Part shown: positions 1 to 64,000 of the stretch, piece after piece | Numbering within the stretch: position 1 is the stretch's first letter | Layout of the letters: each line of letters begins with the position of its first letter | Assembly: GCA_964549615.1 (NCBI GenBank) | Contig: CAZJVP010000051.1 | Coordinates: forward strand, 58,740-122,739 | Direction: 5' to 3' | Length of the DNA: 64,000 nt | Source of the DNA: an uncultured Thermococci archaeon | Lineage (GTDB): Archaea; CAYQAE01; CAYVLA01 | Translations under genes and position numbers: made by a program | The notes under the pieces: model-generated | What the model saw: only the letters and a program-made list of their open reading frames with translations | Databases searched by the model: none | What the model was told of the DNA's origin: nothing

Positions 1-1338
1 CTGAGCTTCCAGCCCGGCCCGGCCGGCGCAAGAAGCTACCATTATGATCCGAACAACCCTGTCCCCACCGTCGGGGGCGCTAATCTGGTTCTTCCATCAG
101 GTCCGATGGATCAAAGGAAGGTCGAGGAGAGAAGCGACGTGCTCGTCTTCACAAGCGAGCCCCTGGACTACCCCGTGGAGGTAACCGGGAGGGTCTTCGT
201 GGAGCTCTTCGCATCATCATCGTGTCCCGACACCGACTTCATGGCTAAGCTGACCGATGTATATCCCGACGGACGTTCGATGCTCGTGCTTGATGGGGCA
301 ATCCGTGCGCGACACAGAAACTCGATGGAGGCGGAGGATTTCATGGAGCCGGGCAACGTCTACGAATTCAGGATCGATCTATGGTCGACCAGCATCGTGT
401 TCAACAAGGGACACAGGATCAGGGTCGACATAACGTCCAGCAACTACCCCAGGTTCGATCCCAACCCCAACACGGGACATCCCTTCAGGGCCGACGCCGA
501 GACGAGGATTGCCAATAACACCGTCTACTATGGGGAGCTGTACCCTTCGAGGATCGTATTGCCCTTGGCCGGCCCGGACACGGATGGCGATGGCCTCTAC
601 GACATCATGGATCCCTTCCCCCGCCGCGCCGGGCCGATGCCGACGCTGGAGGAAATGCACGGGGAGATGCAATCCCTAGATGGCTTGATCGCCTCGGTCA
701 AGGACCTCAAGCTGCTGCGCATCTTGGAGGAGGGCAGCCGAGTTGCGAAGGCACGCTTGACGGAAGGCGACCTAGTCGCCGCAGGGCACTTGGTGGACAC
801 CCTGGAGGCATGTCTGCCCTACGACCCCTACGAGATCTCGCTCGCGGAGGCGCGCGGGCTTGTGGACGCTGCTCTCGACGAGGCATCTGCGGCTTTGCGC
901 GAGGGCAGGCTCCTAGACACGATCGAATGCGTACGGACGGGTTGGATGCTCGGTACCCTCAGGACCGGACTGGAGGGGGGTCGCGCGGGTCCCCTCCTCC
1001 GCTACCTCTCGGAAGCTCTGGACCTGTTGAGGGCCGGCCGATGCTCCGATGCAGGAAGGCTTGCGGGGTGGACCAATCGAACTGATGTCAGGTCGCTGGC
1101 CGTGAGAATCCAGATCGCCAAGGAGGCAGGGGCCGCCCCATCGGATCTGGCGATGATCGAGTCGATGATGGACTCGGCGAAGGACAGGTTCCTGCTGCGT
1201 CAGTTCGCTGGCTCGGACTCGATGCTCGCGATCATCGATCAGAGGCTTGCAAGCTTGGGATTCCCGGTGGCCGAGAGATGGTCCCTCGCGTGTCTGGTTG
1301 CGGCCCTGCTGACGTATGGAAGGCGCAGGATCGTCTGA
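1..1338 (+). CDS. CocE/NonD-family hydrolase (X-Pro dipeptidyl-peptidase C-terminal domain), 5' end lies upstream of window
   Basis: Frame from nt 1 reads ...YHYDPNNPVPTVGGANLV... then VLVFTSEPLDYPVEVTGRV...DGRSMLVLDGAIRARHRN...RIRVDITSSNYPRFDPNPNTG, typical PepX_C beta-sandwich; extra C-terminal helical extension. Confidence 0.55.
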   Translation: MSFQPGPAGARSYHYDPNNPVPTVGGANLVLPSGPMDQRKVEERSDVLVFTSEPLDYPVEVTGRVFVELFASSSCPDTDFMAKLTDVYPDGRSMLVLDGAIRARHRNSMEAEDFMEPGNVYEFRIDLWSTSIVFNKGHRIRVDITSSNYPRFDPNPNTGHPFRADAETRIANNTVYYGELYPSRIVLPLAGPDTDGDGLYDIMDPFPRRAGPMPTLEEMHGEMQSLDGLIASVKDLKLLRILEEGSRVAKARLTEGDLVAAGHLVDTLEACLPYDPYEISLAEARGLVDAALDEASAALREGRLLDTIECVRTGWMLGTLRTGLEGGRAGPLLRYLSEALDLLRAGRCSDAGRLAGWTNRTDVRSLAVRIQIAKEAGAAPSDLAMIESMMDSAKDRFLLRQFAGSDSMLAIIDQRLASLGFPVAERWSLACLVAALLTYGRRRIV

Positions 1339-1508
1339 CGCCGCCGTCTGGATCCTAGTTGGTGTCAAGAGGGTTGAGCACCGGTACGAAGATCGGGTGA
1401 GGCGGACGCGGCCGCCTCCGCCGAATCACTGTCTCCGGATGGGAGTGAGGAACGCCGGAAAAAGAGTTAAGAGGTTCCACAAGAGACGCACACTGCGGAG
1501 GGGGTAGG

Positions 1509-2756
1509 ATGCGGCCTTGGCAGTTTCCGGGCTGCCTCATACAAGGCTTTGTTGCGCTTGCCTTGCTTGCGCCGGCCTGCCTAGGAGCCGGAAGGCTCAA
1601 CATCTTGGCCATCGGCCAGGTAATGCCCGGCGAATGCTTGGTCCCGATGTGGTTTGACGCCGATCCGCTGGTGAGCTACGTCCTCATACCGACCGATATC
1701 GACGTCATGGGCGGACAGGGCGTCGCGGGACAGCGCGTCATGGAGGATGCATGGCGCAGGTACATAAGGATCTACTTCCCAAAGACCAGGCAAGCTCTTG
1801 TCCAGGGCTTTGAGTTCCTCGTTTTCCCCGACGGATACATCGAGCCCTTCACCGCCGCCCAGAAATCCGACATCAGGTACGCGTTGGAGAACGGCCTCGG
1901 GGCCTTCGTGACGATGGGCGGGGACCTTTCGGGTCCGACATACAAGTCCTATCCAGGTTGGAAGAACTCCGTGCTTTACGAGCTCATGCCCGTCGAGTTG
2001 ACCGACAACATGAGGCAGGATGGATCTGTTTTCACCATCAAGGTGCTCAAGGATGACCCTGCCGTTCTTTCGGCTTTCATTCCCTTCGGCATAGAAAGGG
2101 TACCCGGATCCGGTTTCACCTACCTATATCCCAGGGAAGGCGCCACGACTTGGGCCCGGCTTTTCTCCAGCGGACTTCCCTTAGGGGCGCCAGGCGCCTG
2201 GCTTGTGTCCTGGAGGTGTGGGCCCAATGGCGGGGACTTCTGGACGGTTGCGGATGACCTTGATCATCCGTGGTGGTCGTTCCAGCGAAACCAATACAAT
2301 ATGGACATATTCCTCAACATTCTTCTGTATTCGACCGGCCGCAGGCTCCCCGACGACATCCTCCTGATCCATGACCTGCGGAATCGCTACTGGAAGTACA
2401 ACCAGGAAAAACTCTTGTTGATGTCGCTGCTTGAGTTCGTGGATAGGTTCGGGGGAAACACGCGGTCGATCGAGAACGAGATAGGGGCAGTGGACCAGGA
2501 GAAGGAGACGTCGTTTGACCAGTATAGGCGCCAGGAGTTCAGCGAAGCATTGGACACGATAGACGCAGCCATAAAGAGGATCCTAGAGACGGCAAACAAC
2601 GCAATGAAGCTGAAGGACCGCGCCTTGATGTGGGTATACGTGACGGAGTGGTCTGCCGTTACGGGGACGCTGGCGGTGTCGGGCTTGGTGGTCTACAGCC
2701 TCCTGGTGAAGAGGAGACTGTACAAGGAAGTGAGGGTTACTCGATCGGGAGCCTAG
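1509..2756 (+). CDS. Paralog A of 5-member secreted/C-terminally membrane-anchored protein family (GGDLSGP/GGWESFGG motif; possible class-I glutamine-amidotransferase-like/GldG-like fold)
   Basis: 415 aa; N-terminal hydrophobic signal (LIQGFVALALLAPACLGAG), SD-like GGAGG upstream, C-terminal TM helix + basic tail (LKDRALMWVYVTEWSAVTGTLAVSGLVVYSLLVKRRLYKE); ~70% identical to 16446..17693(-). Confidence 0.6.
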   Translation: MRPWQFPGCLIQGFVALALLAPACLGAGRLNILAIGQVMPGECLVPMWFDADPLVSYVLIPTDIDVMGGQGVAGQRVMEDAWRRYIRIYFPKTRQALVQGFEFLVFPDGYIEPFTAAQKSDIRYALENGLGAFVTMGGDLSGPTYKSYPGWKNSVLYELMPVELTDNMRQDGSVFTIKVLKDDPAVLSAFIPFGIERVPGSGFTYLYPREGATTWARLFSSGLPLGAPGAWLVSWRCGPNGGDFWTVADDLDHPWWSFQRNQYNMDIFLNILLYSTGRRLPDDILLIHDLRNRYWKYNQEKLLLMSLLEFVDRFGGNTRSIENEIGAVDQEKETSFDQYRRQEFSEALDTIDAAIKRILETANNAMKLKDRALMWVYVTEWSAVTGTLAVSGLVVYSLLVKRRLYKEVRVTRSGA

Positions 2757-2789
2757 AAAAGTGGGTCTCGCCTTTTCCCCGTCGGTTGC

Positions 2790-3749
2790 TTAGGCTAGTG
2801 CTATCAATCCCACCCCGAGGGCCATGATCGCCGCCGCGATGAGCTTCAGGTTGGTTCTCTCCTCCCCCAATATCTCGAAGCCGAACAGGACCGCGAACAT
2901 GATCGACGTCGAGCGAAGCGAGATGACGTATGAGACCTCGACCGTTCGCATGGCAAAGAGGACCAAGAGATACGAGAAGATGCACAGGAAGCCCACCGCG
3001 ATGGCTTGCCTCCAAGATTTCGACGCGCCCATCCGCATCCTCGCAAGTCCGTAGCGTCTGAGGAAGAGCGGTGAGAGGAGCAGGCCGCAGACCGTAAACG
3101 TCAGGTAGAGGTAGACCACGGGGTCGACCAGCGAAACGCCGACCTTGTCTATGGTCTGATAGAAGGATATGCAGAGACCCGTCGCGATCGCTGCTGCGGA
3201 TGCGGGGCTTGCCAACCTGGCAGCCGTTTGCCCGAGAGACAGCCCGCCCTTGGCCGGTTGATGGAAGAGATAGATGGATAGCATTGTGAGCAGAATTCCA
3301 GCCCAGCCGATGCTCGAGGGTCGCTCCCCAAGCAGCATGAGCGCCCAGGTCAGCGTGAGGACAGGCGCCAGCCCCCTGGCCAGAGGGTAGGCGTGGGACA
3401 GATCACCCCGGGAGTAGCTCCTTCCAAGGAGCAAGAAGTAGAAGCAGTATACCGAGCCGGTGCCGAGGATGCACATCCATCCCTGCCAGGGGATATCCGT
3501 GCCGGGCGCGGTCAGGAGGAAGAGAGGAGTGTACAGCAGTATCGCAGCCCAGACATACAGAAATGAGAAGAGTGCTTTGTCTTCGGACTTCTTGAAAAGG
3601 AGGTTCCAGTAGGCATGGAGCAGGGCGGAGACCAAGACGAGGGCCACTGGGAATAGGATCGTACGATCACCGGCGGGTGCAGGTACGAGATACCCGGGGA
3701 TATGAATCTCCTGTCGATCCCCATCGAGAACGCTGATATTCCAGAGCAC
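2790..3749 (-). CDS. EamA/DMT-superfamily transporter (10-TM membrane protein)
   Basis: 319 aa, ~10 hydrophobic helices in two repeated halves, typical drug/metabolite transporter size. Confidence 0.45.
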   Translation of the reverse strand: MLWNISVLDGDRQEIHIPGYLVPAPAGDRTILFPVALVLVSALLHAYWNLLFKKSEDKALFSFLYVWAAILLYTPLFLLTAPGTDIPWQGWMCILGTGSVYCFYFLLLGRSYSRGDLSHAYPLARGLAPVLTLTWALMLLGERPSSIGWAGILLTMLSIYLFHQPAKGGLSLGQTAARLASPASAAAIATGLCISFYQTIDKVGVSLVDPVVYLYLTFTVCGLLLSPLFLRRYGLARMRMGASKSWRQAIAVGFLCIFSYLLVLFAMRTVEVSYVISLRSTSIMFAVLFGFEILGEERTNLKLIAAAIMALGVGLIALA

Positions 3750-3852
3750 AATCTCGAGTTGGGATCATGCGGTGGCGGGTTGATTTTGGTCCCAGTGTCA
3801 GGGGCGAGCGCTCACAAAGCTTTTTGAAAATCCGTCTCCAGTTGAGGTTCGC

Positions 3853-5877
3853 ATGTGGCGCGTCGAGGTCGCAGAGAACCCGGACTGGGGGTACGCCAGG
3901 AATCTCCAACTCGTCCTCAAGACGCATCTTGCGGAGTATTCGTCCTCCGTCTTTTCCGTCCCACTCGAGGCAGGCGGCCTGAGGTACTATGGCGGAAACA
4001 GGGACTATTCATGGCAGGGCTTGATCGTCGGTCCGATCGACGGCGTCCTATACAAGACGCTTGACGGGCTGTTCTACTCAACGGGGTCTCAGCTCGCGGC
4101 GAGGCATGTCTGGTACCAGCCCGGCGAGTTCTCGTACGGATATGAAGATCCGGCCGGACAGGCATTCGTGGTCAGGATCGCTTTGGATGACCTGCAGGGA
4201 CGAATCTTTCTGAGGGCTGCGGCAAACAAGCCCTGCTGGTTCGCCGTCCCGCTGGATCTTAGGCCGGCGGAGAGGTGGACCGAGGCCAGCTACGCGGTCC
4301 GTTGGCTCGAAGGGAGCGTCGTGATCCAGAGCGACGCAGCGCCCGTTACGGTCACGATGCGAGGCTTCAGCGCAAGGCAGGACCTGAACATGTCCCTGAA
4401 CTGGAGGTACAAACTCGGCGACGGGTTCAGGGAGATCAGGGACGGGCTCGTGGCCTTTTCTGAGCACCGACGGCCGATCCATCTGCCCTTTGCGCTCTAC
4501 TGCCCAAATGGGCTTCTGGAGGTTCAGGTTGACGCTGAACCGCGCCTGCCGACAAACCTTCCTCGGGCGGAAAGTCGCGCTGCGGTTCGCCTGGGAACCG
4601 GCAGGGTGGCCCAGGCCTTACGGTTGCGCATCGAGAACCTTGGCACCTTCGGAATCCCCGTCGCCGGAACATGGTTTCCCGAGGCCGGAGCCTGGTGGTT
4701 CAGGAAGCCGTGGATCAGGGACGCGATCGAGGGGCTGAGATGGAACATCAGGACCTACGTAGAGATCCTCGGGCGCTCTGGCCCCGTGGGTTCGCTGGTG
4801 CTCGGGCTGCTGGACCTGCTCGAATCCCGCGGGGGGCTTCCCATCATATACGGCGAGGGGGGATGCTTTTCAAGCGATGCGCCGCCGCTCCTTCTGACCG
4901 TTGCTTGTGAACTGGCCCGTCTAGGTCAAAGCCGGAACCTTGCGCTGAGGGCCGTTGACGTGGCGCGACATGTCTGCGAAAATCTTCTTGCTGGCAAATC
5001 CGTCTCAGGTTCGGTCTTGGCAGACTCCGTCATCTGCTGCCCGGCGAGTTCATCTTGGCTCGATTCCGTCATCTCTCTGGGCGGCATTAGATGGCCCACC
5101 AGGATTCCGCGATCTTGGGCCGCAGAGGGCCTTGATCCGCGCTCAAGCGAGTTCGGGTTGGTCGAGGTCAATGCCCTCTACATCGAGTCGCTTGGCAGGG
5201 TGCTCGAGTGCGCGGCGGAGATGGGCCTCGGTGTGTCGGCCGTACTGGAGCAGGTGGCCGGGGAGCTCGTCCACGGGTTCAAAGCCCGTTTCAGGCGGCA
5301 AGACTCCCTCCCCTTCTTGACGATCGTGCCAAGCCATGGGCTCGCCGATCCCACTCCGGGCTCCCCCGCCCTGGTGAGCCTGGCATGCCTGAAGGACTCG
5401 ATCTATACAAGAAACGAGCTGAGCCGACTTTGGAACCAGGCTAGGACCGATCTGTTGGTCGAAAGAACGCCAATGGTTCTGGGAGGTGGAAGGCTTCCGT
5501 TCGGGGTCTTGGTCAGGGCAGGCGAAAGGCGCCCCTACCTCGGTGATGAGGAGTACCACGGCCCCACCGTCTGGCCAAGGGATACGCCCTATCTCATACG
5601 CCTGCTTGAGGCGACGGGGGGAGATGTCAGAGGCATCCTCCTAAACAATCTTGACCACATGATTGCCGAGGGGGCCTTCGGATACTGCAGCGAGCTGTTT
5701 AGCCTGCCGGTGGGGTGCGCGGCGGGTGGGATGTCGGACAATCCGGTTCCTGTGAAGAACCCGGCCCAGTACTGGAGCCATTGGTGCGACCCCTACCTGG
5801 ACCATCTTCGCGATCTTGGGCTTAGGTCGCTAGGTCGGGAAAAAGCTGTTGAGCGGAACGCAGTTCAGGCCGACTAG
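3853..5877 (+). CDS. Amylo-alpha-1,6-glucosidase / glycogen debranching enzyme-like (GDE_C family)
   Basis: 674 aa; motif EYHGPTVWPRDTPYLIRLLEATG matches GDE_C conserved YHNGxVWPWDN region; sits in glycogen gene cluster. Confidence 0.55.
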   Translation: MWRVEVAENPDWGYARNLQLVLKTHLAEYSSSVFSVPLEAGGLRYYGGNRDYSWQGLIVGPIDGVLYKTLDGLFYSTGSQLAARHVWYQPGEFSYGYEDPAGQAFVVRIALDDLQGRIFLRAAANKPCWFAVPLDLRPAERWTEASYAVRWLEGSVVIQSDAAPVTVTMRGFSARQDLNMSLNWRYKLGDGFREIRDGLVAFSEHRRPIHLPFALYCPNGLLEVQVDAEPRLPTNLPRAESRAAVRLGTGRVAQALRLRIENLGTFGIPVAGTWFPEAGAWWFRKPWIRDAIEGLRWNIRTYVEILGRSGPVGSLVLGLLDLLESRGGLPIIYGEGGCFSSDAPPLLLTVACELARLGQSRNLALRAVDVARHVCENLLAGKSVSGSVLADSVICCPASSSWLDSVISLGGIRWPTRIPRSWAAEGLDPRSSEFGLVEVNALYIESLGRVLECAAEMGLGVSAVLEQVAGELVHGFKARFRRQDSLPFLTIVPSHGLADPTPGSPALVSLACLKDSIYTRNELSRLWNQARTDLLVERTPMVLGGGRLPFGVLVRAGERRPYLGDEEYHGPTVWPRDTPYLIRLLEATGGDVRGILLNNLDHMIAEGAFGYCSELFSLPVGCAAGGMSDNPVPVKNPAQYWSHWCDPYLDHLRDLGLRSLGREKAVERNAVQAD

Positions 5878-5886
5878 GAGGCAGGG

Positions 5887-6219
5887 TTACCGCAGGCGGC
5901 TTTTCCGGAGTCTATCAAGCCTTCCGTCGACGGCCTTTCGAAGCATGGCGCGCAGCTCCTCGCCTTTCAGCCCCTTCTCCCTTAGGCGGCCTACCTGCTT
6001 CGCCAGAACATCATCGCCGAGCGATCGTATCCAGTTCTCGAAGTCGCCCCTGTTGACATGGAACTCTATGGAGGCGATATCGATATCCTCGAGGGCCTTG
6101 GCAAAGCTCGGCAGACCCGTCGCAGATCTTCCCGTGTAACGGTCGATGTCGGTGTAGAAGTAGAACGCCTTCTCGCCCGGCACATCCTCAAGCAGCTTCT
6201 CCGTCTTCGATTTGGCCAT
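5887..6219 (-). CDS. Small hypothetical protein (110 aa) embedded in glycogen cluster
   Basis: Clean ORF (MAKSKTEKLLEDVPGEKAFYFYTDIDRYTG...FHVNRGDFENWIRSL...), no family recognised. Confidence 0.4.
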   Translation of the reverse strand: MAKSKTEKLLEDVPGEKAFYFYTDIDRYTGRSATGLPSFAKALEDIDIASIEFHVNRGDFENWIRSLGDDVLAKQVGRLREKGLKGEELRAMLRKAVDGRLDRLRKSRLR

Positions 6220-6436
6220 GTAGGTCCCCCCTGGAACCTCGCACGGTTGGTGATGAACCTGTTTATAATTCTTCCTGCCGCAGGCGCGGAAGCCTCAATT
6301 CTGTCCACGACAAGCAAGCTTGGCTCTGATGACGAAGGAATCGTCGGCATTGAAAAGGCAGGCCATCCCCGGGGGATCATCTATTAGAATGATGCCGGAT
6401 CCTGCGTATTGTGAGATCGCAGGCAGGAGACTGCTG

Positions 6437-7681
6437 ATGAGGATAGCCTTCTTCGCTTGGGAGTACCCCCCGGTCGTGGTCGGCGGGCTGGGGATGTATG
6501 CTGAGAACATGGCCAGGGCTATTGTGGAGCTGGGGCACGACGTCGCGGTGTTTGCCCTCAACAACGGGCAGCTGCCCACGCGGGAGATCATGAGGGGAGT
6601 CGAGGTTCACAGGCCCATCATAACCGATGCGTCCAAGATCTTTCCCCTCCTCTCAGAGGAGCTGAGGGGCTGGGGGGACAATGTGAAGTTCTTCAGCGAC
6701 TTCTTCCAGTACAACCTGCTGTCCGCCTCGAAGTTGGTGAACAGTCTGGCCAAAAAGGAAGGATTCAGGTACGACCTCGTAAGCTTCCACGACTGGCTCA
6801 ACAGCGTTGCCGGGCTGATCACCAAGGACGAGCTGAAACTGCCCGCCGTCTTCCATGCCCATTCCACGGAATGGGGTAGAACCGGGGGCGGGTCCGCCAT
6901 CGTGAACCGGCTTGAATGGGAGGCTGCCACCCGGGCCGATTCGATCATTACGGTGAGCCACGCCATGAAGCGGGACCTCGTCGACCACAGCTGGCCTGAG
7001 GACAAGATACACGTCATTTGGAACGGCATAGACCCCCAGACCTACGATCCCCGTTCATGCGACCCGGCTGATACGCAGTCCTTGAGGGCTGCCTACGGCA
7101 TCGGGGAGGAGGACGAGATGATCCTGTTCGTCGGCCGGCTCACGTGGGTGAAGGGTGCCAAGAACTTGGTGCAGGCGATGCCGCAGGTCCTGAGCCAGCA
7201 TCCTAAAGCCAAGCTTGTCCTGCTCGGAGAGGGGGAGGAGCAAGCCGAGTTGCAGGCCCTGGCCTCGAGGCTGGGCATAGGGGATAGACTGCGGTTCCGC
7301 TTCCAATTCGTGCCCGAGCGTGAAAGGGTCGCCCACTACGCGGCGGCGGATCTGTGCGTTTTCCCGTCGATATACGAGCCATTCGGCATAGTCGGCTTGG
7401 AGGCGATGGCGATGGAGAAGCCGCTGGTCGTCGGCGCAAAGGGCGTCGTCGGACTGAGGGAGCAGGTGGTCCCCTCGGGCCCGGACCAGACGGGCATACA
7501 CGTTGACGGCAACAGCCCCATGGATATCGCATGGGGCATCATGGCGGCGCTGAGCGACAGGGAGAGGGCGAGGAGCTGGGGCAGGAACGGAAGGAGGAGG
7601 GTCCTGCAGCATTTCACCTGGAGAAGGGTTGCGGAGCAGACGATCAGTCGCTACGAAGAAGCGATTCAAGCTCGCGGATGA
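6437..7681 (+). CDS. GT-B glycosyltransferase, glycogen(starch) synthase-like (GT4/GT5)
   Basis: ORF track starts 6320 but MRIAFFAWEYPPVVVGGLGMY (typical glycogen synthase N-terminus) begins at 6437 with AGGAG 8 nt upstream; C-terminal EPFGIVGLEAMA motif of GT-B retaining transferases. Confidence 0.65.
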   Translation: MRIAFFAWEYPPVVVGGLGMYAENMARAIVELGHDVAVFALNNGQLPTREIMRGVEVHRPIITDASKIFPLLSEELRGWGDNVKFFSDFFQYNLLSASKLVNSLAKKEGFRYDLVSFHDWLNSVAGLITKDELKLPAVFHAHSTEWGRTGGGSAIVNRLEWEAATRADSIITVSHAMKRDLVDHSWPEDKIHVIWNGIDPQTYDPRSCDPADTQSLRAAYGIGEEDEMILFVGRLTWVKGAKNLVQAMPQVLSQHPKAKLVLLGEGEEQAELQALASRLGIGDRLRFRFQFVPERERVAHYAAADLCVFPSIYEPFGIVGLEAMAMEKPLVVGAKGVVGLREQVVPSGPDQTGIHVDGNSPMDIAWGIMAALSDRERARSWGRNGRRRVLQHFTWRRVAEQTISRYEEAIQARG

Positions 7682-7729
7682 TCCGCCGGCTGCTTAAGGT
7701 TCGAAGACTTTTCGGGATGTGGTCGGGTC

Positions 7730-9271
7730 ATGCCGGATATCTGTCTCGGGTTCGAGGTCCACCAGCCGTTCAGGATAGATGGAAGCTTCCGTGACGAACT
7801 CGCCAGGGGGAAGAGGCTGGGGAAGCTTCTCGACGTCTATTTTGACAACAGGCTGAACCGCGACGTGCTCAAGAGGGTTGCCGCGAAGTGTTACCTCCCT
7901 GCCAACGAGATCGTCCTAAGGGAGATCGACGAGCTGAAGGATATGGGGCGGGAGTTCAGGGTGGTCTACAGCCTCTCGGGGGTTTTGGTGGAGCAGTTGG
8001 AGCGGTGGGCGCCCGATGCGCTTGCGACCTTCAGGCAGCTCGCAGAGACGGGCCGGGTGGAGTTTCTCGCCCAGACCTACTACCACTCGCTGTCGAGCCT
8101 CTATTCCTCCGAGAGAAGCGAGTTCATCGAGCAGGTGCGGCTTCATGTTGCGCTCATGCGGGATGTGTTCGGCCTGGAGCCAAGGGTGTTCGAGAACACG
8201 GAATTCATCTACAACGACGAGATCGCGAGGGTCGTCCAGGGGATGGGTTTTGCGGGCATGTTCACGGAGGGCCGTCCGAGGATACTTGGGTGGAGGTCGC
8301 CTAACCACGTCTACAGGGCGGGCGGGTGTGGCATAGCCGTTCTGCTCAGGAACCACGTATTGTCCGACGACATAGCATTCAGGTTCTCGGCCCGGGATTG
8401 GCTGGAGTGGCCCCTGACCGCCGACAAGTATGCTTCGTGGCTCTCGGCAACCGCGGGCGAGTGCGTGGTCGTATTCATCGACTACGAGACCTTTGGGGAG
8501 CATCACTGGCCAGAGACCGGGATACTTGAGTTCCTGAGATGGTTGCCGATCGAGGTGGCCAAACAGGGGAACCTCTCCTTCAAGACGGCGTCCGAATTGA
8601 TAGCCTCTCACCAGCCCGTCGGGGAGGTCAGCGTCGCTCCACTGGATACGGTCTCCTGGGCGGATGCCGACGGGACGACGAACGCTTGGTTGGGCAACGA
8701 TATGCAGAGGACATCGTATCATGCTTTGAGGAGGATGGAGCCTTGGGTGAGGAGGACTGGAAACCAGGAGATACTGAGGCTCTGGAGGCTTCTTCAGACC
8801 AGTGACCATCTCTACTATATGTACACCCAGCCGGGAGCATCGGGTCTCGTCCATGGATACTTCAGCTCGCAGCCGCCGGCCAGGGCGTTCAGGGCGTTCA
8901 TGAGGATACTCTCAAGCTTGCAGAAGAGGACGGCCCAGCATCTCGCGGAGCCCTACGCGACTTCCGCCCGACTTCTCCGTGCCGTCCCGCCGGACGTGGC
9001 CTTCCATTTCCACGAGGATGGGAGGTACATCGATCTCTCGGCACATTCTCTGGAGGAGTTCCACGATGCCCTAGCTCTCGCCAGCGACCGCTCGATCCTG
9101 TTTCACAGCAAGTCGAAGGATTTCGAAAGATGGGTCGGCGGCACCATAGGCGATGTCAAGCTTGCGCGGCTCATCCGAAGGATTGCAGGAACAAGCGCAT
9201 CTGAGCTCCGAACCAATCTGAGAGGATGCGTAGAGGGGAGGTTGAACGAGCTAAAGCTAGGGTCCTGCTAG
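7730..9271 (+). CDS. Glycoside hydrolase family 57 protein (alpha-amylase/branching-enzyme type)
   Basis: 513 aa; N-terminal LGFEVHQPFR (GH57 HQP motif), ...FIDYETFGEHHWPE... region. Confidence 0.6.
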   Translation: MPDICLGFEVHQPFRIDGSFRDELARGKRLGKLLDVYFDNRLNRDVLKRVAAKCYLPANEIVLREIDELKDMGREFRVVYSLSGVLVEQLERWAPDALATFRQLAETGRVEFLAQTYYHSLSSLYSSERSEFIEQVRLHVALMRDVFGLEPRVFENTEFIYNDEIARVVQGMGFAGMFTEGRPRILGWRSPNHVYRAGGCGIAVLLRNHVLSDDIAFRFSARDWLEWPLTADKYASWLSATAGECVVVFIDYETFGEHHWPETGILEFLRWLPIEVAKQGNLSFKTASELIASHQPVGEVSVAPLDTVSWADADGTTNAWLGNDMQRTSYHALRRMEPWVRRTGNQEILRLWRLLQTSDHLYYMYTQPGASGLVHGYFSSQPPARAFRAFMRILSSLQKRTAQHLAEPYATSARLLRAVPPDVAFHFHEDGRYIDLSAHSLEEFHDALALASDRSILFHSKSKDFERWVGGTIGDVKLARLIRRIAGTSASELRTNLRGCVEGRLNELKLGSC

Positions 9272-9490
9272 GATCTCGTCTCGTCGCCTTTGCCATTTGC
9301 GTAATGCCGGCAGGAAGGGTGACCAGATATTTTTATGGAAGGCTCACCGTTGGTTCCCAGCTGCGGTTGGGACCGCGGTCGCCGGGAAGCGATTCCTGGG
9401 GATATGTTGTGGGCGGCTCGCGGTCGGAAGGTCACGCTTGGTCCGTGGAGACTGTGATAGGATTGCGCCAAGGGGGTATACGCTTTTAGA

Positions 9491-10651
9491 GTGGCCATGC
9501 TTGCGTGGGAGTCCCTCTATACGGTCCAAGTAGGCGGGCTTGCGGTGGCGGTGAGCAACCTGGCGGAGGAGCTTGCTCGCGCCGGACACGAGGTCCACTA
9601 TTTCACCCGAAGGGCGCCCGGGCAGCCGGGGTACATGGAGATCAATGGCGTCCACTACGAGACCTTCCCATCCGATCCCGGGCTTGGCACTTACGCGTTT
9701 GCACACAGCCTCTCGATGTCGATCGTCGATGGCCTTCACCAGGTCGAGAGACATGTGGGGGAGTTCGACATAGTGCACGGGCACGACTGGCTGATGATCG
9801 ATGCCCTGCACGCCCTGAAGAATGAGGGCCGACCGGTCGTCCTCACCTATCATTCGACCGAGTACGGTCGGAACGGGGGAGCATTCGGCAGCTGGCCGGA
9901 GTTCGCGCAGATCTCGGCGGTAGAGCGACGTGGGGGAGCCATCGCGGACCGGGTGACCACGGTCTCGCGCTGCATGAAGGAGGAGCTGAACTTCCTCTAC
10001 GGGATTTCGCCGGGCAAGATAGACGTCATTCCCAACGGGATAGATCCGCTCAAGTTCAGGCTCAAGCTCGATCCCGGCGCGACGAAGCAGAGGTACGGCC
10101 TACACCCGTTGGCGCCGGTGGTGATGTTCATCGGAAGGCTGGAACATCAGAAAGGGCCGGATATTCTGGTGGAAGCGATTCCCAAGGTCCTTGCGAATAG
10201 ATGGGATGCGAGGTTCATCTTCAGCGGGCGGGGCAGCATGAGGAGCTACCTTGAGCGCAGGGCCGGTGAGCTCGGGGTTGCACACGCCGCGAAATTTCTC
10301 GATTTCCTGCCGCACCGGGACTTCATCGAGCTTCTCAACTCCTCAGATATAGTGTGCCTGCCCAGCAGGAACGAACCTTTCGGGATAGCGCTTCTCGAGG
10401 CATGGGCTGCCGAGAGACCCGTCGTGGCGGCAGACGTTGGGGGTTTCGGCGAGAACATCGAGGACTCCGTGGACGGTATCAAGGTCCTTCCGAACCCAGA
10501 TTCCGTTGCCCGGGGAATCAACTACCTGCTCGATTCGCCCGAGCTCATGCGGAAGATATCCCAGGGCGGTGCCAGGAAGGTCAGGCAGTTCAGCTGGGAG
10601 AAGGCCGTATCCAAGCTGATTGGCACCTATTCCGCGGTCTTGCACGGATAG
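9491..10651 (+). CDS. GT-B glycosyltransferase, archaeal/bacterial glycogen synthase-like
   Basis: MAMLAWESLYTVQVGGLAVAVSNLAEELARAGHEVHYF N-terminus; C-terminal NEPFGIALLEAWA. Confidence 0.65.
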   Translation: MAMLAWESLYTVQVGGLAVAVSNLAEELARAGHEVHYFTRRAPGQPGYMEINGVHYETFPSDPGLGTYAFAHSLSMSIVDGLHQVERHVGEFDIVHGHDWLMIDALHALKNEGRPVVLTYHSTEYGRNGGAFGSWPEFAQISAVERRGGAIADRVTTVSRCMKEELNFLYGISPGKIDVIPNGIDPLKFRLKLDPGATKQRYGLHPLAPVVMFIGRLEHQKGPDILVEAIPKVLANRWDARFIFSGRGSMRSYLERRAGELGVAHAAKFLDFLPHRDFIELLNSSDIVCLPSRNEPFGIALLEAWAAERPVVAADVGGFGENIEDSVDGIKVLPNPDSVARGINYLLDSPELMRKISQGGARKVRQFSWEKAVSKLIGTYSAVLHG

Positions 10652-10683
10652 CCTCTGCCGAGCCTTGACGGGCCGGTTTCGCC

Positions 10684-12453
10684 CTAAAGGTAGGCCTCGG
10701 TGACGTACCGGTACATCATCCTGTTGCTGTTGAAATAGTAGGCTATCTTGCCGATCGAGTTCTTCATGAGCTCGATCCACTCGCTCCTTCTCTGGTAGAA
10801 GGTTGGGCCTATCACGTAGGAGAGCTTGCCGTATAGGTCGTCGAGTTCCCGGCTGCGGCGGGCCTCGGGGCTCAGACTCTCCTCGGGTGCCGGTCCTATG
10901 GACCAGCCGGTCACGCCCTCGATGCATCCCTCGACCCACCAGCCGTCCAAGACGCTGAAGTTAACCACGCCGTTGTGGGCCGCCTTCATGCCGCTGGTCC
11001 CGGAGGCCTCGAAGGGCGGTAGGGGCGTGTTCAGCCAGACATCGACCCCGGCGGTGAGCTTGGCCGCCATCTGCATGTTGTAGTCCTCGAGGTACACGAT
11101 GGGGATCTCGTTGCCGACCTCCCTGATGTGTCCGTGGATCTCCTCTATGAGCTGCTTGCCCCAGGTATCCTTGGGGTGTGCCTTCCCGGCGAACACGGCT
11201 TGTATCCGATGCTTCCTATTCGCGTCCTTCAGCCTTTCCAGATCCGCGAAGAGGAGGTTGGGTCGTTTGTAGGCGGTCGCCCTGCGCGCGAAACCGAGGG
11301 TCAGGACGGTGGGATCAAGGTTGATCTCTGTCTTCTTCCAGACGAAGTCAAGAAGCTCCTTCTTGGCCTGCATATGCGCGTCCCAGATCTCTTCATCCGG
11401 GATGATATCGACCCTCACGAGCAGGGCAGGCTCGTTTGCCCAGCCGGGCAGATACCTGTCGTACAGCCTCCTCATGCTCTCGCACGTCCATGTGTAGGAG
11501 TGCACGCCGTTGTTGATCGCGGTGATGTGGTGCCCCGGGAAGAGCTGCATGGAGAGATCCCTGTGCCTGTTGGCAACGCCGTTGACGTACTTGCTGAGAT
11601 TCAGGGCAAGTGCGGTCATGTTCAGCTTGTCCCGTCCGCCAAGCTGTTTGAGCAGATCCAACGGTATGATCGGCCCCATGATGGCCTGGACGAGGTCGTA
11701 GGGGAACTTGTCATGGCCCGCCTCAACCGGGGTGTGGGTGGTGAATATGCACAGGTCCCTCACCGTGTCTGGAGCCATGCCGTTCGCGCGGAGAAGCTCG
11801 ACCGCCAGCAGGCTCGAGTGGCCCTCGTTCATGTGGTATCGGCTGACCTTGAATCCCGCCGCCTCCAGCATGCGCACGCCGCCGATGCCGAGGACGATCT
11901 CCTGCTTCAACCTATACGCCTCGTCGCCGCCGTAGAGATAGTCGGTGATCGCCCTGTCTTGGGGCGCGTTGCCGTCCACATTCGTGTCCAGGAAGAGGAT
12001 TGATACCAGCCCGCCGGTGGGGCTGACGTGATCATAAAGCCACGCCTTCACGCGAACCTCCCTGCCCTCTATCTGCACCCTGACCTGACAGGGAAGCTCG
12101 TTCATGAACTTGGCAGGATCCCATTCCACGGGCTCCTCAATCTGCTTGCCTTCCTTGGTGATCCTCTGCCTCAGGTAGCCCTTCCTGCTAACCAGCGAAA
12201 CCGCGACGAGCGGTATCCTCATATCTGCGCTTGACCTTATCGTATCGCCGGCCAGTACCCCCAGTCCGCCGCTGTAGGTGGGCATGTCGTCGTTCAACCC
12301 GATCTCCATCGAGAAGTAGGCTACCCTCTTTCCCTCCAAGAAGGCGTGCCGGCAGTAGTCGCTGCAGAAGCGGTATGTCCTTCCGCGCACGTCGACCTTG
12401 TGCCTGTCTGGATCGTCTCCAATGGGGACTCCGCACTGCGGATCGATGAACAT
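10684..12453 (-). CDS. glgP: Alpha-glucan (glycogen/maltodextrin) phosphorylase, GT35, with N-terminal YHS-type metal-binding domain
   Basis: FSMEIGLNDDMPTYSGGLGVLAGD is the GT35 signature; first 40 aa DPQCGVPI...DVRGRTYRFCSDYCRHAF match YHS domain consensus (DPVCGM...YYFCSxxC). Confidence 0.7.
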   Translation of the reverse strand: MFIDPQCGVPIGDDPDRHKVDVRGRTYRFCSDYCRHAFLEGKRVAYFSMEIGLNDDMPTYSGGLGVLAGDTIRSSADMRIPLVAVSLVSRKGYLRQRITKEGKQIEEPVEWDPAKFMNELPCQVRVQIEGREVRVKAWLYDHVSPTGGLVSILFLDTNVDGNAPQDRAITDYLYGGDEAYRLKQEIVLGIGGVRMLEAAGFKVSRYHMNEGHSSLLAVELLRANGMAPDTVRDLCIFTTHTPVEAGHDKFPYDLVQAIMGPIIPLDLLKQLGGRDKLNMTALALNLSKYVNGVANRHRDLSMQLFPGHHITAINNGVHSYTWTCESMRRLYDRYLPGWANEPALLVRVDIIPDEEIWDAHMQAKKELLDFVWKKTEINLDPTVLTLGFARRATAYKRPNLLFADLERLKDANRKHRIQAVFAGKAHPKDTWGKQLIEEIHGHIREVGNEIPIVYLEDYNMQMAAKLTAGVDVWLNTPLPPFEASGTSGMKAAHNGVVNFSVLDGWWVEGCIEGVTGWSIGPAPEESLSPEARRSRELDDLYGKLSYVIGPTFYQRRSEWIELMKNSIGKIAYYFNSNRMMYRYVTEAYL

Positions 12454-12652
12454 ATGTCGTGACCTCTCAGGTCAAGTCGCGCGGACGCCGACGCCCACGT
12501 TGGCTTGGTACCTTGGAAGAGCACGGTTGCTGGGTGACCCTTGAAAATGGTTCCGCCAAAAAGGATGGTAAGTTGGAAAAAGGACAGCCAAGCATTCGAC
12601 CGCCAGAGGTTGGACCCTTTGCTAGGAGGCTTGCAGAGCCCCGTGCGGCGCC

Positions 12653-13567
12653 TCAGGGCTGCCCGCCTCCGAGTTCTATGGCCTTCCTGACGAATCCGCC
12701 CGACCTCTTGAGGAGTTCCGATGCTTTTTCACGGTCCTGACCGGTCTTGGCCATAACCAGGGCGACCTTGACGTTGTACCCTGCGTCTTGCAACAATCGG
12801 TCGGCTTCGCTCGGCGAAAGGCCGGTCGTCAGGGCAAGGATCTTCCTTGCTCTCGAGCGCAGCTTCTCGCTCCAGGGTTGCAGGTCGACCATCAAGTTGC
12901 CGTAGACCTTTCCTAGCTTGATCATGGACGCTGTGCTGATCATGGTAAGAATGAGCTTCTGGGCCGTTGCGGCCTTCATGCGGGTCGATCCGGCAATGAC
13001 CTCGGGCCCGGTGGGGACGGATATGCAGAGGTCGCATAGATCGGATAGCTCGGAGTTGGGCGTGCAGTCTATGCCCACCGTTCGTGCGCCAACCTCCTTG
13101 GCCCGCTTGAGGGCCGCAACGACCCAGGGGGTCCTCCCGCTTGCCGCAAGGCCGATCACCAGATCACCCGCGCGGACCCCGGCCTCGGACACGGCCTTCA
13201 TTCCATCGGCCGCGCTGTCCTCGGCGCCCTCCTTTGCGCGAAACACCGCGTCAGGCCCTCCCGCGATGAGACCGCGGACTAGGTCAGGGGGTGTCCTGAA
13301 CGTAGGCGGGCACTCCGCCGCGTCGATGATCCCGAGCCTGCCGCTCGTGCCGGCGCCCACGTAGAAGATTCGGCCGCCGGATCTGATCGTCTTGACGTAT
13401 CGATCCACGGCCTCGGCAATCAGAGGGATCCTGGAGGAAACGACGATGGGAACCGACTTGTCCTCCTCGTTGATGAGGGTCAGGATGTCGACGGTCTGCA
13501 TGGAGTCGATGTCCTTGGTCTTGGGATTCCTCGCCTCGGTCAGCAGCCTGTCCAAGTCAACGCCCAT
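12653..13567 (-). CDS. murQ: N-acetylmuramic acid 6-phosphate etherase (SIS domain)
   Basis: 304 aa; GGRIFYVGAGTSGRLGIIDAAECPPTF... and C-terminal MurQ/GckR-family region. Confidence 0.65.
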   Translation of the reverse strand: MGVDLDRLLTEARNPKTKDIDSMQTVDILTLINEEDKSVPIVVSSRIPLIAEAVDRYVKTIRSGGRIFYVGAGTSGRLGIIDAAECPPTFRTPPDLVRGLIAGGPDAVFRAKEGAEDSAADGMKAVSEAGVRAGDLVIGLAASGRTPWVVAALKRAKEVGARTVGIDCTPNSELSDLCDLCISVPTGPEVIAGSTRMKAATAQKLILTMISTASMIKLGKVYGNLMVDLQPWSEKLRSRARKILALTTGLSPSEADRLLQDAGYNVKVALVMAKTGQDREKASELLKRSGGFVRKAIELGGGQP

Positions 13568-13767
13568 GTGCGATCATCCATCTTGGACAAAAAGGCCACC
13601 CGGCTCCTCTCAAAAAGTTGCGTGGCGACGGACAGCTCTTGCGGCTATGCCATGGGTCTATGGTTCGTCTATGGCTCGTCTTGCACGGGACCCGGCTGTA
13701 AGACTATTCAACACCCGGCAAAGAGAAGTTTCGGAGGCCCGGATTTTTTGGCTTCGCGTGATTCGGC

Positions 13768-14100
13768 ATGATCGTGCTAGGAGGCTTGGATGGCGGAGGC
13801 ACGAAGACCCTGTGTGCCCTCGTCGATGAGAGCGGCAGGGTCCTGGCCTTGCATGCCTCAGTGACCATAGTTAGGGAAGCCGCGAAGAACCTTGCCGAGA
13901 TGGTGAGGGCGGTGGCGAGGAAGCTGGGTGTTGTCGAGAATTTCGAGCTGGCGTGCGTCGGCGGCATGTTCCGTGATGGCGAGTTGATGCTTTCCGCCTT
14001 GGATGAAGAACTGAGAATGTTTGGGCTCAGGTGCAACCTCGTCGGGCCGGAACTTCCGCCCGTCGGGGGTGCTCTGCTGATCGCATCCACGATGCTTGGG
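13768..14100 (+). pseudogene. BadF/BadG/BcrA/BcrD-type ATPase (GlcNAc kinase-like), internally deleted
   Basis: N-terminal IVLGGLDGGGTKTLCALVD (phosphate-1) is joined directly to a C-terminal-like ACVGGMFRDGE...LVGPELPPVGGALLIA; ~110 aa where ~300 expected; ORF then runs into the 36-bp repeats. Confidence 0.4.
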
Positions 14101-14208
14101 GTGCCCAGCTCGAGCGGTTTCACCGCTAGGCTCAAGAACTCGTGCTACGCGTATGTGATGCGGCAGGAGAGTGTGCCCAGCCCGAGCGGTTTCACCGCTA
14201 GGCTCAAG
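14101..14208. repeat. CRISPR-like mini-array: two 36-bp direct repeats (1 mismatch) separated by a 36-bp unique spacer
   Basis: 14101-14136 GTGCCCAGCTCGAGCGGTTTCACCGCTAGGCTCAAG; 14173-14208 same with T>C; repeat contains palindrome AGCGG-TTTCA-CCGCT. Confidence 0.5.
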
Positions 14209-14225
14209 GGGGGTCTTTCGGCGGC

Positions 14226-16415
14226 GTGGACGGTGACCAACCGATGGTTCGAATGAGGAGCGGGCATACTGAGATCGCGCTGTCACCGAGGGACGGGTTC
14301 GGTTTCTCTTCCATCCTTGACCGCAGATCGGAATTTGACTGGATCAGGGAACCGGCAGGGCCGGGGCTCTGGAGGCTTACCGGCCTGACCCCAGAGGGAG
14401 AACGCAGGGTGATCACCTCCGGGGACGCAGGGATCTTGATCCTGGAGCGGTCTAGGCGTAGCACATCGCTCGGTTTTGAGGGCCCGGAGGGAATTGGGAT
14501 ACGGGTTGGCTTGGAGGCCCAGCAACGCGACCTTCTGCTCCTGCGGCTCGAGATGCTAACGATGGATGGCCTCGCCGAGGTGGAGCGCCTGGACTTTCCG
14601 TGCCTCGCTGGCTTGGCTCTGCCCCCGGGGGATCCGGCGCTTTCCTACTTTGCCTTCCCGTTCGAGCAGGGCGTGCTCGTCCGCGATCCCGGGACGACGA
14701 TTTTTGCGAACGAGGAGGCCAATTTCCGCCTTTCCGGCACCTACCCCGGCAACTGGTCCGTGCAGTTCGTTGCGTACGGGCAGCACGGCGGCCCCGGCCT
14801 GTACCTTGCAAGCTACGACCCCCTAGGGTGCGTAAAGAGGTTCGTTGCGGAAAGAGCCGCGGACGGCCGCATCGTGTTTTGGGTCGAAAACCATCTCGTT
14901 GACCCCACGCTTCCCGGCGCACTTCCATACCCGCTCGCTATCGGAACCTACGAGGGCTCGTGGCTGGATGCGGCTCGGATCTACGCGAGTTGGGCTTCGA
15001 AACAGAGTTGGTGTTCGCGCCGTGAGCTAACATCGGGAGCCAATGGCCGGTGGGCTCAATCAACCCCCGCGTGGATCTGGAATAGAGGTAGGGCGGCAAA
15101 GGTGGTTCCCAGCGTCCTGAAGCTGTCCGACTACCTCGGTCGGCCCGTGGCCCTAGACTGGTACTGGTGGCATGGAAATCCTTACGACACGTTGCTGCCC
15201 GAGTACCTGCCCCCGAGGGACGGGGAAGAGGCCTTCAGAGAGGCGATCCGTCGCATCCACCGGATGGGATCGAGGTGCATAGCCTACATCAACGGTCGCT
15301 GTTGCGATCTGGCCTCCTCCCACTTCAGCAGCTCCGCAGCCGTCTTCAAGCGGTCTGGCGAGGTCGAGGCCGAGACCTACTGCAAGTACACTGGCGCTCG
15401 GCTGGCGGTGATGTGCCCCGCGACGGAGTACTGGAAGAGCGAGATCACAAGCATCGTCTCCAAGCTCGTTGACTACGGCCTAGACGGGGTCTACATCGAT
15501 CAGGTCGCGTCCGCTCCTCCGAGGCTCTGTTTCTCGGCAGGACACAACCACCCGAGGGGCGGGTGTCTGGCTTGGGCAGAGGGAAACAGGGCTCTGCTGA
15601 GCTCTGCAAGAGCGGCGGCGAAGGCTAGGAATCCCGAGGCAATGCTTTGCTCGGAGGGATGCTGCGAGGTTTACATGGACCTCCTAGACGCCTTCCTAAC
15701 CCTTTCCCCCTCATTTGAGAGGATGGGGATGTTCCGGTCCCTTGGGGATTCTTGGGAGCCCATACCCATGTTCAACAGCGTGTACCACCAGTTCGTGGTA
15801 ACCTTCGGATCCTATGCATCGCTGGGCAATCCCCCCTATGACGAGCTCTGGCCGCCGAGGACTTCAGCTGACGAGGCGGATCTCTCGCGGTTCACCGATC
15901 AGTTTGACTTGGAGGTCGCCCGGTGTCTCGTGTTCGGCCAAAAGCCGATGATCGCCAACTTCGAGCCTGGCCAATTGAAGCGGGCGAAGATGAAAAGGAG
16001 CCTCGATTTCTTCAGGGAGGTCTGCATGCTTCATGAACGCTTGGAGGACCACTTGGTTAGGGGTAGGTATCTCGGATCCCCGGAGGTCAGCGCCCCTCCG
16101 TTCAAAGTCCGTTGCTTCAGCAAGGGCATTTACACGCTTCCTGGACAATCGCGGACGACGGTCAGGACGGTCCCATCGATTCTGGCAAGCGCCTGGGAGG
16201 CTCCTGACGGATCGGTCGCTGTCGTTCTGGCAAACATATCGCCCCGCTTGCATCGAGTTCAACTGGACCTCTCCAAGTTCGGGGTCACCAGCGACGCGAG
16301 ATTGCTGCGCATCGAGCCGAGGGGTGGCGCACATCCTGGGCGGCAGTTGTCCGGGAGGAGGATCACGGTCCGCGGCAAGCACGTCGTGGGGCTCAAGGCG
16401 GCCGAAGGGCGATGA
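14226..16415 (+). CDS. Large hypothetical protein, possible TIM-barrel glycoside-hydrolase-like (GH114-like DGVYIDQ segment)
   Basis: 729 aa; LDWYWWHGNPYD...LVDYGLDGVYIDQVAS...; no secure family call. Confidence 0.4.
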   Translation: MDGDQPMVRMRSGHTEIALSPRDGFGFSSILDRRSEFDWIREPAGPGLWRLTGLTPEGERRVITSGDAGILILERSRRSTSLGFEGPEGIGIRVGLEAQQRDLLLLRLEMLTMDGLAEVERLDFPCLAGLALPPGDPALSYFAFPFEQGVLVRDPGTTIFANEEANFRLSGTYPGNWSVQFVAYGQHGGPGLYLASYDPLGCVKRFVAERAADGRIVFWVENHLVDPTLPGALPYPLAIGTYEGSWLDAARIYASWASKQSWCSRRELTSGANGRWAQSTPAWIWNRGRAAKVVPSVLKLSDYLGRPVALDWYWWHGNPYDTLLPEYLPPRDGEEAFREAIRRIHRMGSRCIAYINGRCCDLASSHFSSSAAVFKRSGEVEAETYCKYTGARLAVMCPATEYWKSEITSIVSKLVDYGLDGVYIDQVASAPPRLCFSAGHNHPRGGCLAWAEGNRALLSSARAAAKARNPEAMLCSEGCCEVYMDLLDAFLTLSPSFERMGMFRSLGDSWEPIPMFNSVYHQFVVTFGSYASLGNPPYDELWPPRTSADEADLSRFTDQFDLEVARCLVFGQKPMIANFEPGQLKRAKMKRSLDFFREVCMLHERLEDHLVRGRYLGSPEVSAPPFKVRCFSKGIYTLPGQSRTTVRTVPSILASAWEAPDGSVAVVLANISPRLHRVQLDLSKFGVTSDARLLRIEPRGGAHPGRQLSGRRITVRGKHVVGLKAAEGR

Positions 16416-16445
16416 GTTGGGCCGCGATGCTCGACGTCTTTGCGG

Positions 16446-17693
16446 TCATTCTTGACCTCGAGACTTGGTCGATCTGACTTCCTTGTAAAGGATTCGGCGG
16501 ACGAGCAGGCTGTAGACCACAAGCCCCGACGCGAAAAGCGTCCCCGTCACGGCCGACCACTCGGTGACGTAAACCCACAACAGCGCCCGGTCCTTCAGCC
16601 TCATTGCATTGTTGGCAATCGAGGATATCCTGTCGAGCGCCTCCAGCATCGATTTGGAAGCTAGTGCGAAATCCTGCGTCCTGTATGCCTCAAAGGAATC
16701 CTCCTTCAACCGGCCCACGCGGGCTATCTCGGCCTCTAGCGTCCTTGTGTTTGCTCCGAACCTGTCGACGAAATCGAGAAGCGAGAAGAGGAGCAACCGG
16801 TCCTCGTTATACCGCCAGTAGCGCATCCTGAGATCGTGGACGAGGAGCACGTCCTCAGGCAGCGAACGGCCCGTTGAGTGAAGAAGGATGTTCAGGAAGA
16901 TGTCTATGGCGTACACGTTCTGGCTCAAACCGTGGACGGAGGACCACCACGTTGAGTCCAGGTCATCCGCGACAACCCAGAACAGGCCGCCGTTTGCACC
17001 AACCTTCCAGGATACGAGCCAATCGCCCGAGGCGCTCGATGGCAGGGTGGCGGATGAGAGCTTGCCCCAGAGGGTCGCTCCGGCCCTGGTCGTGAGGTAG
17101 GTGAAGGCGGAGGCTCCCCGGACGTTCTCAATTCCCAAAGGAACGAACATGGACAGGAGCGGTGGATCCTTCTTTACCACCTTGATGCTGAACGTCGACC
17201 CATCCTGCTTCATCTTGTCGTTCAGCTCGACGGGCAGGATCTCCTCCAGCACGGAGTTCTTCCAGCCGGGATAAGCCTTGCCCGTGGGGCTCGACAAGTC
17301 GCCTCCCATCGTCACGAAGGCTCCCAGGCCGCTTTCCATGGCGTATCTCATGTCGGCTATCTGGGCCGGCGTGAAAGGTTCGATGTAGCCGTCGGGAAAC
17401 ACGAAGAAGTCGAAGTCCTGGACGAGGGACTCGCGAGTCTTTGGGAAGTAGATCCTGATATAGCGGCGCCAAGCCTGTTCCATCACGCGCTGGCCTGCCA
17501 CGGCCTGGCCGGCCATGATGTCGATGTCCGTGGGGATGAGCACGTAATCCACCAGCGGGTCGGCGTCGAACCAGTAGGGTATGGGGGATTCGCCCGGCAT
17601 GACCTGCCCTATGGCCAGGACGTTGATCCCCTCCGTGCAGATGACCGCCGTTGGGCACATGAGGACGGAGAGGAGAATCCAGATGTATTTCAT
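16446..17693 (-). CDS. Paralog B of the 5-member secreted/C-terminally anchored family
   Basis: ORF extends to 17918 but signal peptide MKYIWILLSVLMCPTAVICTEG starts at 17693, giving 415 aa (same length as paralog A); motif block INVLAIGQVMPGE...WFDADPLVDYVLIPTDIDIMAGQ almost identical to A. Confidence 0.6.
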   Translation of the reverse strand: MKYIWILLSVLMCPTAVICTEGINVLAIGQVMPGESPIPYWFDADPLVDYVLIPTDIDIMAGQAVAGQRVMEQAWRRYIRIYFPKTRESLVQDFDFFVFPDGYIEPFTPAQIADMRYAMESGLGAFVTMGGDLSSPTGKAYPGWKNSVLEEILPVELNDKMKQDGSTFSIKVVKKDPPLLSMFVPLGIENVRGASAFTYLTTRAGATLWGKLSSATLPSSASGDWLVSWKVGANGGLFWVVADDLDSTWWSSVHGLSQNVYAIDIFLNILLHSTGRSLPEDVLLVHDLRMRYWRYNEDRLLLFSLLDFVDRFGANTRTLEAEIARVGRLKEDSFEAYRTQDFALASKSMLEALDRISSIANNAMRLKDRALLWVYVTEWSAVTGTLFASGLVVYSLLVRRILYKEVRSTKSRGQE

Positions 17694-18023
17694 GCGGCTA
17701 GCACCCAGGAAAGGCACAGCGGTCGTCTCGACGAGCTGTGGCGTGAAATCTCTCTTAATGGTTTCGAGGGTTGGTCGATCATTGGGGGGATCCGTTGACG
17801 TGTCGTCCGCCGCCCCCGTGGCACGATGCTCAAGCTGCGGTGCGGATGCGCGTGGGGTTTTCCACAACCCGAACAGGGACGGAACTCCAGAAAGTTCTCC
17901 GGAAGAGTCCCCGAACACGTTTTAAGACGGGAAACCCAACTACGTGCTTGGCCAGGGACATTCCTGACGTTGGGTGTGAGGCAGACAAGGTGGTTCTGGG
18001 TGAGACGCGTGGGCGTGTGCCTT

Positions 18024-19214
18024 ATGTTGCTTGCCGTGGCGTCCGCGGCCCTCATGGGCACATACCTCAAAGGTCGCGGGGATATGCCTGAAAATAAGAC
18101 TGACTTTTCTGGAGGCGATGAGCTGCCCTACCCACAGGGAACACAATTCCCAATGATGCTTTACTCCGTGGTCGCGGAGGATCTGGTTTCTGTGAAGAAC
18201 GAGGGGTTCAACCTCGTCCACACCTACAGCTTCGACAGGAGCTGGTTGGAGGACGTTCGCAGGGTAGGGCTCCATGCCGTGGTGCCGATCGGCGCCTATG
18301 ATCAGGCAAGCCTTTGGAACGAACCGCAAACCGAGAACTTCGTGTCATCCTATGCGGATGACTTCAGCGTCGCTTGGTGGGGTCTTCCGGAGGAGATGAC
18401 GTGGACGGTGGATTGGAAGCTCAACCAGTTGGTGGATCTATCTTCCTGGGTACGTAGGTATGATGCTAACAAGAGACCGACGTACGAGTACCTTGCGGGC
18501 AACTACATAGCTTACGACATACGGAACTACGTTCCCTACGTGGACATAATCGGCATTGGTGCGTACGTCGACTATAATGAACAGCCGCGGCAGTGGATAA
18601 GGTGGGCGGTGAAACAGGTCATAGACGGAATCACGCAGGCCGGGTTCAGCGTTGGCCGGGACTACCTGGGCAGGGAGAGAGTGCCGGTGGCGGTTTTGCA
18701 GATGTTCATAGAGGGAGGGACGCATGTCCAGACGGGGCCGGAGTCCTACCATGATGTCTGGAGCGCGGTCTGCGCCGGCGCAAAGGGGATTCTAGTCTTC
18801 TCCCACAGTTATAGGGGACGTTTCGGCCCGGATGTCTATGAGGCCTTTGTCAAGGCAGCTCGCCAACTCACCGGGGAGCACGACCTTGGCAGGGTGGCGT
18901 TATTTGGACAGGATCTGCCAGGCATCGTGACCAATGTCATTTCGGGCCCCGCAACGACGCCACCCTTCGACTCGTGGGGCGGCAAGGCCATCTCGTTTCC
19001 GACTATGAACGTGATGGCTCGAGAATATGAAGGGAAGAAGTACATCTTCGCGGTCAACGATGTGGACGAGCCCATAACTGCCAAGTTTGCTAACCTGCCC
19101 CTTGAGGTGACCCGCGCCGTTGTGATCGACGAGGGCCGAACCATACCAGTTAGCGGGGCAAGCTTCGTCGACAGCTTTGGCAACTGGGGCGTTCACCTCT
19201 ATTTACTCGAGTAG
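18024..19214 (+). CDS. Secreted hypothetical protein, possible TIM-barrel glycosidase-like
   Basis: ORF opens at 17826, likely start MLLAVASAALMGTYLKG (signal) at 18024; FNLVHTYSFDRSWLEDVRRVGLHAVVPIG. Confidence 0.4.
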   Translation: MLLAVASAALMGTYLKGRGDMPENKTDFSGGDELPYPQGTQFPMMLYSVVAEDLVSVKNEGFNLVHTYSFDRSWLEDVRRVGLHAVVPIGAYDQASLWNEPQTENFVSSYADDFSVAWWGLPEEMTWTVDWKLNQLVDLSSWVRRYDANKRPTYEYLAGNYIAYDIRNYVPYVDIIGIGAYVDYNEQPRQWIRWAVKQVIDGITQAGFSVGRDYLGRERVPVAVLQMFIEGGTHVQTGPESYHDVWSAVCAGAKGILVFSHSYRGRFGPDVYEAFVKAARQLTGEHDLGRVALFGQDLPGIVTNVISGPATTPPFDSWGGKAISFPTMNVMAREYEGKKYIFAVNDVDEPITAKFANLPLEVTRAVVIDEGRTIPVSGASFVDSFGNWGVHLYLLE

Positions 19215-19441
19215 GAGGAGGGTTTGGTGGAATGCGGGGCCATGCCAGTTCCTCGACTCTTTGGAGCATGCCTCAGCGCCACCACCAGCATCGGCGATAC
19301 GGCGGGATGCAAGATGCGCATTCTCGATAAGCGCCGAATCCATTTTGCCCAAACATGCTGCTCCAGGTTCAGCCCCGGAGGAGGCCCCGGCGGGATCCGA
19401 ACAAGGTTTGCCCCCTATGTTTCCCGCGACGAAAGATGGTT

Positions 19442-21724
19442 TCAAGACGATTGTGACCCGTTTGGCTCCCCACCATTCCGCCTCCGGCATATTCTGAGCG
19501 CACAGGATGACAATGGTGGCAATTTATGCTGGAACCGCACAGCCCCACCAAGGTGAGCGGCACATGCAGAAGCAATCTCCTCCTGCGTCAATGCGTCGAT
19601 TAGTGAGAATTGCCCGGCCGCTTTGATCCCGAAATATCCGGGCCACACCTCCACAACGACAGTCGTTGTACGCGTCTCGTTGTTGACCAAGTAGACCATC
19701 AGGTCTCTGCCTTTCCTGAAGCAGGAAATCAGATCGCTTGCATCAGTCGGGATGACCCTCACTGGGCCTTTGGGAAGACTCTCCGCGAACGCCCGCAACA
19801 AGCCTGTAACGGTTGGATGGCTCAGCTTTATCTCCCCTGTTAGCCCGGTTCGGAGGACCAGCCCTTTACCAACTTGATTGATCACTATGGCCCCCGTCTT
19901 GCTCGCCGACCATATTCCCACCACGTCCGCAACCGTCGCCTTGAGGGAGCGGGAAGGTTCAGGCCTAGGATAAAGACCCGGCTTTGGAATGCAGGGCCGC
20001 TCCTGGAATATCTGCAGATCCCCCTCAGCTGGCTCCTGCGTCTCATGACTGCCCACCACCTGCATGTTGAACGGCTTGAGGCTGCTCGCATCTCCGTTCT
20101 CATCCTCCATCATGGAATCTGAACCGCACAGGAGCATCCCGCCATCCCGGATCCAGTCGGTCATGCCCCCTGCGGCACCCTTCCTTATGTTTCTCAGACA
20201 GCTGAAGCCGACGACGGCTCGATACCTGTGGGGGTGTTGGGCCATCAACGGCATAAAGTCGGCATAGGTCGGGTTGGCAGACAGGCCCATCCTGGAGAAG
20301 AACACGTACAGTTCGAAGAGTTCCCTCAGGCTCTCTTCACCACGGATCACGCTCGGATAGTTGTACGGGAGCATGATCTGGCCGTAGACTTCTTTTCCAT
20401 CCTCAGACGCGAGGAAGAGCTGCCTTGCTTCGCGATTGATGCGGGCGGCCGCCTCGATCGCCTCCTCCTCGCTTAACGGCCTCTTCGGGCAAGCATCATC
20501 AGCGATGCCAGGAGGAAACCCCCAACAGACCAGTCCACTGGTTCCCCTCCCTATCGCCACGTAGAACTGTTGGAGGATCTCCTTAGCGGTCGGAGCTCTG
20601 ATCGTGCTCATGTCGTAGCCGCTATAGCTTGAGGAAAGCTGGAACTGGCACATGATGGGCTTGCCCGTGATCAGGGATATGGACCGATAGGTCTCGAAGT
20701 CGAAGGCGTAGCCCCCTATGTTCCATGTGTCGCCCGATTCCATCGGGTAGGGGTCCATGAAGAGTACGTCGCACAGCTCGCTCACCTTCGCCCAGTCGGG
20801 GTACTCGGTCGCCCAGGAGGACCTGGGGTACTTCATGACGACGGACATCAGGGCATCCGGGATGTACTCCCGAATGGTCGATCTCACGACCTCCATCCAG
20901 CCCATGAGGCCCTCGGTGAAGAACTGACTGAGTTCGTGCCAGAGCCGTTCGTTGCTCCGGTCCACGGGCAACGGGACTTCGGAGAAGGATCCATACGCGG
21001 TGTTGTGAGCGGCGTTGAATCGGCGTATGTCCTTGTAGATGCGCGGGAGATAATCGTCACACCATGACCTGCGGCAGGTCTCGCAGTAGCAGAAGCCCCT
21101 GTCAACCGTATCGTTGTGGATCACGAAGATGGGTTGTCCGTCGTCGTCTAGGTAGGCATCTCTTCCCTTTATGCGAAACCTTGCCAGACAATCCTGAAAC
21201 TCGTGACTGCGGGCATATCTATCGAGCAGTTGTTTGAGGCGGCCCCGCGTGTACCACCGGACCTTCTCGCTTCTGAAGCACTCGTGGTAGTAGACCGTGT
21301 AGTGTAGGGTTCCGTCGGATTTCCTTTTCGCTGCATCGAGGTTCTTCCACAGCCATTGGGCGGGCAAGTTGTAACATACGGCCATGACCACCTTCAGCCC
21401 CTTCTCCCTTGCCAGGCCGAGCAGGCCCGCAAACGCTGCTTCGATCTCCTCCTGCAGCCTCGGATCAAAGGATAGCGGTTCCATCGTCTCGGGGGCATGT
21501 TTCGGGTACCAGAGCTGGGCGTGGGTCGTGCCCATAGTCGGATGTCGTGAGATGTCGAAGAGGTAGACCGCATTGAACCCCATCCTCCTTATCTTCTCCA
21601 TGTCCTCCGCGATCTGGGCAGACAACTTGTTCGGCTCAAATCCTCCCGTCATGGCCTGGGGGAGGTACATCACCCCCAGCAGTCTCCTGAAGGAAGAATC
21701 CGGATGCTGCATACGATGAGGCAC
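19442..21724 (-). CDS. Large glycoside-hydrolase-like protein (GH42-like TIM barrel suspected)
   Basis: 760 aa; EDMEKIRRMGFNAVYLFDISRHP near N-terminus; no signal peptide. Confidence 0.4.
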   Translation of the reverse strand: MPHRMQHPDSSFRRLLGVMYLPQAMTGGFEPNKLSAQIAEDMEKIRRMGFNAVYLFDISRHPTMGTTHAQLWYPKHAPETMEPLSFDPRLQEEIEAAFAGLLGLAREKGLKVVMAVCYNLPAQWLWKNLDAAKRKSDGTLHYTVYYHECFRSEKVRWYTRGRLKQLLDRYARSHEFQDCLARFRIKGRDAYLDDDGQPIFVIHNDTVDRGFCYCETCRRSWCDDYLPRIYKDIRRFNAAHNTAYGSFSEVPLPVDRSNERLWHELSQFFTEGLMGWMEVVRSTIREYIPDALMSVVMKYPRSSWATEYPDWAKVSELCDVLFMDPYPMESGDTWNIGGYAFDFETYRSISLITGKPIMCQFQLSSSYSGYDMSTIRAPTAKEILQQFYVAIGRGTSGLVCWGFPPGIADDACPKRPLSEEEAIEAAARINREARQLFLASEDGKEVYGQIMLPYNYPSVIRGEESLRELFELYVFFSRMGLSANPTYADFMPLMAQHPHRYRAVVGFSCLRNIRKGAAGGMTDWIRDGGMLLCGSDSMMEDENGDASSLKPFNMQVVGSHETQEPAEGDLQIFQERPCIPKPGLYPRPEPSRSLKATVADVVGIWSASKTGAIVINQVGKGLVLRTGLTGEIKLSHPTVTGLLRAFAESLPKGPVRVIPTDASDLISCFRKGRDLMVYLVNNETRTTTVVVEVWPGYFGIKAAGQFSLIDALTQEEIASACAAHLGGAVRFQHKLPPLSSCALRICRRRNGGEPNGSQSS

Positions 21725-22077
21725 GGAGACAGCCAGCGTCGCTTTTAAGGTTTAGGGTCCGCGGGCGGTCTCGACTGGGAGGCGCAAGCTGAGGTGACTA
21801 CTGTGGAGAGAGCATTTTCCCGTACCGAGGTCGGCCTTCCGGGGGCACTCCAAAGAGAAGGCTGCCCGGTAGCGTTCGCGAAGCACTCGGTAGCGTCAGC
21901 TGCTCTCCATGTCCTAGGCACCCCCGCACAGGCTTCGGTGCATGGTTCCTCATGGTCAGACCGGCCGTGAGATCGGCGCAACCCAGCTTGGGCAATGCGA
22001 TCCGGGGACGATACGTTTATGGGCGACACCTCCGCGAACATCACGGTCACAAAGCCAGCTCACAGGGGCCACCTCTC

Positions 22078-24345
22078 ATGCCGAAGATCGATCTAACGGA
22101 GGCCACGATCGTCGTTGGTGAAAGGGCCGGGCCTGAATCCCCAGCTGCTCAGGTTCTGAGGGAGGAAGTCCAGAAGCGGACGGGCATCCTTTGGGAGGTC
22201 AGCTGCGATTGGCCCAGCAAAGGGAACGTGATCGCCTTGGTAACCGGGGGATTGGACGACCTCGCCGGTCGCTTGATACCCCGTCGACAGGGAAAGGATC
22301 TTCCCGAGCGGCGGCCGGAGGGCTACAGGCTGTGTGTACAACGGCTGTCCCCCCGACGCGACGTCGTCTGGATCGCTGGGGCTGACGGGAGGGGGGTTCT
22401 CTTCGGCGTCGGTCACCTACTGAGGCTCCTCATGCTTTCCAGAGGATCGGCCGAACTCGGGGAGCGGGTGGACCTTTCAACGGCCCCGGCCTATCCCATC
22501 CGAGGGCATCAGCTCGGGTACCGCGACACTGCGAACTCCTACGACGCTTGGACGGTGGAACAGTACGAGCAGTACATCAGGGAGCTGATCATCTTCGGGG
22601 CGAACTGCATCGAGAACATACCGTTTCAGGGCAAAACCAGCGTGCTCATGAAGCTGCCCCGCCGTGAGATGAACAGGAGGCTGAGCGAGCTGTGTGCCAA
22701 GTACGACATCGACTACTGGGTCTGGACCCCGGCCGAGTTCGACCTTTCAAACGAGGCCCTGCGGCAGCAAGCAATCGAGCAACACGAACAGCTCTATCGG
22801 GACTGTCCGCGTCTGGACGCGATCTTCTTTCCGGGAGGGGATCCAGGCGGAAACCACCCGAGGCTGGTCATGCCGTTCTTGGAGGAGCTCTCCAAGCGCC
22901 TTAAGGTCCACCACCCGAAGGCGGGGATCTGGATCTCGCTGCAGGGATTCAGCCGGGAATGGGTCGAGTACTTTTTTGGGTACGTGGAAGAGCGTAAGCC
23001 GGATTGGCTGGCCGGCGTCGTGGCGGGCCCGAGCAGCCCTCCCATCGATATGACCAGGGCGCGTCTACCAAGGAGGTACAGGCTTCGCAACTACCCGGAC
23101 ATCACCCACACCGTACGGTGCCAGTTCCCGGTTCAGGGCTACGACCAGGCCTTTGCCCTCACCTTGGGACGGGAGCCCTGCAACCCGAGGCCTACCTTCT
23201 ATGCCCGGATCCACAACTTCTACGCGCCCTACACGGACGGTTTCCTATCCTACTCAGATGGCGCGCACGACGATCTGAACAAGGTCGTCTGGACAAGGAA
23301 GGCCTGGGACCCGGAAGAGGATGTCGGGAAGATCGTCCTTGGATACTGCCGTTTCTTCTTCGGGGCGGACGTCGCGGATGACGCCGCGGCGGGCATCTTT
23401 GCCCTAGAGAAGAATTGGGAGGGTCCGCTTGCCGCGAACATGACTGTCGAGAAGACCCTTGATCACTGGAAGGATCTGGAGAGGAGGGCTCCGCATCTGG
23501 CCGGGAACTGGCGATGGCAGCTGTTCTTGCTCCGGGCCTACTACGATGCCTATACGCGCAGAAGGCTGATCTACGAAAAGGGCCTGGAGAGGCAGGCGAT
23601 GGCGATCCTCGTGGATATGGACAAGATCGGGATTGACGTTGCCATGGAAAGGGCCCTGGAGACCGTCAAGCGAGCCGATACGGAGCCCATCTGCGAAGAT
23701 CTCAGACAGCGCATCGAGGATCTGTGCGAATCCCTCTTTCAGTCCATAGGACTCCAGACCAGCGTCGCTCGATATCACGCAAGCGGCTCCGAGAGGGGAT
23801 GCGTCCTTGACTTCCTCCGCTATCCCCTCAACAACCGTTGGTGGCTGGAGGATGAGTTCGCAAAGATCCGGCAGATGACAAGCGAGGAGGAGAAGCGTTC
23901 GCGGCTGGAGGTGATCAGGACCTGGGAGAACCCTGGGCCGGGCAGCTTCTACGACGACGTCGGCAACGTAGCCAACTCGCCCCACGTGGATCCGCTGTAC
24001 AACCTCGGGATCGGGTTTGCATGGTGGGATCGCGGCTACAGCAGGACGAGGCTTTCATCCCAGACCTACATCAACCGGCCCAAGCTTCGGTACGAAAACC
24101 TGGATCCGAACGGCAACTACCTGATCCGCGTCGCCGGTTTCGGCGAGGCGCTCCTTGAGGTCAACGGCGAAAGGATCCAGCCCACCCTGTACAACAAGGG
24201 GGAGGGCCAGTTCAAGGAGTTCCCCGTCCCGAAGCGGCTCCTGAAGGATGGGGTGATCGAGGTCACGTTTGCCAAGCCGGACGAGGACCACTTGAACTGG
24301 CGGCACCGGTCACGCGTCTCGGATGTCTGGCTGCTCAGGACCTGA
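22078..24345 (+). CDS. Large glycoside hydrolase with GH67/GH89/GH115-like N-terminal domain
   Basis: ORF opens 21952, probable start MPKIDLTEAT at 22078; EGYRLCVQRLSP...GADGRGVLFGVGHLLRLL resembles the N-terminal domain of alpha-glucuronidase/alpha-N-acetylglucosaminidase-type GHs. Confidence 0.4.
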   Translation: MPKIDLTEATIVVGERAGPESPAAQVLREEVQKRTGILWEVSCDWPSKGNVIALVTGGLDDLAGRLIPRRQGKDLPERRPEGYRLCVQRLSPRRDVVWIAGADGRGVLFGVGHLLRLLMLSRGSAELGERVDLSTAPAYPIRGHQLGYRDTANSYDAWTVEQYEQYIRELIIFGANCIENIPFQGKTSVLMKLPRREMNRRLSELCAKYDIDYWVWTPAEFDLSNEALRQQAIEQHEQLYRDCPRLDAIFFPGGDPGGNHPRLVMPFLEELSKRLKVHHPKAGIWISLQGFSREWVEYFFGYVEERKPDWLAGVVAGPSSPPIDMTRARLPRRYRLRNYPDITHTVRCQFPVQGYDQAFALTLGREPCNPRPTFYARIHNFYAPYTDGFLSYSDGAHDDLNKVVWTRKAWDPEEDVGKIVLGYCRFFFGADVADDAAAGIFALEKNWEGPLAANMTVEKTLDHWKDLERRAPHLAGNWRWQLFLLRAYYDAYTRRRLIYEKGLERQAMAILVDMDKIGIDVAMERALETVKRADTEPICEDLRQRIEDLCESLFQSIGLQTSVARYHASGSERGCVLDFLRYPLNNRWWLEDEFAKIRQMTSEEEKRSRLEVIRTWENPGPGSFYDDVGNVANSPHVDPLYNLGIGFAWWDRGYSRTRLSSQTYINRPKLRYENLDPNGNYLIRVAGFGEALLEVNGERIQPTLYNKGEGQFKEFPVPKRLLKDGVIEVTFAKPDEDHLNWRHRSRVSDVWLLRT

Positions 24346-25133
24346 CGCTCGGGACGCACTCCGCATAGCCGCACGGGTGGACAGCCTCTTTCTGGCCCGC
24401 AATAAGGATCTTCTTGATGATCTCGCTCTGGCCTAAACGGGCTGGGACCCCCTGGTGAGGCCTACCTGATGGTCCATCGTCGCGATCCTCCCGTAGCTGC
24501 CGCTGACGTGGACCGGATGCGGCTAGAGCTTGATCGGCTCCTCGTCTAACTTCGTGATGTTCGTGATCTTGCCTCCATCAATTCGTCTATCCTGTCCTTC
24601 ATCTCGGCCAACGGACGAGCTGGCCCCCGTAGCGTGACTGCAGAACCTCAAGGCCGAACGGCCTCCTCTCCTCAAGCCAGAGGGCCGTGTGAGCCTTGAG
24701 CCACCTGTCATGCGCTGGATGACCCTCGGGATCTCCTCGAAGTCCTGCGGAGCCCCTTCACGTCCTTCTTCACGTACGCCTCCCGTGCTGTGCTGGGGGA
24801 GATCGACCTTCGCCTCAAGGACCTCCGCCAATCACTTGGCATGGGCGAACGACACCCTATCTGAGGGCGAGGCTCCCTTCGCGGCCTGGGCCATGAGATC
24901 CGATAGGGCCTTGATGCGAGGTCCAAGATGGGTCCCGGCGTAGTGCTCGGCGAAGATGCCCAGGAGGCAATCATCCCAAGGCATGGTCTTGCTGATGCTG
25001 GCCTTGGCTTGGATGCTTTCCTTGTCCCGACCCCGATAGTGATCCGGCCGCCCGGGCAGGCGCTCGCCTCAGACTGCCAACCTGTTCATCCGATATCACA
25101 GGGCCCCTGCGAAACGGTAAAGAGGCCCTGCTC

Positions 25134-25979
25134 TTGAGAGGCCTACTTGGTGGTCTTCTGAGGCTCAGCAATCCTGGTGGCCTCAACCAACAGTGGAAGC
25201 ATCCCGAAGAGTTGAGGGCCCCGGCCTTCCGGATGATCGGGAACGTCTACTACGTCGGCAACCTCAACGTGAGCAGCCATGTCATCGTGGGCCAGGCCGG
25301 CCATGTGCTCATCGACACGGGTTTTTCGACTACCGTTCCGCTCCTGGTGCAAAGCATCAGGCACCTCGGTTTCAAAGAGCGGGATGTGAGGATGATCCTC
25401 ATCACCCACGGCCACGTCGACCACGCCGGCGGGGCAAGGAGGATGGCCAGGATCACAGGAGCCCCCGTGGCGGTGCACAGGCGGGATGTCCGGACCGTCG
25501 AAACCGGGAGCGAGCTGACCTGCGCCCACTACATCTACGGCATCGAGGATTTCGAGACCTTCAAGGTTGACAGGGTTCTCGAGGGTGGGGAGACGCTGCA
25601 TGTCGGGGACATCGTAATCAAGGTTCACCACACCCCTGGCCACACGCCCGGCGTCTGCAGCTACGAGATCCCCCTGCATCATGAGGGCAGGAAACTCACG
25701 GCCTTCATCTTCGGGGGCCCGGGCCAGTGGACCTTCAAGCAGGAGAACAGGAGCCAGGGCTACGAGGGTGATGTTGAGGAATACTCAAGGTCCCTGGACC
25801 ACTTGGAGCGGATCAAGGTCGACATACCCTTGGGGGCCCACCCCAACCAGACCCGTACCTTCCAGAAGTACGAGATCCTCAAGTCCAACCCCGCCGGACC
25901 GAACCCGTTCGTCGACCCTGACCACTGGCCTGCCTTCATAGGCAAGCTGCGGGCCAGCCTGGCTTCCTTGAGGGGCTAG
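25134..25979 (+). CDS. Metallo-beta-lactamase-fold hydrolase
   Basis: VLIDTGF...ILITHGHVDHAGG...HTPGHTPG motifs. Confidence 0.6.
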   Translation: MRGLLGGLLRLSNPGGLNQQWKHPEELRAPAFRMIGNVYYVGNLNVSSHVIVGQAGHVLIDTGFSTTVPLLVQSIRHLGFKERDVRMILITHGHVDHAGGARRMARITGAPVAVHRRDVRTVETGSELTCAHYIYGIEDFETFKVDRVLEGGETLHVGDIVIKVHHTPGHTPGVCSYEIPLHHEGRKLTAFIFGGPGQWTFKQENRSQGYEGDVEEYSRSLDHLERIKVDIPLGAHPNQTRTFQKYEILKSNPAGPNPFVDPDHWPAFIGKLRASLASLRG

Positions 25980-26326
25980 CGGCCGATCAGGCTGCAAGTT
26001 AGCGGCCATGTGTGGACGAGGCGAAACCGAGGACTTGCCGACGGTCGACCAACGCCTTGGTAGAGTGTCCTCGTTACCGAGAGACCGGAGCAAGAGCTAG
26101 GTGGATGCTGTTGGGTTGCCCTTGTTGATGGTCAGATACGGAGGCTTTTGATGGCAGTCAGGCATGCGGCCGTGTGTTGGGCGGTTTGTCTGATGGACCC
26201 TCGGCCGCCGGGAAATTGCCGGACGAGGGTTCGGAGACCTCACCTGACGAAATCTCTTTATTGGGCGGGGAAGTCGGGACGCAAACGTTGTAGCGGTCTT
26301 TCACCTGGGAGCTGGCAGGAACTCCA

Positions 26327-29209
26327 ATGCGTCGCGTACTCGAATTCCCCCCGAAGTTTAGAATGTTGCGGCCAAGCGGAACGCTCATAATCACGAGCGA
26401 TGAGGAAATGGAGAAGCTGGAGAAGGATCCCGGGATGAAGGTCCGGGCATTCGACTCCAGTTTCACTGACATCTGCCGCAACCTCCCCGGCAAGGGAGGC
26501 GCCCATGTCGATGTCGCGTACGACTTCTTCTTCGGGGGAAAAGAGCGGAAGTACTTCCCAACCAGCGACCAATGCATCCAAACCTTCCGCGCGCTCCACG
26601 ACATAGCAAAGCAGCACGGCCTGGGCTTCGGCGCCAGCGTAATGTCGCCCTTGGACCTGGGTCCTGCCTATTCGAGCCTTAAGGACCACTGCGGACAGAC
26701 ATGCCAGTTCCGGGAGGGAATGATAGACTCCGAGGGTCGATACGAAGTCAAGCTGCCCATCCAGCGTCGATGGTTCCACAACAAGGGCCCCGTCAACCTG
26801 ACGGTGAACCACGTGGAGGCCTTCGCCTTCAGCGAGACACGGATCCGCGGCACGTCGTGCTGGCACGTGGATCCGGCCGAGATCCTGGACATCTCCTCCA
26901 CCGCTAGGCTTGTGGTGGATGAGTCGACGCGGAAAACCAGCGGCTCGGGCTACAGCTTCGTTCAGGGCTGCATCGTGGGCAAGGCTGACGGATTGGGCAA
27001 ACGAGACAGGGTCCTGGCTGTCATCGTCTACGATGTCGAAGAGATGGATTACTTCCACGCGGATGCATTGCCGTTCCTCAAGCAGGTGATTGAGGATCAC
27101 GCCCGGGCAGGCATAAGCTACTCCAGCTTCTACTCTGACGAGATGCACATACAGTTCGACTGGGACCTCGGCGCCCACTTCGGCCCGACCGAGATCACCA
27201 CGAGGTATCTAACCCCGGGGCTTGTCCGGGCCTACTGCAAGCGATATGGATCGGGGTACCGGGACTTCCACAAGTACTTGGTCTACTTCGCCTATGCGCA
27301 GCATTCCTGGGACGGCCCGGACTACTGGAGGCGGGGCGACCAGCACGTCCTGGGCCCGAGCCCCAATGGGATCTACCAGACCTGGAAGATGCGAAGGGAC
27401 TACTTCCGTCTGCTGCAGGACCATGTCGTGGAGCTCTTTGTCCAGGCCAAGAGGTATGCCGAGAAGCTCTTCGGACATCGGATACTCACCCGGGCCCACG
27501 CGACCTGGCAGGAATCTCCCACCTGTGACCAGTTCGACCTTGGCGTCGGCTTCGGGGGCAAGTGTGGCACCGAGAAGATGGAGGTTCCCGTCTCGCGGTA
27601 CGACTACACCCCTCGTTACGTCTGGTCCTCAAGCATCAGGGAGAGCCAGAGCGCCTGCTATGACTACTTCCGCTGGGGAGACTACCTGACCGGCATGGGC
27701 ACCGACCATCCGGAGGGCGGCTACATCGACCGCAACTACCACGGTGCGGCCCTGGCATGCTCTTTCGGGCACTACAACGAGCTTGACTACGGGTATTACG
27801 GCCACTGGGGCGCGCCCCGGGCGGTCTCCGATCGCGTGCACGACCTTGCCGCCGCGATGGGGCTCGGAGGAGGGGCAATGGCCCACGTCCAGGGCTGGCG
27901 ACATCGCAGGTCGCCAGTCCTGTGTCTTTACCCCCTCGACCTCAACTACGTCGAGGAGCGGTTCGGCAGTTGGACGATACAGTACGGGTACGCGGACTAC
28001 CTCACCGAGGAGAAGTTCGTCGAGCTTGTGCATGTCCTGCCCAACGGGCGCTTCCGCCTCAAGGACCTCACCTACGAGGCACTTGTCGTGCTCTTCGAGC
28101 CCCTGGTCCTTCGCAGGACCCTCGACGTCATCGAGAAGATCGTCAGGCAGGGAGGTACCGTTGTCTGGTGTAGCGTCCCCCCAGCCGTCTGCCTGGACGC
28201 CAGAGGCGATGTCAGGGCCCGGTTCCTCCGCATCTTTGGTCTGAGATCGGCCCGCAGGCCCCATCTGGGCATGAAGGCGAAGGACGCCATCGTGAGGTTC
28301 GAAGGTGCGCTCGGGGAGGTCCCAAGCCTCCGGATCCCGACCGACCTTCTTCCGGACCTCGTGTTTCCCGTGATTCCCCGCGGGTCGCAGCCCGTTGCCC
28401 GGGTGATGCTCGAAGGGAGGCGGAGGGTCGTCGGCGCGCTGCGCGTAACGCGGTCCGGGGGGAGAGCGCTCTACCTAGGCTTTCGCCCCAGGGACGACCA
28501 GTCTCGATCAACGCCAGACGCCCCAAGGACGCTTTTCCATATCCTTTCCAGTCTGGGGATCTACTCCGCCTGCGGCCCCGGAGCCGCGGAGTACGCCTCA
28601 AACACGAGCGACTACCTCGTCGCCGAGTCCCCAAACGGGGCGCTGTCCTTCGCCCGGCACTACTGGAGCGTGGCCGAGAACTGGGCCGGCGGCTTCTTCA
28701 GGCCCAAGGATGAGTCATGCGATGAGTCTGCCCTGCCGCCGAGGCGGCTGGAACTAAGGGACTTCAGGGTCGGGAAACGGGTCATAAACTACGCGGGCCT
28801 GTACAGGATGTCGTTCCTCGAGAAGGAGGGGAATCTGGAGGCCTTCTGCGGATTCGGCACCAAGGGCATCTCCATCGACGGTCCATCGGGTAGATCCTGG
28901 TTCGCATTCGCGGACGAACCGGTAGACCTTGCCTTCGCCCCCGTTCCCCGTGAGCGGCTGGCCAACGGCATCGAGAAGGCTTACTTCCTCCAGGCCAGGT
29001 CAGGGCAGCAAGCCGTCCGCCTGCCCATCCCTTTCGACCCTCGTCTTAGGCTATTGGTGGACGAGAGGGAAGACGGATGCGGGTCCGAGGCCAGATCAAA
29101 GATAGCCCCTGCCGAGCAGGGGATGCTGGTAACGATCGTTCCTGAGGAGCAGGGGCGAAGCCTTTACCTCATCGTCGAGCATGCCGAGACGGAACCCTCG
29201 AGCCTCTGA
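26327..29209 (+). CDS. Very large hypothetical protein (960 aa), cytoplasmic by sequence, Trp/Tyr-rich
   Basis: Single long ORF with coding-like composition; the antisense 306-aa ORF rejected; no family recognised. Confidence 0.4.
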   Translation: MRRVLEFPPKFRMLRPSGTLIITSDEEMEKLEKDPGMKVRAFDSSFTDICRNLPGKGGAHVDVAYDFFFGGKERKYFPTSDQCIQTFRALHDIAKQHGLGFGASVMSPLDLGPAYSSLKDHCGQTCQFREGMIDSEGRYEVKLPIQRRWFHNKGPVNLTVNHVEAFAFSETRIRGTSCWHVDPAEILDISSTARLVVDESTRKTSGSGYSFVQGCIVGKADGLGKRDRVLAVIVYDVEEMDYFHADALPFLKQVIEDHARAGISYSSFYSDEMHIQFDWDLGAHFGPTEITTRYLTPGLVRAYCKRYGSGYRDFHKYLVYFAYAQHSWDGPDYWRRGDQHVLGPSPNGIYQTWKMRRDYFRLLQDHVVELFVQAKRYAEKLFGHRILTRAHATWQESPTCDQFDLGVGFGGKCGTEKMEVPVSRYDYTPRYVWSSSIRESQSACYDYFRWGDYLTGMGTDHPEGGYIDRNYHGAALACSFGHYNELDYGYYGHWGAPRAVSDRVHDLAAAMGLGGGAMAHVQGWRHRRSPVLCLYPLDLNYVEERFGSWTIQYGYADYLTEEKFVELVHVLPNGRFRLKDLTYEALVVLFEPLVLRRTLDVIEKIVRQGGTVVWCSVPPAVCLDARGDVRARFLRIFGLRSARRPHLGMKAKDAIVRFEGALGEVPSLRIPTDLLPDLVFPVIPRGSQPVARVMLEGRRRVVGALRVTRSGGRALYLGFRPRDDQSRSTPDAPRTLFHILSSLGIYSACGPGAAEYASNTSDYLVAESPNGALSFARHYWSVAENWAGGFFRPKDESCDESALPPRRLELRDFRVGKRVINYAGLYRMSFLEKEGNLEAFCGFGTKGISIDGPSGRSWFAFADEPVDLAFAPVPRERLANGIEKAYFLQARSGQQAVRLPIPFDPRLRLLVDEREDGCGSEARSKIAPAEQGMLVTIVPEEQGRSLYLIVEHAETEPSSL

Positions 29210-29367
29210 CGGTAGGCCGCGTCGCTTAAGCCCGGTCGCGGGTGCCGCCCTTTCAAAGCATCGGAAAGGCTAGGCGGGCCCGGGACGCCGGAAAGCGCCT
29301 CCCTAGTCGTTGAGGTTCGATCCCGGTCCCTCCCTGCATCACGTCGGTCCATGGCTGCACTCTCTGT

Positions 29368-30369
29368 GTGAAGGCGCGCGCCATCCCTGCTTTGCGTACG
29401 AAACATCTATCACTGTCTGGCGGCAGGCCCGACGGGGGCAAACGAGTGGGCACCGAGGAAGGCGCGGTGGCTGCCCAAAGGGAGGAGATAGTCAGCCTTC
29501 TGAAGCGCTTCCAGAGGACCCCTCCTGGAAGCGAGGACCATATCGTTCTACACGAGGAAATCCTGGAGAAGGCCAAGCGCCTAGGTAGAGAGGAGAAAAA
29601 GCAGCTCCAGTCGGAGCTCGAGAGAGTCCGGACCCAGATGGTCGTATCGCGTCCCACCTACCTCCGCCCGGACTACTACAGACTGGTCACGATACTGCTC
29701 CACCGCCTGAGGCGACGGAGCTACGCCGACATAGAGCGGGAGATCGAGGACACACTGTCCGAGGTGGAGAAGGGCATCCGGGCCAACCACTTTCCCAGGT
29801 ACCCGTCCTCCTATGTTAGGAGCATCAGGACGCTGCTCGTGGAGGCTGCGCGCTCCGAGGAGGCAGATCGCGCTCGCCTTTCCCGACTGGCGCGGAGATG
29901 CCATGAGGTGACGGAGGCGGTGTACTCCTACGAGTACGACAACGTCGAGGTGGAAGTCACCTCGACGAGGATCAAGGTATCGAGCCTGTTCACCCTTGGG
30001 GAGAGCCAGCGGAGCTACGTCCTGGAGTTCATATCGCCCGAGCTGGAGTACGGAGGAAGGACATTTCTGAAACGGGAGGTCCTGGCCTATATGGCGAGGG
30101 TCGGCAGGCCTCTGTCCAGGGGCGAAATCGAGCGAGGAATAGACAGGAAGATCCCCTACTTCGGCCACATCATAGAGAGCCTGCTCAAGAAGTACATGGT
30201 GGTCCCCGTCCCGGGAGAGAACAGATATGAGCTGACCGGCACGGGGAGGAAGGTGGGTGAGGTCTACATCCACCTCCTTGAGCGGATGAGTGCCCGGCTC
30301 AAGCGCCCCGGCTCGGCCAAGCGCTTGGCCCGCGGCAGTTCCACGTCCATCCCACAGATCGCAGAGTGA
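29368..30369 (+). CDS. Hypothetical protein with C-terminal winged-helix-like segment
   Basis: 333 aa; C-terminal RPLSRGEIERGIDRKIPYFGHIIESLLKKYMVVP...RYELTG. Confidence 0.35.
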   Translation: MKARAIPALRTKHLSLSGGRPDGGKRVGTEEGAVAAQREEIVSLLKRFQRTPPGSEDHIVLHEEILEKAKRLGREEKKQLQSELERVRTQMVVSRPTYLRPDYYRLVTILLHRLRRRSYADIEREIEDTLSEVEKGIRANHFPRYPSSYVRSIRTLLVEAARSEEADRARLSRLARRCHEVTEAVYSYEYDNVEVEVTSTRIKVSSLFTLGESQRSYVLEFISPELEYGGRTFLKREVLAYMARVGRPLSRGEIERGIDRKIPYFGHIIESLLKKYMVVPVPGENRYELTGTGRKVGEVYIHLLERMSARLKRPGSAKRLARGSSTSIPQIAE

Positions 30370-30421
30370 ATCCTGTCTAGACGCTTCCACGAGCCGACCA
30401 GACGACCTCGGCGGCGCCGGT

Positions 30422-31309
30422 CTACCTGTAGAGCACCTGGCACTTGGGACAGAAGTAACTGACCCTGTTCCTTTCTCCCGTGTTCTTGGTGATGACCCTG
30501 TCCCCAGAGGCCGGGCATCTCGGCTTTCGATAAATCCCGAAGATACCCCCGAAGCCCTTTCCCGCTTTCTCAACCTCGTATAGCCTTAGGGCGAATTCCC
30601 TGGTCCTCTGGGCGAGGTCCGAAAGCCCGTCGCGGGGAATGGCGGCCACGACGCTCATTGGATGGATTCGGGCGTCGAAGAGGGCCTCGTTCTTGATCAT
30701 GTTCCCCACGCCAGCGTAGATCTCCTGGTCCATGAGCACGTCGCATATCAGCTCGTCCGGCTTCTGGAGCGTCAGAGCAATGACCTTGTCCTTCTTCCAG
30801 CTCGGCCCGGTCACATCGATCTCGGGGTCGAAGGCCGGCCCAGTCAGCCCACCATCGATGATCCGCACGGAGCAGTTGTAAAACCGCAATTTCCCGTCTT
30901 CAAGGTCAAGGCCCAGCCTCGGGGTCACCCCGGGCCTTTCCTCGTCGACGCGCCAGCTGCCGTACATCATGAAGTGAATCCTCACGTGGAAGTCGGGAAA
31001 GGCTATGATGAGCTGTTTTCCTCTGCTGAATATCTCCCGGATCACGAGGGAGTTCATCCGTGGGGCCTGGATCCTAGCACTGCCGAAGCTCTTGACGACC
31101 CTCTTGCCCTGGAATGCAGAAAGCCGCTCTGAGACGATTCTGACCATGGGTCCTTCCACGGCGGCTCTCTCGCCGCCAGGTTGAAATCTGCCCCCTCGCA
31201 GCCGGGGACACGCCAAGGCGGAGGCGGGTGCCATCCTGAAACAAGCACCCGCGGGATGAGGCAACGTATATACTGGTCCTCCGATGATCGGACATGGCAG
31301 GATGTCCAT
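30422..31309 (-). CDS. Fpg/Nei-family DNA glycosylase (H2TH + C4 zinc finger), atypical N-terminus
   Basis: LMDQEIYAGVGNMIKNEALFDARIHP (H2TH) and C-terminal RCPASGDRV...YFCPKCQ zinc finger; N-terminal PELPEV motif not evident (likely start near EGPMVRIVSERL). Confidence 0.55.
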   Translation of the reverse strand: MDILPCPIIGGPVYTLPHPAGACFRMAPASALACPRLRGGRFQPGGERAAVEGPMVRIVSERLSAFQGKRVVKSFGSARIQAPRMNSLVIREIFSRGKQLIIAFPDFHVRIHFMMYGSWRVDEERPGVTPRLGLDLEDGKLRFYNCSVRIIDGGLTGPAFDPEIDVTGPSWKKDKVIALTLQKPDELICDVLMDQEIYAGVGNMIKNEALFDARIHPMSVVAAIPRDGLSDLAQRTREFALRLYEVEKAGKGFGGIFGIYRKPRCPASGDRVITKNTGERNRVSYFCPKCQVLYR

Positions 31310-31725
31310 TCTGCGAGATAAGCTCTGGGGAGGCCCCGGCGAGCATCGTCTACCGGGACGCGAAGGTGATGGCCTTCATGGATCTGCGCCCGGCCAATCC
31401 GGGTCACGTCTTGGTCATCCCAAGGGAACACTGGGAAACCATACATGAGGTCCCCGATTCTATCTTGGTCGACGTCTTCAGGATTGTGAAGCGCGTGGCT
31501 GGTGCGGTCAGGGAGGCAGTCAACGCCGAGGGCATCAACGTCATACAGAGCAACGGCAGAGCAGCGTACCAGATGGTGGACCATTTTCATGTGCACGTCA
31601 TACCGAGATTCCAAGGGGACGCTATCTCCAAGACGGTCCAGGCTGTGCTGGCGCCACTGGAGTTTGAAACGGCGCAGAGGGAGGACCTGGACGAGGTGGC
31701 AGACCTCATCAGAAAGTCTCTCTGA
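31294..31725 (+). CDS. HIT-family (histidine triad) hydrolase, copy A
   Basis: 143 aa; CPFCEI...HFHVHVIP histidine triad; ~90% identical to 36806..37237. Confidence 0.75.
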   Translation: MAGCPFCEISSGEAPASIVYRDAKVMAFMDLRPANPGHVLVIPREHWETIHEVPDSILVDVFRIVKRVAGAVREAVNAEGINVIQSNGRAAYQMVDHFHVHVIPRFQGDAISKTVQAVLAPLEFETAQREDLDEVADLIRKSL

Positions 31726-31871
31726 GCGGCAACGTGGGTGAATCACATCGGCATTGCGGTCCCGGGGCCGCTCCCCCTAACCAAGGGTGGATGATCGTGC
31801 TCCATCGGAGACTACTGGACCACAACAGATTTCAGAGGAGGCGCCAGGAGGCAGTCTACTGGGGATGAGAT

Positions 31872-32162
31872 GGGGCTGCTGGGTAGAGAGGTTGGCCTGG
31901 CCTTGATCACCCAGTGCTTTTTTTCGGACTGTACGGCGTGGCATCCCCTTCCATACCGTTCGGCCTCCTCTGGATCGGGCTGATCGCAGGCTTCGTTTAT
32001 GCAGCGGTTCAGGGCCGCAGGAAGAGGTTCACCTTCCTGACCCGGGCCACATCCTCTCCCATCTCCCTTGTTCTTACCGGCTACTTCATTTCTGCCCCAA
32101 ACCCAAACTGCAGCCGTGTGGTCTTTCCTCGGCGTGCAGAACAACACCGCTATCGCCGGTAA
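31872..32162 (+). pseudogene. Small membrane protein, copy A, frameshifted at a T7 homopolymer
   Basis: MGLLGREVGLAL... frame stops after the run ctttttttcgg; the downstream frame (31914..32162) continues homology to intact copy B (IAGFVYAAVQGRRKRFTFLTRATSS). Confidence 0.4.
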
Positions 32163-32512
32163 AGAATGCCAAAGGGGATGGGACAGTTCGCCACAAAAAC
32201 TCTGGCAAGAATCGCCCCCCATAATGACGATATCAGGGCAGCAGCAGCGATCTTCATCCTGACGCAGCCAATGAACCATGGCACTCGGGGAGCTGCGGTT
32301 CGCAGCCATTGCAAATTTATGGGTTTCGCCTAGACGCGCAGCCTGCCTGCAGGAAGTCGTCAATCGCCATCACCGCCTAGGTGATTGCCTGCAATCGCAT
32401 TCCAGAGGTGGCTCATCCCACTCTCACGAAGGGCAAGTTGTTCGAAGCTTGGGTTTCCATCCGCAAGGCGGCTTGATGGTCTTGCAGGGGGGAGCCGGTC
32501 TCAACCAGCACC

Positions 32513-33154
32513 TCAACTATGAGGAACCTGTTCAGCGACGGATAGAGCGAGGGCCTCCACCTGCTCCATGCTCATCTCAGTACTCGCCACGATCTGGTAT
32601 AGCAGGTCTCCGGCTTGGAAGGTGGCTTGCTTATTCATGTTGCTGTGGGAGAGCATGACCTCGTGCCCCGCCATCGACTTTACTTCTGCGTAGGGGATCT
32701 CGTTTTGCTCGGCCCTAGCCACGATGTCTGCGACGCCTGGGCCGGTGTATGGCCGGGACACCAGAAGGAAGAAGCCCCCGCTGTCGCACACTTGCCATAT
32801 CTCGCCATCCTCATCCAGTTTGCCGGGGCAGTATATGAGGACCACATGTCGCCCCAACTCGCCAATGCTGACCCGGACGTCCGCCAAGCGGAGGCTCCCT
32901 GGGATGCTACGCGGGACGGGGATCGGAAACCCCATCTTGGTTACGGCGTCTTTGAGGCTTACGCTCTGTCCCCACAACACCTTGATCGGTGCATACGGCT
33001 GCTGGATGCCGAGAGGCCCAGCCGAAGTCGCCCTCTGGCCATCTGCCCTCTTCTCGTTGAGGAAGTAGGCGGTGAGGCCCACCAAGGTTCCCATCAGGGC
33101 TCCGGCTGCAACAACCAAGGCCAAAGCCCTCCAGCCAACCACCCCTTCAAGCAT
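32513..33154 (-). CDS. Single-pass membrane-anchored protein (anti-sigma/DUF4367-like architecture suspected)
   Basis: One TM (ALALVVAAGALMGTLVGLTAYF) followed by a ~180-aa domain; the ORF's upstream extension overlaps the neighbouring gene. Confidence 0.3.
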   Translation of the reverse strand: MLEGVVGWRALALVVAAGALMGTLVGLTAYFLNEKRADGQRATSAGPLGIQQPYAPIKVLWGQSVSLKDAVTKMGFPIPVPRSIPGSLRLADVRVSIGELGRHVVLIYCPGKLDEDGEIWQVCDSGGFFLLVSRPYTGPGVADIVARAEQNEIPYAEVKSMAGHEVMLSHSNMNKQATFQAGDLLYQIVASTEMSMEQVEALALSVAEQVPHS

Positions 33155-33195
33155 CCTTGCAGTCTTTCCATACACCGTAGTGCATCCCTCCAGGG

Positions 33196-33801
33196 TCAGG
33201 GTCCGTGGCAATAGAACTCGTGGCTCGGACCTGAGGCGGGAACTCTTTGTAGTTGGCAAGGCGGGTCCGCGTGGTCCCAGTTCGTCGAGAAATACCAATG
33301 GTTCAGCCCCGCCCCTGCATACTTAAGATTCCACCAGTGGTACTCCATCTGGTTCTGGTTGTCGTGTGATTCGCACTGGGCAGAGGGGACCCCGTTCCTC
33401 AACGGAAAGTTGTATCTCGTGTTGTACACGTTTCCGTCGATGGGCGCATACCACGGCCCATTGGGGTAATACCCCCTCGTTGTGTAGATCTTGAACTCAT
33501 GATTGGTGCCGACGGGGTCATCGTTGCACCTATGGAATCCATACACCCCATTTTCGGTCCAGTCAAAGTAATAGTGCACCTGGGGGTAGAAGGCTTCCCT
33601 ATAGGGGATCTTCCCCTGATGTTGCCCGATCTGATACCAGTCCCCGTTGGCCATGGTGATCGTCACGAAGGAGGCGACACCGCTCCAATCTGGTTCATAG
33701 ACGATGTTGTTTTGAGCAATCACTTGGTATCCCTCGACTCCGTAGCTCTGGTCGCATGCTTCTCCAAGGCAAACCCACCAGCCTCCTTTCACGGCGAGCA
33801 C
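33196..33801 (-). CDS. Secreted aromatic-rich hypothetical protein
   Basis: 201 aa, very rich in Y/W/N/G (YEPDWSGVASF...GYYPNGPWYAPIDGNVYNTRYNF), unknown family. Confidence 0.35.
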   Translation of the reverse strand: MLAVKGGWWVCLGEACDQSYGVEGYQVIAQNNIVYEPDWSGVASFVTITMANGDWYQIGQHQGKIPYREAFYPQVHYYFDWTENGVYGFHRCNDDPVGTNHEFKIYTTRGYYPNGPWYAPIDGNVYNTRYNFPLRNGVPSAQCESHDNQNQMEYHWWNLKYAGAGLNHWYFSTNWDHADPPCQLQRVPASGPSHEFYCHGP

Positions 33802-33879
33802 GGTTACGATGGACGCAAAGCAAATGCTGCCGCCGAAGCCGCAAAGAGCTGAAACAACCTCGTCACATATCCCACCCGC

Positions 33880-34925
33880 CAGAAGTTTCCCTCCCTCTCC
33901 TTATGAATGTTCCGGCCGGTGGAGAAAGAAGAAGTAGAAAAGGTGCTCATGTGCAGGGACTATGCCCAGGGACACACAACCTACGACTGTCCCAAGTGTG
34001 GCCGCATCACTATCGTACCCTTCACGTGTAAGAGCCGCCTATCCTCGGCCTGTGGGAAGAAACACACCGACAGATGGGCAGACAAGGTCAGCGCCGAGCT
34101 TCTGGAGGTAGCCCATCGGCACATGGTCTTCACCACACCAGACAAGCTCTGGCCCCACCTGGAACAACACCGATGGCTACTCAAGGACGTCATGGACACG
34201 GTCAAAACAGCGCTGGAGGAGGTGGTAAACCACAGGTGGAAAGCCCTCCAGATAGTCCCAGGGATAATCAAGTCCTCCACACCTATGGCAGGGAATTCAA
34301 GTTCAACCCCCACATCCAGGCCATAGTGACGGACGGGGACTCAGAGAAAGGGACTAGTACGGCGGGGAGAGGCGGATGGATGTCAACTTCTTTCCCTACG
34401 AGAAGCTGAGAAAGGTGTGGCAGCACCAGCTGGTCACAGGGATCAGGGAGAAACTCCCCCACGACAAGGAGCTGCACAGCCTCCTGGACCAGCTCTACAG
34501 GGAGAAGGAGAACGGATTCTACGTCTACGCCAAGAGAAGGATCGAAGGCAAGGAGAAGGAGTTCATCTGCAGATACGTCGCAAGGTACGTCCGCCACCCA
34601 GCCATAGCTGAAACCCGAATAAACAGCTACAACCCGCACACCAGGATGGTCGAGTTCTGGTACAGACACGACGACGACACGGAAACAGTGAGCATGCACG
34701 TCTACGAGCTCATAGGCAAGCTCATAGGACACATACCACCTAGACAGTTCAAGACGATAAGGTACTACGGCCTGTACGCCAGGAACAAGAAGAGAAAGAT
34801 CCAAGATGTGCTGATTGTAGCTCACATTCTCATGAATGTTTCGCTACGAGTAGCGCCACGAGCGACGGGCGAGAAAAGTATAAATGGGGCCCTGTCTAAA
34901 GGCAAGACGGAGGGAGAATGATGCA
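33880..34925 (+). mobile_element. IS91-family-like transposase remnant (zinc-binding domain + Y2-transposase domain) split over three reading frames
   Basis: Frame 1 (33907-34326): DCPKCGRITIVPFTCKSRLSSACGKKH zinc domain; frame 3 (~34250-34330): VLHTYGREFKFNPHIQAIVTDGD (HxH motif); frame 2 (34376-34921): ...KTIRYYGLYARNKKRK (catalytic Y motif); at least 2 frameshifts. Confidence 0.5.
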
Positions 34926-35256
34926 GCGCAGAATCTGGGCCTTCTTAGGCATCGGCATCCTAGCCTTCAGCCTCTCGTGTACCGTGTGGCTTCTCTGGTC
35001 GCGGAACCTCATTCTGCCAGAAGCTAGGGTCGAACTGATAAGGTGGGGCGATGGGGTCCGGGTGATTTGGACAGCGGAAGAACCGGGGACCGTCCTGTGG
35101 GTTAAGGGAACTGGGAACTATCCGAGACATCATCCCCCCAGCACATCGGGAGAGTCCTACGATTTTCCCGGCCCCGCCCTCATACCGGACAGATTCATAG
35201 TCTGCACCCGCATAGGGAACAGCGTGAGATACGAGATCCACAGCCTGCATGAGTGA
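34918..35256 (+). CDS. Small secreted/membrane hypothetical protein
   Basis: 112 aa with N-terminal signal/TM (IWAFLGIGILAFSLSCTVWLLW). Confidence 0.3.
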   Translation: MMQRRIWAFLGIGILAFSLSCTVWLLWSRNLILPEARVELIRWGDGVRVIWTAEEPGTVLWVKGTGNYPRHHPPSTSGESYDFPGPALIPDRFIVCTRIGNSVRYEIHSLHE

Positions 35257-35265
35257 GGAAGAAGG

Positions 35266-35279
35266 AAAAAAAGAAAAAA
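35266..35279 (-). terminator. Oligo-T tract (T7-A-T6 on minus strand) just downstream of the 35303..35968 gene, between convergent genes
   Basis: Plus strand aaaaaaagaaaaaa; no obvious hairpin, so archaeal-style oligo-T termination is possible. Confidence 0.25.
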
Positions 35280-35302
35280 GGAGGTTCACGTTATCCGTTG
35301 GC

Positions 35303-35968
35303 CTACCAAGTGACGTAGATTCCGTTAGACTGTATGTCGCAGTCCACCTCTGCCCACGCATCGTCGCCCGATACTTTGTTCTCCGACTTTGTCTGCACAT
35401 ACACAGAACAGTCAATTATGGTGAACGTCGCTTGGATCGCCCACGGGCCATCGCACGCGATATCCACTTGGAACCATCCGTTGCCATCCGGACCCTCATT
35501 CTCTAAGTGTGTGTGATACTGCCCGCTGGTACATATCTGTCCATCGAAAGTATAGGTCTTCTCGTAGGTCTTGCTGTCTCGGTTATCCATCACCTTGAAG
35601 TGAACCTTGACATGGTAGCTTCCCCATCCCTGACCATCGGCCTGCAACGTAACCGGACCGGAAAAGTCGAACTCTGCATAGAGCGCTGCTCCGTTGCCTA
35701 CCGGGTCCAAGAGAGAGCCGACTGTAATCGAGTCATAGTAGAATGTGTGGTACGACGACAGTTCTCTCAGGTTGTTCTCGCTCGGATACGGTTCGACATA
35801 CTCGTAGGAGTTCGACGATGTCAGACTGCCATCGCCGTAACCGGGGTCGTACACGAACCAATCTGCGCTGACGCCCGTGGAATAGAATCGGTCGCTGCCC
35901 GCAAACACGAGGACGGCTGAAACGAGGATAATGAGGTACGCTGCCAGAAACTTGTCATTTCTCTTCAA
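35303..35968 (-). CDS. Secreted hypothetical protein (221 aa)
   Basis: Signal peptide MKRNDKFLAAYLIILVSAVLVFAGS; followed 25 nt downstream (minus strand) by a T-rich run (35266-35279). Confidence 0.4.
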   Translation of the reverse strand: MKRNDKFLAAYLIILVSAVLVFAGSDRFYSTGVSADWFVYDPGYGDGSLTSSNSYEYVEPYPSENNLRELSSYHTFYYDSITVGSLLDPVGNGAALYAEFDFSGPVTLQADGQGWGSYHVKVHFKVMDNRDSKTYEKTYTFDGQICTSGQYHTHLENEGPDGNGWFQVDIACDGPWAIQATFTIIDCSVYVQTKSENKVSGDDAWAEVDCDIQSNGIYVTW

Positions 35969-36127
35969 AACTTACACCTCCTTTACAGTTTGTACGAATA
36001 GCGGAGGTGCAAGACAGACGAAGATCCGGACCAGCGCACTAACCCGTAACACTTATAGAACGCCGCAGCCCTCTCTATGCGGGCCTGAATTCCGGTTCTA
36101 CTCATCGGTGATGCACGCTCCGATTGT

Positions 36128-36192
36128 CCCGCAGCCCAAACTGCGGGACTAGGGCCGGACAGGAAACCCTATCCGGCTTTCCTACTTTTTTT
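36128..36192 (+). terminator. Two GC hairpins followed by T7 run (intrinsic-terminator-like) in a gene-free 230-bp stretch
   Basis: CCCGCAG-cccaaa-CTGCGGG (36128-36147), CCGGA-N12-TCCGG (36155-36176), then ttttttt (36186-36192). Confidence 0.3.
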
Positions 36193-36345
36193 GGCAGCCG
36201 CAGCCGATCAGAGCAGTCTCAAGCCCCTCATCATTCGCAGCCATCCCAGCACGATCGACAGCACATGTGTGCCCAAGGCGGCATCGGCCATCTCGGCTTA
36301 AAGCCGTCTCTTTACCCTCTCCTTGCTGAGACTTGTCCAGATCGC

Positions 36346-36665
36346 TCATTGTGACTGTGACTGTGACTGTGACTGTGACTGTGACTGTGACTGTGACGGT
36401 ATCGTGGCGGATTGTGCCCAATCCGACAGTCGTGTATGGTACCTCATGGGCACAAGTGGTAGCGAATCCCCCACCAATGCAGCCCTCACGTGGAGGCCCG
36501 GGAAGGCGATGACCAGCTGCTTGCTCCCGCTGAATGCGTCCCTGATCACTAGTTCATCTTGGAGGCATCGATCTTCGCATCGACGAAGCTCCTGACGACC
36601 TTGCTGCCCTTGAACCCGGAGAGGCGCTCGGACACGATTCTAAGCAGGTGTCCTTCCATGGCCAT
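36346..36665 (-). pseudogene. Fpg/Nei fragment (copy B), N-terminal ~70 codons only, with stop + frameshift
   Basis: Minus strand reads MEGHLLRIVSERLSGFKGSKVVRSFVDAKIDASKMN*, then in another frame IRDAFSGSKQLVIAFPGLHVRAALVGDS, homologous to IREIFSRGKQLIIAFPDFHVRIHF of intact copy; homology ends at the microsatellite. Confidence 0.45.
36351..36397. repeat. Hexanucleotide microsatellite (GTGACT)x7.8
   Basis: Read directly: gtgactgtgactgtgactgtgactgtgactgtgactgtgactgtgac. Confidence 0.9.
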
Positions 36666-37770
36666 CCCCTGGCCAGCGGTTTGAGATTTCCTCCTCCTTC
36701 AGGGCGCCTGCGCCAAAGCCCAAGGCGGTCTCGGGCACGGCGGAAAGGCATTAGGGGAGCAGGGAGCAAGACAACGTATTTAGCCAGTCCGCCCGATGAT
36801 GGGCCATGGCAAGATGTCCCTTCTGCGAGATAAGCTCCGGAGAGGCCCCGGCTAGCATCGTGTACCAGGATGCGGCTGTGATGGCCTTCATGGACCTGCG
36901 CCCGGCCAATGCCGGCCATGTCTTGGTCATCCCCAGGAAGCACTGGGAAACCATACACGAGATCCCGGACTCAACCCTGGTCGACATCTTCAGGGTGGCG
37001 AAAAGGGTGGCTGGTGCGGTCAAGGAGGCCGTCAGCGCCGAGGGCATCAACGTCGTACAGAGCAACGGCCGGGCAGCGTACCAGATGGTGAACCACCTTC
37101 ACGTGCACGTCATACCGAGATTCCAGGGAGATGCTATATCCAAGACGGTCCAGGCCGTTCTGGCGTCGCTGGAGTTTGACGTCGCACAGAGAGAGGACTT
37201 GGACGAGGTGGCCGAGCTTATCAGAAGGTCTCTCTGACGGATTGCCTAGGCGGACCACAGCGGCATTTCAGATCTTGGGCCGTGTTCTCCGCCAGCGAGG
37301 GCTGCGTGCGGCCCTCGGGAATGCTGGACCATAACAGCTTTCAGAGGGAGGAGTCTTCAGGGAACCGGCAGGGGATGAGATGGGGCTGCTGGCTAGAGAG
37401 ACTGGTTTGGCGTTGACAATCTCCATGCTGTTCCTCGGCATGCATGCCCTGCGGTCTCCTACCATACCCCTCGGCCTACTCTTCGCCGGGCTGATCGCAG
37501 GCCTCGTTTTCACAGTCGTCCAGGGCCACCGAAAGAGGGTCAACTTCCTGACCAGGGCTGCCTCCTCCGCCGTCTCCCTCGTTCTCGCCGGCTACTTCCT
37601 TTCTGCTGCGATCTACCTGCTTCTGCCTCTCAAGCCATCCCCGTATCTGGCGGTCCTCATGCCTCTGTACCTGATCCTCGCCTACCGGTTGCTGAGAACC
37701 GACCTTAGGATGTGGTCTTGGTACAGGTCCGCCCACCCGGCACTTCCCGGCAGAGTCCCGGGGCAGAACT
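36400..37770. repeat. Segmental duplication copy B
   Basis: See copy A; same gene order and orientation. Confidence 0.55.
36806..37237 (+). CDS. HIT-family hydrolase, copy B
   Basis: 143 aa, CPFCEI...HLHVHVIP; paralog of 31294..31725. Confidence 0.75.
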   Translation: MARCPFCEISSGEAPASIVYQDAAVMAFMDLRPANAGHVLVIPRKHWETIHEIPDSTLVDIFRVAKRVAGAVKEAVSAEGINVVQSNGRAAYQMVNHLHVHVIPRFQGDAISKTVQAVLASLEFDVAQREDLDEVAELIRRSL

Positions 37771-37778
37771 CCGTCTAG
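37380..37778 (+). CDS. Small membrane protein (copy B, intact), 3-4 TM
   Basis: 132 aa; LLFAGLIAGLVFTVVQGHRKRVNFLTRAASS homologous to the frameshifted copy A. Confidence 0.45.
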   Translation: MGLLARETGLALTISMLFLGMHALRSPTIPLGLLFAGLIAGLVFTVVQGHRKRVNFLTRAASSAVSLVLAGYFLSAAIYLLLPLKPSPYLAVLMPLYLILAYRLLRTDLRMWSWYRSAHPALPGRVPGQNSV

Positions 37779-37979
37779 CTTTGGTGATTCCGTTCAATAC
37801 CTCTCATCGAGTAGGGCTCCAAATGTGGATGGGCGACTATCCCGATGGTAGTCGAAGCAGACACCCTGGTCTTTGAGTGTATCTGCCGTCGGTTTCCGTT
37901 CGTGACCCCTTGTCATTTCAGCACCAAATGGTGGATGATATTTAAGCAACACGGCCCCTAATGCACCTTCTGGTGTGTT

Positions 37980-38621
37980 GTGCTTCCTACTGGGATAGCC
38001 AGGATGCTTCGGGAGTTGTCTTTGCTGGAGCGACCCGTCTCGCAGGTTGAGATCGCACGGGTGACCGGGTGCTCTGCTTCCATGGTCAGCAAGGTCGTGG
38101 GAATGCTGGGAAGGAAAAGGATCGTTCACAAGCCTGCGAAGAGGAGGGTGGCTGTAGCTAATCTGGAGTACCTCCTGTTGTATTGGGCCTTCAGGCGGGA
38201 CATAGAGGATGATCCACGCACCCTTCTGGAAACCTCGTTGGCGGCCCAGGAAGTTGAGGAACACGCGGGCAGGTCATGTCCTCAACTGGCCTTCACGGCT
38301 TTCTCTGCTGCTAGGGTAGTGGGTGCGTACCCTGCGCCGTACTCCGACGTCATCGCCTACGATCTCTCCAACGGGTCGTGTGAGCTTGACCTGCCGAAGG
38401 GAAGAAGCTCGACTTTAGTGTTGCTGAGGGCGGATGATGCCCACCTAGGGTCGAAGACAATGCTGAAGGATGGGCTCAGAGTGGTGCCCATCAGGCAGGC
38501 TTATGTGGATCTTCTGAGCCTCGGGACCTGGGAGGCGAAGTACGCAGCCATGTCGCTGGCCGGAATCGATACCTGCCTTCCTCTGATCGGGTCGCGGCCC
38601 GAGATCACGGAATATCTTTGA
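37980..38621 (+). CDS. Winged-helix transcriptional regulator with C-terminal unknown domain
   Basis: N-terminal LRELSLLERPVSQVEIARVTGCSASMVSKVVGMLGRKRIV (HTH). Confidence 0.45.
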   Translation: MLPTGIARMLRELSLLERPVSQVEIARVTGCSASMVSKVVGMLGRKRIVHKPAKRRVAVANLEYLLLYWAFRRDIEDDPRTLLETSLAAQEVEEHAGRSCPQLAFTAFSAARVVGAYPAPYSDVIAYDLSNGSCELDLPKGRSSTLVLLRADDAHLGSKTMLKDGLRVVPIRQAYVDLLSLGTWEAKYAAMSLAGIDTCLPLIGSRPEITEYL

Positions 38622-38671
38622 GGCCGCTGCTGCAGTTGATCTCCAGATCCGCGCCGTGAGCCTCGTGACAC

Positions 38672-39883
38672 TTGAGCAGGTTGGAGGCATCTGATATGAA
38701 CGAGGTGATGGAGAATCCAAAGAAGGTGAAAGGTGGAGCTTACGTATTGGTCACGCCCAATGGTCCCGAGGACGGCGGGGATTTCGGGCCCAGGACGACG
38801 GGAACAAGAACCAGCGGCATCCAGGAAGCCTTGGATCATGCGAAGGGCAACAGGAAGGACCTCTACATCGCCGGCGGCGGCCTCACCGAACCATTCAAGG
38901 GAGGCGTGGGCTACCAGCTTCAGGAAACCCTGAGGATACCTTGGAACCAGAACTGGCGCCTGGACGGGGGAGAGTACTGGCTGACCTACGCGGGGGAGAG
39001 CGGGGACGGCGTGGTCATCGACAGCCAGATGAACTGCCGGATCAAGCTCGGGGTGGTCGTCAACTCCCGTTCCCCTGGGGCTGTCGTGCGTATATGTCCC
39101 ACCTCAAAAGGGCCGGATAACTTCCGGTGCGCCGTGGCCAGCACCTTCCAGTTCAACGCGCTGGTCGGTGCCGGGGATGTCTGGGGAAAAGGTGGGGCGG
39201 TGCAGAGGAGCACAGGGCTTCTGATGGACGCATCCGGAGGGCCGATCTCGGGCAACAAGGTGCAGGTCCGGGAGATCAACGCATGCGACGTCGGCGTACA
39301 CCTGACCCAAGGGTGCAGCGGGAACGACATCGAGGCGACCTGGATTCACCTGACCAATCTGGGCTTGAGGATCGGGGATGAAGGGTCTCCCAATGTCCGC
39401 GGGAACACAATAAAGGCAGGCATCTCGGGCGACCTGAAGGGGACCAAGGGTGTGCAGATCTTCGGGCAGAGGAATCTCCTGACGATCAATGCCCACGGCA
39501 ATGATCCGGGCCAGAACATGATATTCGAGGAAACGGCCAGGGACAACCTCATCATCGCCCTGGATCTTGCCGACGGGTTCACCAACCGCGCGGCGATCCC
39601 GACGAATCGAATCATTCCCGCATGCCCCGTCGAATTCTCCCTGGCCACGCCGCCCATCCCTGCATCGGGAGAGGAGGTGGTGAACCGATATCCTTACACG
39701 GTGCTTGTTCGCATCGTGCGCCCGGGCAGGGTCACCGGCTGGATTGAAAAGGATGCCAACGGGGCCTCCGAGGCGTTCCAGGGCAACCTGTTCGTAGGAC
39801 AAACGCTCGTTCTGTCGCCTGGCCAGGGGATCATCTTCACCTACGATGAGCCGCCGGCCTGGAGATGGAAGGCCGTCGAGTAG
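38672..39883 (+). CDS. Right-handed parallel beta-helix (pectin-lyase-fold/NosD-like) protein, no signal peptide
   Basis: 403 aa with repetitive G/N/D-rich ~22-aa turns (NACDVGVHLTQGCSGNDIEATWIHLTNLGLRIGDEGSPNVRGNTI...). Confidence 0.4.
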   Translation: MSRLEASDMNEVMENPKKVKGGAYVLVTPNGPEDGGDFGPRTTGTRTSGIQEALDHAKGNRKDLYIAGGGLTEPFKGGVGYQLQETLRIPWNQNWRLDGGEYWLTYAGESGDGVVIDSQMNCRIKLGVVVNSRSPGAVVRICPTSKGPDNFRCAVASTFQFNALVGAGDVWGKGGAVQRSTGLLMDASGGPISGNKVQVREINACDVGVHLTQGCSGNDIEATWIHLTNLGLRIGDEGSPNVRGNTIKAGISGDLKGTKGVQIFGQRNLLTINAHGNDPGQNMIFEETARDNLIIALDLADGFTNRAAIPTNRIIPACPVEFSLATPPIPASGEEVVNRYPYTVLVRIVRPGRVTGWIEKDANGASEAFQGNLFVGQTLVLSPGQGIIFTYDEPPAWRWKAVE

Positions 39884-39933
39884 ACGTTTGGCTGTGACCT
39901 GTCTAGTCGTGTCGGCCGGACGCGGGTGGTTTC

Positions 39934-40662
39934 TTGAAGAACCAGTACTTCGGGGACACTAGGGATCTGTTCAAGTACGACCTCGTGCTGGAGTTCCTGC
40001 TCCAAACTGGGCTCAAGCGATTCACCTTCATCCCCATGCTCACCCAGGACGAACCAAGCTACAGCGGAGGCCGTACCGACCACTCGAAGGCGCGGGCTGG
40101 GACGGGCAGGAAGGAGTTGGTGGACAGCCTCACGGCCTGCATCAAGGAAGGCAGGAGGAACATAAGAGAGCTTAGTTGGGTCATCAGATCCGGCGCGCCA
40201 ACGGCCGGGATCAGCGTGGCGATCTACGCGGAGGATCGCCTATTCACGCACGAGGCAAGACGCCAGTACTTCGGGGGGATAGGCTTCGGCCTGCTCGAGC
40301 GCTCCGTGATTCTTGTGGATCCCGACATAGGCCTGGAGGTGAAGAGCATGAGGGGCAGGGAGGAAAGGTATGTCACCTACGACGAGGTCAAGCTTCTCTA
40401 CGATCGGATGGATCCGCGCTCGATCCTCACCGTATTCCAATTCATACCTCGGGTGAAGAGGCTCCATTACATCCAGCTTCTGCGGGCAAGGCTGGCACGG
40501 CAAGTCGCCACGGGCGGGGAAGTCTGCTACGTATCGGACAATCAGGTTGCCTTGTTTGCACTGGCCAAGGGCTCACGGTCAAGGCACTTGGTGCGCAGCG
40601 TGATCCATGGATATGCCGAACGCTACGGCCTGCTCTGTGGCCCCAACGAAGTCGATGGGTAG
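39934..40662 (+). CDS. Hypothetical protein; motif order reminiscent of RlmJ-type N6-adenine methyltransferases but DPPY replaced
   Basis: MKNQYFGDTRDLFKYDLVLEFL (cf. RlmJ YRHSFHAGNHADVLKH) and ILVDPDIGLE (cf. ILIDPPYE); speculative. Confidence 0.35.
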   Translation: MKNQYFGDTRDLFKYDLVLEFLLQTGLKRFTFIPMLTQDEPSYSGGRTDHSKARAGTGRKELVDSLTACIKEGRRNIRELSWVIRSGAPTAGISVAIYAEDRLFTHEARRQYFGGIGFGLLERSVILVDPDIGLEVKSMRGREERYVTYDEVKLLYDRMDPRSILTVFQFIPRVKRLHYIQLLRARLARQVATGGEVCYVSDNQVALFALAKGSRSRHLVRSVIHGYAERYGLLCGPNEVDG

Positions 40663-40681
40663 TTTCAGGGCATGTTGGTCG

Positions 40682-41938
40682 TCATGCCCTTGCCCGCATC
40701 CTCTTAATGATCTGAGAGAAGTTGCGAGCAATCTCCTCCATTCCCTGCGGCGATGGATGGACGAGATCGAAGCTCAGCCCGGGGACCTCCCTCAGCAGTC
40801 TCCTTCCATCGATGTGGAACAGTCTGGGCATGTTCAGATCCTTGACCGCGTCGCGCACGATCTGCCTGAACGCGGCCTGCCTAGCCGGCGTTGGCTCAAG
40901 GTCGGCAGAGAAGGTGAACATGTCGGTGCAGAACACCCATTTCCTGGGATGGGATCTGGCGATCCTGCGCACGAAGTACCTCACCCTGCGTTCGAACTCC
41001 TCGTTTGTGAACTCCGGGCGGGGCATCATGTTGATGCCTATCTCCAGCGTGGCGAGGTCCCAATCCTGCCGGCGGGCGATGTAGTCCGCCATCTGGGCTT
41101 CGCAGTGGGCACCGCCGCCGAAGCCCAGGTTCACCAAATCGACCCCAAGCATCTGGGCCATCCGCATAACGTAGGAGCCAGTGGGCCTTATTGCCCAAGC
41201 ACCGTGGGTGATGGACGAGCCGTAGGTGAGCAGGGTCTCCCTCGGGGTCTGGGACCTCCTGGGAGGCTCGGTCTCGCCCTCTACCTCGACCAGCCTAACG
41301 GGCGGCCAGTACGGTAGGATTACCCTTGTTAGGTGTGCGTCGAAGGGAAGCTTCCTCTCCCTCGTGATCTTGTCGAGGGACTTCATGTTCTGGGGCTTCG
41401 ACACCCTGATCTCCGTGGCCTCGGGGCCTACGAGGTGCCATGAAACCAGGAAGCATCCCTGGAAGACTTCGACCAGCGCGGGCGGCTCCTTGCCGGCTAT
41501 GAGACTGATCTTCGCCTCGGTCCCTTTGAGGTTGAACCTGATCTCCGCCCCCGCCGCGGCCAGGGCTGCCTCCTTGGCTTGATCGTTCAAGCTCACCCTC
41601 AGGTCATTGGGGATCCTGCTGAGCAGCATTCCCTTGCCGTCGGGAGGCGATATCAGCTCCTCGATGTTGTGCAATTCCACGCCTTTGTGAATCAACTCCT
41701 CATCCCTCGCAGCGATGTTGCTTGGGCCTCCAGCAGCGTCCGCCTCGGCGTCGGCCGAGGAATCCACGTCCTGGCATAAGCCGGTGTCCGGTGGAGCTGC
41801 CGCCAGGCAGGCGGGCCGAAGTGCGCATAGATATCTTTCGCCGAGAGGACTAGGTGTCGGGCATCCCGGCGCTTGATCGTGCTGGTCCGAGCTCCATCCT
41901 TCATCCCCCGACGGCTGTCCCAAGTGCATGCTGTGCAC
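40682..41938 (-). CDS. SGNH/GDSL-family hydrolase with N-terminal extra domain
   Basis: LTYGSSITHGAWA (GDSx-like block I) ...DLVNLGFGGG...; C-terminal DLVHPSPQG (block V DxxH). Confidence 0.5.
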   Translation of the reverse strand: MHSMHLGQPSGDEGWSSDQHDQAPGCPTPSPLGERYLCALRPACLAAAPPDTGLCQDVDSSADAEADAAGGPSNIAARDEELIHKGVELHNIEELISPPDGKGMLLSRIPNDLRVSLNDQAKEAALAAAGAEIRFNLKGTEAKISLIAGKEPPALVEVFQGCFLVSWHLVGPEATEIRVSKPQNMKSLDKITRERKLPFDAHLTRVILPYWPPVRLVEVEGETEPPRRSQTPRETLLTYGSSITHGAWAIRPTGSYVMRMAQMLGVDLVNLGFGGGAHCEAQMADYIARRQDWDLATLEIGINMMPRPEFTNEEFERRVRYFVRRIARSHPRKWVFCTDMFTFSADLEPTPARQAAFRQIVRDAVKDLNMPRLFHIDGRRLLREVPGLSFDLVHPSPQGMEEIARNFSQIIKRMRARA

Positions 41939-42079
41939 AGAACCAAAACTGTGACGCTGCGTCTAAACCCAGCGTTGCTGGCGCCTTGAGGGCCCGCAGA
42001 TAGGCAAGCCGGGTTCGCCCCGGTCCGCGACACGGCCGCCTGTCCGGCCAGCAAGCAAGATCAGACGTAAGGTTTAAAG

Positions 42080-43381
42080 ATGCTCGTGGAAACTCCAGCG
42101 CAGAGCAGTAACATGCCTGCGCCCTCCGGTCAAGCTGGTGATGAGCCAGTCCACTGGCTTGCCGTCCTTTCCCTTGCATCGTGCGTCATGGGTTCGTCGG
42201 CGGCCACGGCCCTGGAGGACGGACGGATCGGGGTCCTCTACATCGGCTGCATCGCCCGTTCCCGGCCCTTCTGGGACATGAGGCAGGACCCTCTCTTCGC
42301 GCTCAGCTTCGTGCAGGCGACCCTTCGCTCGTCCGGAGCATGGGCCCCTATACAGCAGGTGTCGGGAGGAGGTGAAGTGGCCAGGATGGTGAGGCTGTAC
42401 ATGCCCCGAACCTACTCGCGGCTGACGTCGGGGTTCGATGTCATAGTCCTTTCCAACGCGAATCGATTCATGGTGGGCGTGAGCAACATCGAGATGGTCG
42501 CCCGTGCAGTCAGGGAGGGTGGCCTGGGGCTTTTCATGTCCGGAGGCTGGGAGAGCTTCGGGGGGCACAATCATCCCGACTGGGGAAGCACCTCGGTGGG
42601 CGATCTGCTTCCGACCGTGGATGTTGAGGGCTCCTGGGTGTCGCATCCGCGTGGCGACCTCAAGCTCGTGATCACCGACGAGAAGCACGAGTTCATCAGG
42701 AGCCTTCCCTGGGAGAGGGAGAAGGCGCAGTTCATGTTCGACTTCCACCACAACGTGGTCACAGCCAAAGAGGGTTCCCAGGTGCTTGCCCGGGTACGGG
42801 CTCCGGACTTGGATGATCCGGCCATGGTGAGCTGGGAGCTTGCGGGGGGAAACCGCGTCTTCGCCCTAACCGGCGAAGTCCACACGATGGCGTTAGGCCC
42901 GTGGCCGTACTACCTGGACTTCGGGGCAAACCTGATGATCTACCTTGACGGCCGCCCAGTTCCCCAAGACATCGACCTGGTGCACTCGCTCAGGACGACG
43001 ATGCACGCGGTCGCCGTAAGGAGGTCCCTGCTGATTAGCCTCCTGGAGTTCTGTGACTCCTTCGGCGCTGACACGGGCGGGATCACGGTCAGGACGGACG
43101 AGCTGGACAAGATCGCGGCGCAGGCAAAGCCCCTCTATCTGCAACTGCAGTTCCAAGAAACCCTAGACGCCTACAGGAGCGTCGAGGAGGGCCTGGCGAC
43201 GATCGAACAGGACGCAATGCGGCTGAAGGACAGAACCCTGTTTTGGATCTACATCATCGAATGGGTTGCCGTGACCGGAACCATGATGGTCTGCGGGGTC
43301 CTCCTTTGGTCGATCATGATCCGCCACAGTCTGTACAGAGAAACCCGAACGACAAGGTTGGAGCGCCTGGATCCACCCTGA
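42080..43381 (+). CDS. Paralog C of the 5-member secreted/C-terminally anchored family
   Basis: RIGVLYIGCIARS...DVIVLSNANRF...GLGLFMSGGWESFGG...LKDRTLFWIYIIEWVAVTGTMMVCGVLLWSIMIRHSLYRE. Confidence 0.6.
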   Translation: MLVETPAQSSNMPAPSGQAGDEPVHWLAVLSLASCVMGSSAATALEDGRIGVLYIGCIARSRPFWDMRQDPLFALSFVQATLRSSGAWAPIQQVSGGGEVARMVRLYMPRTYSRLTSGFDVIVLSNANRFMVGVSNIEMVARAVREGGLGLFMSGGWESFGGHNHPDWGSTSVGDLLPTVDVEGSWVSHPRGDLKLVITDEKHEFIRSLPWEREKAQFMFDFHHNVVTAKEGSQVLARVRAPDLDDPAMVSWELAGGNRVFALTGEVHTMALGPWPYYLDFGANLMIYLDGRPVPQDIDLVHSLRTTMHAVAVRRSLLISLLEFCDSFGADTGGITVRTDELDKIAAQAKPLYLQLQFQETLDAYRSVEEGLATIEQDAMRLKDRTLFWIYIIEWVAVTGTMMVCGVLLWSIMIRHSLYRETRTTRLERLDPP

Positions 43382-43852
43382 GCTGCATGGAGAGCTTGGA
43401 GGGGTATGCAGCAAGCATCCAGCGGACTCTATTTGTCCGATAGGCCCCTCGAACCGATCTCCTTGCCCCGCCGTCGCCTGACCATCAACATGGAGGCCGT
43501 CGCGCGTTGGACATGCATCCTCGTCGTTGGGCGATCCTCTAGCTGAGATACTTTCTTCGCATTCGCTCAGGCATGGATATCGTGTTGCCCGTTGCGTGCA
43601 TTAAGGCCATGTAGGGCTGCGGGATCTGGTCATCCCCATTCGCGGATCGGCAAGCGGCATTGGCGGGCCTCGGAAAAGGTCAACCGGCGAAGGAAGCGCT
43701 AATGGGTTAAGTTCGGCGATCGGAAAACGACGCTGTCCGAGATCATGGGGTTCAGTTACGTGTGAAGATGGAATCCCGATTCGCCTGCTCCTCGGGGTGA
43801 CTGCAAGCCAATGTCCCCCACTGAAAACTTTCGTTTGGGGTCGCCGGCCCGG

Positions 43853-44314
43853 CTACAGTCCTAGCATCTTAGCAGCTTGCCGATGATCGACGACTTGGAA
43901 ATCAGAGTAGGTCGGCATGAGGCTTTGGACCGGAAATCCTTGGATCTCCTCGTCCTCGGTGATGAGGATGTTTCCCGCCCAAGCCCCTGTCGCAACTATC
44001 ACACAGTCAACGAAATCCGTCATCTGCCTTCGCGCTAGGATCGACCTCAGGCAGACCTCCGGCTCGGAAACCGGCACCTTGGTCAATCCCTCGTCGGACG
44101 CCAATACGGCGATGCCGGTGAGGACGTCGTCCTCTCGAAGATACGACTCGGCGCAATGTTTGGCCGCGATTGCCATGGCCTCGAACACGGAGATTTCACT
44201 GAGCATCGTCTCGTGTCCGGCCCGACGGAGTCTCCGGAGAAGGTCCCTTGGAACGTCGGCCTGGGCCATCCCTAGGCAGGGAAGAACGTAGGTGGTGTCG
44301 AGGACGACCCTCAT
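43853..44314 (-). CDS. vapC: PIN-domain ribonuclease toxin (VapC-like)
   Basis: 153 aa, MRVVLDTTYVL... acidic PIN residues; 4-nt overlap with upstream small gene. Confidence 0.55.
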   Translation of the reverse strand: MRVVLDTTYVLPCLGMAQADVPRDLLRRLRRAGHETMLSEISVFEAMAIAAKHCAESYLREDDVLTGIAVLASDEGLTKVPVSEPEVCLRSILARRQMTDFVDCVIVATGAWAGNILITEDEEIQGFPVQSLMPTYSDFQVVDHRQAAKMLGL

Positions 44315-44547
44315 CGCTCCAGCCTCTGAGAGAGTTCTTTTCGGGACCTGGTGAACTCCTCAGGCGAGATGATCAGCTTCGGCTCCCTCTCGAGGAGGTC
44401 ATCAAGGCTGGGGAGGGGATGCACGATGAGCCGTCCACGGTCGACGCTGTATGACACCAGAGAACCCGGCGCAATCCCGAGCGCGTCCCTCATACTCTTT
44501 GGTGGGAACAGCTCGCCCTTGGATCCAACCCTGCCGGTGACGGCCAT
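44311..44547 (-). CDS. vapB: AbrB/SpoVT-MazE-type antitoxin (VapB-like)
   Basis: 78 aa, MAVTGRVGSKGELFPPKSMRDALGIAPGSLVSYSVDRGRLIVHP swapped-hairpin barrel signature. Confidence 0.5.
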   Translation of the reverse strand: MAVTGRVGSKGELFPPKSMRDALGIAPGSLVSYSVDRGRLIVHPLPSLDDLLEREPKLIISPEEFTRSRKELSQRLER

Positions 44548-44721
44548 GTAGAGCGCTTGCCGGAATAGCTTAATAATATTCCCTTAGCCGGATTTGGGGC
44601 CATTGACCGGATGAGTCCGGCAGATTCAACGACGCCAGATATCGCGCAAGGGCCAACTTGATCGACAGCTCCATGATCTGCAGGTTTCCTCTGGCGATGG
44701 CGTGCGCTCTCGGTCAACAGT

Positions 44722-46044
44722 TTGGGAGGTCGGGAGGGGTGGCCGGGCCCGTTGGTGGTGGTGTCGGAAGATTCTTATCCGTTCTGGACCGAAGCGGGGT
44801 GGATGCTGGAGAATCGCCTTCTCCTCATAGCCGTCATCGCTGCGATCGCGGTGGGGCAAGCACGCCAGGGTTTGGCTCTGGAGGACCGCCGGATCGGCGT
44901 CCTGTACGTGAGCGATCCCATCAGGTCACCCGCCTTCACCTTCATGCGCGCCGAGCCCATCTTCTCCCTCACCTTCGTGGCCGCCTCCCTGAGGGGCTTC
45001 GGGGGCTGGGATCTGGACGACGTCCACAGGGCGATACGGCTCTATTTCCCGCGCATGTACCAGGATCTGACAAGCCGATTCGATGTCGTGGTCCTTGACA
45101 ATGCGAACCAGATGGCGATTACGCCTGAGCAGATCGAGCTGTTGGCACGGGGAGTGAGGGAGGCTGGCATAGGATTGCTCATGACGGGTGGCTGGGAAAG
45201 CTTCGGCGGCACGGGGACGGCCCAGCCCTCATGGGGCCCGACCGCGATCGGCGCCCTTCTTCCCGTCCAGTGCGTCGACGGCACATGGGTCGAATCGGGC
45301 AGGCTCGTCATCGACGAGCCGGAGCACGAGTTCGTGGCAAGCATCCCATGGGACCGCAAGGGCCCATTCATGCAGTCCTTCCACCACAACCTGGTCACCG
45401 TCAGGGAGGGGGGACAGTTGCTCGCCCATACCGACCGCAACCGGTATCAACCTGGTGGCGACCACCCGCTTTTCATCACGTGGGAGGTGGAAGGGGCAAG
45501 GGTCTTCGCGTGCACGGGCGAGATAGTCCAGATGGCATCGATCTTCAGCTACGGCGGCACGAACTACGACATCTGGGAGTACTACGGGGATTTCATAAGC
45601 AACCTGATGATCTACCTCGACAAGCGCCCGGTGCCCCAGGATGTCGATCTCGTCCATGCCGTGAGGTCGACGGCATTCCAAAGCAGGACCAGGGTCTCCC
45701 TGCTCTTGAGCCTCGTTGAGTTCGTCGAGTCCTTCGGGGCGAACGGCCAGGGGGTGATGCGCTCAGTCGACGAGCTGAACGGGGTCGTCGCCCAGGCCGA
45801 CGGTGCGTACCTTGACCTCAACTTCGAGGAGGTTCTGGAAATCTATCGCCGGATCGGAACGATGCTCGATGACATCGAAAAGCAGGCGCTTGAGCTCAAG
45901 GACCGAACGCTTCTCTGGGTCTACCTCGTCGAGTGGCTCGCGGTGACCGGAACCGCTCTGCTCGCCGGCTTCATCTTGTGGACGACCATGGTCCGGCGGA
46001 GATTCTACAAGGAGATGAAGGTCACTAGAATCGCGGCCCTCTAG
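44722..46044 (+). CDS. Paralog D of the 5-member family
   Basis: RIGVLYVSDPIRS...DVVVLDNANQM...GIGLLMTGGWESFGG...LKDRTLLWVYLVEWLAVTGTALLAGFILWTTMVRRRFYKE. Confidence 0.6.
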   Translation: MGGREGWPGPLVVVSEDSYPFWTEAGWMLENRLLLIAVIAAIAVGQARQGLALEDRRIGVLYVSDPIRSPAFTFMRAEPIFSLTFVAASLRGFGGWDLDDVHRAIRLYFPRMYQDLTSRFDVVVLDNANQMAITPEQIELLARGVREAGIGLLMTGGWESFGGTGTAQPSWGPTAIGALLPVQCVDGTWVESGRLVIDEPEHEFVASIPWDRKGPFMQSFHHNLVTVREGGQLLAHTDRNRYQPGGDHPLFITWEVEGARVFACTGEIVQMASIFSYGGTNYDIWEYYGDFISNLMIYLDKRPVPQDVDLVHAVRSTAFQSRTRVSLLLSLVEFVESFGANGQGVMRSVDELNGVVAQADGAYLDLNFEEVLEIYRRIGTMLDDIEKQALELKDRTLLWVYLVEWLAVTGTALLAGFILWTTMVRRRFYKEMKVTRIAAL

Positions 46045-46192
46045 GTCTGCCACGCCTTCGGTATGCCCGTGCTGGCTGGGTTTCACGGACCGGCTTTCCG
46101 CGCGATCCCATCGATCGTAAAGCACCGAGGGGAACGAGGTCACTATTAAAATGCGTAAGCTACCGGTGAGCCCGGCTGAGGCGGCGTCCTGA

Positions 46193-47446
46193 TTGAAGGT
46201 TGGCTTTGCCATCAGCGAGATCACACCTCCGTTAGGCATTCCGTTGAGTGGCTACGGGTTCTTCCGGGATCGTAAGGCGGATGGGGTGTCCGACCCTTTG
46301 TACGTCAGGGCCGTGGGCATGGAGGATGAGGAACCTGCTCTGATCTTGGCCTTCGACCTTCTCGGCCTTGACTCCCTGCTGGTAGCACGCCTGAGGAGGA
46401 AGCTGGCCGACATGGCGGGCATCCCGAGGGATCACCTCATGCTGACTTGCACCCACACCCACTCCGGCCCCAACGTCATGCCTTTGCGAGGTGAGCCTCG
46501 GAGGAGAGGGACATACCTGCGTGATCTTGTCGAGCAGGCGGGGGCGGCTGGGCAGGAGGCATTAGACCAGGCACGGACGGTGCGCGGCCTGTCGCGGTTC
46601 CGCACGCGCTTTGGGGGCTTCTCATGGAACAGGGCCTTTGCCGATGGCGAGGTCAGCCGGGAGGTCAGCGGGATGGTTGCGAGGACGTCCGCGCGGACCG
46701 TGGTTTTAGTGAACTACGCCTGCCACCCCGTCACCCTGGGCATCAACACGCAGATCTCGGCTGACTACCCAGGGGCATTCAACCAGATGATGGCCCGGGC
46801 CGGGATCTGCTCGCTCTTCCTCACGGGTCCCTGCGGCGACCTAGATCCGGTCGTGAACCGGGATAGCTGGGGACGCGGTACGAAGGAACTTGCGAATCAG
46901 TATGCCAAGCAGCTTTTAAGGGCCACCCTGCGTGGGATTTCCCGCGCCAAGCCCTTTCGGGTGGACCAGTGTTCCGTCGCCACCGCGAATTTCAGGGCAC
47001 CATACCGCGTGCCCGGAAGGCGGGAACTGAAAGAGGCATTGGCGAAGGCAAGGCAGGTCAAGGAGGACCCTGACAAGAAAGCGCTCTTCGAGATCTGCTG
47101 GGCGCGGGACGGGCTCAACCTGCTCAGATCTGGCCGTTTCGCCAAGTCGGCAACGCTGTATCTTCAGGCGTTCCGCGTGGGGGAGGTTGTGGTGATTGCG
47201 CTGCCGGCCGAGGTCTTCTTTGAGTTCGGGGAGGCGATAAGGGCTCCCTTCCCAGAAACTGAAGTCCTGATCGCCACGAGCGCGAACTCCGTGGTGGGGT
47301 ACATCCCTTCGGAGAGGGATTTCGAGGCAGGCGGGTACGCCTCGGGCCTTGCATGCAAGTTCTACAAGAGGTTTCCCTTCGAGCCGGGGATAGGGGTCAA
47401 GCTGGTTGACCGATCGATCAAGCTCATTCGATCGCTTCTGCGGTGA
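46193..47446 (+). CDS. Neutral/alkaline ceramidase N-terminal-domain hydrolase (short form)
   Basis: ISEITPPLGIPLSGYGFFRDR...DPLYVRAV...LMLTCTHTHSGP matches the neutral ceramidase catalytic N-domain; 417 aa (shorter than the ~650 aa canonical form). Confidence 0.5.
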   Translation: MKVGFAISEITPPLGIPLSGYGFFRDRKADGVSDPLYVRAVGMEDEEPALILAFDLLGLDSLLVARLRRKLADMAGIPRDHLMLTCTHTHSGPNVMPLRGEPRRRGTYLRDLVEQAGAAGQEALDQARTVRGLSRFRTRFGGFSWNRAFADGEVSREVSGMVARTSARTVVLVNYACHPVTLGINTQISADYPGAFNQMMARAGICSLFLTGPCGDLDPVVNRDSWGRGTKELANQYAKQLLRATLRGISRAKPFRVDQCSVATANFRAPYRVPGRRELKEALAKARQVKEDPDKKALFEICWARDGLNLLRSGRFAKSATLYLQAFRVGEVVVIALPAEVFFEFGEAIRAPFPETEVLIATSANSVVGYIPSERDFEAGGYASGLACKFYKRFPFEPGIGVKLVDRSIKLIRSLLR

Positions 47447-47818
47447 ACCATCTGCCGACCGAGACACGATGTCATGCGTATCGGGTGGTGGTGCTGAGGC
47501 ACTGAGCGTGTTGCAGGGCAGCTATCGGTTGCCAGGCCTTCTCTCAACGTGCACTTGGGATTCGGAACCCTCCTCGCATTGCAGCCACCTCAGATGCCGG
47601 GCCAACCCTCGTCGCGGACCGTGGCAGGAACCGGGTCGACTCAGCGTACGGGGGTCTGGCCTAAGAACGCGATCATGAGCAGCGTGCTGGGATCGTTGCA
47701 TTTGTCATCATTAGCTGGGGAAGACCTCGCCACCCTTGCAGACGTGTCTTCTTGGGGGTCACGGGGTTTCGTTGTTGCCATGGTCTGGCCGGGCTACTTC
47801 TGGACTTGGTGACCTGCT

Positions 47819-49159
47819 TCAGGTCTTCTGTGCATGTAGCTTGGTTGTGTGGACCTCTCTCCATAGCCTGCGGCGCACCATAACCGACCACAGCACGAAG
47901 CCCGTCACCACTGCCGTTGCGGTCACCGTCAACCATTCGATCACATATACCCAGAGGAGGGCGCGGTCCTTGAGTTCCATGGCGTCTTTCTCTATCTCGC
48001 CAAGCGCTTCGTGGGCCTGCTCGTAGGCCTCAACCACATCCTCGAAGCGAAGCTCAAGATAGGCGGGCAGGGCGTCGAGCGCGATGCGGTTTGCTTCGTC
48101 CAACCTCATATTGATCGAGTTCGTGTTTGCGCCGAAGGAGTCGCAGAATTCCAGAAGGCCGACCAAGAGCGACTTCCGGGTGCCGAACTCGAACATGCTC
48201 TTCCTCACTCGATGGACAAGCTCCACATCCTGGGGCACGGGCCGCCGATCGAGGTAGATCATGAGGTTGGCACCGAAGTCCAGGGCGTATTCCCAGGGGT
48301 CGCCAGGAGTGCACATGGTGTGCAACTGGTAGGGCTCGGAACTGGGCCCGAAGATCTCGCCCGTGATCGAGAAGGTTCGGCCCCCGCCCGGCAGATCCCA
48401 GGTGACGAAGCCCGGGTCATCCTTGTACCCGGGTCCCTCGACGTGTGCCAGCACCAAGGATCCCGGCTTCGCCTTCACCAGGTTGTGGTGGTAGTTGTAC
48501 ATGAAAGGCTGGGTCCTGTCCCATGGCAGGCTGCTCATGAACTCGTGATCGGGCATGTCGATGACGAGTGTGTGGACGTTGGCCGGGCGGTGGATGTAGA
48601 TGTTGCCCGCATCCTCGGTGGGAAGCAGCTGGCCTATGGCCGAGTCGCCCCAGGGCGGCCTCCCGAACGCGCCGCCGAAGCTCTCCCACCCACCCACCAT
48701 GACAAGTCCCATGCCGGCCTCCCGCACGCCACGCGCCAGCATCTCGATGTGCGTCGGTGGGATCGCTTCCCTGTTTGCGTTGGACAGGATGATGACATCG
48801 AAGCGGGATGTCAGGTCCGAAAAGGACCGTGGCATATACAGCCTCACGATCCTGTAGATCTCGCCCTCACCCTTGGTGGCCTGGATGGGCGCCAGGGCGG
48901 CCCAGTCGCGGAGCGTTGCCTGGACGAAGTTGATCGAGAAGAGGGGATCGGACCTCATCCACCAGATCGGCGTGGAACGGGCAAGGCAGCCGGCGTAAAG
49001 CACCCCTATTCTTCCGTCCTGAAGGGCCGTCGTCGTTGAGAGAGCCGCTTGAAGGGCAAGGAGCACGGCAGCCGCTAGGGCTGGGCGGCAGCCAAGCTTG
49101 TGAGCGAAGCCTGCCTGCAGCGACACAGGGGTCGTGCGGCTGACGGCGGCCATGCTCAC
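47819..49159 (-). CDS. Paralog E of the 5-member family
   Basis: RIGVLYAGCLARS...DVIILSNANRE...GMGLVMVGGWESFGG...LKDRALLWVYVIEWLTVTATAVVTGFVLWSVMVRRRLWRE. Confidence 0.6.
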   Translation of the reverse strand: MSMAAVSRTTPVSLQAGFAHKLGCRPALAAAVLLALQAALSTTTALQDGRIGVLYAGCLARSTPIWWMRSDPLFSINFVQATLRDWAALAPIQATKGEGEIYRIVRLYMPRSFSDLTSRFDVIILSNANREAIPPTHIEMLARGVREAGMGLVMVGGWESFGGAFGRPPWGDSAIGQLLPTEDAGNIYIHRPANVHTLVIDMPDHEFMSSLPWDRTQPFMYNYHHNLVKAKPGSLVLAHVEGPGYKDDPGFVTWDLPGGGRTFSITGEIFGPSSEPYQLHTMCTPGDPWEYALDFGANLMIYLDRRPVPQDVELVHRVRKSMFEFGTRKSLLVGLLEFCDSFGANTNSINMRLDEANRIALDALPAYLELRFEDVVEAYEQAHEALGEIEKDAMELKDRALLWVYVIEWLTVTATAVVTGFVLWSVMVRRRLWREVHTTKLHAQKT

Positions 49160-49384
49160 CGGGTTGGGCTTCGGAGTTTTAACGCTTTGCGGTCCTCATT
49201 TCACCGGGTTCCTGGTTCCTGGATGTGATGAGCGATGCGCCTTCAAGATGCATGTGGTTCGATGGTCTCCAGGCTCTGGTCGGAAACGACGTGACACCCG
49301 CTGACAGCTCGCCGCTGGTTTGATGGAGTTTGTCGAAGGATCGAAGACATATTCGGGCGGGGTTCCGACCTCGGAAGTCCTCGA

Positions 49385-49468
49385 GGCGCACGGGCCTTGG
49401 CACGGGTTGACCTCTTGGCACGGGTTGACCTCTTGGCACGGGTTGACCTCTTGGCACGAGTTGACCCC
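49385..49468. repeat. 18-bp tandem repeat (TTGGCACGGGTTGACCTC) x4 plus partial leading copy, in 600-bp divergent intergenic region
   Basis: Read directly 49397-49468; last unit variant ttggcacgagttgacccc. Confidence 0.85.
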
Positions 49469-49764
49469 ATAAACGCAAAGCCAAGCCGGTCCAATCTTCT
49501 TCAAGTTGGACGACGCTTTGGCCGGCGATTTCATACTCTTCTTCTGGCAGGGCGTCTACGATTTCTTCCGCCTGAGGGTCCCAGAGGCACCAAGCTCAAG
49601 GTCGAGGGGATTCGGTGGCCCACGGGTCGGCCAGAGATCAGTCCCGTTCCGCAATTGGCCAAAATTCTGTTTCTGGGCCGGATATCTCGCACATCAATCC
49701 TATTTGAAGCTTTTCTAATTATGCATAGAAAGAGTTTTGAGGTCCCTATGTTTTCTATGGTTGG

Positions 49765-50178
49765 TTGGAAAAGATGGGGAAAGCCGAGAGGAAGGTGCTG
49801 ATCAAGTACGACTCGAAGGGGGTGGGCCCGGACTTTTGGCAGAAGCTCTATGGCTACTCCAAAGGCAAGTACCGTTACCCCGGACTTCTGGACGATGTGC
49901 CCGGAGCTGTGAGGATGGCCAAGGGGCTCATTGCGGTTCCGGAGGTGCAGGCGGAGAGGATCAAACGCTTCCTAAGAGAACAGGGCGCTACGTTTGAGGA
50001 GCAGGGGACGGTGGCACCGGCAATCGAGGCTCCGGGGCTTCTCCGCTGGGATCTCGCCCGGCACGTCCTTCACGAGAGGCTGGAAGGCTTGGGGGAGGAG
50101 ATGGACAGATTGGGCCCCTTCATCAAGGCCGTTTCGACAAGGGACGCCCTTGAGGACTTGGAGAGGTATGGCTACTGA
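49765..50178 (+). CDS. Uncharacterised 137-aa protein, candidate partner of downstream PIN toxin
   Basis: AT-rich region with possible promoter upstream; stop overlaps PIN start (ATGGCTACTGA). Confidence 0.4.
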   Translation: MEKMGKAERKVLIKYDSKGVGPDFWQKLYGYSKGKYRYPGLLDDVPGAVRMAKGLIAVPEVQAERIKRFLREQGATFEEQGTVAPAIEAPGLLRWDLARHVLHERLEGLGEEMDRLGPFIKAVSTRDALEDLERYGY

Positions 50179-50677
50179 GGTCGTGCTCGATACCAGCTAC
50201 CTGCTGGCCTGGCACAGGGAGAACGATAGGCTTCATCCCAGGGCCGAGAAGATCCAGGAGAGCCTTGCGAGGGCAAAGCCGGTTCGCATCATCCTTGATT
50301 GCGTTTACTCCGAACTGATCGCCGTCCTGGCTAGAACAAGGGTCAGGGAGGAGGGAAAGGCACGGGAATTCCTGGAGGAGGAAAGGAAGCTGAGGCAGGT
50401 CTACTGGCCTAGGCTTGTCTGGATGACGTATATTGGAGGTAAAGACCTCATAAAGCGTGCCCTGGATGTGACGAGGGAGGCCGCCGAGAAATACGGGGTC
50501 GGGATCTCGCCCAACGACGCTATGCTCCTGATCTTCTGCCGGGAGAGGCACGTCCCGTTTCTGGTGAGCTTCGATAGAAGCCTTGGGCAGGTTGAGACGG
50601 TTGAGGGTAAGAAGTCGGAGGTCACGGTCGTGGACGATTCCAACAGGGAGGTTTTGCTAAGGCCAGGGAGTGTATGA
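50168..50677 (+). CDS. PIN-domain protein (VapC-like toxin)
   Basis: MATEVVLDTSYLLAW... ; ORF track frame opens at 49994 but GGAGAGGT SD and ATG at 50168. Confidence 0.55.
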   Translation: MATEVVLDTSYLLAWHRENDRLHPRAEKIQESLARAKPVRIILDCVYSELIAVLARTRVREEGKAREFLEEERKLRQVYWPRLVWMTYIGGKDLIKRALDVTREAAEKYGVGISPNDAMLLIFCRERHVPFLVSFDRSLGQVETVEGKKSEVTVVDDSNREVLLRPGSV

Positions 50678-50875
50678 CCGGAACCCCGTCGAGCCAGGGA
50701 GCGTCCTCGCCGGGCGAAAAAGTCTGGCTCTGCACGAGAGCCGGTTGACTGCCGCCGCGCCCTTGACGGGAGATCGGGCTCCTTGCCCCTGCTGGCCAGA
50801 CAGCCCCCAGTAAAGGTTCGGCACCGCAGCGTCCCCTACGATGGCTTCGGTGCACATCCTGTTACGGTGGGTTCG

Positions 50876-52381
50876 CTATTTCTTCAGAATTGCGGGCTGC
50901 GTGGAAAGCGTGAAGGGCTTGCCGTCTCTCTCGAAGTCCGCCTCCCCGAACACGGCAACGTTCTTGTCGGCGGGCCGCTCGATGGTCACCCGAAGCACGC
51001 CCTCTTCGCTCGCCATTTCCACCGGCTCCCATCTCTCCGGGCGGAAGTCCATGCTGTCGGCCTTGGCAACCCAGGCCCGGCCCCTCTTTGCCTCTTTGGC
51101 CTTGATCGTCAGCGTTAGCGTATCTCCCCTGGCCTTCCGCATCCACGAAATCTCTGGCATGCTGTCGCCTCCCGCCACGGTGCGGAAGAAGGCGCTCAAG
51201 GTGTTGAGAACCCTCGTCATGCCCGGCTCAAGGCTGTGGCCGGCGTTGGGCACGTAAAGCACATACTTGGGCCCGACTAGGCCATCCCAATATAGGTTCA
51301 GGGCATCCGTGGTCCAGTAACGGTCATTTGAGCCGAGGATGATGAGTTTCGGGACGGCGATAATCTTCCTGTAGGAGTACGGATCGACCGCCTGCCAAAG
51401 CGCCTTTCCCCGCCGGCTACTGAAACTCTCCGTGAGCCCCTTCGAGGAGTAGTCCGAGATCTGCTCGCTGTAGCTCCCCCACATCTCCAACTGGTGCTTC
51501 ATCTGTTTGGGCATGTTCAGCACGTCGATCACCGCGGGCGCGATGGCCTTTACTCGCCTACCCCCGTCCACCGCCGCCGTCAGCCACGTTGTCCAACCCC
51601 TCTTCGACGCGCCGAAGACCACGAAGCCGCATATCTTCTCCTGCCACTCCTGTTTTGCATGCTCTTGCAGCGCATCCATCGCTCTGAGTGCGCTCTTCAC
51701 CATCGGGAAGAGCAGCGGCCAGGTCGGGTCGCCGTCCTTCAAGTACTGCTGGAAAGTGTGCGAAATGATCTCATCCTCAATCATCCCGCCGAAAAGCGGC
51801 TGGTTTGGCACGTGGCTGAGCATCGCGACCGGCGCCCCCACCGAACGCGCTAGCCCCATCGCGAGAACATCTTCTTTCCGCTCCTCGCCCGGCTTCGGTT
51901 CTCCTGATCCGCCGCCGATCAGCAGTCCCATCCAACCCGGGAAACTCACCTGGGCCGGTCTCGCTATCCGCAACAGGTGCTTCCAGGCCATGCCTCGCCA
52001 CATCTGGGAGGTCAAGACGATGTCGCTCAGCGAGCCGCCCGCAACCTCCTTCGATGGTCCCTTCTTCCAATCGAAGGTGGGGTCCGGGGCATTCGCGTAA
52101 TCAAACAGCATCTCCGCAGGCGCCCCGGCAAATCGGGACCCGGCCGTCGTCGTTAGCAGGCTGCTGAGGGCTAGGGTGAACGGAGAATTCAAAGTGGTCC
52201 TTGGTCCGGCCAGCTTTTCGTGCCCCTTGGACAGACGTGGGCAGGAATGCTTGGCGGGCGAGACGTGGCTATGGCAGAAGGTCACCTTGCAGAGCCTGTA
52301 ACGGACCGGCTTGAGGAGCAGCTTGCCGCACTCGAAACGCCCGTGTCCAGTGTTTTCGTCAGGGGTTGCCCTCCGTTCCAT
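50876..52381 (-). CDS. PhoPQ-activated pathogenicity-related (PqaA-like) alpha/beta-hydrolase family protein
   Basis: GFVVFGASKRGWTTW (GxSxG-like), overall resemblance to the PqaA family; true start probably internal. Confidence 0.4.
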   Translation of the reverse strand: MERRATPDENTGHGRFECGKLLLKPVRYRLCKVTFCHSHVSPAKHSCPRLSKGHEKLAGPRTTLNSPFTLALSSLLTTTAGSRFAGAPAEMLFDYANAPDPTFDWKKGPSKEVAGGSLSDIVLTSQMWRGMAWKHLLRIARPAQVSFPGWMGLLIGGGSGEPKPGEERKEDVLAMGLARSVGAPVAMLSHVPNQPLFGGMIEDEIISHTFQQYLKDGDPTWPLLFPMVKSALRAMDALQEHAKQEWQEKICGFVVFGASKRGWTTWLTAAVDGGRRVKAIAPAVIDVLNMPKQMKHQLEMWGSYSEQISDYSSKGLTESFSSRRGKALWQAVDPYSYRKIIAVPKLIILGSNDRYWTTDALNLYWDGLVGPKYVLYVPNAGHSLEPGMTRVLNTLSAFFRTVAGGDSMPEISWMRKARGDTLTLTIKAKEAKRGRAWVAKADSMDFRPERWEPVEMASEEGVLRVTIERPADKNVAVFGEADFERDGKPFTLSTQPAILKK

Positions 52382-52655
52382 GGTCGGCAGAGGGAATGTC
52401 CAGGACTTTTCAATGTAACAGTTCCTCGTCTCGACAAAACGAGATGCATGGTCCAGTGCTCTCGTCCAGCCTCGTCGGTCTCCGACAGGGTGGACTTTCT
52501 GTACCTGGCGACATGTGCCTTTCGCTGTGGTAAGGTCCCCTGAAGAGGGTGGGAATCCAGCACAGCCGGCGTGCAGGAATCTACGAACCGGTCAGACAAC
52601 CCGTCACACAGACCGACAAGAAGGAGCATTCGGTGATCATTCATCTTGGGCCTAG

Positions 52656-52729
52656 AGCCCCGGGCGGGATTCGGACCCGCGACCTCCTGCTTACCAAGCA
52701 GGCGCCATAGCCGACTAAGCCACCGGGGC
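52656..52729 (-). tRNA. tRNA-Thr: tRNA-Thr (anticodon GGU), no encoded CCA
   Basis: Minus strand GCCCCGGTGGCTTAGTCGGCTATGGCGCCTGCTTGGTAAGCAGGAGGTCGCGGGTCCGAATCCCGCCCGGGGCT folds as a cloverleaf: 7-bp acceptor, anticodon loop TTGGTAA, T-loop TCCGAAT (C at position 55). Confidence 0.8.
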
Positions 52730-53533
52730 ACACCTGGCTATGCCGTCAAGAAGCGTCTTTCTAAGGGCAAGTGCCAGTTCCAGCCCCCTTCCGGATGCGT
52801 CTAAAAACTCTTTTGCCCTGAGCAGCGAATCGCCCTCGACCCGGAAGCGTACATGAGGATACTCGATTTCCCATAGTATCAAGTTCTCAGGGGGTGCAGG
52901 CTTGAGGGCCAAATGCGTTCGGCCAGCAAGCGCGTCCCGGACTCTGCTCTCCTCAAGACGGTTTGTGGCGACGAGTTCGATCGCGGAGACGATCTTGCGC
53001 ACCTGCGCCCAGAGGAATCCTTTGGCTCGGAAGTACAGCCGAGGAGGATTCGTCCTCTCGACGTGGATTTCCTCGATCTCCCTGACCGTCGCACGTTGGG
53101 AGGGCCGGCTAAACTGGGCGAAGTCATGTTCGCCCAAGAATATTCTGCAGGCGGATTCGAGTGCCGACACATCAACATGGGGGTTGTGGAAGAGGTAAAG
53201 GTAGGTTTTCGACGTCGCATGCGTCCGCGGGCTAAAGCTGTCGGGGACGTCGGCCCACGCCCAGGCGAAGATGTCACGGGGGAGCTTCGAGTTCAGCCTC
53301 TTGACGATCGCCTTTGCCGGGTCCATGGGGCGAAAGGCTACGACCTGGCCCAAGGCGCTGACGCCCCGGTCGGTCCTGCCCGCCGAGGCAAACTCCGATT
53401 TGCGTGGGTCAAGGATCAATCCGCAGTCCTTCAGTGCACGGATGACGCAGCCCTCAACCGTCGATCTGTCCGGCTGCCGCTGATAGCCATAGTAGTTCTG
53501 ACCGACGTAGCCAAACTTCACCGCAACCTTCAT
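52715..53533 (-). CDS. truA: tRNA pseudouridine(38-40) synthase TruA/Pus-type
   Basis: KVAVKFGYVGQNYYGYQRQP...AGRTDRGVSALGQVVAF (catalytic Asp motif). Confidence 0.6.
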   Translation of the reverse strand: MKVAVKFGYVGQNYYGYQRQPDRSTVEGCVIRALKDCGLILDPRKSEFASAGRTDRGVSALGQVVAFRPMDPAKAIVKRLNSKLPRDIFAWAWADVPDSFSPRTHATSKTYLYLFHNPHVDVSALESACRIFLGEHDFAQFSRPSQRATVREIEEIHVERTNPPRLYFRAKGFLWAQVRKIVSAIELVATNRLEESRVRDALAGRTHLALKPAPPENLILWEIEYPHVRFRVEGDSLLRAKEFLDASGRGLELALALRKTLLDGIARCAPVA

Positions 53534-53546
53534 GGAGGCTCACATT

Positions 53547-54785
53547 CTAACGGAGGGAGAGAATCAGGATTATGATCGCAATGCTGATGAAGGCGACGCT
53601 CATGACCCTGCCGAGGACCATGCCGATCACTATCACCGCCCCGGCCGTCGCGCCCATATTGGTGAATGCCGCAACAAGCAGGACCTTGGTCAGCCTGTTG
53701 GTCCAGAACGTGCTCACCTTCCTTATCTCCCTCAGGCCGTGGAAGTCCTTGACTTGGGGAGGGTTGACGAGGATCTGCACGTAGCCCGATATCCAACCCG
53801 TGGCGATTAGGGGATTGAGGATGCCGAATGGGGCAGCGATGAAGGCTGCGGCGATCGCTAGGGGATGTGCTAGGGCCGCGAGGGCGCCAAGGGCAGACAG
53901 GCCACCTCCGATCAAGAGGAGCTTCTCCATGATCTCCAGGAACTTGGGCCAACCTTGTGAGTAGATAGTCCAGATGAAGATGGCAAGGAAGGCGACCGGA
54001 ATCAGATATCCCGCGAGCTTCAGCGAGAAGACGCTGCTTGGGATCTTCTCGAGCTCGGCGAGGTCCGCTTCCCGCCCGCGCTGCAGGTTTTCCACAAGGC
54101 CGTTGAGGTGCCCGGCGCCCACCACGGCGACGATGGTCCGGCCCGGACTCGCCTCGGCGAGCTGGCGCAACCTGCCTGCGATGTAGAGGTCCCTCTCATC
54201 CACCAAAACCTCCTTGGCCTTGGGAGCCAGCTTGCCCAGCTCCTCCATCATCTCGGTGATAATGTCCTGCCTCTTGAGCATCTCGATGTCGATCTGCTGC
54301 GCATCTGAGGCCCCCAAGAGGCCGTAGACGAGCTCCCTGAAGATCCTGAACTTCTCGCGAAGGCTCATCTTGTTCCAAGCTCGCCTCAAGGTGACGGCGA
54401 TCTTTCGGTCAACGAGGGCTATCTGCGCCCCGATCTCTTTGGCCGCGCCTATTGCCTCCAGCATCTCGGATCCGGGCTCAACCCCGAACTCCTCTCCGAT
54501 GCTCCTTTGCAGCATCGCAAGGAATGATTGCCCGAGGAAGAAGTAGGGTTGCTCGCCGCGGAGAAGCTTCGTCAAGGGGGTCTGTTCCCAGCTCTTCTTG
54601 TCCAAGAGCACCTTGTACCGCGGTTCGCACAGCTCCACTGCCACGATCTGCGGTTTCTCTTCGAGTATGATCCTCCTGACCTCCTGCACGCTCTGCCTGG
54701 AGATGTGTGCGGTGCCGAGTAGGATCACATTGCTCTCGCCGACCGATATCTTTCGGACGTTGGAGTGTGCCACCGCGTCGTCCAC
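53547..54785 (-). CDS. TraB/GumN-family protein with C-terminal TM segments
   Basis: NVILLGTAHISRQSVQEV...IVAVELCEPR... typical TraB N-terminal region. Confidence 0.6.
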   Translation of the reverse strand: MDDAVAHSNVRKISVGESNVILLGTAHISRQSVQEVRRIILEEKPQIVAVELCEPRYKVLLDKKSWEQTPLTKLLRGEQPYFFLGQSFLAMLQRSIGEEFGVEPGSEMLEAIGAAKEIGAQIALVDRKIAVTLRRAWNKMSLREKFRIFRELVYGLLGASDAQQIDIEMLKRQDIITEMMEELGKLAPKAKEVLVDERDLYIAGRLRQLAEASPGRTIVAVVGAGHLNGLVENLQRGREADLAELEKIPSSVFSLKLAGYLIPVAFLAIFIWTIYSQGWPKFLEIMEKLLLIGGGLSALGALAALAHPLAIAAAFIAAPFGILNPLIATGWISGYVQILVNPPQVKDFHGLREIRKVSTFWTNRLTKVLLVAAFTNMGATAGAVIVIGMVLGRVMSVAFISIAIIILILSLR

Positions 54786-54845
54786 GAAGGCTCGCCTGAC
54801 CGGGATGGCTTGCGGCTTGGACCCGGTTAAATCTTTTCGGACGTC

Positions 54846-56057
54846 TTGGGGTGTGCACCTCGGTTGCTCCGCGCCAGGCGGCGGCGGAAGGCCCGAGCAT
54901 TGCTAAAAGAATTATATCCCAAGGCGCTTCCGAGAGGCGTGGACGCGGTCCTTCTTGCGGCGGGAAAGGGGACGAGGCTGAGGCCGCTGACGGTTAATCG
55001 TCCCAAGCCGCTTGTCCCCGTCGCGAACAGACCGGTCATGGAGTACCAGCTGAGACTCCTGGAGAATGCCGGGTTCGACAGGGTGATCATCCCGGTGGGA
55101 TACCTGGCAGACCAGATCGTAAGCTATGTAGAATCCTTCGAAAGCGGGCTTGAGTTCGAGTTCTCGTTTGATAACATCCCGCTTGGGACGGCGGGGTCTG
55201 TGGCGAAACTGCGGGATCGCCTGAACGAGACCTTTCTCGTCATTAGCGGCGATCTATTGGTTGACCTCGATGTCGGCCAGCTGATGGGATTCCACGCACA
55301 GACCAGAGCCTCGGTGACCATTGCGCTGACCCGAGTGGAGGATCCCACCCAGTACGGGATCGCGCTCCTTGAGGGCTCGCGCATATCCAGCTTCGCGGAG
55401 AAGCCGGAGCCATCGAAGGTCTTCAGCAACCTGGTGAACGCCGGCATCTACGTAATGGAGCCGGAGGTCTTGGACGAGGTCCCGCCGAACGCCCAGTTCG
55501 ATTTCTCGCTCGACCTCTTTCCCTCGATCATCGATCGCCGGTATCTGGCCGGCCATCTCTTGGGCGGCTACTGGAACGACATAGGAAGGCCAAGCAGCTA
55601 CCTACAGGCCAACGGGGACGCCCTCTTGGGCAGGTTCCCCATGGAAAAGTTCGTTCGGGATCCGATGGTGCCAAGCAAGGTGACCCCCGTCATGGGAAGG
55701 AGCTCCACACTGGGCGATGTCGACATATCGGGCCCGGTCCTGCTCGGCGAGAACTGCCTCGTAGAGGGAGGTTCGGCACTGCGGAGCTTCGTCGTGCTGG
55801 GCAACGATGTCTCGGTGGGAAAGGGTTGCGTCTTGGACTCCGTGGTGGTGCACGAAGGCACCACGATCGGATCCTCGGCCGACGTGAGGCACTGCATAGT
55901 CGGCCGCGAGTGTGTGATATCGGACGATGTCGAGCTCGCGGAAGGAACGGTGATCGGCGACCATACGAGGATCGGCCGCGGCTGCCGGATAGGGGCGAAC
56001 ATGAAGATCTGGGCCGGGAGCACCCTCGGCGCCAACACGGTCATCACGCCTGACTGA
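54846..56057 (+). CDS. Sugar-1-phosphate nucleotidyltransferase with C-terminal left-handed beta-helix (GlmU/Glc-1-P-NTase-like)
   Basis: AVLLAAGKGTRLRPLTVNRPKPLVPVANRPVMEY; C-terminal hexapeptide repeats; start may be later than 54846. Confidence 0.6.
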   Translation: MGCAPRLLRARRRRKARALLKELYPKALPRGVDAVLLAAGKGTRLRPLTVNRPKPLVPVANRPVMEYQLRLLENAGFDRVIIPVGYLADQIVSYVESFESGLEFEFSFDNIPLGTAGSVAKLRDRLNETFLVISGDLLVDLDVGQLMGFHAQTRASVTIALTRVEDPTQYGIALLEGSRISSFAEKPEPSKVFSNLVNAGIYVMEPEVLDEVPPNAQFDFSLDLFPSIIDRRYLAGHLLGGYWNDIGRPSSYLQANGDALLGRFPMEKFVRDPMVPSKVTPVMGRSSTLGDVDISGPVLLGENCLVEGGSALRSFVVLGNDVSVGKGCVLDSVVVHEGTTIGSSADVRHCIVGRECVISDDVELAEGTVIGDHTRIGRGCRIGANMKIWAGSTLGANTVITPD

Positions 56058-56232
56058 GGGGTGTTGGGCTTGTACGCTGTCTGGACGGTCGATTCTTGTG
56101 GCCTTCGGGAAAGCACCTCGAGTCACCTCGAGTGCGATGATCCCGCAGTGGCGCGCAGCCTAGAGGGGGCCCGAAACCCTTATCTGTCGAACGGGTCGAG
56201 CCCCGCCAAGGATAATTCAGCACAGTGATTGG

Positions 56233-57291
56233 ATGACGGAGTCGGGCCTTCATGTCGAGAGGGGCTGTATTGTGGCTGAAGCCCACGCTCTGAATGCCTG
56301 CACGGCTGCGGCACTCGGCTCGGGTTTCGCCCAGGTTATCGGCCCCGGCAACGTCGTTGTGACGGGGAGAGACGGGAAGGGCTTCTCAAGGCTAATCAAG
56401 AGGGCTATGACCTGTGGCATTATGGAGAACGGCGTGGAGGTCATGGACACGAGGCTCGTTCCCCGATCCGTAACGCGCTACTGCGTCAGCGACACCTCCT
56501 CGGATTACGGAGTGTATGTGGGCTTTCACTGGCTCAGGCCGGGTAGCCTAGTCTTTTCCTTCTTCGATGCCGCGGGGGCCATCCTCGGGCATGACATGCT
56601 TGAGCGCATACTGGGCAAGATGGGCTGTTTGGAGAAGGGGACATCGGCGCGCGAGGTGGGCGATATCGTCTTCTTTTTCGACGCTGGCCCGAGGTACGAG
56701 GAAGAGATCCTCAGGGCTGTCGACACAAACGCGATATCCTCTGCGCGGCCGAAGGTGGTTGTCGACTGCTCCAACGGGGCCATCTCGGTCACCCTCCCGG
56801 AGATACTGCGAAAGTTGGGTTGCCAGGTTGTATCGTACAACGACGATCCGGCCGGGTACCTTTCTGGCATGCCGGTCTTGGCGGACGAATCCCTCATGGC
56901 GGATTTCGCCGGAAAGGTCAAGGACGGCGGGGCGGATCTGGGAATCGCGCTGGACCCGTTCGGCGAGTGCGCGAGGTTCGCGGACGATGAGGGCGTCGTG
57001 CTTTCACAAAGGGATCTCGGGCTCTTGCTGATGGCGAAGGCCGGGGTGAGGGTGATGGGCGTCTGGCACGGGCTTGGTGGGGCATTCCCATCCAGCATGG
57101 ACGTCAGGATTCTGAAGGAAGATGAGGGGCAGCTCCCCAGGGGGCTTGACGCCGCTTTGGGCCAAGACCATGCCTGCTACCTCGGCAGCCGCAGGAGGAG
57201 GTGGTGGGACGCATCGCCCATGGCGCTCAAGTTGCTCGAGATCGTGTCCGAAGGGGACAAGATTTCTCGGCTGCGGCGGGGGCTGGCCTAG
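56233..57291 (+). CDS. Phosphohexomutase-family paralog with degenerate catalytic motifs (putative pseudo-enzyme), lacking domain IV
   Basis: Domain II/III homology (KVVVDCSNGAISVTLPEILRKLGCQV; GADLGIALDPFGECARF where DGDGDR expected); no TASHNP Ser loop, no RxSGTEP. Confidence 0.45.
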   Translation: MTESGLHVERGCIVAEAHALNACTAAALGSGFAQVIGPGNVVVTGRDGKGFSRLIKRAMTCGIMENGVEVMDTRLVPRSVTRYCVSDTSSDYGVYVGFHWLRPGSLVFSFFDAAGAILGHDMLERILGKMGCLEKGTSAREVGDIVFFFDAGPRYEEEILRAVDTNAISSARPKVVVDCSNGAISVTLPEILRKLGCQVVSYNDDPAGYLSGMPVLADESLMADFAGKVKDGGADLGIALDPFGECARFADDEGVVLSQRDLGLLLMAKAGVRVMGVWHGLGGAFPSSMDVRILKEDEGQLPRGLDAALGQDHACYLGSRRRRWWDASPMALKLLEIVSEGDKISRLRRGLA

Positions 57292-58910
57292 GCGTGGTTC
57301 AGCTGAAGATAGTACCTGTAGCCCTCAACTAGCGCCGTCTTGCTCGCCTCGAGTATGTTCTCCGACACCCCGACGGTCGCCCACCGCTTCTTGTCGGCCT
57401 CGAACTCAACGAAGACCTCAACGGAGGATGCCGTGCCCTCCATGTTTATGACCGTGACCTTGAAGTTCGTGAGGTTGACCTTTGCGCTCTCCGGAAAGAA
57501 GGGCAGGAGAGCTTTCCTCAGGGCATTGTCCTGGGCATTGACCGGGCCGGCCCCCTCTGCAATGGTGTGAATGATCTGGTTCCCGACCTTGACCTTGACG
57601 GTGGCCTCGGCTATCCTCCTACCGTTTGAGTCGACGGATGACAGGGTCCTCCACTCAGTTACGTCGAAGGTCTTGCGCAGGACCCCCAGCTCCTCAGCCA
57701 TCAGGAGGTAAACGGTCGCGTCGGCGTTGAGCAGGTGGTATCCCTGGGCCTCGAGCCGCTTGATTCTCTGCAGGATCCTCGAGGTGCGCTTGTCGCCCTT
57801 ATCCAGTTTGAAGCCGAACTCCCTAGCCTTGGACACCACCGCGGCTCTCCCCGACAGCTCGGACACGGACAGGACGCGGGTGTTCCCCACAAGCTCCGGT
57901 TCTATATGTTCGTAGGACCGGGGATGCTTGTTAACTGCATCCGCGTGCACTCCGCCCTTGTGGCTGAACGCCAGCGAACCCACGTAGGGCTGGTGCGGGT
58001 TCGGCCTCGCATTGATCAACTCGTAGAGGTATTCGGAGGCCTGCTTGAGCTTGGTCAGCCTTTCCTCCCTCTTTCTGTCCCTCATGACGGTTGCGATGCC
58101 GAGCTTGTGTTCTAGGTTCGGCAGGACGGCGCAGAGGTCGGCGTTTCCACATCGTTCCCCGATGCCGTTGAGCGTTCCCTGGACATGTTCGACGCCGGCG
58201 AGAACAGCGGCCACGGTGTTGGCGACGGCGCATCCGGAGTCGTTATGCCCATGGAAGCCGAGCTTCGTGCTCACCTCCTCGCGCGCCCTTTCGGTGATGG
58301 ACTGGATCTCGTTTGGTAGGCTTCCGCCGTTCGAGTCGCACAGCACTATGACCGAGGCATCCGCATCTTCGGCGGCGCGCAGGGTCCGCAGGGCATATGC
58401 GGGGTCGTCCTTGAAGCCGTCGTAGAAATGCTCGGCATCGAATATGACTTCCAGGCCGTGGCTCCGGAGATATTGGATCGAGTCCTGAATCATCTCTATG
58501 TTTCTCTCCTCTGTGGTGCGAAGGACATCCGTCACATGGAAGCGCCAACTCTTCCCGAATATTGCGGCGTACCTGACCCCGGAGTCCACGATGCTTGCGA
58601 GGTTTGGATCGCTGTCCTTTCGGCTGTCTTTCCTCATCGTCGCGCCGAAGGCGGTGAGCTTGGCAGAGAGCGAGTAGTCCCGGATCCTCTTAAAGTACTC
58701 AATGTCCTTGGGGTTGGAGGCGGGCCAGCCGCCTTCGATGAAATGAACCCCGAGCTCATCCAGCTTCAGGGTGAGGTCGATCTTGTCCTGAAGCGAGAAG
58801 GTGATTCCGGTCGTCTGTGAACCGTCCCTGAGGGTGGTGTCGTAGACATCCACCTGAGATGGAAGATGCTTGCTCATGTCTATCGCTTTCTGGAGGGAAT
58901 GCCCAGGCAA
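57288..58910 (-). CDS. 2-isopropylmalate/(R)-citramalate synthase family (LeuA/CimA)
   Basis: VDVYDTTLRDGSQ HMGL-like barrel signature plus LeuA-type C-terminal regulatory domain; 540 aa. Confidence 0.65.
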   Translation of the reverse strand: MPGHSLQKAIDMSKHLPSQVDVYDTTLRDGSQTTGITFSLQDKIDLTLKLDELGVHFIEGGWPASNPKDIEYFKRIRDYSLSAKLTAFGATMRKDSRKDSDPNLASIVDSGVRYAAIFGKSWRFHVTDVLRTTEERNIEMIQDSIQYLRSHGLEVIFDAEHFYDGFKDDPAYALRTLRAAEDADASVIVLCDSNGGSLPNEIQSITERAREEVSTKLGFHGHNDSGCAVANTVAAVLAGVEHVQGTLNGIGERCGNADLCAVLPNLEHKLGIATVMRDRKREERLTKLKQASEYLYELINARPNPHQPYVGSLAFSHKGGVHADAVNKHPRSYEHIEPELVGNTRVLSVSELSGRAAVVSKAREFGFKLDKGDKRTSRILQRIKRLEAQGYHLLNADATVYLLMAEELGVLRKTFDVTEWRTLSSVDSNGRRIAEATVKVKVGNQIIHTIAEGAGPVNAQDNALRKALLPFFPESAKVNLTNFKVTVINMEGTASSVEVFVEFEADKKRWATVGVSENILEASKTALVEGYRYYLQLNHA

Positions 58911-59148
58911 CCAACATAGGGATCTGAGGAATCTTAATTAGTGTTTCTCGGTCCTAGGAAGGATTCACCTTGGTCGGGTCGGCAGCGGTCCGGCGCGCCG
59001 TCGATCCTGCGGCATTTGTCTGGACCGTTGCGGATTTCGGGAACCGGACGGGTTCATCGTCGAAGCCCAATATTAGGCCCTGGCGTCCTCTTTGCGCCGG
59101 GCAAGCCCTCCATAGGAGCCAAGGATTCTTCCCTGATGGAGGGGGGTG

Positions 59149-60669
59149 CTAGTCCTTCCGGCGTCGGAGGGCTGCCCTATCTCGCACGGAGACAAGCGGC
59201 CTATCCCTTCCCAGCCTTCTGCCCAACGCCCCCGCCAGGAACAGGACAAACGCCCACGCGGTGCGGCCCTCGTTAACCTTGACCCTGAAGAACCAAGGGT
59301 CGCCGCGGCTTCCGTGCTGGTTCGTGAAGCTGCCTATGATGTAGTCATCCGGAGTTATGGATCGGCAGCCCCCCACGGAGTAGATCCCGTTGGGTATGGG
59401 ATCGCTCAGCACAAGATCGTGCCAGGTGTCCCCGTTATCGCGGCTCATCAGCACACCTATGTGGGTCTGGTTGGCTCGACCGATGTAGTAGAGGGGGCTG
59501 GTCCCCGGACCTGTGGCAAAGTATCCGTCCAGCCCCATGATGGAGATCGTCTCACCCCTCCACTCCGGGTAGATCCTCTTATCGATCTGGCCCGAGGCGA
59601 GATCGATCCTCACATAGTGCTGTCGCGGGGGATTGGTCTGGCCCAGGTAGGCGAAGTGCACCTTCCCGTTCTTGGCGATCATGCTGGAGAGCCAGGTGTG
59701 CACCTCGAACTCATCCGGAAGGATTATCTGGTCGGCCATGCCGCTCTGGTCGGGCAGGATCGGGCAGTAGAGCCGGGTTCCGTCCGCCTTGTGCCAGGTT
59801 TCTCCGCCGTTAGGCGTGTTAGCGTAGTGGATATCCCAGTACAGGTACCTGTCTTTGTGGTTCGTGGTCCAGGCATGGTGAAGCAGGCCCGTTTCGTCGA
59901 CGTATATGTGCGGATACTGGGTTGTCGCATTCCGGCCGCTGAACTCGACGACCTGTTTCCAGCTGATGAGCTTGCCCGTGGTGGCGTTGACCACGAAGAA
60001 CTTGCCGTAGTGGTTGAAGAGGTAGACCTTGCCTGCAGCATACATCATGGAGTACTTGCCGCTTGTTGCTCCGTTTATCCTCGTGATCTCCGGGTCCCTG
60101 TAGTCCTTGCTCGCTAGGAAACGGTGAAAGAGGAAGGGCCTCATGGGGTCGGTTTCGTCGCTGCAGACCGCGAGGATGTTGTTGTGCTCGTCCGTCTCTA
60201 TGCAGGCTGCCTTCGAGCCCACCCTGGGGGAAGTGTAGACGGTCTCAAACGTCCTGCCCCCGTCCGTGCTTCTCACCAGCTTCCAAGTTCCGGGCCAAGG
60301 CGCGACGTCGGCGTAGTCAACGAGGTAGGTCATGAATATTCCGTTCTCGTTCTGCACGACCTTCTGGTTGTGGCTTTGGAATGTCGCGTAGTACGTGCAG
60401 TTATTGTCTATGAGGGTCAGCTCGAAAGCCGGAACGTCTTGGTCTCCCAGAAATGGGGATTGTCCGAGCGAGCGTTCGTCAGGCGTTGCAGAGGGCATGG
60501 ACTCCCCTTGCATGCCGTTCGCTGCTCTTGCCAGAGTTGAAATGCAGCATGATGCAGTGCATGCGGCCGACAGGCCCAGTAGTAGGACTGCGCTAAGGGC
60601 TCTTGGCGTCCGAGTTGGGCGTATCATGCTCAACGGGTCTCGCAGGTGTGCTCTGAAAAAGCTAATCAC
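59149..60669 (-). CDS. Secreted BNR/Asp-box repeat protein (sialidase-like beta-propeller)
   Basis: Signal peptide; Asp-boxes STDGGRTF, TPNGGETW, SRDNGDTW. Confidence 0.55.
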   Translation of the reverse strand: MISFFRAHLRDPLSMIRPTRTPRALSAVLLLGLSAACTASCCISTLARAANGMQGESMPSATPDERSLGQSPFLGDQDVPAFELTLIDNNCTYYATFQSHNQKVVQNENGIFMTYLVDYADVAPWPGTWKLVRSTDGGRTFETVYTSPRVGSKAACIETDEHNNILAVCSDETDPMRPFLFHRFLASKDYRDPEITRINGATSGKYSMMYAAGKVYLFNHYGKFFVVNATTGKLISWKQVVEFSGRNATTQYPHIYVDETGLLHHAWTTNHKDRYLYWDIHYANTPNGGETWHKADGTRLYCPILPDQSGMADQIILPDEFEVHTWLSSMIAKNGKVHFAYLGQTNPPRQHYVRIDLASGQIDKRIYPEWRGETISIMGLDGYFATGPGTSPLYYIGRANQTHIGVLMSRDNGDTWHDLVLSDPIPNGIYSVGGCRSITPDDYIIGSFTNQHGSRGDPWFFRVKVNEGRTAWAFVLFLAGALGRRLGRDRPLVSVRDRAALRRRKD

Positions 60670-60819
60670 CCACCGGGTTGACCGCCTCCAAACCGCGGCT
60701 TGGGTCTTCCCGGACGGCCGAACCCGTCTCCGTCAAGCCCCCAGGCTGGTCTCGGTCCCGGTCAGCCGATGGTTACAATTATAAACCGGCCATGGAGCCG
60801 GCTGCCTCACGGGTTTGCG

Positions 60820-61482
60820 ATGGCGGACATTCTCAGCCAGATCGCTGACAGCGTCGTCAACATCGATTTCAACGGTACAAAGAAACTCGTTCGGAAAGCC
60901 TTGAAGGACGGCGTTCCGCCTGTGGATATCGTGCTAAGGGGTCTCTCGAAGGGAATGGAGAGGGTAGGCGAGCTCTACGAGTCATCCGAATACTTCGAGG
61001 CCGAGCTGATCGCCTCGGGACAGGTCATGCAAGAGGCCCTCGAGATCGTGAGGCCCCACATTGAGGTCGACAAGCTGGACTCCCCGGGCACCTTCATCAT
61101 CGGGACGGTCAAGGGCGACCTCCACGACATCGGCAAGAACATGGTGATTGCGATGATGAGGTCGGCCGGCTTCAAGATAGTCGATCTGGGCGTCGATGTG
61201 GACAAGCAGGCCTTCGTCGACGCGGTGAGGAAGGCGGACGGAAAGATCATCGTGGCAATGTCCGCGCTTCTCACCACCACCATGCCGGCGATGAAGGAGG
61301 TAGTTGACGAGCTTGACCGCCAGGGGCTAAGGGAGAAGGTGAAGGTGCTGCTTGGCGGAAGGCCGGTCAACGCTGAATTCGCAAGGAAGATGGGCAGCGA
61401 CGGTTACGCCAGGGACGCGGTATCCGCCGTCAGGGTGGCCAAGCGGTTGCTGGCCAGCAAACCCGGCGAGTTCGTCACCTGA
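60820..61482 (+). CDS. Cobalamin-binding (corrinoid) protein, B12-binding domain
   Basis: GTVKGDLHDIGKNMV (DxHxxG B12 motif), N-terminal helical B12-binding-2 domain; start MADILSQIA at 60820. Confidence 0.6.
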   Translation: MADILSQIADSVVNIDFNGTKKLVRKALKDGVPPVDIVLRGLSKGMERVGELYESSEYFEAELIASGQVMQEALEIVRPHIEVDKLDSPGTFIIGTVKGDLHDIGKNMVIAMMRSAGFKIVDLGVDVDKQAFVDAVRKADGKIIVAMSALLTTTMPAMKEVVDELDRQGLREKVKVLLGGRPVNAEFARKMGSDGYARDAVSAVRVAKRLLASKPGEFVT

Positions 61483-61610
61483 ATGCGGGAAGCGGTCATC
61501 GGGATGGGCCGGGCGATCCATGCTCCAGGCCTGACAATATTTATCACGTGTGCCCAGGCGGCAGTGGCGGTGATGGGTTGAAGGACGAGATCGCTGGCAT
61601 AATCTGCGCA

Positions 61611-62459
61611 ATGATGACTCCCCGCAATAGGGACGGGTCCGTGATGGAGAAAGGGGTCAAGTCCCTGGTCGACCACCTGATAGCAAACGGCGTGAACGTG
61701 GTCTTTCCGACCGGGACTGCGGGCGAGGGCCCCATCCTTTCCACCGAGCGCAAGAAGCAGGTGATCTCGGCCGTGGTGGATGCCGTGGGAGGAAGGATCC
61801 CCGTCACCCCCGGCATCGCCTGCCCAACCACCGAGGAGACCATCGAGCTCGGCAGGTTCTGCGAGGACCTAGGCGTGGAGGCCGTCGTGGTCGTGACCCC
61901 ATGGTACTATAGGGTCGGCGACGAGACCCTTTACAAGCACTACGCGTCGATCGCCGAGGCGCTTGACACGCCAGTCATAGCCTACAAGATCCCCCAAGCA
62001 GCGGTGAACGACATATCCCTTGACCTCCTCGGCAGATTGGCCAAGGTCGACGGCATCGCGGCAGTCAAGGACAGCAGCGGGGATATGGTATGGCTTTCCA
62101 AGGCCATCGCCCTATACGGCGACCGGTTCAAGTTCTACGGCGGGAACGACCGCCTGATCCTGCCCTGCCTGGCGGTGGGGGCAGAAGGGCACGTCTCGGG
62201 TTCGTCCAACTGCTTCACGAGCGAGGTCGTCGAGGTCTACAGGCAGTTCAAGAAGGGCGATCTGAAGGCGGCCCTTGCCGCGCAGCAGCACCTCCTGAAG
62301 GAGCTCATGTGCCTGCCGCCGGCGAAGGAGATATCGGCGATGAGGGAGGTGCTCAGGTGGAAGGGGATCGAGATCGGCGAGGCGCTGGACCCGGTGGGCG
62401 TTCTCACCAGCGAGGAGCGAAAGGACCTCAAGGAACGCCTCGCCAGGCTCGCACCCTAA
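61611..62459 (+). CDS. DapA/NAL-family class I aldolase (4-hydroxy-tetrahydrodipicolinate synthase-like)
   Basis: MMTPRNRDGSV...VVFPTGTAGEGPILS...AYKIPQ; Schiff-base Lys region AVKDSSG. Confidence 0.6.
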   Translation: MMTPRNRDGSVMEKGVKSLVDHLIANGVNVVFPTGTAGEGPILSTERKKQVISAVVDAVGGRIPVTPGIACPTTEETIELGRFCEDLGVEAVVVVTPWYYRVGDETLYKHYASIAEALDTPVIAYKIPQAAVNDISLDLLGRLAKVDGIAAVKDSSGDMVWLSKAIALYGDRFKFYGGNDRLILPCLAVGAEGHVSGSSNCFTSEVVEVYRQFKKGDLKAALAAQQHLLKELMCLPPAKEISAMREVLRWKGIEIGEALDPVGVLTSEERKDLKERLARLAP

Positions 62460-63151
62460 ACGCGCCCGGGGAGCAGGTTTGACAGCAGGAAGGCCTCGGC
62501 GTACTCGGTCCCAGCCATGAAGCCCCTCACCCGGGCAAGCCCCTCGATGAATCGAAGGACGCCCTGCGTTGTCTCGACCTGCGAGGCTTGGGACTCCATC
62601 GCCCGCATCTTTTTCTCGAACTGCTTGCTTATGTCCACGACGATGGACGGTTGGGTGAAGAGATCTAGGATCTCGTAGTAGAACAGGTAGGAGCAGTACC
62701 AGGGTTCCCCCAGGTCCGCCAAGACATTCTCGCTCGCCTTCCACCGGACCTCGTCAACTATCTGGGCCACGGCTCGATGGTCTCGGTGCTTGTCGGAGTG
62801 ACTGTGGCAGAGGATGAGATCCGGCTTCTTGTCCCTCACTATGGCGACGCAGCGCTGGTAGGTTGCCGTGTCGTTAACCACGCCTTGGCATGGGAGCCCC
62901 AGGATCAACCGCTCCTTAACCCCGAGGATCGAGTCGCACTTCCTGGCCTCGCCAGTCCTTATCTCGGCCATTCTCCCTTTGAGCTCCGGCCTTCCGTACC
63001 CGGTTTCCCCGGCGGTGAAGGTGACGACCGTGACCTCTGCTCCGTCCTCGCTCAACCTGGCGATCGTGCCCCCAGGTCCGATTATCTCATCATCGGGATG
63101 GGCGCCGAAGACCAACACTCTGCGTATCCTCTTGCCATTGAGCTCAAACAT
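62456..63151 (-). CDS. PIG-L/LmbE-family N-acetylglucosaminyl deacetylase
   Basis: RVLVFGAHPDDEIIGPGGTIA...HSHSDKHRDH; probable start MFELNGK at 63151. Confidence 0.6.
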   Translation of the reverse strand: MFELNGKRIRRVLVFGAHPDDEIIGPGGTIARLSEDGAEVTVVTFTAGETGYGRPELKGRMAEIRTGEARKCDSILGVKERLILGLPCQGVVNDTATYQRCVAIVRDKKPDLILCHSHSDKHRDHRAVAQIVDEVRWKASENVLADLGEPWYCSYLFYYEILDLFTQPSIVVDISKQFEKKMRAMESQASQVETTQGVLRFIEGLARVRGFMAGTEYAEAFLLSNLLPGRV

Positions 63152-63423
63152 GCTCGGATCATCCCCGCTGAAGGTCTTACACCTGCCTGGCACAACGCGG
63201 CTGAAGAATTTGCGTGGCCCTGCGGCCCGTGGTCCAAGGCTGCCGACGACCGCAGCCCACTCGACTACCCGCATCGGGGTGCTCAAAAAGATTTCTCTGA
63301 TCGATCCGTCCGGTAGAGGTAGCCGCACGCGGTCACCCGAACGGCGGAATGCCGCGTTGGCGAGTGCCGAAGATTCCGAGGCCGGGCATAGGGAAGCTAG
63401 GAAAAAAAGGCACCCTCGCTGGC

Positions 63424-64000
63424 CTATCCCTCTACGAAGCTTGAGACCGTGGCGGCGTCAAGCCTCTTGACGCATTCCATAACCAGAGAGATGGTGGCCT
63501 CCACGTCCGCGACCGAGAACATGCCGACATGCGAGTGTATGTGACGGGTCGGGACGCCCAGCACGATGCTCGGGCAGCCGGCCCCCGTGATATGTATCTG
63601 GCCCGCGTCCGTTCCGCCGCGCGTCGCGATGGAGAGCTGATGCCGGATCCCAGCCTCTTTTGCCACCCTGATCACGAACTCCTTCAGCGGCTGGTTGGGT
63701 ATCATCGATGTGTCGTATGTGAGGATGGCAACCCCCTTGCCCATCTTGGCCGGCGCTACCTTGTTGGCTGCCCCCGGGACGTCTCCGGAGATGTCGACCT
63801 CCAGAGTGAGGCATACATCTGGGTTGGTCTCATAGGCGACCGTGCGGGCACCGCGTGCGCCGACCTCCTCCTGCGTTGTGGCCACGCCCACGACCGTGTT
63901 CGGGTGTGCAATGCCTTCCATCCTCAGCTTCCTGACAACCTCCATTGCGATGAAGGCGCCGAGGCGGTCATCGAAGGCCTTGCCTATGGCGATGCGCCCG
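63424..64000 (-). CDS. M42 (TET/FrvX) aminopeptidase, 3' portion; gene continues beyond window end
   Basis: ...GRIAIGKAFDDRLGAFIAMEVVRKL...GVATTQEEVGARGAR...HIHS... Confidence 0.6.
   Translation of the reverse strand, partial: GRIAIGKAFDDRLGAFIAMEVVRKLRMEGIAHPNTVVGVATTQEEVGARGARTVAYETNPDVCLTLEVDISGDVPGAANKVAPAKMGKGVAILTYDTSMIPNQPLKEFVIRVAKEAGIRHQLSIATRGGTDAGQIHITGAGCPSIVLGVPTRHIHSHVGMFSVADVEATISLVMECVKRLDAATVSSFVEG

Follow-up and report, generated by a model that had tools for sequence, protein, structure and literature searches.

A pair of near-identical 36-nt repeats lies in a truncated kinase gene within the window (the whole 64-kb stretch of DNA that was analyzed), and it is probably a scar in a dead coding gene rather than a working CRISPR array. 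The host is an archaeon from a hot-spring mat, probably with affinity to the Hadarchaeota. The locus is best explained as a decayed kinase gene in an archaeal murQ-kinase-DUF6259 sugar-salvage cluster, and the repeat-insert-repeat element appears to have no function of its own. The scar would have been left by one duplication-with-insertion event, or by a cluster of events, during replication or repair. There is close to an even chance that the process responsible was template switching of the MMBIR/FoSTeS type; its main rival, which concerns the origin step only, is ectopic integration by Cas1-Cas2.

The kinase remnant and its operon

The remnant open reading frame (forward strand, 13768–14256) encodes 162 aa, compared with about 328 for a complete BadF/BadG-type sugar kinase. 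It matches Pfam family PF01869 (BadF/BadG/BcrA/BcrD) at 35.6 bits, above the gathering cut-off of 31.5, in two stretches. Positions 196–271 of the 271-position profile correspond to remnant residues 32–106, and a DGGGTKT phosphate loop is found at the N-terminus. The remnant has 352 homologues at E ≤ 1e-3. The closest full-length one, P0069 (328 aa, 54% identical), aligns with it through residues 1 to about 31 and then through residues 228–320, with residues from about 32 to 227 having no counterpart. The family match and this alignment bear out the proposal of the earlier note, made from the sequence alone, that the kinase is internally deleted, and the jump from residue ~31 to residue 228 confirms that its GGGTKT loop is joined directly to a C-terminal-type segment.

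Four syntenic loci with the arrangement murQ <-> kinase -> DUF6259 (L003, L004, L005, and L006, the last from a Hadarchaeota MAG) provide the comparison for this gene. Measured against the kinases of L003, L004, and L006, the window lineage has lost about 197 internal codons, including the central ASKHA motifs GTGS and GGWG..DEGS, and the remnant does not have the complete two-domain ASKHA fold of about 300–330 aa with its central phosphate-2 and connect motifs. Like the BadF/BadG/BcrA/BcrD ASKHA kinases (the GlcNAc and MurNAc kinases found by murQ), it retains the phosphate loop, the C-terminal subdomain covered by the end of the profile, and the ..GF.ARLK.. tail, and it adjoins murQ as the kinases of its relatives do; unlike them, it is without the central codons and carries a 24-codon insertion that doubles the tail motif. 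Judged by its sequence, the open reading frame is the remnant of a PF01869 kinase and no longer a functional member of the family, and the lost motifs suggest that its product would be catalytically dead. It should be annotated as a kinase remnant. The relatives retain the kinase step of their murQ-linked sugar-salvage cluster, and the window lineage no longer has it.

When the DNA is aligned pairwise with the L003, L004, and L006 kinases, the deletion junction falls at 13859–13869 on the forward strand, where the N- and C-terminal homologies overlap at a CAT microhomology (13866–13868). One extra base near 13862, a few bases 5' of the CAT, restores the reading frame: the deletion measures 592 nt in L004 coordinates, and once the added nucleotide is counted, the gene is shorter by 591 nt, equal to 197 codons. 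The GC content of the remnant by codon position (0.59/0.49/0.75) is like that of the neighboring genes.

Divergent from the kinase lies a murQ-like N-acetylmuramic acid 6-phosphate etherase gene (reverse strand, 12653–13567), whose product contains SIS domains (Pfam GKRP_SIS_N, 3e-17; SIS, 5e-12) and which is equally placed in L003, L004, L005, and L006. Between the two genes, the motif CTGTAAGACTATTCAAC (forward strand, 13696–13712) is conserved in L003, L004, and L005. Despite differing intergenic DNA around it, GTAAGACTATTCAA is the same in L003, L004, and the window, and L006 has a degenerate form only. This motif is a candidate promoter or operator of the divergent murQ/kinase pair. A scan for sigma-70 promoters and terminators returned nothing useful, and the host is in any case archaeal.

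On the other side, the original kinase tail and stop codon (forward strand, 14209–14256; TGA at 14254–14256) run into the downstream gene of the operon, which encodes a 720-aa DUF6259 protein (forward strand, 14253–16415; Pfam PF19773, 3e-85) and has orthologues 55–72% identical at the equivalent position. The stop codon overlaps the ATG at 14253 in the sequence ATGA. The identical 4-nt stop/start overlap is called in L003, L004, and L005, and the overlap in L006 is 1 nt as listed. The reading frame was preserved through both the 592-nt deletion, with its adjacent extra base, and a 72-nt insertion further downstream. The ATGA overlap and the preserved frame suggest that the DUF6259 gene is probably translationally coupled to the remnant, in which case ribosomes would have to read to the end of the remnant in order to reinitiate at the DUF6259 start codon. 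The remnant has thus likely been kept open because its stop codon overlaps the start of the DUF6259 gene.

The duplicated segment, its insert and the empty sites

The 72-nt insertion lies near the 3' end of the remnant. The first repeat copy, R1 (forward strand, 14101–14136), encodes VPSSSGFTARLK, is orthologous to TRPAEGFAARLE of the full-length relatives, and is collinear with the upstream kinase sequence, with a tblastn alignment of P0069 extending to 14139. It is followed by a 36-nt insert (forward strand, 14137–14172; AACTCGTGCTACGCGTATGTGATGCGGCAGGAGAGT) that encodes NSCYAYVMRQES in frame, and then by the second copy, R2 (forward strand, 14173–14208), which encodes VPSPSGFTARLK and is collinear with the downstream tail. 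The copies are 36 nt each and identical at 35 of 36 positions, differing by T/C at repeat position 10. They start 72 nt apart, leaving 36 nt between them, and since the bases just outside R1 and R2 differ, the repeat is exactly 36 nt long. The unit, GTGCCCAGC..GGCTCAAG, has G as its first and last base. With up to three mismatches allowed, it occurs at these two places only in the window, and two matches were seen in 0 of 100 shuffles. Three assemblies with SNP differences elsewhere agree at every base of the locus, which rules out an assembly artefact. The near-identical 36-bp repeats inside the open reading frame, the exact 36-bp separation, and the palindrome in each copy are therefore all as the earlier note described them.

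This palindrome, AGCGG-TTTCA-CCGCT, is present in both copies (14113–14127 and 14185–14199). In RNAfold predictions it extends to an interrupted hairpin of 10 pairs with a moderate advantage over shuffles (z = -2.0 to -3.0), and the repeat region as a whole shows no such advantage (z = -1.0 and -1.6). With the same palindrome present twice at a distance of 72 bp, at least 45 nt upstream of the DUF6259 start, the two sites could in principle act as a hairpin or operator pair regulating that gene at the DNA or mRNA level. Such a role is highly improbable, however, as the hairpin is weak and both the palindrome and the duplication are absent from the four relatives with the same operon; the palindrome is not conserved there.

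The origin of the repeat itself is clear from these relatives. Their kinases are full-length (326–328 aa), and the repeat sequence is single-copy in 4/4, where it encodes a conserved C-terminal motif (..GFAARLE..). R1 aligns with this motif in P0069 and in distant BadF kinases, the peptide (V/T)P..GF(T/A)ARL(K/E) is conserved in orthologues and distant BadF kinases alike, and the repeat peptide scores 24–28 (BLOSUM62) against the tails of homologous kinases. The upstream flank with R1, and R2 with the downstream flank, are both collinear with the relatives; the tail after R2, GGLSAAW.., aligns with their EGLSEVG... Deleting either repeat-plus-insert unit makes the locus collinear with all four relatives again, and L003, L004, L005, and L006 thus offer empty-site equivalents of the insertion. 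It follows from the collinear flanks that the window lineage gained an in-frame insertion of 72 bp, which consists of a 36-bp duplication of the kinase's own C-terminal coding sequence and 36 bp of unrelated DNA.

The insert was compared with several possible sources. Global alignment finds it unrelated to either flank (P = 0.59 and 0.90), and a simple 72-bp tandem duplication is rejected accordingly. Copying of nearby DNA or of the lost kinase segment was likewise discarded as its source: alignments with and without gaps gave nothing above the level of shuffles in the window, the 17.6 kb of contig flanks, L003, L004, or L006. The insert does not appear to be the tail of another kinase allele either: a BLASTP match to P0074 (LK--CYTLQTRE) is at chance level, and against 136 homologue tails the observed maximum score was 17, compared with a null mean of 17.2. 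P0091, which seemed to match across both repeat copies, is an unrelated protein with five near-identical internal repeats, and its E-value arises from the summing of five copies of one weak match.

It was considered whether the doubled sequence is a selected feature of a functional remnant protein, in which the second C-terminal peptide and a 12-residue linker have been kept. The reading frame is open from end to end, the insertion brings neither a frameshift nor a stop codon, the shift left by the 592-nt deletion was corrected, and the insert has a host-gene-like GC3 of 0.83 in phase with the reading frame. Coupling to the downstream gene would explain the open frame equally well, however, and the duplicated architecture is present in no homologue among either 5.8 billion clustered proteins or 1.84 billion representatives, the chance P0074 tail and the spurious P0091 match being all that seemed to extend across R2. 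As the protein is also without the central ASKHA motifs, selection of this kind seems improbable.

The CRISPR-array reading

The resemblance to a minimal CRISPR array is one of geometry. Two 36-nt, hairpin-bearing, near-identical direct repeats surround one unique 36-nt sequence, and these sizes agree at the bare minimum with arrays in which direct repeats of about 23–47 bp alternate with unique spacers of similar length. The usual CRISPR detection rules require three or more repeats, and there are only two here. Were this a genuine orphan or degenerate array, it would be transcribed and processed into a single crRNA, as the earlier note allowed. Against this, the repeat is host coding sequence, orthologous to a conserved kinase C-terminal motif that is single-copy in the relatives. 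It is embedded in an open reading frame with host-like codon periodicity, and kinase coding sequence, not a leader, lies upstream.

Searches for the components of a CRISPR system agree with this. The earlier note had seen no adjacent cas genes, and PADLOC indeed finds no cas protein among the 58 open reading frames of the window; none is called in the contig flanks either (8.5 kb on the left and 9.1 kb on the right), so that cas genes are absent from the 81.6 kb covered of the 152.7-kb contig. No array-like repeats occur in the flanks or elsewhere in the window. The locus has no Rfam match, whether at the gathering threshold or at E ≤ 10, and the repeat belongs to no known repeat family in the collections searched: a 22-mer of it gave 0 matches in 185,579 GTDB species genomes and the JGI metagenomes (collections that exclude the window's own contig), and no other copy is present among the 17 loci compared. 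The literature consulted on Hadarchaeota CRISPR systems gave no repeat lengths. The further copies of the unit that the earlier note proposed to look for were therefore found in neither the window, the contig flanks, the species genomes, nor the metagenomes.

The insert fared similarly as a spacer. It had 0 matches in phages, chance matches only in plasmids (E = 4), three 18-mer matches in IMG/VR viral contigs of which none extend, and 0 matches in JGI metagenomes. The viral or plasmid target that had been suggested for it thus did not appear beyond chance, and no protospacer, foreign or self, could be traced in the databases and local sequence searched. Real spacers commonly match nothing, so the missing target weighs little.

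Taken together, these observations make a functional array very hard to sustain, and the repeat pair should not be called CRISPR. The earlier note had also stated what would argue against its reading, namely a unit occurring nowhere else and a repeated peptide conserved in orthologues, which it would have taken as a coding tandem duplication. Essentially both were found, the unit being absent from all other sequence searched and the peptide being conserved, although the diagnosis attached to them is not quite right: because the intervening 36 nt resemble neither flank, sequence was inserted as well as duplicated, which sets the event apart from a simple tandem duplication. Seen as the scar of a decaying gene, the locus is of little importance beyond its annotation, and it offers a clean worked example of an array-like false positive that is resolved through orthologous empty sites.

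How the scar may have formed

The earlier note's other suggestion, a recombination scar from the deletion, holds as far as a scar is concerned; its position, about 235–270 bp downstream of the junction at 13866–13868, is not at the deletion itself. Three anomalies are found within 350 bp: the deletion with its CAT microhomology, the extra base, and the insertion. A complex replicative rearrangement would be expected to produce such clustering, and so would the serial decay of a dead gene.

Template switching of the FoSTeS/MMBIR type, known from studies of E. coli and of eukaryotes, leaves breakpoints in clusters, together with microhomology, minor errors close by, and inserts from distant templates. 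We know of no documented case in archaea. The kinase locus resembles these events in its clustered breakpoints, the microhomology at the deletion junction, the single-base error beside a breakpoint, and the duplication with inserted sequence at its junction. It differs in that no template was found for the 36-nt insert. Repair filler is usually shorter and copied from nearby, and there is no template for the insert within 81.6 kb. A 36-bp duplication with clean boundaries around a 36-bp insert is also unusual for slippage, and any generic scar model has to accept as coincidence that both sizes fall within the canonical ranges of CRISPR repeats and spacers.

A larger structure that later collapsed is another conceivable source, either a large tandem duplication, with one breakpoint at the start of the repeat, that was almost completely deleted or the attL and attR sites of an element of which almost nothing is left. 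Direct repeats with unrelated DNA between them can result from either process, and integrative elements that target the 3' ends of genes duplicate that end. Two events would be required, however, with one deletion endpoint leaving just 36 bp. No integrase or element remnant is present at the site, and the insert has no second copy in the 22 kb upstream or the 59 kb downstream, so that any duplicated unit must have exceeded this range. An origin of this kind is improbable.

The main rival to template switching is that the Cas1-Cas2 integrase of the host inserted a prespacer of 36 bp at this site in the kinase gene. If its two attacks were staggered by 36 bp, gap repair would then duplicate a 36-bp target, and the product would be a leaderless, functionless, one-spacer seed of the kind called a neo-CRISPR. 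Spacer integration in effect duplicates a target site over the length of a repeat, unusually long by the standard of transposons, around inserts of 30–40 bp (PMC4940900). Off-target integration into non-CRISPR DNA in vivo has been described for E. coli (Nivala et al., 2018, cited after PMC7054753 and bioRxiv 10.1101/148544), and Cas1-Cas2 of Pyrococcus furiosus integrates off-target in vitro at repeat-like sites, with a repeat-length stagger and attack sites at G/C (PMC6698737). The structure in the kinase gene corresponds to this outcome: a target-site duplication surrounds a unique, spacer-length insert that has no local template, the flanks are collinear with the empty sites, and the duplicated segment has G at either end and contains a hairpin. 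CRISPR-Cas is present in about 90% of archaea (PMC4940900), the domain to which the host belongs. As far as the neo-CRISPR loci of Nivala, Shipman & Church (2018) are described where they are cited (PMC7054753, PMC6698737, and bioRxiv 10.1101/148544), the candidate shares with them a repeat-length duplication around a spacer-length insert and a non-CRISPR genomic site with otherwise intact flanks. By the same accounts, those loci differ in being products of over-expressed E. coli Cas1-Cas2 with a 28-bp duplication, as opposed to 36 bp here.

Several observations speak against integration. Neither a cas gene nor an array is present in the 81.6 kb of contig, and the searches made did not trace the insert to a protospacer with a PAM. 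It would be a coincidence for the insertion to lie no more than 270 bp from a second rearrangement in one small gene, and the locus was picked because it looked CRISPR-like, which is a selection bias. For naturally fixed off-target integrations, the literature offers circumstantial examples only (bioRxiv 10.1101/148544). An integrase origin is accordingly a tentative alternative, less probable than template switching. If it is nonetheless the true one, which we regard as possible but rather unlikely, the scar would record off-target CRISPR adaptation that became fixed naturally in an uncultured archaeon of a hot spring, at a stage with a single spacer and with datable empty sites. It would then join a very small number of off-target spacer acquisitions recorded in nature and would bear on the birth of new CRISPR arrays and on the genomic cost of adaptation.

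A truncated BadF kinase kept in frame

The kinase remnant (13768-14256, + strand, 162 aa) carries DGGGTKT at its N-terminus and is assigned by Pfam to the BadF/BadG/BcrA/BcrD ATPase family, with a score just over the gathering cut-off, its residues 32-106 corresponding to the final 76 positions of the 271-position profile. Exhaustive searching with HMMER retrieved 352 homologues, almost all of about 300-330 aa, which align to the remnant over residues 1 to ~30 and then from ~30 to ~125; the best of these, P0069 (328 aa), is 54% identical. Alignment to relatives confirmed the internal deletion proposed in the earlier note. N-terminal homology ends at 13868 and C-terminal homology begins at 13866, the overlap being CAT, and 592 nt, which is not a multiple of three, are absent in the coordinates of the related locus L004. 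One extra base a few nt upstream of the junction (13859-13869) brings the net loss to 591 nt, or 197 codons, and restores the frame, although this single-base call is tentative, as the compared sequences are only about 65-70% identical. That a frame-restoring base stands beside the deletion hints either that selection kept the frame open or that a single error-prone event took place.

All three length changes keep the ORF open, and its codon-position GC (0.59/0.49/0.75) is similar to that of neighbouring genes. In phase with the ORF, the 36-nt insert between the two repeats (14137-14172) has a GC3 of 0.83; the P value is about 0.02 when this frame alone is counted and about 0.06 when all three are allowed. 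In relatives, the kinase stop overlaps the start of the downstream DUF6259 gene (ATGA, 4 nt in L003-L005; 1 nt as listed in L006, from a Hadarchaeota MAG), and this overlap is conserved. We infer that selection acts on read-through to the reinitiation point and not on the remnant protein itself.

A repeat of kinase coding origin

Direct sequence checks bore out the ORF, repeat coordinates, spacing and palindrome that the earlier note had described. The direct repeats (R1, 14101-14136; R2, 14173-14208) differ by one base (97% identity) and have exactly 36 nt between them; since the bases bordering them differ, the repeat is exactly 36 nt. No further copy occurs in the 64-kb window with up to 3 mismatches allowed, nor did shuffles yield any. 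The palindrome AGCGG-TTTCA-CCGCT is present in both copies and extends on folding to an interrupted hairpin of 10 pairs, modestly better than shuffles (z = -2.0 to -3.0). The locus is the same in three assemblies that vary by SNPs elsewhere, and thus is no assembly artefact. The hexamer GGGGGT occurs at 14065-14070, opening the 36-nt stretch upstream of R1, and at 14209-14214, opening the sequence just after R2. The two lie exactly 144 nt apart (background for such a match, ~7e-4 per position pair); both encode Gly-Gly and may match by chance.

The R1 peptide, VPSSSGFTARLK, aligns on the natural C-terminal kinase motif (TRPAEGFAARLE in P0069), and the sequence after R2 (GGLSAAW..) aligns on what follows that motif in relatives (EGLSEVG..). 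L003, L004/L005 and L006 each encode a full-length kinase (326-328 aa) with the motif in single copy. In DNA alignment, relatives are collinear with the window both upstream of R1 and downstream of R2 and lack the palindrome, and the window has 72 extra bases; therefore, the lineage gained 36 bp of duplicated target and 36 bp of other DNA. The insert shows no relation to the 36 nt on either side (identities of 5/36 and 10/36; P = 0.59 and 0.90 in global alignment), whereas the two repeats are 97% identical, which excludes a plain 72-bp tandem duplication that later diverged. Thus, of the coding tandem duplication that the earlier note had named as what would refute its CRISPR reading, the coding origin stands, with the event being duplication plus insertion.

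The searches gave no support to that reading, a minimal CRISPR array. Among the 58 ORFs of the window, PADLOC, cas models included, identified no cas protein, in agreement with the earlier note, and none was seen among gene calls of the 8.5-kb left and 9.1-kb right contig flanks. Array-like repeats are absent elsewhere in the window and in the flanks, and Rfam, searched up to E <= 10, had no match there for the repeat locus. Neither the 185,579 species genomes nor the JGI metagenome collection contains a 22-mer taken from the repeat; the window's own contig is in neither collection, so the result does not extend to the rest of its genome. The proposed search of the insert against viruses and plasmids revealed no source: phage records and JGI metagenomes gave no match, plasmids only chance matches, and IMG/VR three 18-mer matches, none extending. 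Taken with the coding origin of the repeat, these negative results from the window, its flanks and the reference collections rule out a working or degenerate array for practical purposes, and the CRISPR-array reading is not supported.

Origin of the scar

The locus is ordinary gene decay with an unusual scar, for which two mechanisms fit. Template switching during replication or repair, which could have produced the duplication and junctional insertion, has in our estimate slightly less than an even chance of being the origin. It would account for three events lying together within 350 bp: a deletion with microhomology, a single-base error close by and a duplication carrying an insertion at its junction; it would also take the 36/36 sizes as coincidence and require a distant template, and no template for the insert was found in the window, contig flanks or relatives. 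Ectopic Cas1-Cas2 integration, in which a spacer is inserted off-target and the target duplicated, predicts exactly this anatomy: when a spacer integrates, the target is duplicated over the repeat length and 30-40 bp are inserted, a process likened to transposition whose target-site duplication is unusually long (PMC4940900). Off-target integration has been described in vivo in E. coli, as recounted in citing papers (PMC7054753; bioRxiv 10.1101/148544), and in vitro with P. furiosus proteins, at sites resembling repeats where the attack points carry G/C (PMC6698737). CRISPR-Cas is usual in archaea. Against this origin, no gene for the putative integrase was seen in the window and contig flanks and no source of the insert in the collections searched, nearness to the deletion would be accidental, and the finding was selected for its CRISPR-like look. 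We consider this origin the main rival, less likely than template switching. Collapsed larger structures, a selected coding repeat, regulation and a true array jointly share the smaller remainder.

Host and genomic setting

The contig flanks encode the archaeal markers XPG-type FEN1 and GatD/GatE (L015 2717-3622; L017 2889-6119), and the window is therefore archaeal, although murQ is present. The only close GTDB locus, in a Hadarchaeota MAG, has the same three-gene synteny; together with the flank genes, this indicates an archaeal host, probably related to Hadarchaeota. A Cone Pool hot-spring mat co-assembly (IMG 3300022548; PMC7490370) is the source of one contig that carries the region's left part.

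Window 10684-16415 and L003-L006 encode a murQ-type MurNAc-6-P etherase, BadF kinase and DUF6259 (glycosidase-like) gene beside glycogen-metabolism genes, a set suggesting that sugars of bacterial cell walls, or other lactyl-ether sugars, are salvaged. The DUF6259 orthologues are 55-72% identical to the downstream protein, and the order phosphorylase, murQ, divergent kinase, DUF6259 is kept on their contigs and in one GTDB genome. No second BadF kinase was found in the 72.5 kb searched (window plus 8.5-kb left flank); the kinase step appears lost in this lineage, with no replacement BadF kinase within 72 kb.

The motif CTGTAAGACTATTCAAC lies in the murQ-kinase intergenic region (window 13696-13712; L003 ~3335-3351; L004 ~3823-3839), identical across loci despite diverged surrounding DNA; the Hadarchaeota locus L006 has no more than a degenerate version. 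The divergent genes may share it as promoter or operator. The alpha-glucan phosphorylase (10684-12453) has an N-terminal YHS (metal-binding) domain, a fusion kept in L003-L005. Elsewhere, two adjacent ORFs (Zn_Tnp_IS91, 33907-34323; Y2_Tnp, 34376-34918) make up a split IS91-family transposase, probably a frameshifted, decaying insertion sequence (33907-34918). Perfect or near-perfect tandem repeats occur at 36350-36397, (TGTGAC)x8, and at 49396-49466, where the 18-nt unit CTTGGCACGGGTTGACCT is repeated 3.9 times. A cluster within 7 kb, spread over both strands, comprises three paralogues of about 430-446 aa (42080-43378, 44722-46041 and 47819-49159) that match GATase1_like weakly.

Follow-up and report, generated by a model that had tools for sequence, protein, structure and literature searches.

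Gene content of the run

The window, by which we mean the whole 64,000-nucleotide stretch of DNA that was analysed, holds five large open reading frames within about 15 kb, here called A to E, and all five were confirmed (Table 1). The preliminary description had listed the same five frames, and the coordinates that it gave for D agree exactly with the gene call. The starts of the other four had to be moved from 14,226 (A), 18,024 (B), 21,724 (C) and 26,327 (E), and the frame listed at 19,442-21,724 is present but lies on the minus strand. For A, B and C the new starts follow public gene annotation of the identical contig, and for E they follow its homologues; the E frame may begin at 26,327, which would give 960 aa, but the homologues favour M13.

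By profile or by fold, all five proteins are glycoside-hydrolase-like, as had been proposed, and the results show that they have glycoside-hydrolase-type folds, each from a different family. The view that none matches a family that can be named holds for B, D and E, for which neither Pfam nor NCBIfam gave a significant match, but not for A (DUF6259) and C (GH42). The NCBIfam search gave no match for any of the five, and single-sequence PDB searches with all five returned nothing useful. We also confirmed that the proteins mostly lack signal peptides: B alone of the five starts with a hydrophobic segment, which the other four lack. The reported richness in Trp and Tyr is real but modest, since these residues make up 5.8-8.4% of the proteins of the run compared to 2.0-4.7% of MurQ, LeuA, a nucleotidyltransferase and two GT4 enzymes, while the GH57, phosphorylase-like and PhoPQ-related genes (5.2-6.5%) overlap the range of the run. 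Rfam and tRNA scans found nothing inside the run, and a promoter and terminator scan of the region stayed at background level and was uninformative. The source is an uncultured bacterium, and its best named relatives are Armatimonadota and Anaerolineales.

Table 1. Positions of the genes in the window and of the candidate catalytic residues of A, D and E.
Feature	Position (nt)	Strand	Length (aa)	Remarks
U423 paralogue	1,509-2,756			
MurQ-like gene	12,653-13,567	-		adjoins the run
Kinase remnant	13,768-14,256	+	162	BadF/ROK-type sugar kinase; divergent from MurQ, translationally coupled to A
A	14,253-16,415	+	720	DUF6259 protein; predicted cytoplasmic
A, candidate catalytic residues	15,654-15,656 (E468)			E468, E472 and D416, proposed from sequence
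U423	16,446-17,717	-	423	signal-like N-terminus, C-terminal transmembrane helix
B	18,000-19,214	+	404	signal-anchored, clan-GH-A-like TIM barrel
C	19,442-21,673	-	743	GH42-like; predicted cytoplasmic
D	22,078-24,345	+	755	very large unnamed family; predicted cytoplasmic
D, putative catalytic carboxylate	22,840-22,842			D255
Metallo-beta-lactamase-fold protein	25,134-25,979	+	281	Pfam Lactamase_B, E = 2.8e-24
E	26,363-29,209	+	948	unnamed family; predicted cytoplasmic
E, candidate acid/base	27,140-27,142			E260, placed on the model
E, candidate nucleophile	27,713-27,715 (E451)			E451 or D448, placed on the model
Ceramidase-like gene	46,193-47,446			
BNR gene	59,149-60,669	-		
PIG-L gene	62,456-63,328	-		

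A is a DUF6259 protein remotely related to DagB

A matches Pfam DUF6259 (PF19773) over positions 3-300 of 300 (E = 3e-85, 286 bits against a cut-off of 28.7 bits), and PF19773 is present in 68 of 68 A homologues; the Pfam search also gave a weak match to GHL6. DUF6259 has no characterised member, and a literature search found no paper mentioning the name. The protein consists of an N-terminal beta-sandwich, a TIM barrel and a C-terminal domain, an order that it has in common with the GH129-like DagB (ZGAL_3152), a 3,6-anhydro-D-galactosidase, and a profile of the A family matches DagB (PDB 5opq) at E = 2e-10 over the N-terminal beta-sandwich and one barrel segment. In DagB, D202, D486, E517 and E531 are essential by mutagenesis (PMC5698469), and in the profile alignment the invariant E468 of A is aligned with E517. 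D486, E531 and D202 of DagB fall outside the two short stretches that alone align. A further differs from DagB in being predicted to be cytoplasmic, in belonging to a lineage that does not look marine and in having no carrageenan genes nearby. These comparisons are best explained if A is a remote relative of DagB, with at least one mutationally essential glutamate common to both.

B and C appear to carry glutamine at the expected nucleophile position

The B family comprises 578 representatives, and B itself has no match in Pfam. The family profile matches the GH158 structures 9oro (E = 2e-9, positions 52-191 only) and 6pal (E = 5e-6) and also GH2 glucuronidase barrels. Compared to the barrels of GH158 endo-beta-1,3-glucanase and GH2 beta-glucuronidase, the N-terminal half of B is matched up to the acid/base region, including a W-x-L-P-E-E motif (E130/E131) that is conserved in the B family and is the putative acid/base. 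In contrast, there is no match over the nucleophile half of the barrel, and the column of the presumed nucleophile, which is variable overall and Glu in about 60% of the family, is Gln (Q233) in B. From its profile, B is predicted to be a membrane-anchored clan-GH-A-type barrel, remotely GH158/GH2-like, that would sit anchored or secreted outside the membrane. A profile-profile comparison of B with C was not significant.

C matches positions 51-330 of the 376 in Pfam Glyco_hydro_42 with 52 bits against a cut-off of 21 bits (E = 9e-14). The zinc motif CYCxxC is retained in C, and no match to Pfam GH42M or GH42C was found in it. The region past its barrel aligns with a GH42M-containing protein of locus L007 (26% identity), and hhalign relates this domain to the middle domain of E (E = 2.8e-4, probability 41%). 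Comparing the E family with C alone by profile-profile alignment was not significant, and with the C-family alignment only the middle domains were linked. C differs from GH42 enzymes in that it appears to be without both canonical catalytic glutamates, the acid/base of the NE motif and the nucleophile. 'HND' stands in place of the acid/base motif 'SNE', and 'KPIMCQFQ' at the expected nucleophile site contains no Glu and is conserved among four metagenomic relatives. When C was aligned with 3tts, HVSNEYGGYCYCDNC of 3tts stood opposite IHNDTVDRGFCYCETC of C, with no Glu at or beside the aligned position. The apparent loss of the catalytic glutamates is provisional because the pairwise alignment of C with 3tts is weak.

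D belongs to a very large family with a GH115-like fold

The family of D has more than 4,300 clusters at 90% identity, every member of which is named 'hypothetical'. Genes of this family are common in Bacteroidota polysaccharide-utilisation loci, where SusC/D and sulfatases often accompany them, as well as in many candidate phyla, and D is 54-64% identical between the source lineage and Bacteroidota, KSB1 and BRC1. Glycoside hydrolase families are seldom conserved to this degree, and the substrate may therefore be a single one that is well defined and widespread.

D consists of a GH20b/GH67N-type N-domain (1-135), a (beta/alpha)8 barrel (about 141-400), a helical bundle (about 416-614) and a C-terminal beta-sandwich. 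The N-domain is the sole part detectable by sequence; the preliminary description had called it GH67/89/115-like, and we indeed found that the N-domain is of GH67/GH20b type and that the fold as a whole is GH115-like. A PDB fold search with the predicted model gave GH115, GH20 and GH84 as the closest folds. The closest known enzymes are the GH115 alpha-glucuronidases, followed by GH20, GH84 and GH67 and the DUF4838 families GH163 and GH185, but D is only 7-15% identical to any solved structure. In the Pfam searches, Glyco_hydro_115 was absent in D (E ≤ 0.01) and in 40 relatives (E ≤ 1), so that GH115 is matched by fold alone, the GH20 model PF00728 had no match in D or its relatives, and neither the GH84 nor the GH67 catalytic model matched D. 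DUF4838 (PF16126; GH163/GH185) was not found in D and was faint in 10 of the 40 relatives, the best at E = 0.031. Sequence profiles of the catalytic domains of D and E matched no PDB chain.

The putative catalytic residues of both D and E were placed from the DSSP strings of the models and from conservation. The motif 'FPGGDPGxN' after beta4 is invariant in the D family. GH20 enzymes have H-x-G-G-D-E, with an adjacent catalytic Asp-Glu pair after beta4 (PMC10570127); the Asp of 'GGD' is present in D, while the Glu of the pair is replaced by Pro. Judging by its model, D most likely belongs to the exo-glycosidases of the structural class GH115/GH20/GH84/DUF4838. In D, D255 of the GH20-like 'GGD' motif would be the single conserved carboxylate.

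E has a GH42-, GH35- and GH164-like architecture

The E family was found in 528 species genomes (576 clusters), among them Clostridia from rumen and gut, Treponema, Armatimonadota and Planctomycetota, and all of its database names are 'hypothetical'. The (beta/alpha)8 barrel of E is interrupted by a beta-sandwich at about 111-225, and it is followed by a GATase1/GH42M-like middle domain at about 560-720 and a C-terminal beta-sandwich. This is the three-domain fold of GH42, GH35 and GH164 (barrel, GATase1-like domain, beta-sandwich). E itself had no Pfam, NCBIfam or single-sequence PDB match. When the threshold was relaxed to E ≤ 1, E and 47 relatives still matched none of the Pfam models for catalytic domains, only those for middle domains. 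Likewise, the family profile matches GH35 and GH42 chains in the PDB at positions 586-741 only. Compared to GH42 beta-galactosidases, the archaeal GH35 exo-beta-D-glucosaminidase GlmA and the GH164 beta-mannosidase, the barrel of E is without sequence similarity to the family models, identity is 9-12%, about 115 residues of beta-sandwich are inserted in the barrel, and the protein is about 250-300 residues longer.

The invariant E260 follows the strand 255-256 and the invariant D448 and E451 follow the strand 444-447 in the model, the strand numbers themselves being inferred. At the end of beta4, E260 would be the acid/base, and the nucleophile would be E451 (or D448), where beta7 ends. An alternative numbering of the strands gives E384 as the nucleophile. 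The other invariant residues are R62, H379, W382, E384 and W482. The model indicates that E is probably a glycosidase of clan-GH-A style with the construction of GH42, GH35-GlmA and GH164 enzymes, the GATase1-like domain probably serving in oligomerisation.

We clustered 80 loci that carry E. ABC sugar-transporter genes lie near E in 8-12 of them, and a weakly GH99-like protein of 579 aa adjoins E in 10; an AraA-like isomerase is found nearby in five of the 80, DUF5722 in three, and GH106 with RhaT in two. Ceramidase_alk-like genes were seen near E homologues in two loci.

Nature and novelty of the five proteins

Taken together, these results make it fairly probable, for the reading as a whole, that the run is patched together from five genes, each transcribed on its own, with glycoside hydrolase folds from five poorly characterised or uncharacterised families, with the roles proposed above for A to E. 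A, C, D and E, which have no export signals, would work inside the cell, with oligosaccharides taken up into the cytoplasm as substrates. For B and C, the Gln at the clan-A nucleophile site means that hydrolase activity is not assured; they may use another residue or substrate assistance, or may not be hydrolases.

A more specific reading, which is tentative in its entirety, is that D and E each represent a new family of glycoside hydrolases, D with a GH185-like single-Asp site derived from the 'GGDE' of GH20 and E as a clan-A enzyme of GH42 architecture with the inserted beta-sandwich and a new specificity, while B and C would be Gln barrels with substrate-assisted cleavage of N-acetylated sugars.

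It is somewhat unlikely that part of the set, C and B above all and perhaps E, consists instead of phosphorylases, transglycosylases or non-catalytic binding or regulatory proteins on a glycoside hydrolase scaffold. The 'ND' of C in place of 'NE', its Gln/Phe at the nucleophile position that is conserved in its relatives, and the Gln of B in a variable column fit such a reading, but the residue alignments of C consist of one weak pairwise alignment, a motif match by eye and five close relatives. In addition, the ends of the barrel strands in E and D keep numerous Asp, Glu, His, Trp and Tyr residues that do not vary, as in active enzymes, and E is found in sugar-uptake operons.

Returning to the patchwork reading, family novelty was judged by Pfam, NCBIfam, PDB sequence and PDB fold searches as proxies for CAZy/dbCAN. 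None of the Pfam and NCBIfam models and none of the PDB sequences covers D or E, and therefore, by these proxies, the earlier suggestion of possibly novel families stands for both, while A and C are assigned to Pfam families. Since D and E also belong to large, widespread families that are unnamed in databases, they are candidates for new enzyme families, and the description of the run as unassigned glycoside-hydrolase-like proteins is supported most strongly for these two. When the literature was searched for novel families resembling GH42 or GH115, no paper on these families emerged; a paper on GH185 served as comparator. Several CAZy families are founded on biochemistry alone, and D and E could be ordinary members of such existing families without Pfam or NCBIfam models or solved structures. 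We consider this unlikely: the faint DUF4838 matches that speak for it in the D family are at E ≥ 0.031, far short of the Pfam threshold, and absent from D of the window, both catalytic domains are without a PDB match by sequence profile, the 47 E members have no Pfam catalytic-domain match, and no source names either the D or the E clusters.

Should D and E prove to be active glycosidases that belong to none of the current families, two sizeable annotation gaps would be closed. Genes of both types are labelled 'hypothetical' in every genome examined, so whichever glycan linkage they may cleave is invisible to metabolic reconstructions. The practical yield is two high-confidence models (D and E) and short lists of residues for mutagenesis.

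A single locus of the run and its neighbouring genes is not supported

The preliminary description had joined the run with accessory genes in one locus for degrading complex or amino-sugar glycans. Of these genes, the MurQ-like one is indeed adjacent, but 17-34 kb separate the run from the BNR, ceramidase-like and PIG-L genes. The intervening DNA holds a DNA glycosylase, LeuA, a tRNA gene, a PIN toxin and a fragment of a transposase, housekeeping genes among them. The kinase-like frame upstream, whose stop overlaps the ATG start codon of A by 4 nt, matches Pfam BcrAD_BadFG (E = 9e-9) at the C-terminal profile positions 196-271 only and ROK at the N-terminal positions 2-66; its DGGGTKT motif is fused straight to the C-terminal part, and it contains an internal repeat. 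A working MurNAc/GlcNAc kinase upstream of A was ruled out because this frame of 162 aa is an internally deleted remnant. When all window proteins were searched by tblastn against about 90 related loci, A, B and C were never found beside D or E, so that the idea of a conserved operon was rejected, and the neighbours of E and D elsewhere are quite unlike those in the window. The metallo-beta-lactamase-fold protein is not glycoside-hydrolase-like and was not beside E or D in other loci.

That the run, the MurQ-like, PIG-L, BNR and ceramidase-like genes and the kinase-like frame act as one coordinated locus is therefore improbable, since the strands alternate, unrelated frames and a 790-bp gap free of frames separate the genes, synteny is absent in the related loci, the accessory genes are distant and the kinase is deleted, even though five such genes share 15 kb directly downstream of the MurQ-like and BadF-type kinase-like frames, the fold class of D includes many hexosaminidases, Gln at the nucleophile position of B and C fits substrate-assisted cleavage of N-acetylhexosaminides, and Ceramidase_alk-like genes recur near E homologues.

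U423, which interrupts the run, has no Pfam or NCBIfam match. A full-length homologue of it (29% identity) adjoins a D homologue in locus L007, and the window carries a paralogue near its beginning.

Five glycosidase-like genes lie in an interrupted run

The preliminary description had placed five large glycoside-hydrolase-like proteins (A to E) at 14226-29209. A long ORF is present at each of its coordinates, and the ORF listing corrects the strand of 19442-21724 to minus. The window matches part of a 152-kb ENA metagenome contig identically. With starts chosen from the public gene calls on this contig and from homologue alignments, D kept its coordinates, while the products of A, B, C and E became slightly shorter. 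Among the five, an N-terminal hydrophobic segment is found in B only, in agreement with a run described as mostly lacking signal peptides. The reported Trp/Tyr richness was also observed (5.8-8.4%, compared with 2.0-4.7% in the window's MurQ, LeuA, nucleotidyltransferase and two GT4 genes), but the range overlaps that of the GH57, phosphorylase-like and PhoPQ-related genes (5.2-6.5%). The GC content is about 60% throughout the window.

The run is broken in three places, by a membrane-anchored 423-aa ORF, by an ORF-poor gap after D and by the metallo-beta-lactamase-fold gene that follows the gap. The longest ORF in the gap is at most 102 aa on either strand and an Rfam scan of it gave no match; the gap possibly represents a regulatory region or the remains of a gene. 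Upstream of A, in a sugar kinase remnant, the N-terminal DGGGTKT phosphate motif is fused straight to the C-terminal part, which carries a tandem PS(S/P)SGFTARLK repeat near its end. The stop of this remnant overlaps the start ATG of A by 4 nt, and a MurQ-like gene is divergent from it. Just downstream of the run lies a transposase fragment. Taken together, the remnant, the gap and this fragment suggest that the region is undergoing gene turnover.

Features of the run, its surroundings and one recurrent partner in comparison loci from other genomes (L-numbers)
Feature	Position	Strand	Length	Remarks
Membrane protein paralogue	1509-2756	+	~420 aa	No Pfam family
Phosphorylase-like	10684-12453	-		N-terminal YHS domain
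BadF/ROK-type sugar kinase remnant	13768-14256	+	162 aa	Internally deleted
A	14253-16415	+	720 aa	DUF6259
Membrane-anchored ORF	16446-17717	-	423 aa	No Pfam family; interrupts run
B	18000-19214	+	404 aa
C	19442-21673	-	743 aa	GH42-like
D	22078-24345	+	755 aa
ORF-poor gap	24346-25133		790 bp	Interrupts run
Metallo-beta-lactamase fold	25134-25979	+		Pfam; interrupts run
E	26363-29209	+	948 aa	Alternative ORF start 26327
Y2_Tnp-type transposase fragment	34376-34921	+		E 2.6e-21; GC 0.54 (lower-GC stretch)
GATase1_like (PF07090, weak) paralogues	42080-43381, 44722-46044, 47819-49159 (-)
Ceramidase-like	46193-47446
BNR_4	59149-60669	-
B12-binding corrinoid protein	60700-61482
DHDPS/N-acetylneuraminate-lyase family	61548-62459
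PIG-L deacetylase	62456-63328	-
Beta-helix/DUF1349-like protein	L010:3720-6671, L011:6971-9937, L090:3021-6059, L091:5321-7870			Upstream of D homologue

D and E represent large families without annotation

The claim that the run holds glycosidase-like proteins without an assigned family stands most strongly for D and E, which have known folds and lie outside every sequence family searched in Pfam, NCBIfam and the PDB. Both families are large, conserved and universally unannotated, and we consider it unlikely that CAZy already classifies them. The catalytic residues named below are candidates.

In a word-indexed search, more than 4,317 of the 8,000 candidates scored were significant homologues of D, nearly all full-length (750-820 aa) and all named hypothetical. 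Those found in Bacteroidales, Draconibacterium, KSB1, BRC1 and one hydrothermal-vent metagenome share 54-64% identity with D, and closer relatives reach 76-80%. Pfam detects the N-domain of the family only (Glyco_hydro_20b and Glyco_hydro_67N in 27 of 40 relatives), with DUF4838 faint in 10 of the 40 (best E 0.031); likewise, the family profile matches the PDB through this domain only (GH84 NagJ and GH67, E ~2e-4). In the confident AlphaFold2 model of D (pLDDT 91.4, pTM 0.91), an alpha/beta N-domain precedes an eight-stranded barrel, which is followed by a long helical bundle and, at the C-terminus, a beta-sandwich. The best Foldseek match is GH115 (4c91, E 6e-19, TM ~0.5, 12% identity), followed by GH84, GH67 and GH20. 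The GH67-type N-domain noted earlier is borne out. After beta4 the family has an invariant FPGGDPGxN, from which we infer that D255 is central to catalysis. The GGD is shared with GH20, whereas the catalytic Glu of GH20 is Pro in D. Possible partners of D255 are E179 (beta2), Y339/D341/H344 (beta7) and Y392/D394/D398/D399 (beta8). D of the window has no signal peptide; many Bacteroidota homologues are about 25 residues longer at the N-terminus.

For E, sequence searches of Pfam, NCBIfam and the PDB gave no match. It has at least 576 full-length homologues, every one hypothetical, and a scan with one genome per species found homologues in 528 species. The hosts include Armatimonadota, Anaerolineales, many rumen/gut Clostridia (Oscillospiraceae, Faecalibacterium-like), Treponema, Hydrogenedentota, Planctomycetota, Acidobacteria, Verrucomicrobiota and a cultured isolate, Hydrogeniiclostridium mannosilyticum. 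An alignment of 47 sequences has a mean column identity of 44% and about 90 invariant positions. When the DSSP string was read against the invariant columns, without superposition, these placed R62 after beta2, D259-E260 after beta4 (within FYSDEMHIQFDWD), H379/W382/E384 after beta6, D448/E451 after beta7 (within GTDHPEGG) and W482 after beta8. On this predicted topology the layout would be the classic clan-GH-A pattern, which points to E260 as candidate acid/base and E451 (or D448) as candidate nucleophile, with E384 as an alternative. A beta-sandwich of about 115 residues (111-225) is inserted in the barrel.

A, B and C show remote similarity to known enzymes

The statement that no protein of the run matches a nameable family holds for B, D and E; A belongs to Pfam DUF6259 (E 3e-85), a named family without characterised function, and C exceeds the Pfam GH42 gathering cut-off (52 bits against 21). 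A also matches GHL6, below threshold, and the literature library searched has no paper mentioning DUF6259. A profile built from 30 members of the A family matched one group of solved structures in the PDB, the GH129-like alpha-1,3-(3,6-anhydro)-D-galactosidase DagB (5opq, E 2e-10), which is deposited under a second name as well. The alignment spans the N-terminal beta-sandwich and one barrel segment, in which E468 of A, invariant in the family, aligns with E517 of DagB. Mutating any of four acidic residues, E517 among them, inactivates DagB (PMC5698469). From the profile match and this alignment, A appears remotely related to this characterised exo-glycosidase.

B and C both have diverged barrels of the clan-A type. 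B has no match in Pfam or NCBIfam; its domain of about 360 residues has 578 representatives in an exhaustive HMMER search, often embedded in larger proteins. The family profile matches GH158 (9oro, E 2e-9; 6pal, 5e-6) and GH2 beta-glucuronidase barrels, in the N-terminal half only, as far as the acid/base region. A WxLPEE motif is near-invariant, and the expected beta7 nucleophile column is variable family-wide, with LExF in most members and Gln in B and several relatives. In a weak alignment to 3tts, C keeps the GH42 CYCxxC zinc motif, has HND/TV opposite the SNE acid/base motif, and has KPIMCQFQ, without Glu, as its nucleophile-strand segment. Both departures are kept in four metagenomic relatives (52-72% identity). 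Since the canonical acid/base and nucleophile Glu appear to be lacking, we take C as GH42-like, not as a demonstrated GH42 enzyme; the alignments being weak, this reading is provisional.

The run does not form a single conserved locus

The run had been joined with BNR, ceramidase-like, PIG-L and MurQ genes into one glycan-degradation locus. The BNR, PIG-L and ceramidase-like genes exist, but they lie 17-34 kb from the run, separated from it by an Fpg/Nei-type DNA glycosylase, the transposase fragment, a PIN-domain gene, tRNA-Thr, a pseudouridine synthase and LeuA. In addition, none of about 90 loci searched by tblastn with all window proteins had A, B or C in the vicinity of D or E; the sole recurring pair was D and the 423-aa membrane protein, which also occur together in the genome of a single close relative. 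Both results argue against a single locus, and we read the run as a concentration of glycosidase-like genes rather than an established pathway.

A 29%-identical homologue of the 423-aa protein (L007:4583-5857) stands beside a D homologue in GCA_964452145.1. The 423-aa protein and its paralogue in the window, each with a signal-like N-terminus and a TM helix at the C-terminus, may belong to a D-associated membrane protein family. In Bacteroidota, D homologues are located in SusC/D loci, and in 4 of 5 such loci an 850-1,012-aa protein with faint beta-helix/DUF1349 matches lies just upstream, in some cases separated from the D homologue by a PF28584 (GH_cat) gene. This arrangement is a conserved module and is absent from the window. 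A URO-D-like protein recurs downstream, and other recurrent neighbours are sulfatases, GFO_IDH_MocA, ThuA, GH2, GH89, GH95-like and GH130.

Clustering of the neighbours in 80 E-carrying loci found no single partner indicating substrate. Sugar ABC-transporter genes (binding protein and two permeases) occur in 8-12 loci, AraA-like isomerase in 5, GFO_IDH_MocA in 4, DUF5722 in 3, GH106 rhamnosidase plus RhaT in 2, and AP_endonuc_2 in 2, a picture that fits cytoplasmic action of E on imported oligosaccharides. The most consistent partner, absent from the window, is a protein of about 580 aa without a Pfam family (579 aa, faint GH99 match, E 0.005), which directly adjoins E homologues in 10 Clostridia-type loci (L028:10887-12626 and nine others, e.g. 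L023, L025, L031, L032). In two further contexts (L002, L009), Ceramidase_alk-like genes are found close to the E homologue. Two or three E paralogues occur together in some gut/rumen Clostridia genomes (L045, L050 and L044 in Oscillospiraceae RGIG4660, with about 12 kb between two of them on the same contig; L055 and L057 in Faecalibacterium sp. UBA1762), which suggests specificity diversification within the family.

Other genes in the window

The BNR_4, corrinoid, DHDPS-family and PIG-L genes form a second small cluster at 59149-63328. URO-D-like (methyltransferase-type) and DHDPS genes recur beside Bacteroidota D homologues too, a hint at demethylation or acid-sugar steps. Three paralogous GATase1_like ORFs flank the ceramidase-like gene. 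The glycogen-phosphorylase-like protein is an unusual fusion with a YHS (metal-binding) domain, and its gene adjoins two GT4 genes and a GH57 gene.

What the first reader, a model, noticed from the sequence alone, without database searches (positions are those of the whole stretch)
38672..41938. Four-gene block of unknowns: regulator, beta-helix, RlmJ-like-but-degenerate protein, SGNH hydrolase
A wHTH regulator sits at 37980-38621. It is followed by a 403-aa cytoplasmic right-handed beta-helix protein. Next is a 242-aa protein whose N-terminus (YFGDTRDLFKYDL) and ILVDPDIGLE segment echo RlmJ-type methyltransferases, but the DPPY catalytic motif is lost. An SGNH/GDSL hydrolase with an extra N-terminal domain lies convergent to these. 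None has an obvious housekeeping role. The combination could be a polysaccharide or nucleic-acid modification module, or a defence-type locus.
Basis: inference. Interest (0 to 1): 0.5.

Follow-up and report, generated by a model that had tools for sequence, protein, structure and literature searches.

The report
Four neighbouring genes, not one module
The four genes are real, but they sit together only in one narrow lineage and do not form a conserved system; the 242-aa protein is the interesting part, because it belongs to a large unnamed family with the fold of the rRNA methyltransferase RlmJ, lacks RlmJ's methyltransferase motifs, and has bacterial relatives in anti-phage defence islands.

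Summary
All four ORFs exist. Two starts were probably over-extended: the beta-helix gene likely starts at 38696 and the SGNH gene at 41695 rather than 41938. The domain calls hold:
- **SGNH:** the hydrolase has all catalytic blocks plus an N-terminal domain of about 155 aa.

The module idea fails its own refutation test. Among 87 loci with the 242-aa family and 80 with the beta-helix family, the partners appear together only in close relatives (at least 65% and 78% identity). Even there, SGNH can lie 4.2 kb away. The "regulator" is the orphaned partner of a wHTH–nucleotidyltransferase (AbiE/DUF2204-like) pair; the nucleotidyltransferase gene is cleanly missing here. Beta-helix and SGNH fit a carbohydrate-rich neighbourhood.

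The 242-aa superfamily has at least 2,250 clusters at 50% identity and no Pfam, NCBIfam, PADLOC or PHROG model. Its bacterial branch sits next to McrC, HEPN_AbiU2 inside a type I R-M locus, CRISPR-Cas and GIY-YIG nucleases. Its function is unknown.

The parts
37980..38621 (+). 213-aa winged-HTH protein: probably the orphaned DNA-binding partner of a wHTH-nucleotidyltransferase (AbiE/DUF2204-like) pair, not a regulator of the downstream genes
   Evidence: Pfam hits are weak (HTH_Crp_2, DUF7343, Rrf2). In relatives L010, L012 and L092, and in a Micrarchaeota locus (L028), its homologue is followed by a 209-218-aa nucleotidyltransferase. That gene overlaps it by 4 nt in L010 and L028 and lies 23 nt downstream in L012. 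Nucleotide identity to L010 is 72%, against 83-86% for the flanking genes.
38622..38695 (.). Junction where the nucleotidyltransferase gene of relatives is missing
   Evidence: blastn against L010: window 38625-38670 (46 nt) replaces L010 4107-4734 (628 nt), which encodes the NTase. A second clean indel at window 37729 removes a 363-aa gene.
38696..39883 (+). 395-aa right-handed parallel beta-helix protein (the ORF can be extended to 38672) with a C-terminal beta-sandwich-like region; predicted glycan hydrolase or lyase of an unannotated family
39884..39933 (+). 50-nt GC-rich spacer with a GGTGGT/GGTGAT Shine-Dalgarno-like element and no TATA-like box; suggests co-transcription of the beta-helix and 242-aa genes in this lineage
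   Evidence: Sequence and alignment with three relatives. This is an inference only.
39934..40662 (+). 242-aa protein (TTG start) of a large unnamed superfamily with an RlmJ-like Rossmann fold. Superfamily-invariant residues: D8, D11, G45, R109, D129-P130-D131-x-G133, E151. Near-invariant: M1, Y5, K14, R173
40682..41695 (-). 337-aa SGNH/GDSL hydrolase (the ORF can be extended to 41938) with an N-terminal domain of about 155 aa and unknown family; convergent with the 242-aa gene, 19-nt gap
   Evidence: Pfam Lipase_GDSL_2 at 2.5e-15 and Lipase_GDSL_3 at 1.1e-14. Blocks I, II, III and V lie at window 41221-41201, 41125-41108, 41044-41027 and 40768-40751. The N-terminal 155 aa have no Pfam hit. 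The source contig's gene call is 337 aa.

Best explanation
The four genes are real. They are a lineage-specific juxtaposition in an indel-prone, carbohydrate-metabolism-rich part of an uncultivated prokaryote's genome (metagenome contig of 152,668 bp), not a conserved functional module.

1. **wHTH protein.** It is the leftover DNA-binding half of a wHTH + nucleotidyltransferase pair of the AbiE/DUF2204 kind. The nucleotidyltransferase gene has been deleted here.
2. **Beta-helix protein.** It is a pectin-lyase-fold enzyme of an unannotated family. It most likely cleaves a glycan, and here it lacks the signal peptide seen in many bacterial homologues.
3. **242-aa protein.** It is usually encoded on its own and belongs to a large unnamed superfamily.
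   - Shown: its fold is closest to the m6A rRNA methyltransferase RlmJ.
   - Shown: it keeps the N-terminal D-x-x-K helix and the Asp-Pro of motif IV.
   - Shown: motif I (IPMLT for DTHAGAG) and DPPY (DPDxG) are replaced. It carries its own invariant Asp/Glu/Lys/Arg constellation at the canonical active-site positions.
   - Inferred: it still binds a nucleotide-like ligand or a nucleic-acid base in the RlmJ-type pocket, but it is not an N6-adenine methyltransferase. It either uses AdoMet in a non-canonical way or carries out metal- and phosphate-dependent chemistry.
4. **SGNH protein.** It is a catalytically intact esterase or deacetylase.

Beta-helix and SGNH fit the surrounding glycan-metabolism genes. 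The beta-helix and 242-aa genes may be co-transcribed in this lineage, but that pairing has no counterpart elsewhere.
For: **Co-occurrence**
- Of 87 loci with the 242-aa family, only loci from this contig's close relatives carry beta-helix or SGNH homologues.
- Of 80 loci with the beta-helix family, only 3 (at least 78% identity) carry any of the 242-aa, SGNH or wHTH genes.
- Neighbour clustering finds only lineage-specific synteny for the 242-aa family. Distant homologues lie beside HD, NUDIX and deaminase genes, after the trp operon, next to purA, or between leuC and leuD.
- SGNH lies 4.2 kb from the 242-aa gene in the 65%-identity relative.

**wHTH**
- The gene after its homologue in relatives hits DUF2204 (22.6 bits against a cutoff of 20.3), NTP_transf_5 and AbiEii.
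- The pair recurs in Micrarchaeota: phmmer 1e-21 for the NTase and 1e-13 for the wHTH.
- The deletion junction is clean.

**Beta-helix:**

**242-aa protein:**. RlmJ residue roles are taken from PMC3814359.

**SGNH:**

**Carbohydrate-rich surroundings:** GH57, two GT4/GT5 genes, glycogen phosphorylase, DUF6259, GH42, GH20b-like, BNR, several GATase1_like paralogues and a ceramidase-like gene.
Against: - The order beta-helix then 242-aa gene, with a spacer of 50-53 nt carrying an SD-like element, is kept in relatives down to 65% protein identity. A lineage-specific functional link therefore cannot be excluded.
- A wHTH-NTase pair lies about 0.6-1.2 kb upstream of a 242-aa homologue in two very distant lineages (L010/L012 and Micrarchaeota L028). 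That is more than expected by chance if such pairs are rare.
- tblastn at E<=1e-3 could miss very divergent SGNH or wHTH partners.
- The mechanism proposed for the 242-aa protein is inferred from conservation and fold only. No ligand or substrate was tested.
Confidence: 0.7

Rival explanations
1. The 242-aa protein is part of a defence or toxin-antitoxin-type islet. It acts with, or as a modifier or antidote of, a nuclease or nucleotidyltransferase partner, and the window holds a decayed version (wHTH-[NTase lost]-...-242-aa gene).
For: The bacterial branch of the superfamily sits in these contexts:
- 15 nt downstream of HEPN_AbiU2, between hsdS and hsdR of a type I R-M locus;
- next to McrC;
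- after Csy1-4 of a type I-F CRISPR-Cas locus;
- in an island with Phd/Fic, a dCTP-deaminase-like gene and a PLD-helicase-DUF3427 gene;
- sandwiched between two GIY-YIG nuclease genes on a conjugative Ensifer plasmid.

A GIY-YIG gene follows the homologue inserted in the Dehalococcoidales leu operon. Some gene calls fuse the domain to HEPN_Swt1 or PDDEXK_3. A wHTH-NTase pair lies upstream of the 242-aa homologue in L010/L012 and in Micrarchaeota L028. A PIN-AbrB pair lies 3 kb downstream in the window.
Against: - PADLOC and PHROGs give no hit for any member tested.
- No specific partner family recurs across loci.
- Most archaeal and Chloroflexi members sit among housekeeping genes in positions conserved within lineages.
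- Only about nine bacterial contexts were sampled, and not at random.
- The window has no adjacent nuclease, and the NTase is absent.
- There are no hits in 50,697 phage genomes and only one weak hit in IMG/VR. That result neither supports nor excludes defence.
Confidence: 0.2
2. Beta-helix, the 242-aa protein and SGNH form a lineage-specific glycan-processing operon. The beta-helix enzyme cleaves a polysaccharide, SGNH removes O-acetyl groups, and the RlmJ-fold protein methylates or otherwise modifies the sugar or product.
For: - Same strand, with a 50-nt spacer that has an SD-like element and no obvious promoter.
- The order is kept in relatives at 65-85% identity.
- The surrounding window is rich in carbohydrate-active genes.
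- Distant beta-helix homologues neighbour GH116, GH36 and sugar-acid enzymes.
Against: - None of the 77 more distant beta-helix loci has a 242-aa or SGNH homologue. Outside this contig's close relatives, none of the loci carrying the 242-aa family has a beta-helix or SGNH homologue.
- SGNH is convergent, and it is displaced by three genes in L012/L091.
- Contexts of the 242-aa family elsewhere point to nucleotide or nucleic-acid biology, not glycans.
Confidence: 0.1
3. The 242-aa protein is a genuine AdoMet-dependent RNA (or DNA) methyltransferase, a divergent functional counterpart of RlmJ with a different target atom.
For: - It keeps D11/K14 (RlmJ D15/K18) and D129-P130 (RlmJ D164-P165). K18 and D164 are essential in RlmJ (PMC3814359).
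- It has a helical insertion after strand 1, as RlmJ does.
- The family is vertically conserved in fixed positions within lineages and is present in small DPANN and CPR genomes.
Against: - No Gly-rich or His motif I is present: IPMLT replaces DTHAGAG.
- No conserved acidic residue follows the single strand that replaces beta2/beta3, where RlmJ has E118 for the ribose.
- The model has six main strands, not seven.
- DPPY is changed to DPDxG, and Y4 and H6 are absent.
- There is no sequence-level similarity: no Pfam hit (PF04378, the RlmJ model by my recollection, included), hhalign probability 1%.
- Foldseek matches to methyltransferases are marginal (TM 0.3-0.44).
Confidence: 0.25

Closest known systems
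RlmJ (23S rRNA m6A2030 methyltransferase; PDB 6qe5, 2oo3)
   Same: - Both have a Rossmann-like core with a helical insertion after strand 1.
- Both have an N-terminal helix carrying G-(N/D)-x-x-D-(V/L)-(L/F)-K-(H/Y).
- Both have a hydrophobic strand ending in Asp-Pro (ILIDPP in RlmJ, ILVDPD here).
   Different: - Identity over the structural alignment is 9%, and there is no significant sequence or profile match.
- Motif I is DTHAGAG in RlmJ and IPMLT here.
- Motif IV is DPPY in RlmJ and DPDxG here.
- RlmJ's Y4 and H6 are missing.
- One strand of the beta2/beta3 pair appears to be missing.
- The family has its own invariant residues (D8, G45, R109, D131, E151, R173).
- The protein is about 40 residues shorter than RlmJ.
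Spermidine synthase / aminopropyltransferases
   Different: There is no Gly-rich motif I and no sequence similarity. The order of the acidic, Pro and Gly residues differs. There is no tetramerisation N-domain.
Pectin-lyase-fold glycanases (phage capsule depolymerases and tailspikes, GH28, GH110, PL6, AlgE/AlgG)
   Different: Identity is 8-16%. No Pfam model reaches threshold. The catalytic residues and substrate are unknown. This copy has no signal peptide or tail-attachment domain.
AbiE-type (AbiEi wHTH + AbiEii nucleotidyltransferase) type IV toxin-antitoxin pairs, and DUF2204 nucleotidyltransferases
   Same: In relatives, the wHTH gene is directly followed by a 209-218-aa nucleotidyltransferase gene (4-nt overlap in L010 and L028). 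That gene has GG...D.D motifs and weak AbiEii, NTP_transf_5 and DUF2204 hits.
   Different: The AbiEii hit is below threshold (17.4 against 22.5 bits). No AbiEi model matches the wHTH protein. In the window the nucleotidyltransferase is absent, so no pair exists here.
SGNH/GDSL hydrolases of the Lipase_GDSL_3 type
   Same: Pfam hits are above threshold, and Ser, Gly, Asn and Asp-x-x-His are present in blocks I, II, III and V.
   Different: The N-terminal domain of about 155 aa matches no Pfam model, and the substrate is unknown.

Membership tests
RlmJ family | Significant match to the family profile or sequence | tested here: not met
   No Pfam hit at E<=0.1 (the RlmJ model, PF04378 by my recollection, is part of Pfam-A). 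The A1 profile does not find RlmJ chains among PDB sequences at E<=10. hhalign of A1 against E. coli RlmJ gives probability 1.1% over 23 columns.
RlmJ family | [quoted passage not shown] | tested here: met
   [not shown]
RlmJ family | Motif IV 164-DPPY-167 with catalytic D164 | tested here: not met
   The family has invariant D129-P130-D131-x-G133. Asp-Pro is kept, but the second Pro and the Tyr are not.
RlmJ family | Motif X residues Y4, H6, D15, K18, H19 | tested here: inconclusive
   By motif alignment (my own; no structural superposition was available), D11, K14 and Y15 correspond to D15, K18 and H19. No equivalents of Y4 and H6 exist, because the protein starts four residues later (residue roles).
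RlmJ family | AdoMet-binding residues of motifs I-III (H42 and the Gly-rich loop, E118, D143-G144-F145) | tested here: not met
   IPMLT replaces DTHAGAG. No conserved acidic residue follows strand 94-97. Only R109..Y112-F113 loosely parallels D-G-F. Actual binding cannot be tested with these tools.
SGNH/GDSL hydrolase | Conserved blocks I (GxS), II (G), III (GxN) and V (DxxH), plus a profile match | tested here: met
   Lipase_GDSL_2 scores 57.9 bits (cutoff 32.9) and Lipase_GDSL_3 scores 55.6 bits (cutoff 27). GSSITHG, GFGGGA, EIGINM and DLVHPS are located.
Pectin-lyase-like right-handed beta-helix | Parallel beta-helix fold | tested here: met
   [not shown]
Pectin-lyase-like right-handed beta-helix | Identified catalytic residues of a specific GH or PL family | not testable with these tools
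   No CAZy-type profiles are available. Invariant D109, S110, D141, D178 and several Asn residues are noted in A2 but not assigned.
AbiE (AbiEi/AbiEii) toxin-antitoxin | wHTH antitoxin gene adjacent to an AbiEii nucleotidyltransferase gene | tested here: not met
   The window has no NTase: 46 nt replace 628 nt of L010. In relatives the NTase scores 17.4 bits for AbiEii (cutoff 22.5) and 22.6 for DUF2204 (cutoff 20.3). PADLOC AbiEii gives E=0.018.
Known anti-phage defence systems (PADLOC-DB 2.0) | Profile match of any of the four proteins | tested here: not met
   The only hit is a CasR-like match for wHTH at E=0.058. There is nothing for the other three, and nothing for the bacterial-branch members.

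The most novel reading that the evidence does not exclude
The 242-aa protein represents a previously undescribed enzyme superfamily built on the RlmJ scaffold. It has thousands of clusters in archaea, Chloroflexota, DPANN/CPR and many bacteria. Its invariant D..D..K / R / DPDxG / E / R site would carry out a non-methyltransferase reaction on a nucleotide or nucleic acid. In bacteria it would work as a partner (sensor, modifier or antidote) of nuclease effectors (HEPN_AbiU2, GIY-YIG, McrC) in new anti-phage or conflict systems.
Probability: 0.25. Interest if true: 0.7.

Novelty: new variant of a known kind. Interest (0 to 1): 0.4.

Why it matters
As a four-gene module the finding is ordinary, because the genes are neighbours by lineage history. 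The 242-aa gene matters more. It marks a widespread protein superfamily that none of Pfam (2025 copy), NCBIfam 20.0, PADLOC 2.0 or PHROGs covers, and no paper in the library mentions its signature.

It shows that the RlmJ-type Rossmann scaffold has been rebuilt around a different, strictly conserved acidic and basic site. Its bacterial members repeatedly lie beside nuclease effectors inside restriction-modification and CRISPR neighbourhoods. If that association holds up, it would define a new conflict-system component with a tractable size of about 240 aa. The residues to mutate are clear: D8, D11, K14, R109, D129, D131, E151 and R173.

Tried and rejected
**Sequence searches that found nothing**
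- Pfam, NCBIfam, PADLOC and PHROGs on the 242-aa protein, and Pfam, NCBIfam and PADLOC on six bacterial-branch members: no hits.
- phmmer and profile search against PDB sequences: only noise, namely Rab-23 and NuoCD.
- hhalign of A1 against E. coli RlmJ: probability 1%.

**Looking for a conserved partner**
- Neighbour clustering and seed searches with HD, NUDIX, HIT, NTase, wHTH, GIY-YIG, HicB, deaminase, HAD, AbiU2, HNH, McrC and PIN found only lineage-specific synteny.
- An apparent 'nucleotide hydrolase' theme (HD, NUDIX, MazG-like, dCMP deaminase, HIT) rests on 3-4 loci and did not generalise.

**Fusion partners** (thiolase_C, ESCO zinc finger/acetyltransferase, HEPN_Swt1, PDDEXK_3, AIG2) are inconsistent and may be merged gene calls.

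**Smaller checks**
- The three genes of about 240 aa upstream in L171 are not paralogues.
- A HIT-like reading of L171 gene 4188 (HTHIHM motif) got only E=0.035 in NCBIfam and is not claimed.
- Viral and phage searches gave one weak IMG/VR contig and no GenBank phage.
- Literature searches for 'RlmJ-like', RlmJ + 'defense system', RlmJ + GIY-YIG, and the peptide KNQYFGD gave nothing.
- The organism could not be named.


Full report
**1. Observation.**
The four ORFs are present at the stated coordinates. The source contig is a 152,668-bp metagenome assembly, with window coordinate = L014 coordinate + 29,933. Its gene calls are 199 aa for the wHTH gene, 395 aa for the beta-helix gene, 242 aa, and 337 aa for the SGNH gene.
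- Homologue alignments start at residue 8-9 of the 403-aa ORF and at residue 70-82 of the 418-aa ORF.
- SD-like GGAGG and GAGGAG elements precede ATG 38696 and TTG 41695.
- The beta-helix gene is therefore best placed at 38696-39883 and the SGNH gene at 40682-41695.
- For the wHTH gene, relatives align from residue 1 of the 213-aa ORF, so I keep 37980-38621.

**2. The individual genes.**
*wHTH.* Support is weak: HTH_Crp_2, DUF7343 and Rrf2 hits over residues 8-65.

*Beta-helix.*
- Pfam Beta_helix is sub-threshold.
- An AF2 model built on 35 homologues has pLDDT 92.2.
- The family has 197 homologues, none with a Pfam domain. The named ones come from Planctomycetota, Sumerlaeota, Chloroflexota and Latescibacteria.
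- Many bacterial members have an N-terminal hydrophobic leader. The window protein has none.

*SGNH.* Lipase_GDSL_2 and Lipase_GDSL_3 score above threshold. Blocks I, II, III and V are intact. The N-terminal 155 aa match no Pfam model.

*242-aa protein.*
- It has no hit in Pfam, NCBIfam, PADLOC, PHROGs or PDB sequences.
- It has 446 homologues of very uniform length.
- A profile search finds 2,250 clusters at 50% identity with E<=1e-3, of which 1,084 have E<=1e-10.
- Twenty-eight columns are invariant among 25 diverse members. They include MKNQYFGD.RD.FKYD at the very N-terminus, MLT, DPD.G, Y.E, Q..P and D202.

**3. Is the RlmJ echo real?**
At fold level, yes.

At sequence level, no, and Foldseek was only marginal.

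I compared the family with the residues that Punekar et al. showed to matter in RlmJ (PMC3814359).
- D11/K14/Y15 line up with D15/K18/H19.
- D129-P130 lines up with D164-P165.
- Y4 and H6 have no counterpart.
- Motif I (DTHAGAG, with H42 stacking on adenine) is IPMLT here.
- There is no conserved acid equivalent to E118.
- DPPY is DPDxG.
- The model has six main strands rather than seven.

This correspondence is my own motif alignment. No structural superposition was available. My conclusion is that the protein works on an RlmJ-like scaffold but is not a member of the RlmJ family. It is probably not an N6-adenine methyltransferase.

**4. Do the four genes co-occur?**
I fetched 73 genome loci plus 15 contig loci that carry the 242-aa family.
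- The taxa span Thermoplasmatota, Hadarchaeota, Nanoarchaeota, Micrarchaeota, Heimdallarchaeota, several methanogen orders, Dehalococcoidia, Acidobacteriota, Actinomycetota, Saccharibacteria, Bacteroidales and Phycisphaerae.
- tblastn with the window's wHTH, beta-helix and SGNH proteins hits only loci from the window's own close relatives (L010-L015). The one exception is a wHTH homologue in Micrarchaeota locus L028.
- Conversely, of 80 metagenome loci carrying the beta-helix family, only three (78-81% identity) carry any of the 242-aa, SGNH or wHTH genes.
- Distant 242-aa homologues sit immediately after an HD gene with NUDIX, deaminase and HAD genes nearby, at the edge of a trp operon, beside purA, or between leuC and leuD.
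- Neighbour clustering recovers only within-lineage synteny.
- Distant beta-helix homologues neighbour GH116 (9 loci), Gfo/Idh/MocA (6), enolase-superfamily (6) and GH36 (4) genes.
- In the 65%-identity relative, SGNH lies 4.2 kb from the 242-aa gene, with a GATase1-like gene, a radical-SAM gene and another gene in between.

**5. The 'regulator'.**
- In L010, L012 and L092, a 209-218-aa gene lies between the wHTH and beta-helix genes. It overlaps the wHTH gene by 4 nt in L010.
- It hits DUF2204 (22.6 bits, cutoff 20.3), NTP_transf_5 and AbiEii.
- A homologous wHTH + nucleotidyltransferase pair, also with a 4-nt overlap, occurs in Micrarchaeota L028.
- blastn shows that the window has 46 nt where L010 has the 628-nt nucleotidyltransferase gene. 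A second clean indel removes a 363-aa gene at 37729.
- The wHTH gene is only 72% identical to L010 at nucleotide level, against 83-86% for its neighbours.

I read the wHTH protein as an orphaned partner of an AbiE/DUF2204-type pair. This is an inference. The AbiEii hit itself is below threshold.

**6. Surroundings.**
- The window is rich in carbohydrate genes: GH57, two GT4/GT5 glycosyltransferases, a glycogen phosphorylase, DUF6259, GH42, a GH20b-like gene, a BNR-repeat protein and a sugar-nucleotidyltransferase.
- It also holds GATase1_like paralogues and a ceramidase-like gene just downstream of the block.
- Beta-helix and SGNH fit that theme.
- The beta-helix/242-aa spacer (50 nt) is GC-rich, has a GGTGGT/GGTGAT SD-like element and no TATA-like box, and is similar in relatives. 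Co-transcription in this lineage is therefore plausible.

**7. The wider superfamily.**
An IMG/VR scan returned one weak relative, L170. It is a 248-aa protein beginning MKNQYFGDIGDYGKYGLL and containing FLDPDNGL. It seeds a second, bacterial branch of 1,615 clusters at 90% identity. All are 'hypothetical' and without Pfam domains. The A1 profile detects the branch at 9e-11.

A joint alignment leaves D8, D11, G45, R109, D129, P130, D131, G133 and E151 invariant. M1, Y5, K14 and R173 are nearly so.

Contexts of this branch:

| Locus | Context |
|---|---|
| L170 | directly after McrC (PF10117, 7.5e-50) |
| L171-175 | island with Phd/Fic, a dCTP-deaminase-like gene, Fic-like_C and a PLD-DEAD-helicase-DUF3427 protein |
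| L176 | after Csy1-4 |
| L182-185 | 15 nt downstream of HEPN_AbiU2, between hsdS and hsdR of a type I R-M locus that also carries HNH, DUF559 and RelB genes |
| L180 | between two GIY-YIG genes on a conjugative Ensifer plasmid |
| L178, L179, L181 | three further plasmids |
| L177 | among teichoic-acid and glycosyltransferase genes |

A GIY-YIG gene also follows the homologue in the Dehalococcoidales leu operon. No single partner family recurs, and the sample is small and not random.

**8. Mechanism.**
Shown:
- the fold;
- the conserved residues, which sit at the positions that form the cofactor and substrate pockets in class I methyltransferases (N-terminal helix, ends of strands 1, 4 and 5, and the beta6-beta7 hairpin);
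- the absence of canonical AdoMet motifs;
- mostly stand-alone gene organisation.

Inferred:
- The invariant N-terminus, conserved from Met1, probably closes over the pocket as RlmJ's motif X tail does.
- Four invariant acidic residues plus Lys and two Arg suggest metal- or phosphate-dependent chemistry on a nucleotide or nucleic acid, or a non-canonical use of AdoMet.

I put about 25% on a true methyltransferase and about 20-25% on a conflict-system role. I put about 70% on the overall statement that the four genes are not one module.

**9. Novelty and score.**
The block itself is ordinary. The 242-aa protein is a new variant of a known kind: the RlmJ scaffold with a different invariant site. 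It is unannotated in every library tested and absent from the searchable literature. Interest is 0.4 overall. The most novel reading not excluded is a new nuclease-associated conflict-system enzyme family, with probability about 0.25 and interest 0.7 if true.

Noticed in passing
window 31281-32095 and 36793-37606 (with 33907-34921 between): A direct duplication of about 0.8 kb at 76-86% identity. It covers the HIT gene (two copies, 31294-31725 and 36806-37237, 86% aa identity) and the start of the 132-aa membrane-protein gene. It flanks a 5.5-kb segment that holds IS91-type transposase fragments (Zn_Tnp_IS91 at 33907-34326, Y2_Tnp at 34376-34921). The relative L010 has a single HIT copy and no such insert.
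   Followed up: partly
window 36350-36397: A perfect hexanucleotide microsatellite, (TGTGAC)x8, in the intergenic region upstream of the second HIT copy.
   Followed up: partly
window 42080-43381, 44722-46044, 47819-49159(-); 43853-44547(-): At least three paralogous GATase1_like proteins of about 430-445 aa, 47-55% identical to each other. Hydrophobic stretches are visible near both ends of the translations. A PIN + AbrB/MazE-type toxin-antitoxin pair and a ceramidase-like gene (46193-47446) are interleaved with them. Their function is unknown.
   Followed up: no
L008, L024, L025, L034, L035, L038, L040 (Dehalococcoidales/Dehalococcoidia): In seven Dehalococcoidales/Dehalococcoidia genomes the 242-aa homologue sits next to leuD and leuB of the leucine operon. 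In the five loci long enough to show leuC it lies between leuC and leuD. In L008/L009 a GIY-YIG protein follows it (28.9 bits, cutoff 22.6). This looks like an old cassette insertion into a housekeeping operon.
   Followed up: partly
L182 5158-6735 (also L183, L184, L185): A HEPN_AbiU2 gene and a bacterial-branch homologue of the 242-aa protein lie 15 nt apart, nested between hsdS and hsdR of a type I R-M locus together with HNH, DUF559 and RelB genes. This is a candidate two-gene abortive-infection-type unit.
   Followed up: partly
L180 5014-7319 (Ensifer adhaerens plasmid pCTYH.Ch1_3): A three-gene arrangement of GIY-YIG nuclease / 242-aa-family protein / GIY-YIG nuclease. The last two genes overlap by 4 nt. 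It sits on a conjugative plasmid near a DNA methyltransferase gene and an SOS-response-associated peptidase gene.
   Followed up: no
L028 3193-6105 (Micrarchaeota MAG): wHTH (201 aa) and nucleotidyltransferase (209 aa) overlap by 4 nt. They are followed by a NUDIX gene on the other strand, the 242-aa homologue, and an ORF beginning MYIFIDESGTTDE that looks DUF3800-like from memory (not tested). It is the only distant lineage where the wHTH family lies near the 242-aa family.
   Followed up: partly
window 1-30000 and 50000-61000: The window carries a dense set of carbohydrate-metabolism genes: GH57 (7730-9271), two GT4/GT5 genes (6320-7681, 9491-10651), a glycogen phosphorylase-like gene with a YHS domain (10684-12453), DUF6259 (14226-16415), GH42-like (19442-21724), GH20b-like (21952-24345) and a BNR-repeat protein (59149-60669). 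It also carries a PhoPQ_related protein with an AN1 zinc finger (50876-52381).
   Followed up: no
window 37980-38621 versus L010 3403-4106: The wHTH gene is markedly more diverged from relatives (72% nucleotide identity) than the genes on either side (83-86%). This fits relaxed or diversifying selection after loss of its nucleotidyltransferase partner.
   Followed up: no

Follow-up and report, generated by a model that had tools for sequence, protein, structure and literature searches.

An 18-bp tandem array between a GATase1-like gene and a PIN operon in an archaeon related to Theionarchaea is probably a young minisatellite derived from the leader of a decayed GH32 gene

The window analysed here, meaning the whole 64-kb stretch of DNA under study, has a GC content of about 60% and contains a cluster of contiguous 18-bp repeats in the gap between two divergently oriented transcription units. 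On the minus strand lies the gene that we call paralog E (47819-49153), which encodes a 444-aa GATase1-like membrane protein (Pfam PF07090) identical to P0001. On the plus strand is a PIN operon, composed of a gene for a 134-aa protein in the antitoxin position, with no Pfam match (49774-50178), and a gene for a 169-aa PIN-domain toxin (50168-50677; Pfam PF01850, E 8.8e-12) that overlaps the preceding one by 11 nt. The called genes start at internal ATG codons and not at the start codons given by the ORF finder; with the ATG of paralog E at 49153 and that of the first gene of the operon at 49774, the gap measures 620 bp, which agrees with the intergenic region of 600 bp indicated in the first-pass annotation. 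The surroundings are chromosomal and include tRNA-Thr, TruA, citramalate synthase and sugar-metabolism genes. Five membrane paralogs of the GATase1-like family (PF07090) are present in the window (1509-2756, 16446-17918, 42080-43381, 44722-46044 and 47819-49153), three of them within 7 kb, and the family comprises hundreds of metagenome homologues, the few named ones being from Theionarchaea. A search of 5.8 billion proteins gave no more than seven homologues of the protein in the antitoxin position; in the four homologue contigs that were looked up (4/4), the gene is immediately followed by a PIN gene and the two overlap by about 11 nt (29 nt in contig L143). At 50876-52381, on the minus strand, there is a gene for a PF10142 PhoPQ-activated pathogenicity-related protein (E 1e-100), whose N-terminus has a match to an AN1-type zinc finger that falls below the gathering score (E 2.7e-5), an unusual pairing for an archaeon.

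For paralog E, the closest homologues that carry an organism name come from Theionarchaea. Among the best 120 homologues of the citramalate synthase, all the named ones are archaeal save one partial sequence labelled 'bacterium' at NCBI, and they include Theionarchaea (70% identity), Nezhaarchaeota, Methanomethylicaceae and others. Homologue taxonomy thus places the host among the archaea, near Theionarchaea.

The array is made up of three identical head-to-tail copies of the unit TTGGCACGGGTTGACCTC, starting at 49397, 49415 and 49433 and spanning 49397-49450, followed at 49451-49468 by a terminal variant unit with two mismatches, TTGGCACGAGTTGACCCC, as located by pattern search. Its left flank (49385-49396) reads GGCGCACGGGCC, a partial copy and possible seed that has GCACGGG in common with the unit (repeat family D5/D2). 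The description of about four head-to-tail 18-bp units plus a partial copy, made initially from the letters, is therefore confirmed. Tandem Repeats Finder calls the array at 49396-49466 with a period of 18, 3.9 copies, 98% matches and a score of 135, which makes it the top-scoring tandem repeat of the window, where only two arrays score above 50. When the window was searched for TTGGCACGGGTTGACCTC with up to three mismatches, the motif gave zero further matches beyond the four array positions, so that the suggested search for the 18-mer elsewhere came out empty in these 64 kb, and out of 100 dinucleotide-preserving shuffles not one contained four or more matches to the 18-mer. Adenine accounts for 2 of the 18 nt of the unit, and the GC content of the surroundings of the array is 0.57-0.60. 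Dyad symmetry within the unit is limited to the quasi-palindrome GGTTGACC, and the array has no inverted repeat. The start-to-start distance is 18 bp, identical to the unit length, hence there are no spacers as in a CRISPR; head-to-tail units of 10-100 bp, in a number beyond chance, are those of a VNTR or minisatellite.

Three further contigs contain orthologs of paralog E with 85-88% amino-acid identity: L134 (from ENA), and L138 and L139 (both from JGI). Where the window has the divergent PIN operon, all three contain an intact gene of the GH32 family of glycoside hydrolases. The GH32 fragment of L134 matches Pfam PF00251 (E 6.9e-30), and the intact genes of L138 and L139 encode about 475 aa. 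In window coordinates, nucleotide homology covers paralog E and continues across the intergenic region as far as about 49630-49640. The 170 bp 3' of the array encode GH32 residues 4-57 across three reading frames, as a 5' relic of this gene (49469-49640, plus strand) that was delimited by tblastn, nucleotide alignment and three-frame translation. The codon immediately after the array is ATA (49469-49471) in the window and ATG in the relatives; the reading frame of the relic is shifted by an insertion (+1, near 49477) and by two deletions (-1, near 49580 and 49620), and the homology of the relic ends near 49640, at about codon 57 of roughly 475. With the L134 GH32 fragment as query, the only significant tblastn match in the 64-kb window was at 49479-49655 (E 7e-10). 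A 3' remnant of the gene was looked for after the PIN gene, as was synteny with L138 or L139 past the relic, and neither was found. The homology to the GH32 N-terminal domain is thus retained and the intact ORF is not, and from its sequence the GH32 gene is to be regarded as dead in this lineage.

The leader of the former gene can also be traced. In L134 and L138 an AT-rich, TATA-like block, AATATTA, is located 62 nt 5' of the GH32 ATG, and alignment with these two contigs places its degenerate remnant in the window at 49347-49355 (plus strand; ACATATTCG), where CATATTC is read. We infer that this block was the TATA box of GH32, in which case the 18-bp unit lay within the 5' leader of the gene. 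L134 and L138 have one copy of the unit, reading CCCGGGACGGGTTGACACC, immediately 5' of the GH32 ATG, while in L139 the matching stretch before the ATG has diverged to GGGGACTAGGTGCATGCC. The presence of one copy in the three relatives, diverged in one of them, shows that the single copy is the ancestral state and that the sequence is not strongly conserved; the expansion is derived, as is the case for VNTR loci, the orthologous site being single-copy in L134, L138 and L139. MAFFT pairs the terminal variant unit of the array with the single copy that precedes the GH32 ATG in the three relatives, a placement that is ambiguous within a perfect array. A more distant ortholog of paralog E (81%), in contig L132, has another upstream neighbour, and the repeat is absent there.

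Some additional features of the spacer were observed. In L139 (3515-3995) paralog E and GH32 are separated by about 210 bp more DNA, which holds a 52-codon ORF fragment (…VEQKYYAPGIGTIVETSRDGSERVVLLKFSAGS) that looks like a protein C-terminus; in view of this extra DNA, the paralog E-GH32 spacer is subject to repeated rearrangement in the lineage. Two blocks with good conservation, TGGATGYGATGAGCGAT and GGTTTGATGGAGTTTGT (window 49221-49240 and 49317-49335), are present in L134 and L138 and absent from L139, with no Rfam match. A C/D-box sRNA was considered for the blocks at 49221-49340 and rejected by eye, given the poor order and conservation of the boxes and the absence of the blocks from L139.

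The first-pass annotation had regarded the gap as an unusually long divergent promoter region. This was not borne out by the comparison with other loci, since each of the flanking genes has its own short control region, whose conservation extends to loci without the array. For paralog E, a promoter-like block on the minus strand (49173-49188; GGAGTTTTAACGCTTT in plus-strand reading) corresponds to invariant alignment columns: TTTAACGCTTT (49178-49188) is invariant in the four orthologous paralog E loci (4/4), and a minus-strand TTAAAA has its centre some 26 nt ahead of the ATG. A TATA-like box some 26 nt upstream of the ATG is the geometry of archaeal promoters for leaderless mRNAs, and the block suggests a promoter giving rise to a leaderless transcript. 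It lies at most 40 bp from the ATG of paralog E, and the array starts 208 bp beyond it. On the other side, homologues of the PIN cassette were found in three other genomic contexts (L135, L136 and L137), with which it shares only about 85 bp of upstream sequence. In the four-way alignment this region occupies 49689-49773 (plus strand), the homology to L135 and L136 starting at 49689, and contains an AT-rich palindrome, TTCTA-N8-TAGAA (49713-49730; inverted repeat I1), that is invariant in the PIN cassettes. A further TTTTCTA is seen at 49751-49757. It is plausible that these elements represent a candidate TATA box plus an autoregulatory operator of the toxin-antitoxin operon. The array ends 305 bp short of the first ATG of the PIN operon, and the cassettes of L135, L136 and L137 do not contain the 18-mer. 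The 18-mer therefore does not travel with the cassette as a VapBC-like operator would, the invariant palindrome being found there instead.

The 620-bp gap is therefore a mosaic formed by the promoter region of paralog E, the former GH32 leader with the array, the GH32 relic and the promoter of the cassette. The intergenic region is long because it holds the relic, and not because of a large promoter, so that the succession of relic and cassette explains the oversized gap and marks a synteny breakpoint.

The exact paralog E protein is also encoded on ENA contig L130 and JGI contig L131, which offered the possibility of comparing near-identical haplotypes. Aligned with the window along 13.3 kb, L130 shows two mismatches and a single gap, which corresponds to exactly one 18-bp unit, one of the three identical copies being missing, which leaves it with three; this step is the sole indel in the 13.3 kb compared. 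L131 differs along 9.7 kb by two mismatches, at positions other than those of L130, and has four copies. Window, L130 and L131 thus constitute three separate haplotypes (4, 3 and 4 copies, respectively), with an identity above 99.97%. Copy number thus differs among closely related strains, as in VNTR loci, the figures being assembly-level values and not read counts, from samples that may share their origin. The choice of the assembler between co-existing alleles could possibly explain the difference between three and four copies, and polymorphism would still be implied. An assembly artefact is ruled out as the origin of the array itself, because it is seen in the window, in L131, in L130 and at the end of the Logan contig L143. 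The latter, from another run, has its first position at window 49429, inside the array, and another JGI contig, L142, starts at window 49579, adjoining a SNP at 49578; these ends are typical of assembly breaks resulting from strain heterogeneity and from the repeat.

With these data, we consider it most likely that the array is a young, lineage-specific and copy-variable minisatellite, born from 18 bp of the GH32 leader by slippage or unequal recombination and without a regulatory role. One 18-bp stretch in front of the start codon of GH32, divergent from paralog E, would have undergone tandem duplication, likely through slippage during replication or through unequal recombination, for which the short flanking repeat GCACGGG could have been the seed, perhaps aided by the quasi-palindrome GGTTGACC. 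In this lineage GH32 has lost its start codon, acquired three frameshifts and lost everything past about codon 57, and a toxin-antitoxin cassette with its own promoter now lies 3' of the relic, the order of gene death and expansion being presumed. Since the gene is dead and the cassette has its own promoter, the array would sit in unconstrained DNA, where it may expand and contract by 18-bp steps. The three internal units are identical and only the edge unit differs, as expected if the expansion is recent. The edge unit has the ancestral C at position 17, where the internal units share a derived T, which implies at least two duplication rounds in addition to the current 3/4 polymorphism. With regard to the mechanism, archaeal PolB and PolD have been reported to slip on tandem-repeat templates, and for the repeats of Borgs, extrachromosomal elements of Methanoperedens, flanking partial repeats have been described as possible seeds, along with within-population variation in unit number (PMC9879509).

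The absence of conservation indicates that the array is probably neutral. The suggestion that it could be a recombination hotspot stands in a weak form, that of a slippage-prone, copy-variable locus (4/4/3), and not in any stronger sense. It had also been proposed that a repeat number varying randomly between strains, with no conserved position relative to genes, would speak against a function: the number does vary, while the array keeps a constant position with respect to a gene, one that has died. The biological weight of the array would be small, as an ordinary hypermutable repeat in decaying DNA.

Among known systems, the closest likeness is to prokaryotic VNTR/MLVA minisatellites, generated by slipped-strand mispairing, which also consist of near-perfect head-to-tail units of 10-100 bp with a divergent edge copy, are non-coding, vary in copy number among near-identical strains and are single-copy in related species. 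The array differs from those loci in its host, an uncultured archaeon related to Theionarchaea and not a typed bacterial pathogen, in stemming from the leader of a pseudogene, and in that its polymorphism is known from assemblies only. Borg repeats (PMC9879509) share with it an archaeal context, units of some 18-20 nt that are perfect or nearly so, a partial repeat on the flank and a recent origin, with the repeat missing in close relatives and the number of units variable within populations. Perfect units, a partial copy (49385-49396) and 3/4 variation are all found here; however, Borg repeats are pervasive and contain about 48% A, whereas the array unit is not adenine-rich (2 A in 18 nt) and the window has just two notable arrays, about 60% GC, housekeeping genes and a chromosomal setting.

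The alternative that the first-pass annotation put forward is a transcription-factor binding array, which could be a platform with multiple sites (an upstream activating or repressing sequence) for an archaeal transcription factor controlling paralog E, the PIN operon or both. Repeated sites are typical of cooperative binding, and four phased 18-mers with a quasi-palindrome between two divergent genes would be suited to that purpose. Nonetheless, the array is 208 bp from the paralog E block and 305 bp from the ATG of the PIN operon, and both the relatives L134, L138 and L139 and the PIN cassettes of L135, L136 and L137 keep their short upstream blocks without it. The motif is found nowhere else in the window, including the regions upstream of the other four paralogs, its copies vary among near-identical haplotypes, and there is no adjacent regulator gene. 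Given its distance from the promoters, its lack of conservation, its absence elsewhere in the window and its copy variation, we consider a transcription factor-binding array very unlikely. In larger collections, TTGGCACGRGTTGACC gives at least 120 loci in a genome collection of 596 Gb, with a single match each and unrelated taxa among those listed, where several hundred matches are estimated to be expected by chance for a pattern of 15.5 bases, and nine single matches in viral contigs. A 24-mer spanning the unit junction had no match in the metagenome collection, which is incomplete, since L131 carries this 24-mer.

A second alternative would give the repeat a past function, as the remains of a contingency locus in which the number of copies in the leader once tuned or phase-varied GH32, the gene having decayed later. 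In bacteria, repeats located between promoter and start codon are a phase-variation device, and the array resembles such loci as a copy-variable tract between the presumed remnant of the GH32 promoter and the former start codon. It differs from them in that its gene is a dead relic and in the length of the unit, 18 bp as compared with the usual 1-7 bp. In addition, the unit is not repeated in any of the three relatives whose GH32 is intact (0/3), and GH32 is dead in all the haplotypes with an expanded array, so that the data require no selective benefit. A contingency locus is, in our opinion, very unlikely.

A function could also have been acquired recently. The array could be a newborn cis-element, arising either through a chromosomal case, in a Theionarchaea-related archaeon, of the rapid process by which Borgs become filled with perfect tandem repeats, or as a de novo binding platform or leader RNA that affects paralog E or the toxin-antitoxin operon after the loss of GH32. 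We assign this a small probability, the neutral minisatellite being the reading that we favour.

It could also be thought that the repeat yields a product, be it a functional leader or regulatory RNA or a peptide with LARVDL repeats encoded by the ORF at 49397-49801. The unit length is divisible by three and this 134-codon ORF spans the array; its TTG start, however, is inside the array, it was not called by any pipeline, it has no Pfam match, and it crosses the frameshifted GH32 relic and then the promoter and start of the PIN operon. More generally, Pfam recognises none of the ORFs that run across the array, and independent gene callers left this stretch without a gene. As for an RNA, intergenic tandem repeats of Borgs have been proposed to be regulatory RNAs (PMC9879509), and the plus strand of the array folds slightly better than shuffled sequences. 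However, the z-score is weak (-1.98; +1.12 for the minus strand), and the array is absent in relatives. Rfam searches gave nothing for 49100-49800 at E<=1 and only tRNA-Thr for the whole window at the gathering threshold. Such a product is highly improbable.

The same low probability applies to iterons, or to another site of replication or site-specific recombination of a mobile element. The four direct repeats are in the size range of plasmid iterons (about 18-22 bp), a toxin-antitoxin module, typical of mobile DNA, is nearby, and the break in synteny is 170-220 bp away. Against this, there is no initiator gene, no rep, orc, integrase or transposase gene is adjacent, and no AT-rich unwinding region is found beside the array (GC 0.57-0.60). 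Unlike iterons, the repeats are strictly contiguous, not conserved and chromosomal, being surrounded by tRNA-Thr, TruA and citramalate synthase, and the relatives are single-copy. Relative to the breakpoint, the array lies with GH32 and paralog E and not within the cassette, whose homology begins at 49689; the absence of the repeat from the other copies of the cassette (L135, L136 and L137) led us to reject a mobile-element site.

Lastly, the resemblance of TTGGCAC and TTGACC to sigma-54 or TetR-type elements, also raised initially, is a false lead, already refuted by taxonomy and spacing, to which we give practically no credence: the heptamer TGGCACG (TTGGCACG) fits the -24 element of the sigma-54 consensus, but TGGCAC is followed by GGGTTGACC (GGGTT-GACC) and not by N5-TTGC, so that the -12 TTGC is missing at the required spacing and the TTGA present is 2 nt too close and ends in A; the homologues are archaeal and archaea are not known to have sigma factors, sigma-54 included, an archaeal host therefore implying no sigma-54; and for a TetR-type or other palindromic operator the unit lacks dyad symmetry, both promoter blocks are over 200 bp away from the array, and its neighbours, according to Pfam, are the GATase1-like, PIN and 134-aa proteins, with no cognate regulator, TetR or other, beside it. 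No sigma-54-like or operator array needs to be considered here.

Apart from the array, the window has one strong tandem repeat, a perfect (TGTGAC)x8 at 36350-36397, apparently non-coding, located between a gene for a 221-aa protein and a HIT-family gene. Length polymorphisms in the compared regions of near-identical haplotypes are confined to tandem repeats. The 18-bp array and (TGTGAC)n constitute two length markers that separate near-identical strains of this uncultured archaeon, and the tandem repeats of this population also produce contig breaks. The number of (TGTGAC) copies is 8 in the window, 8 in ENA contig L145 and 11 in JGI contig L144.
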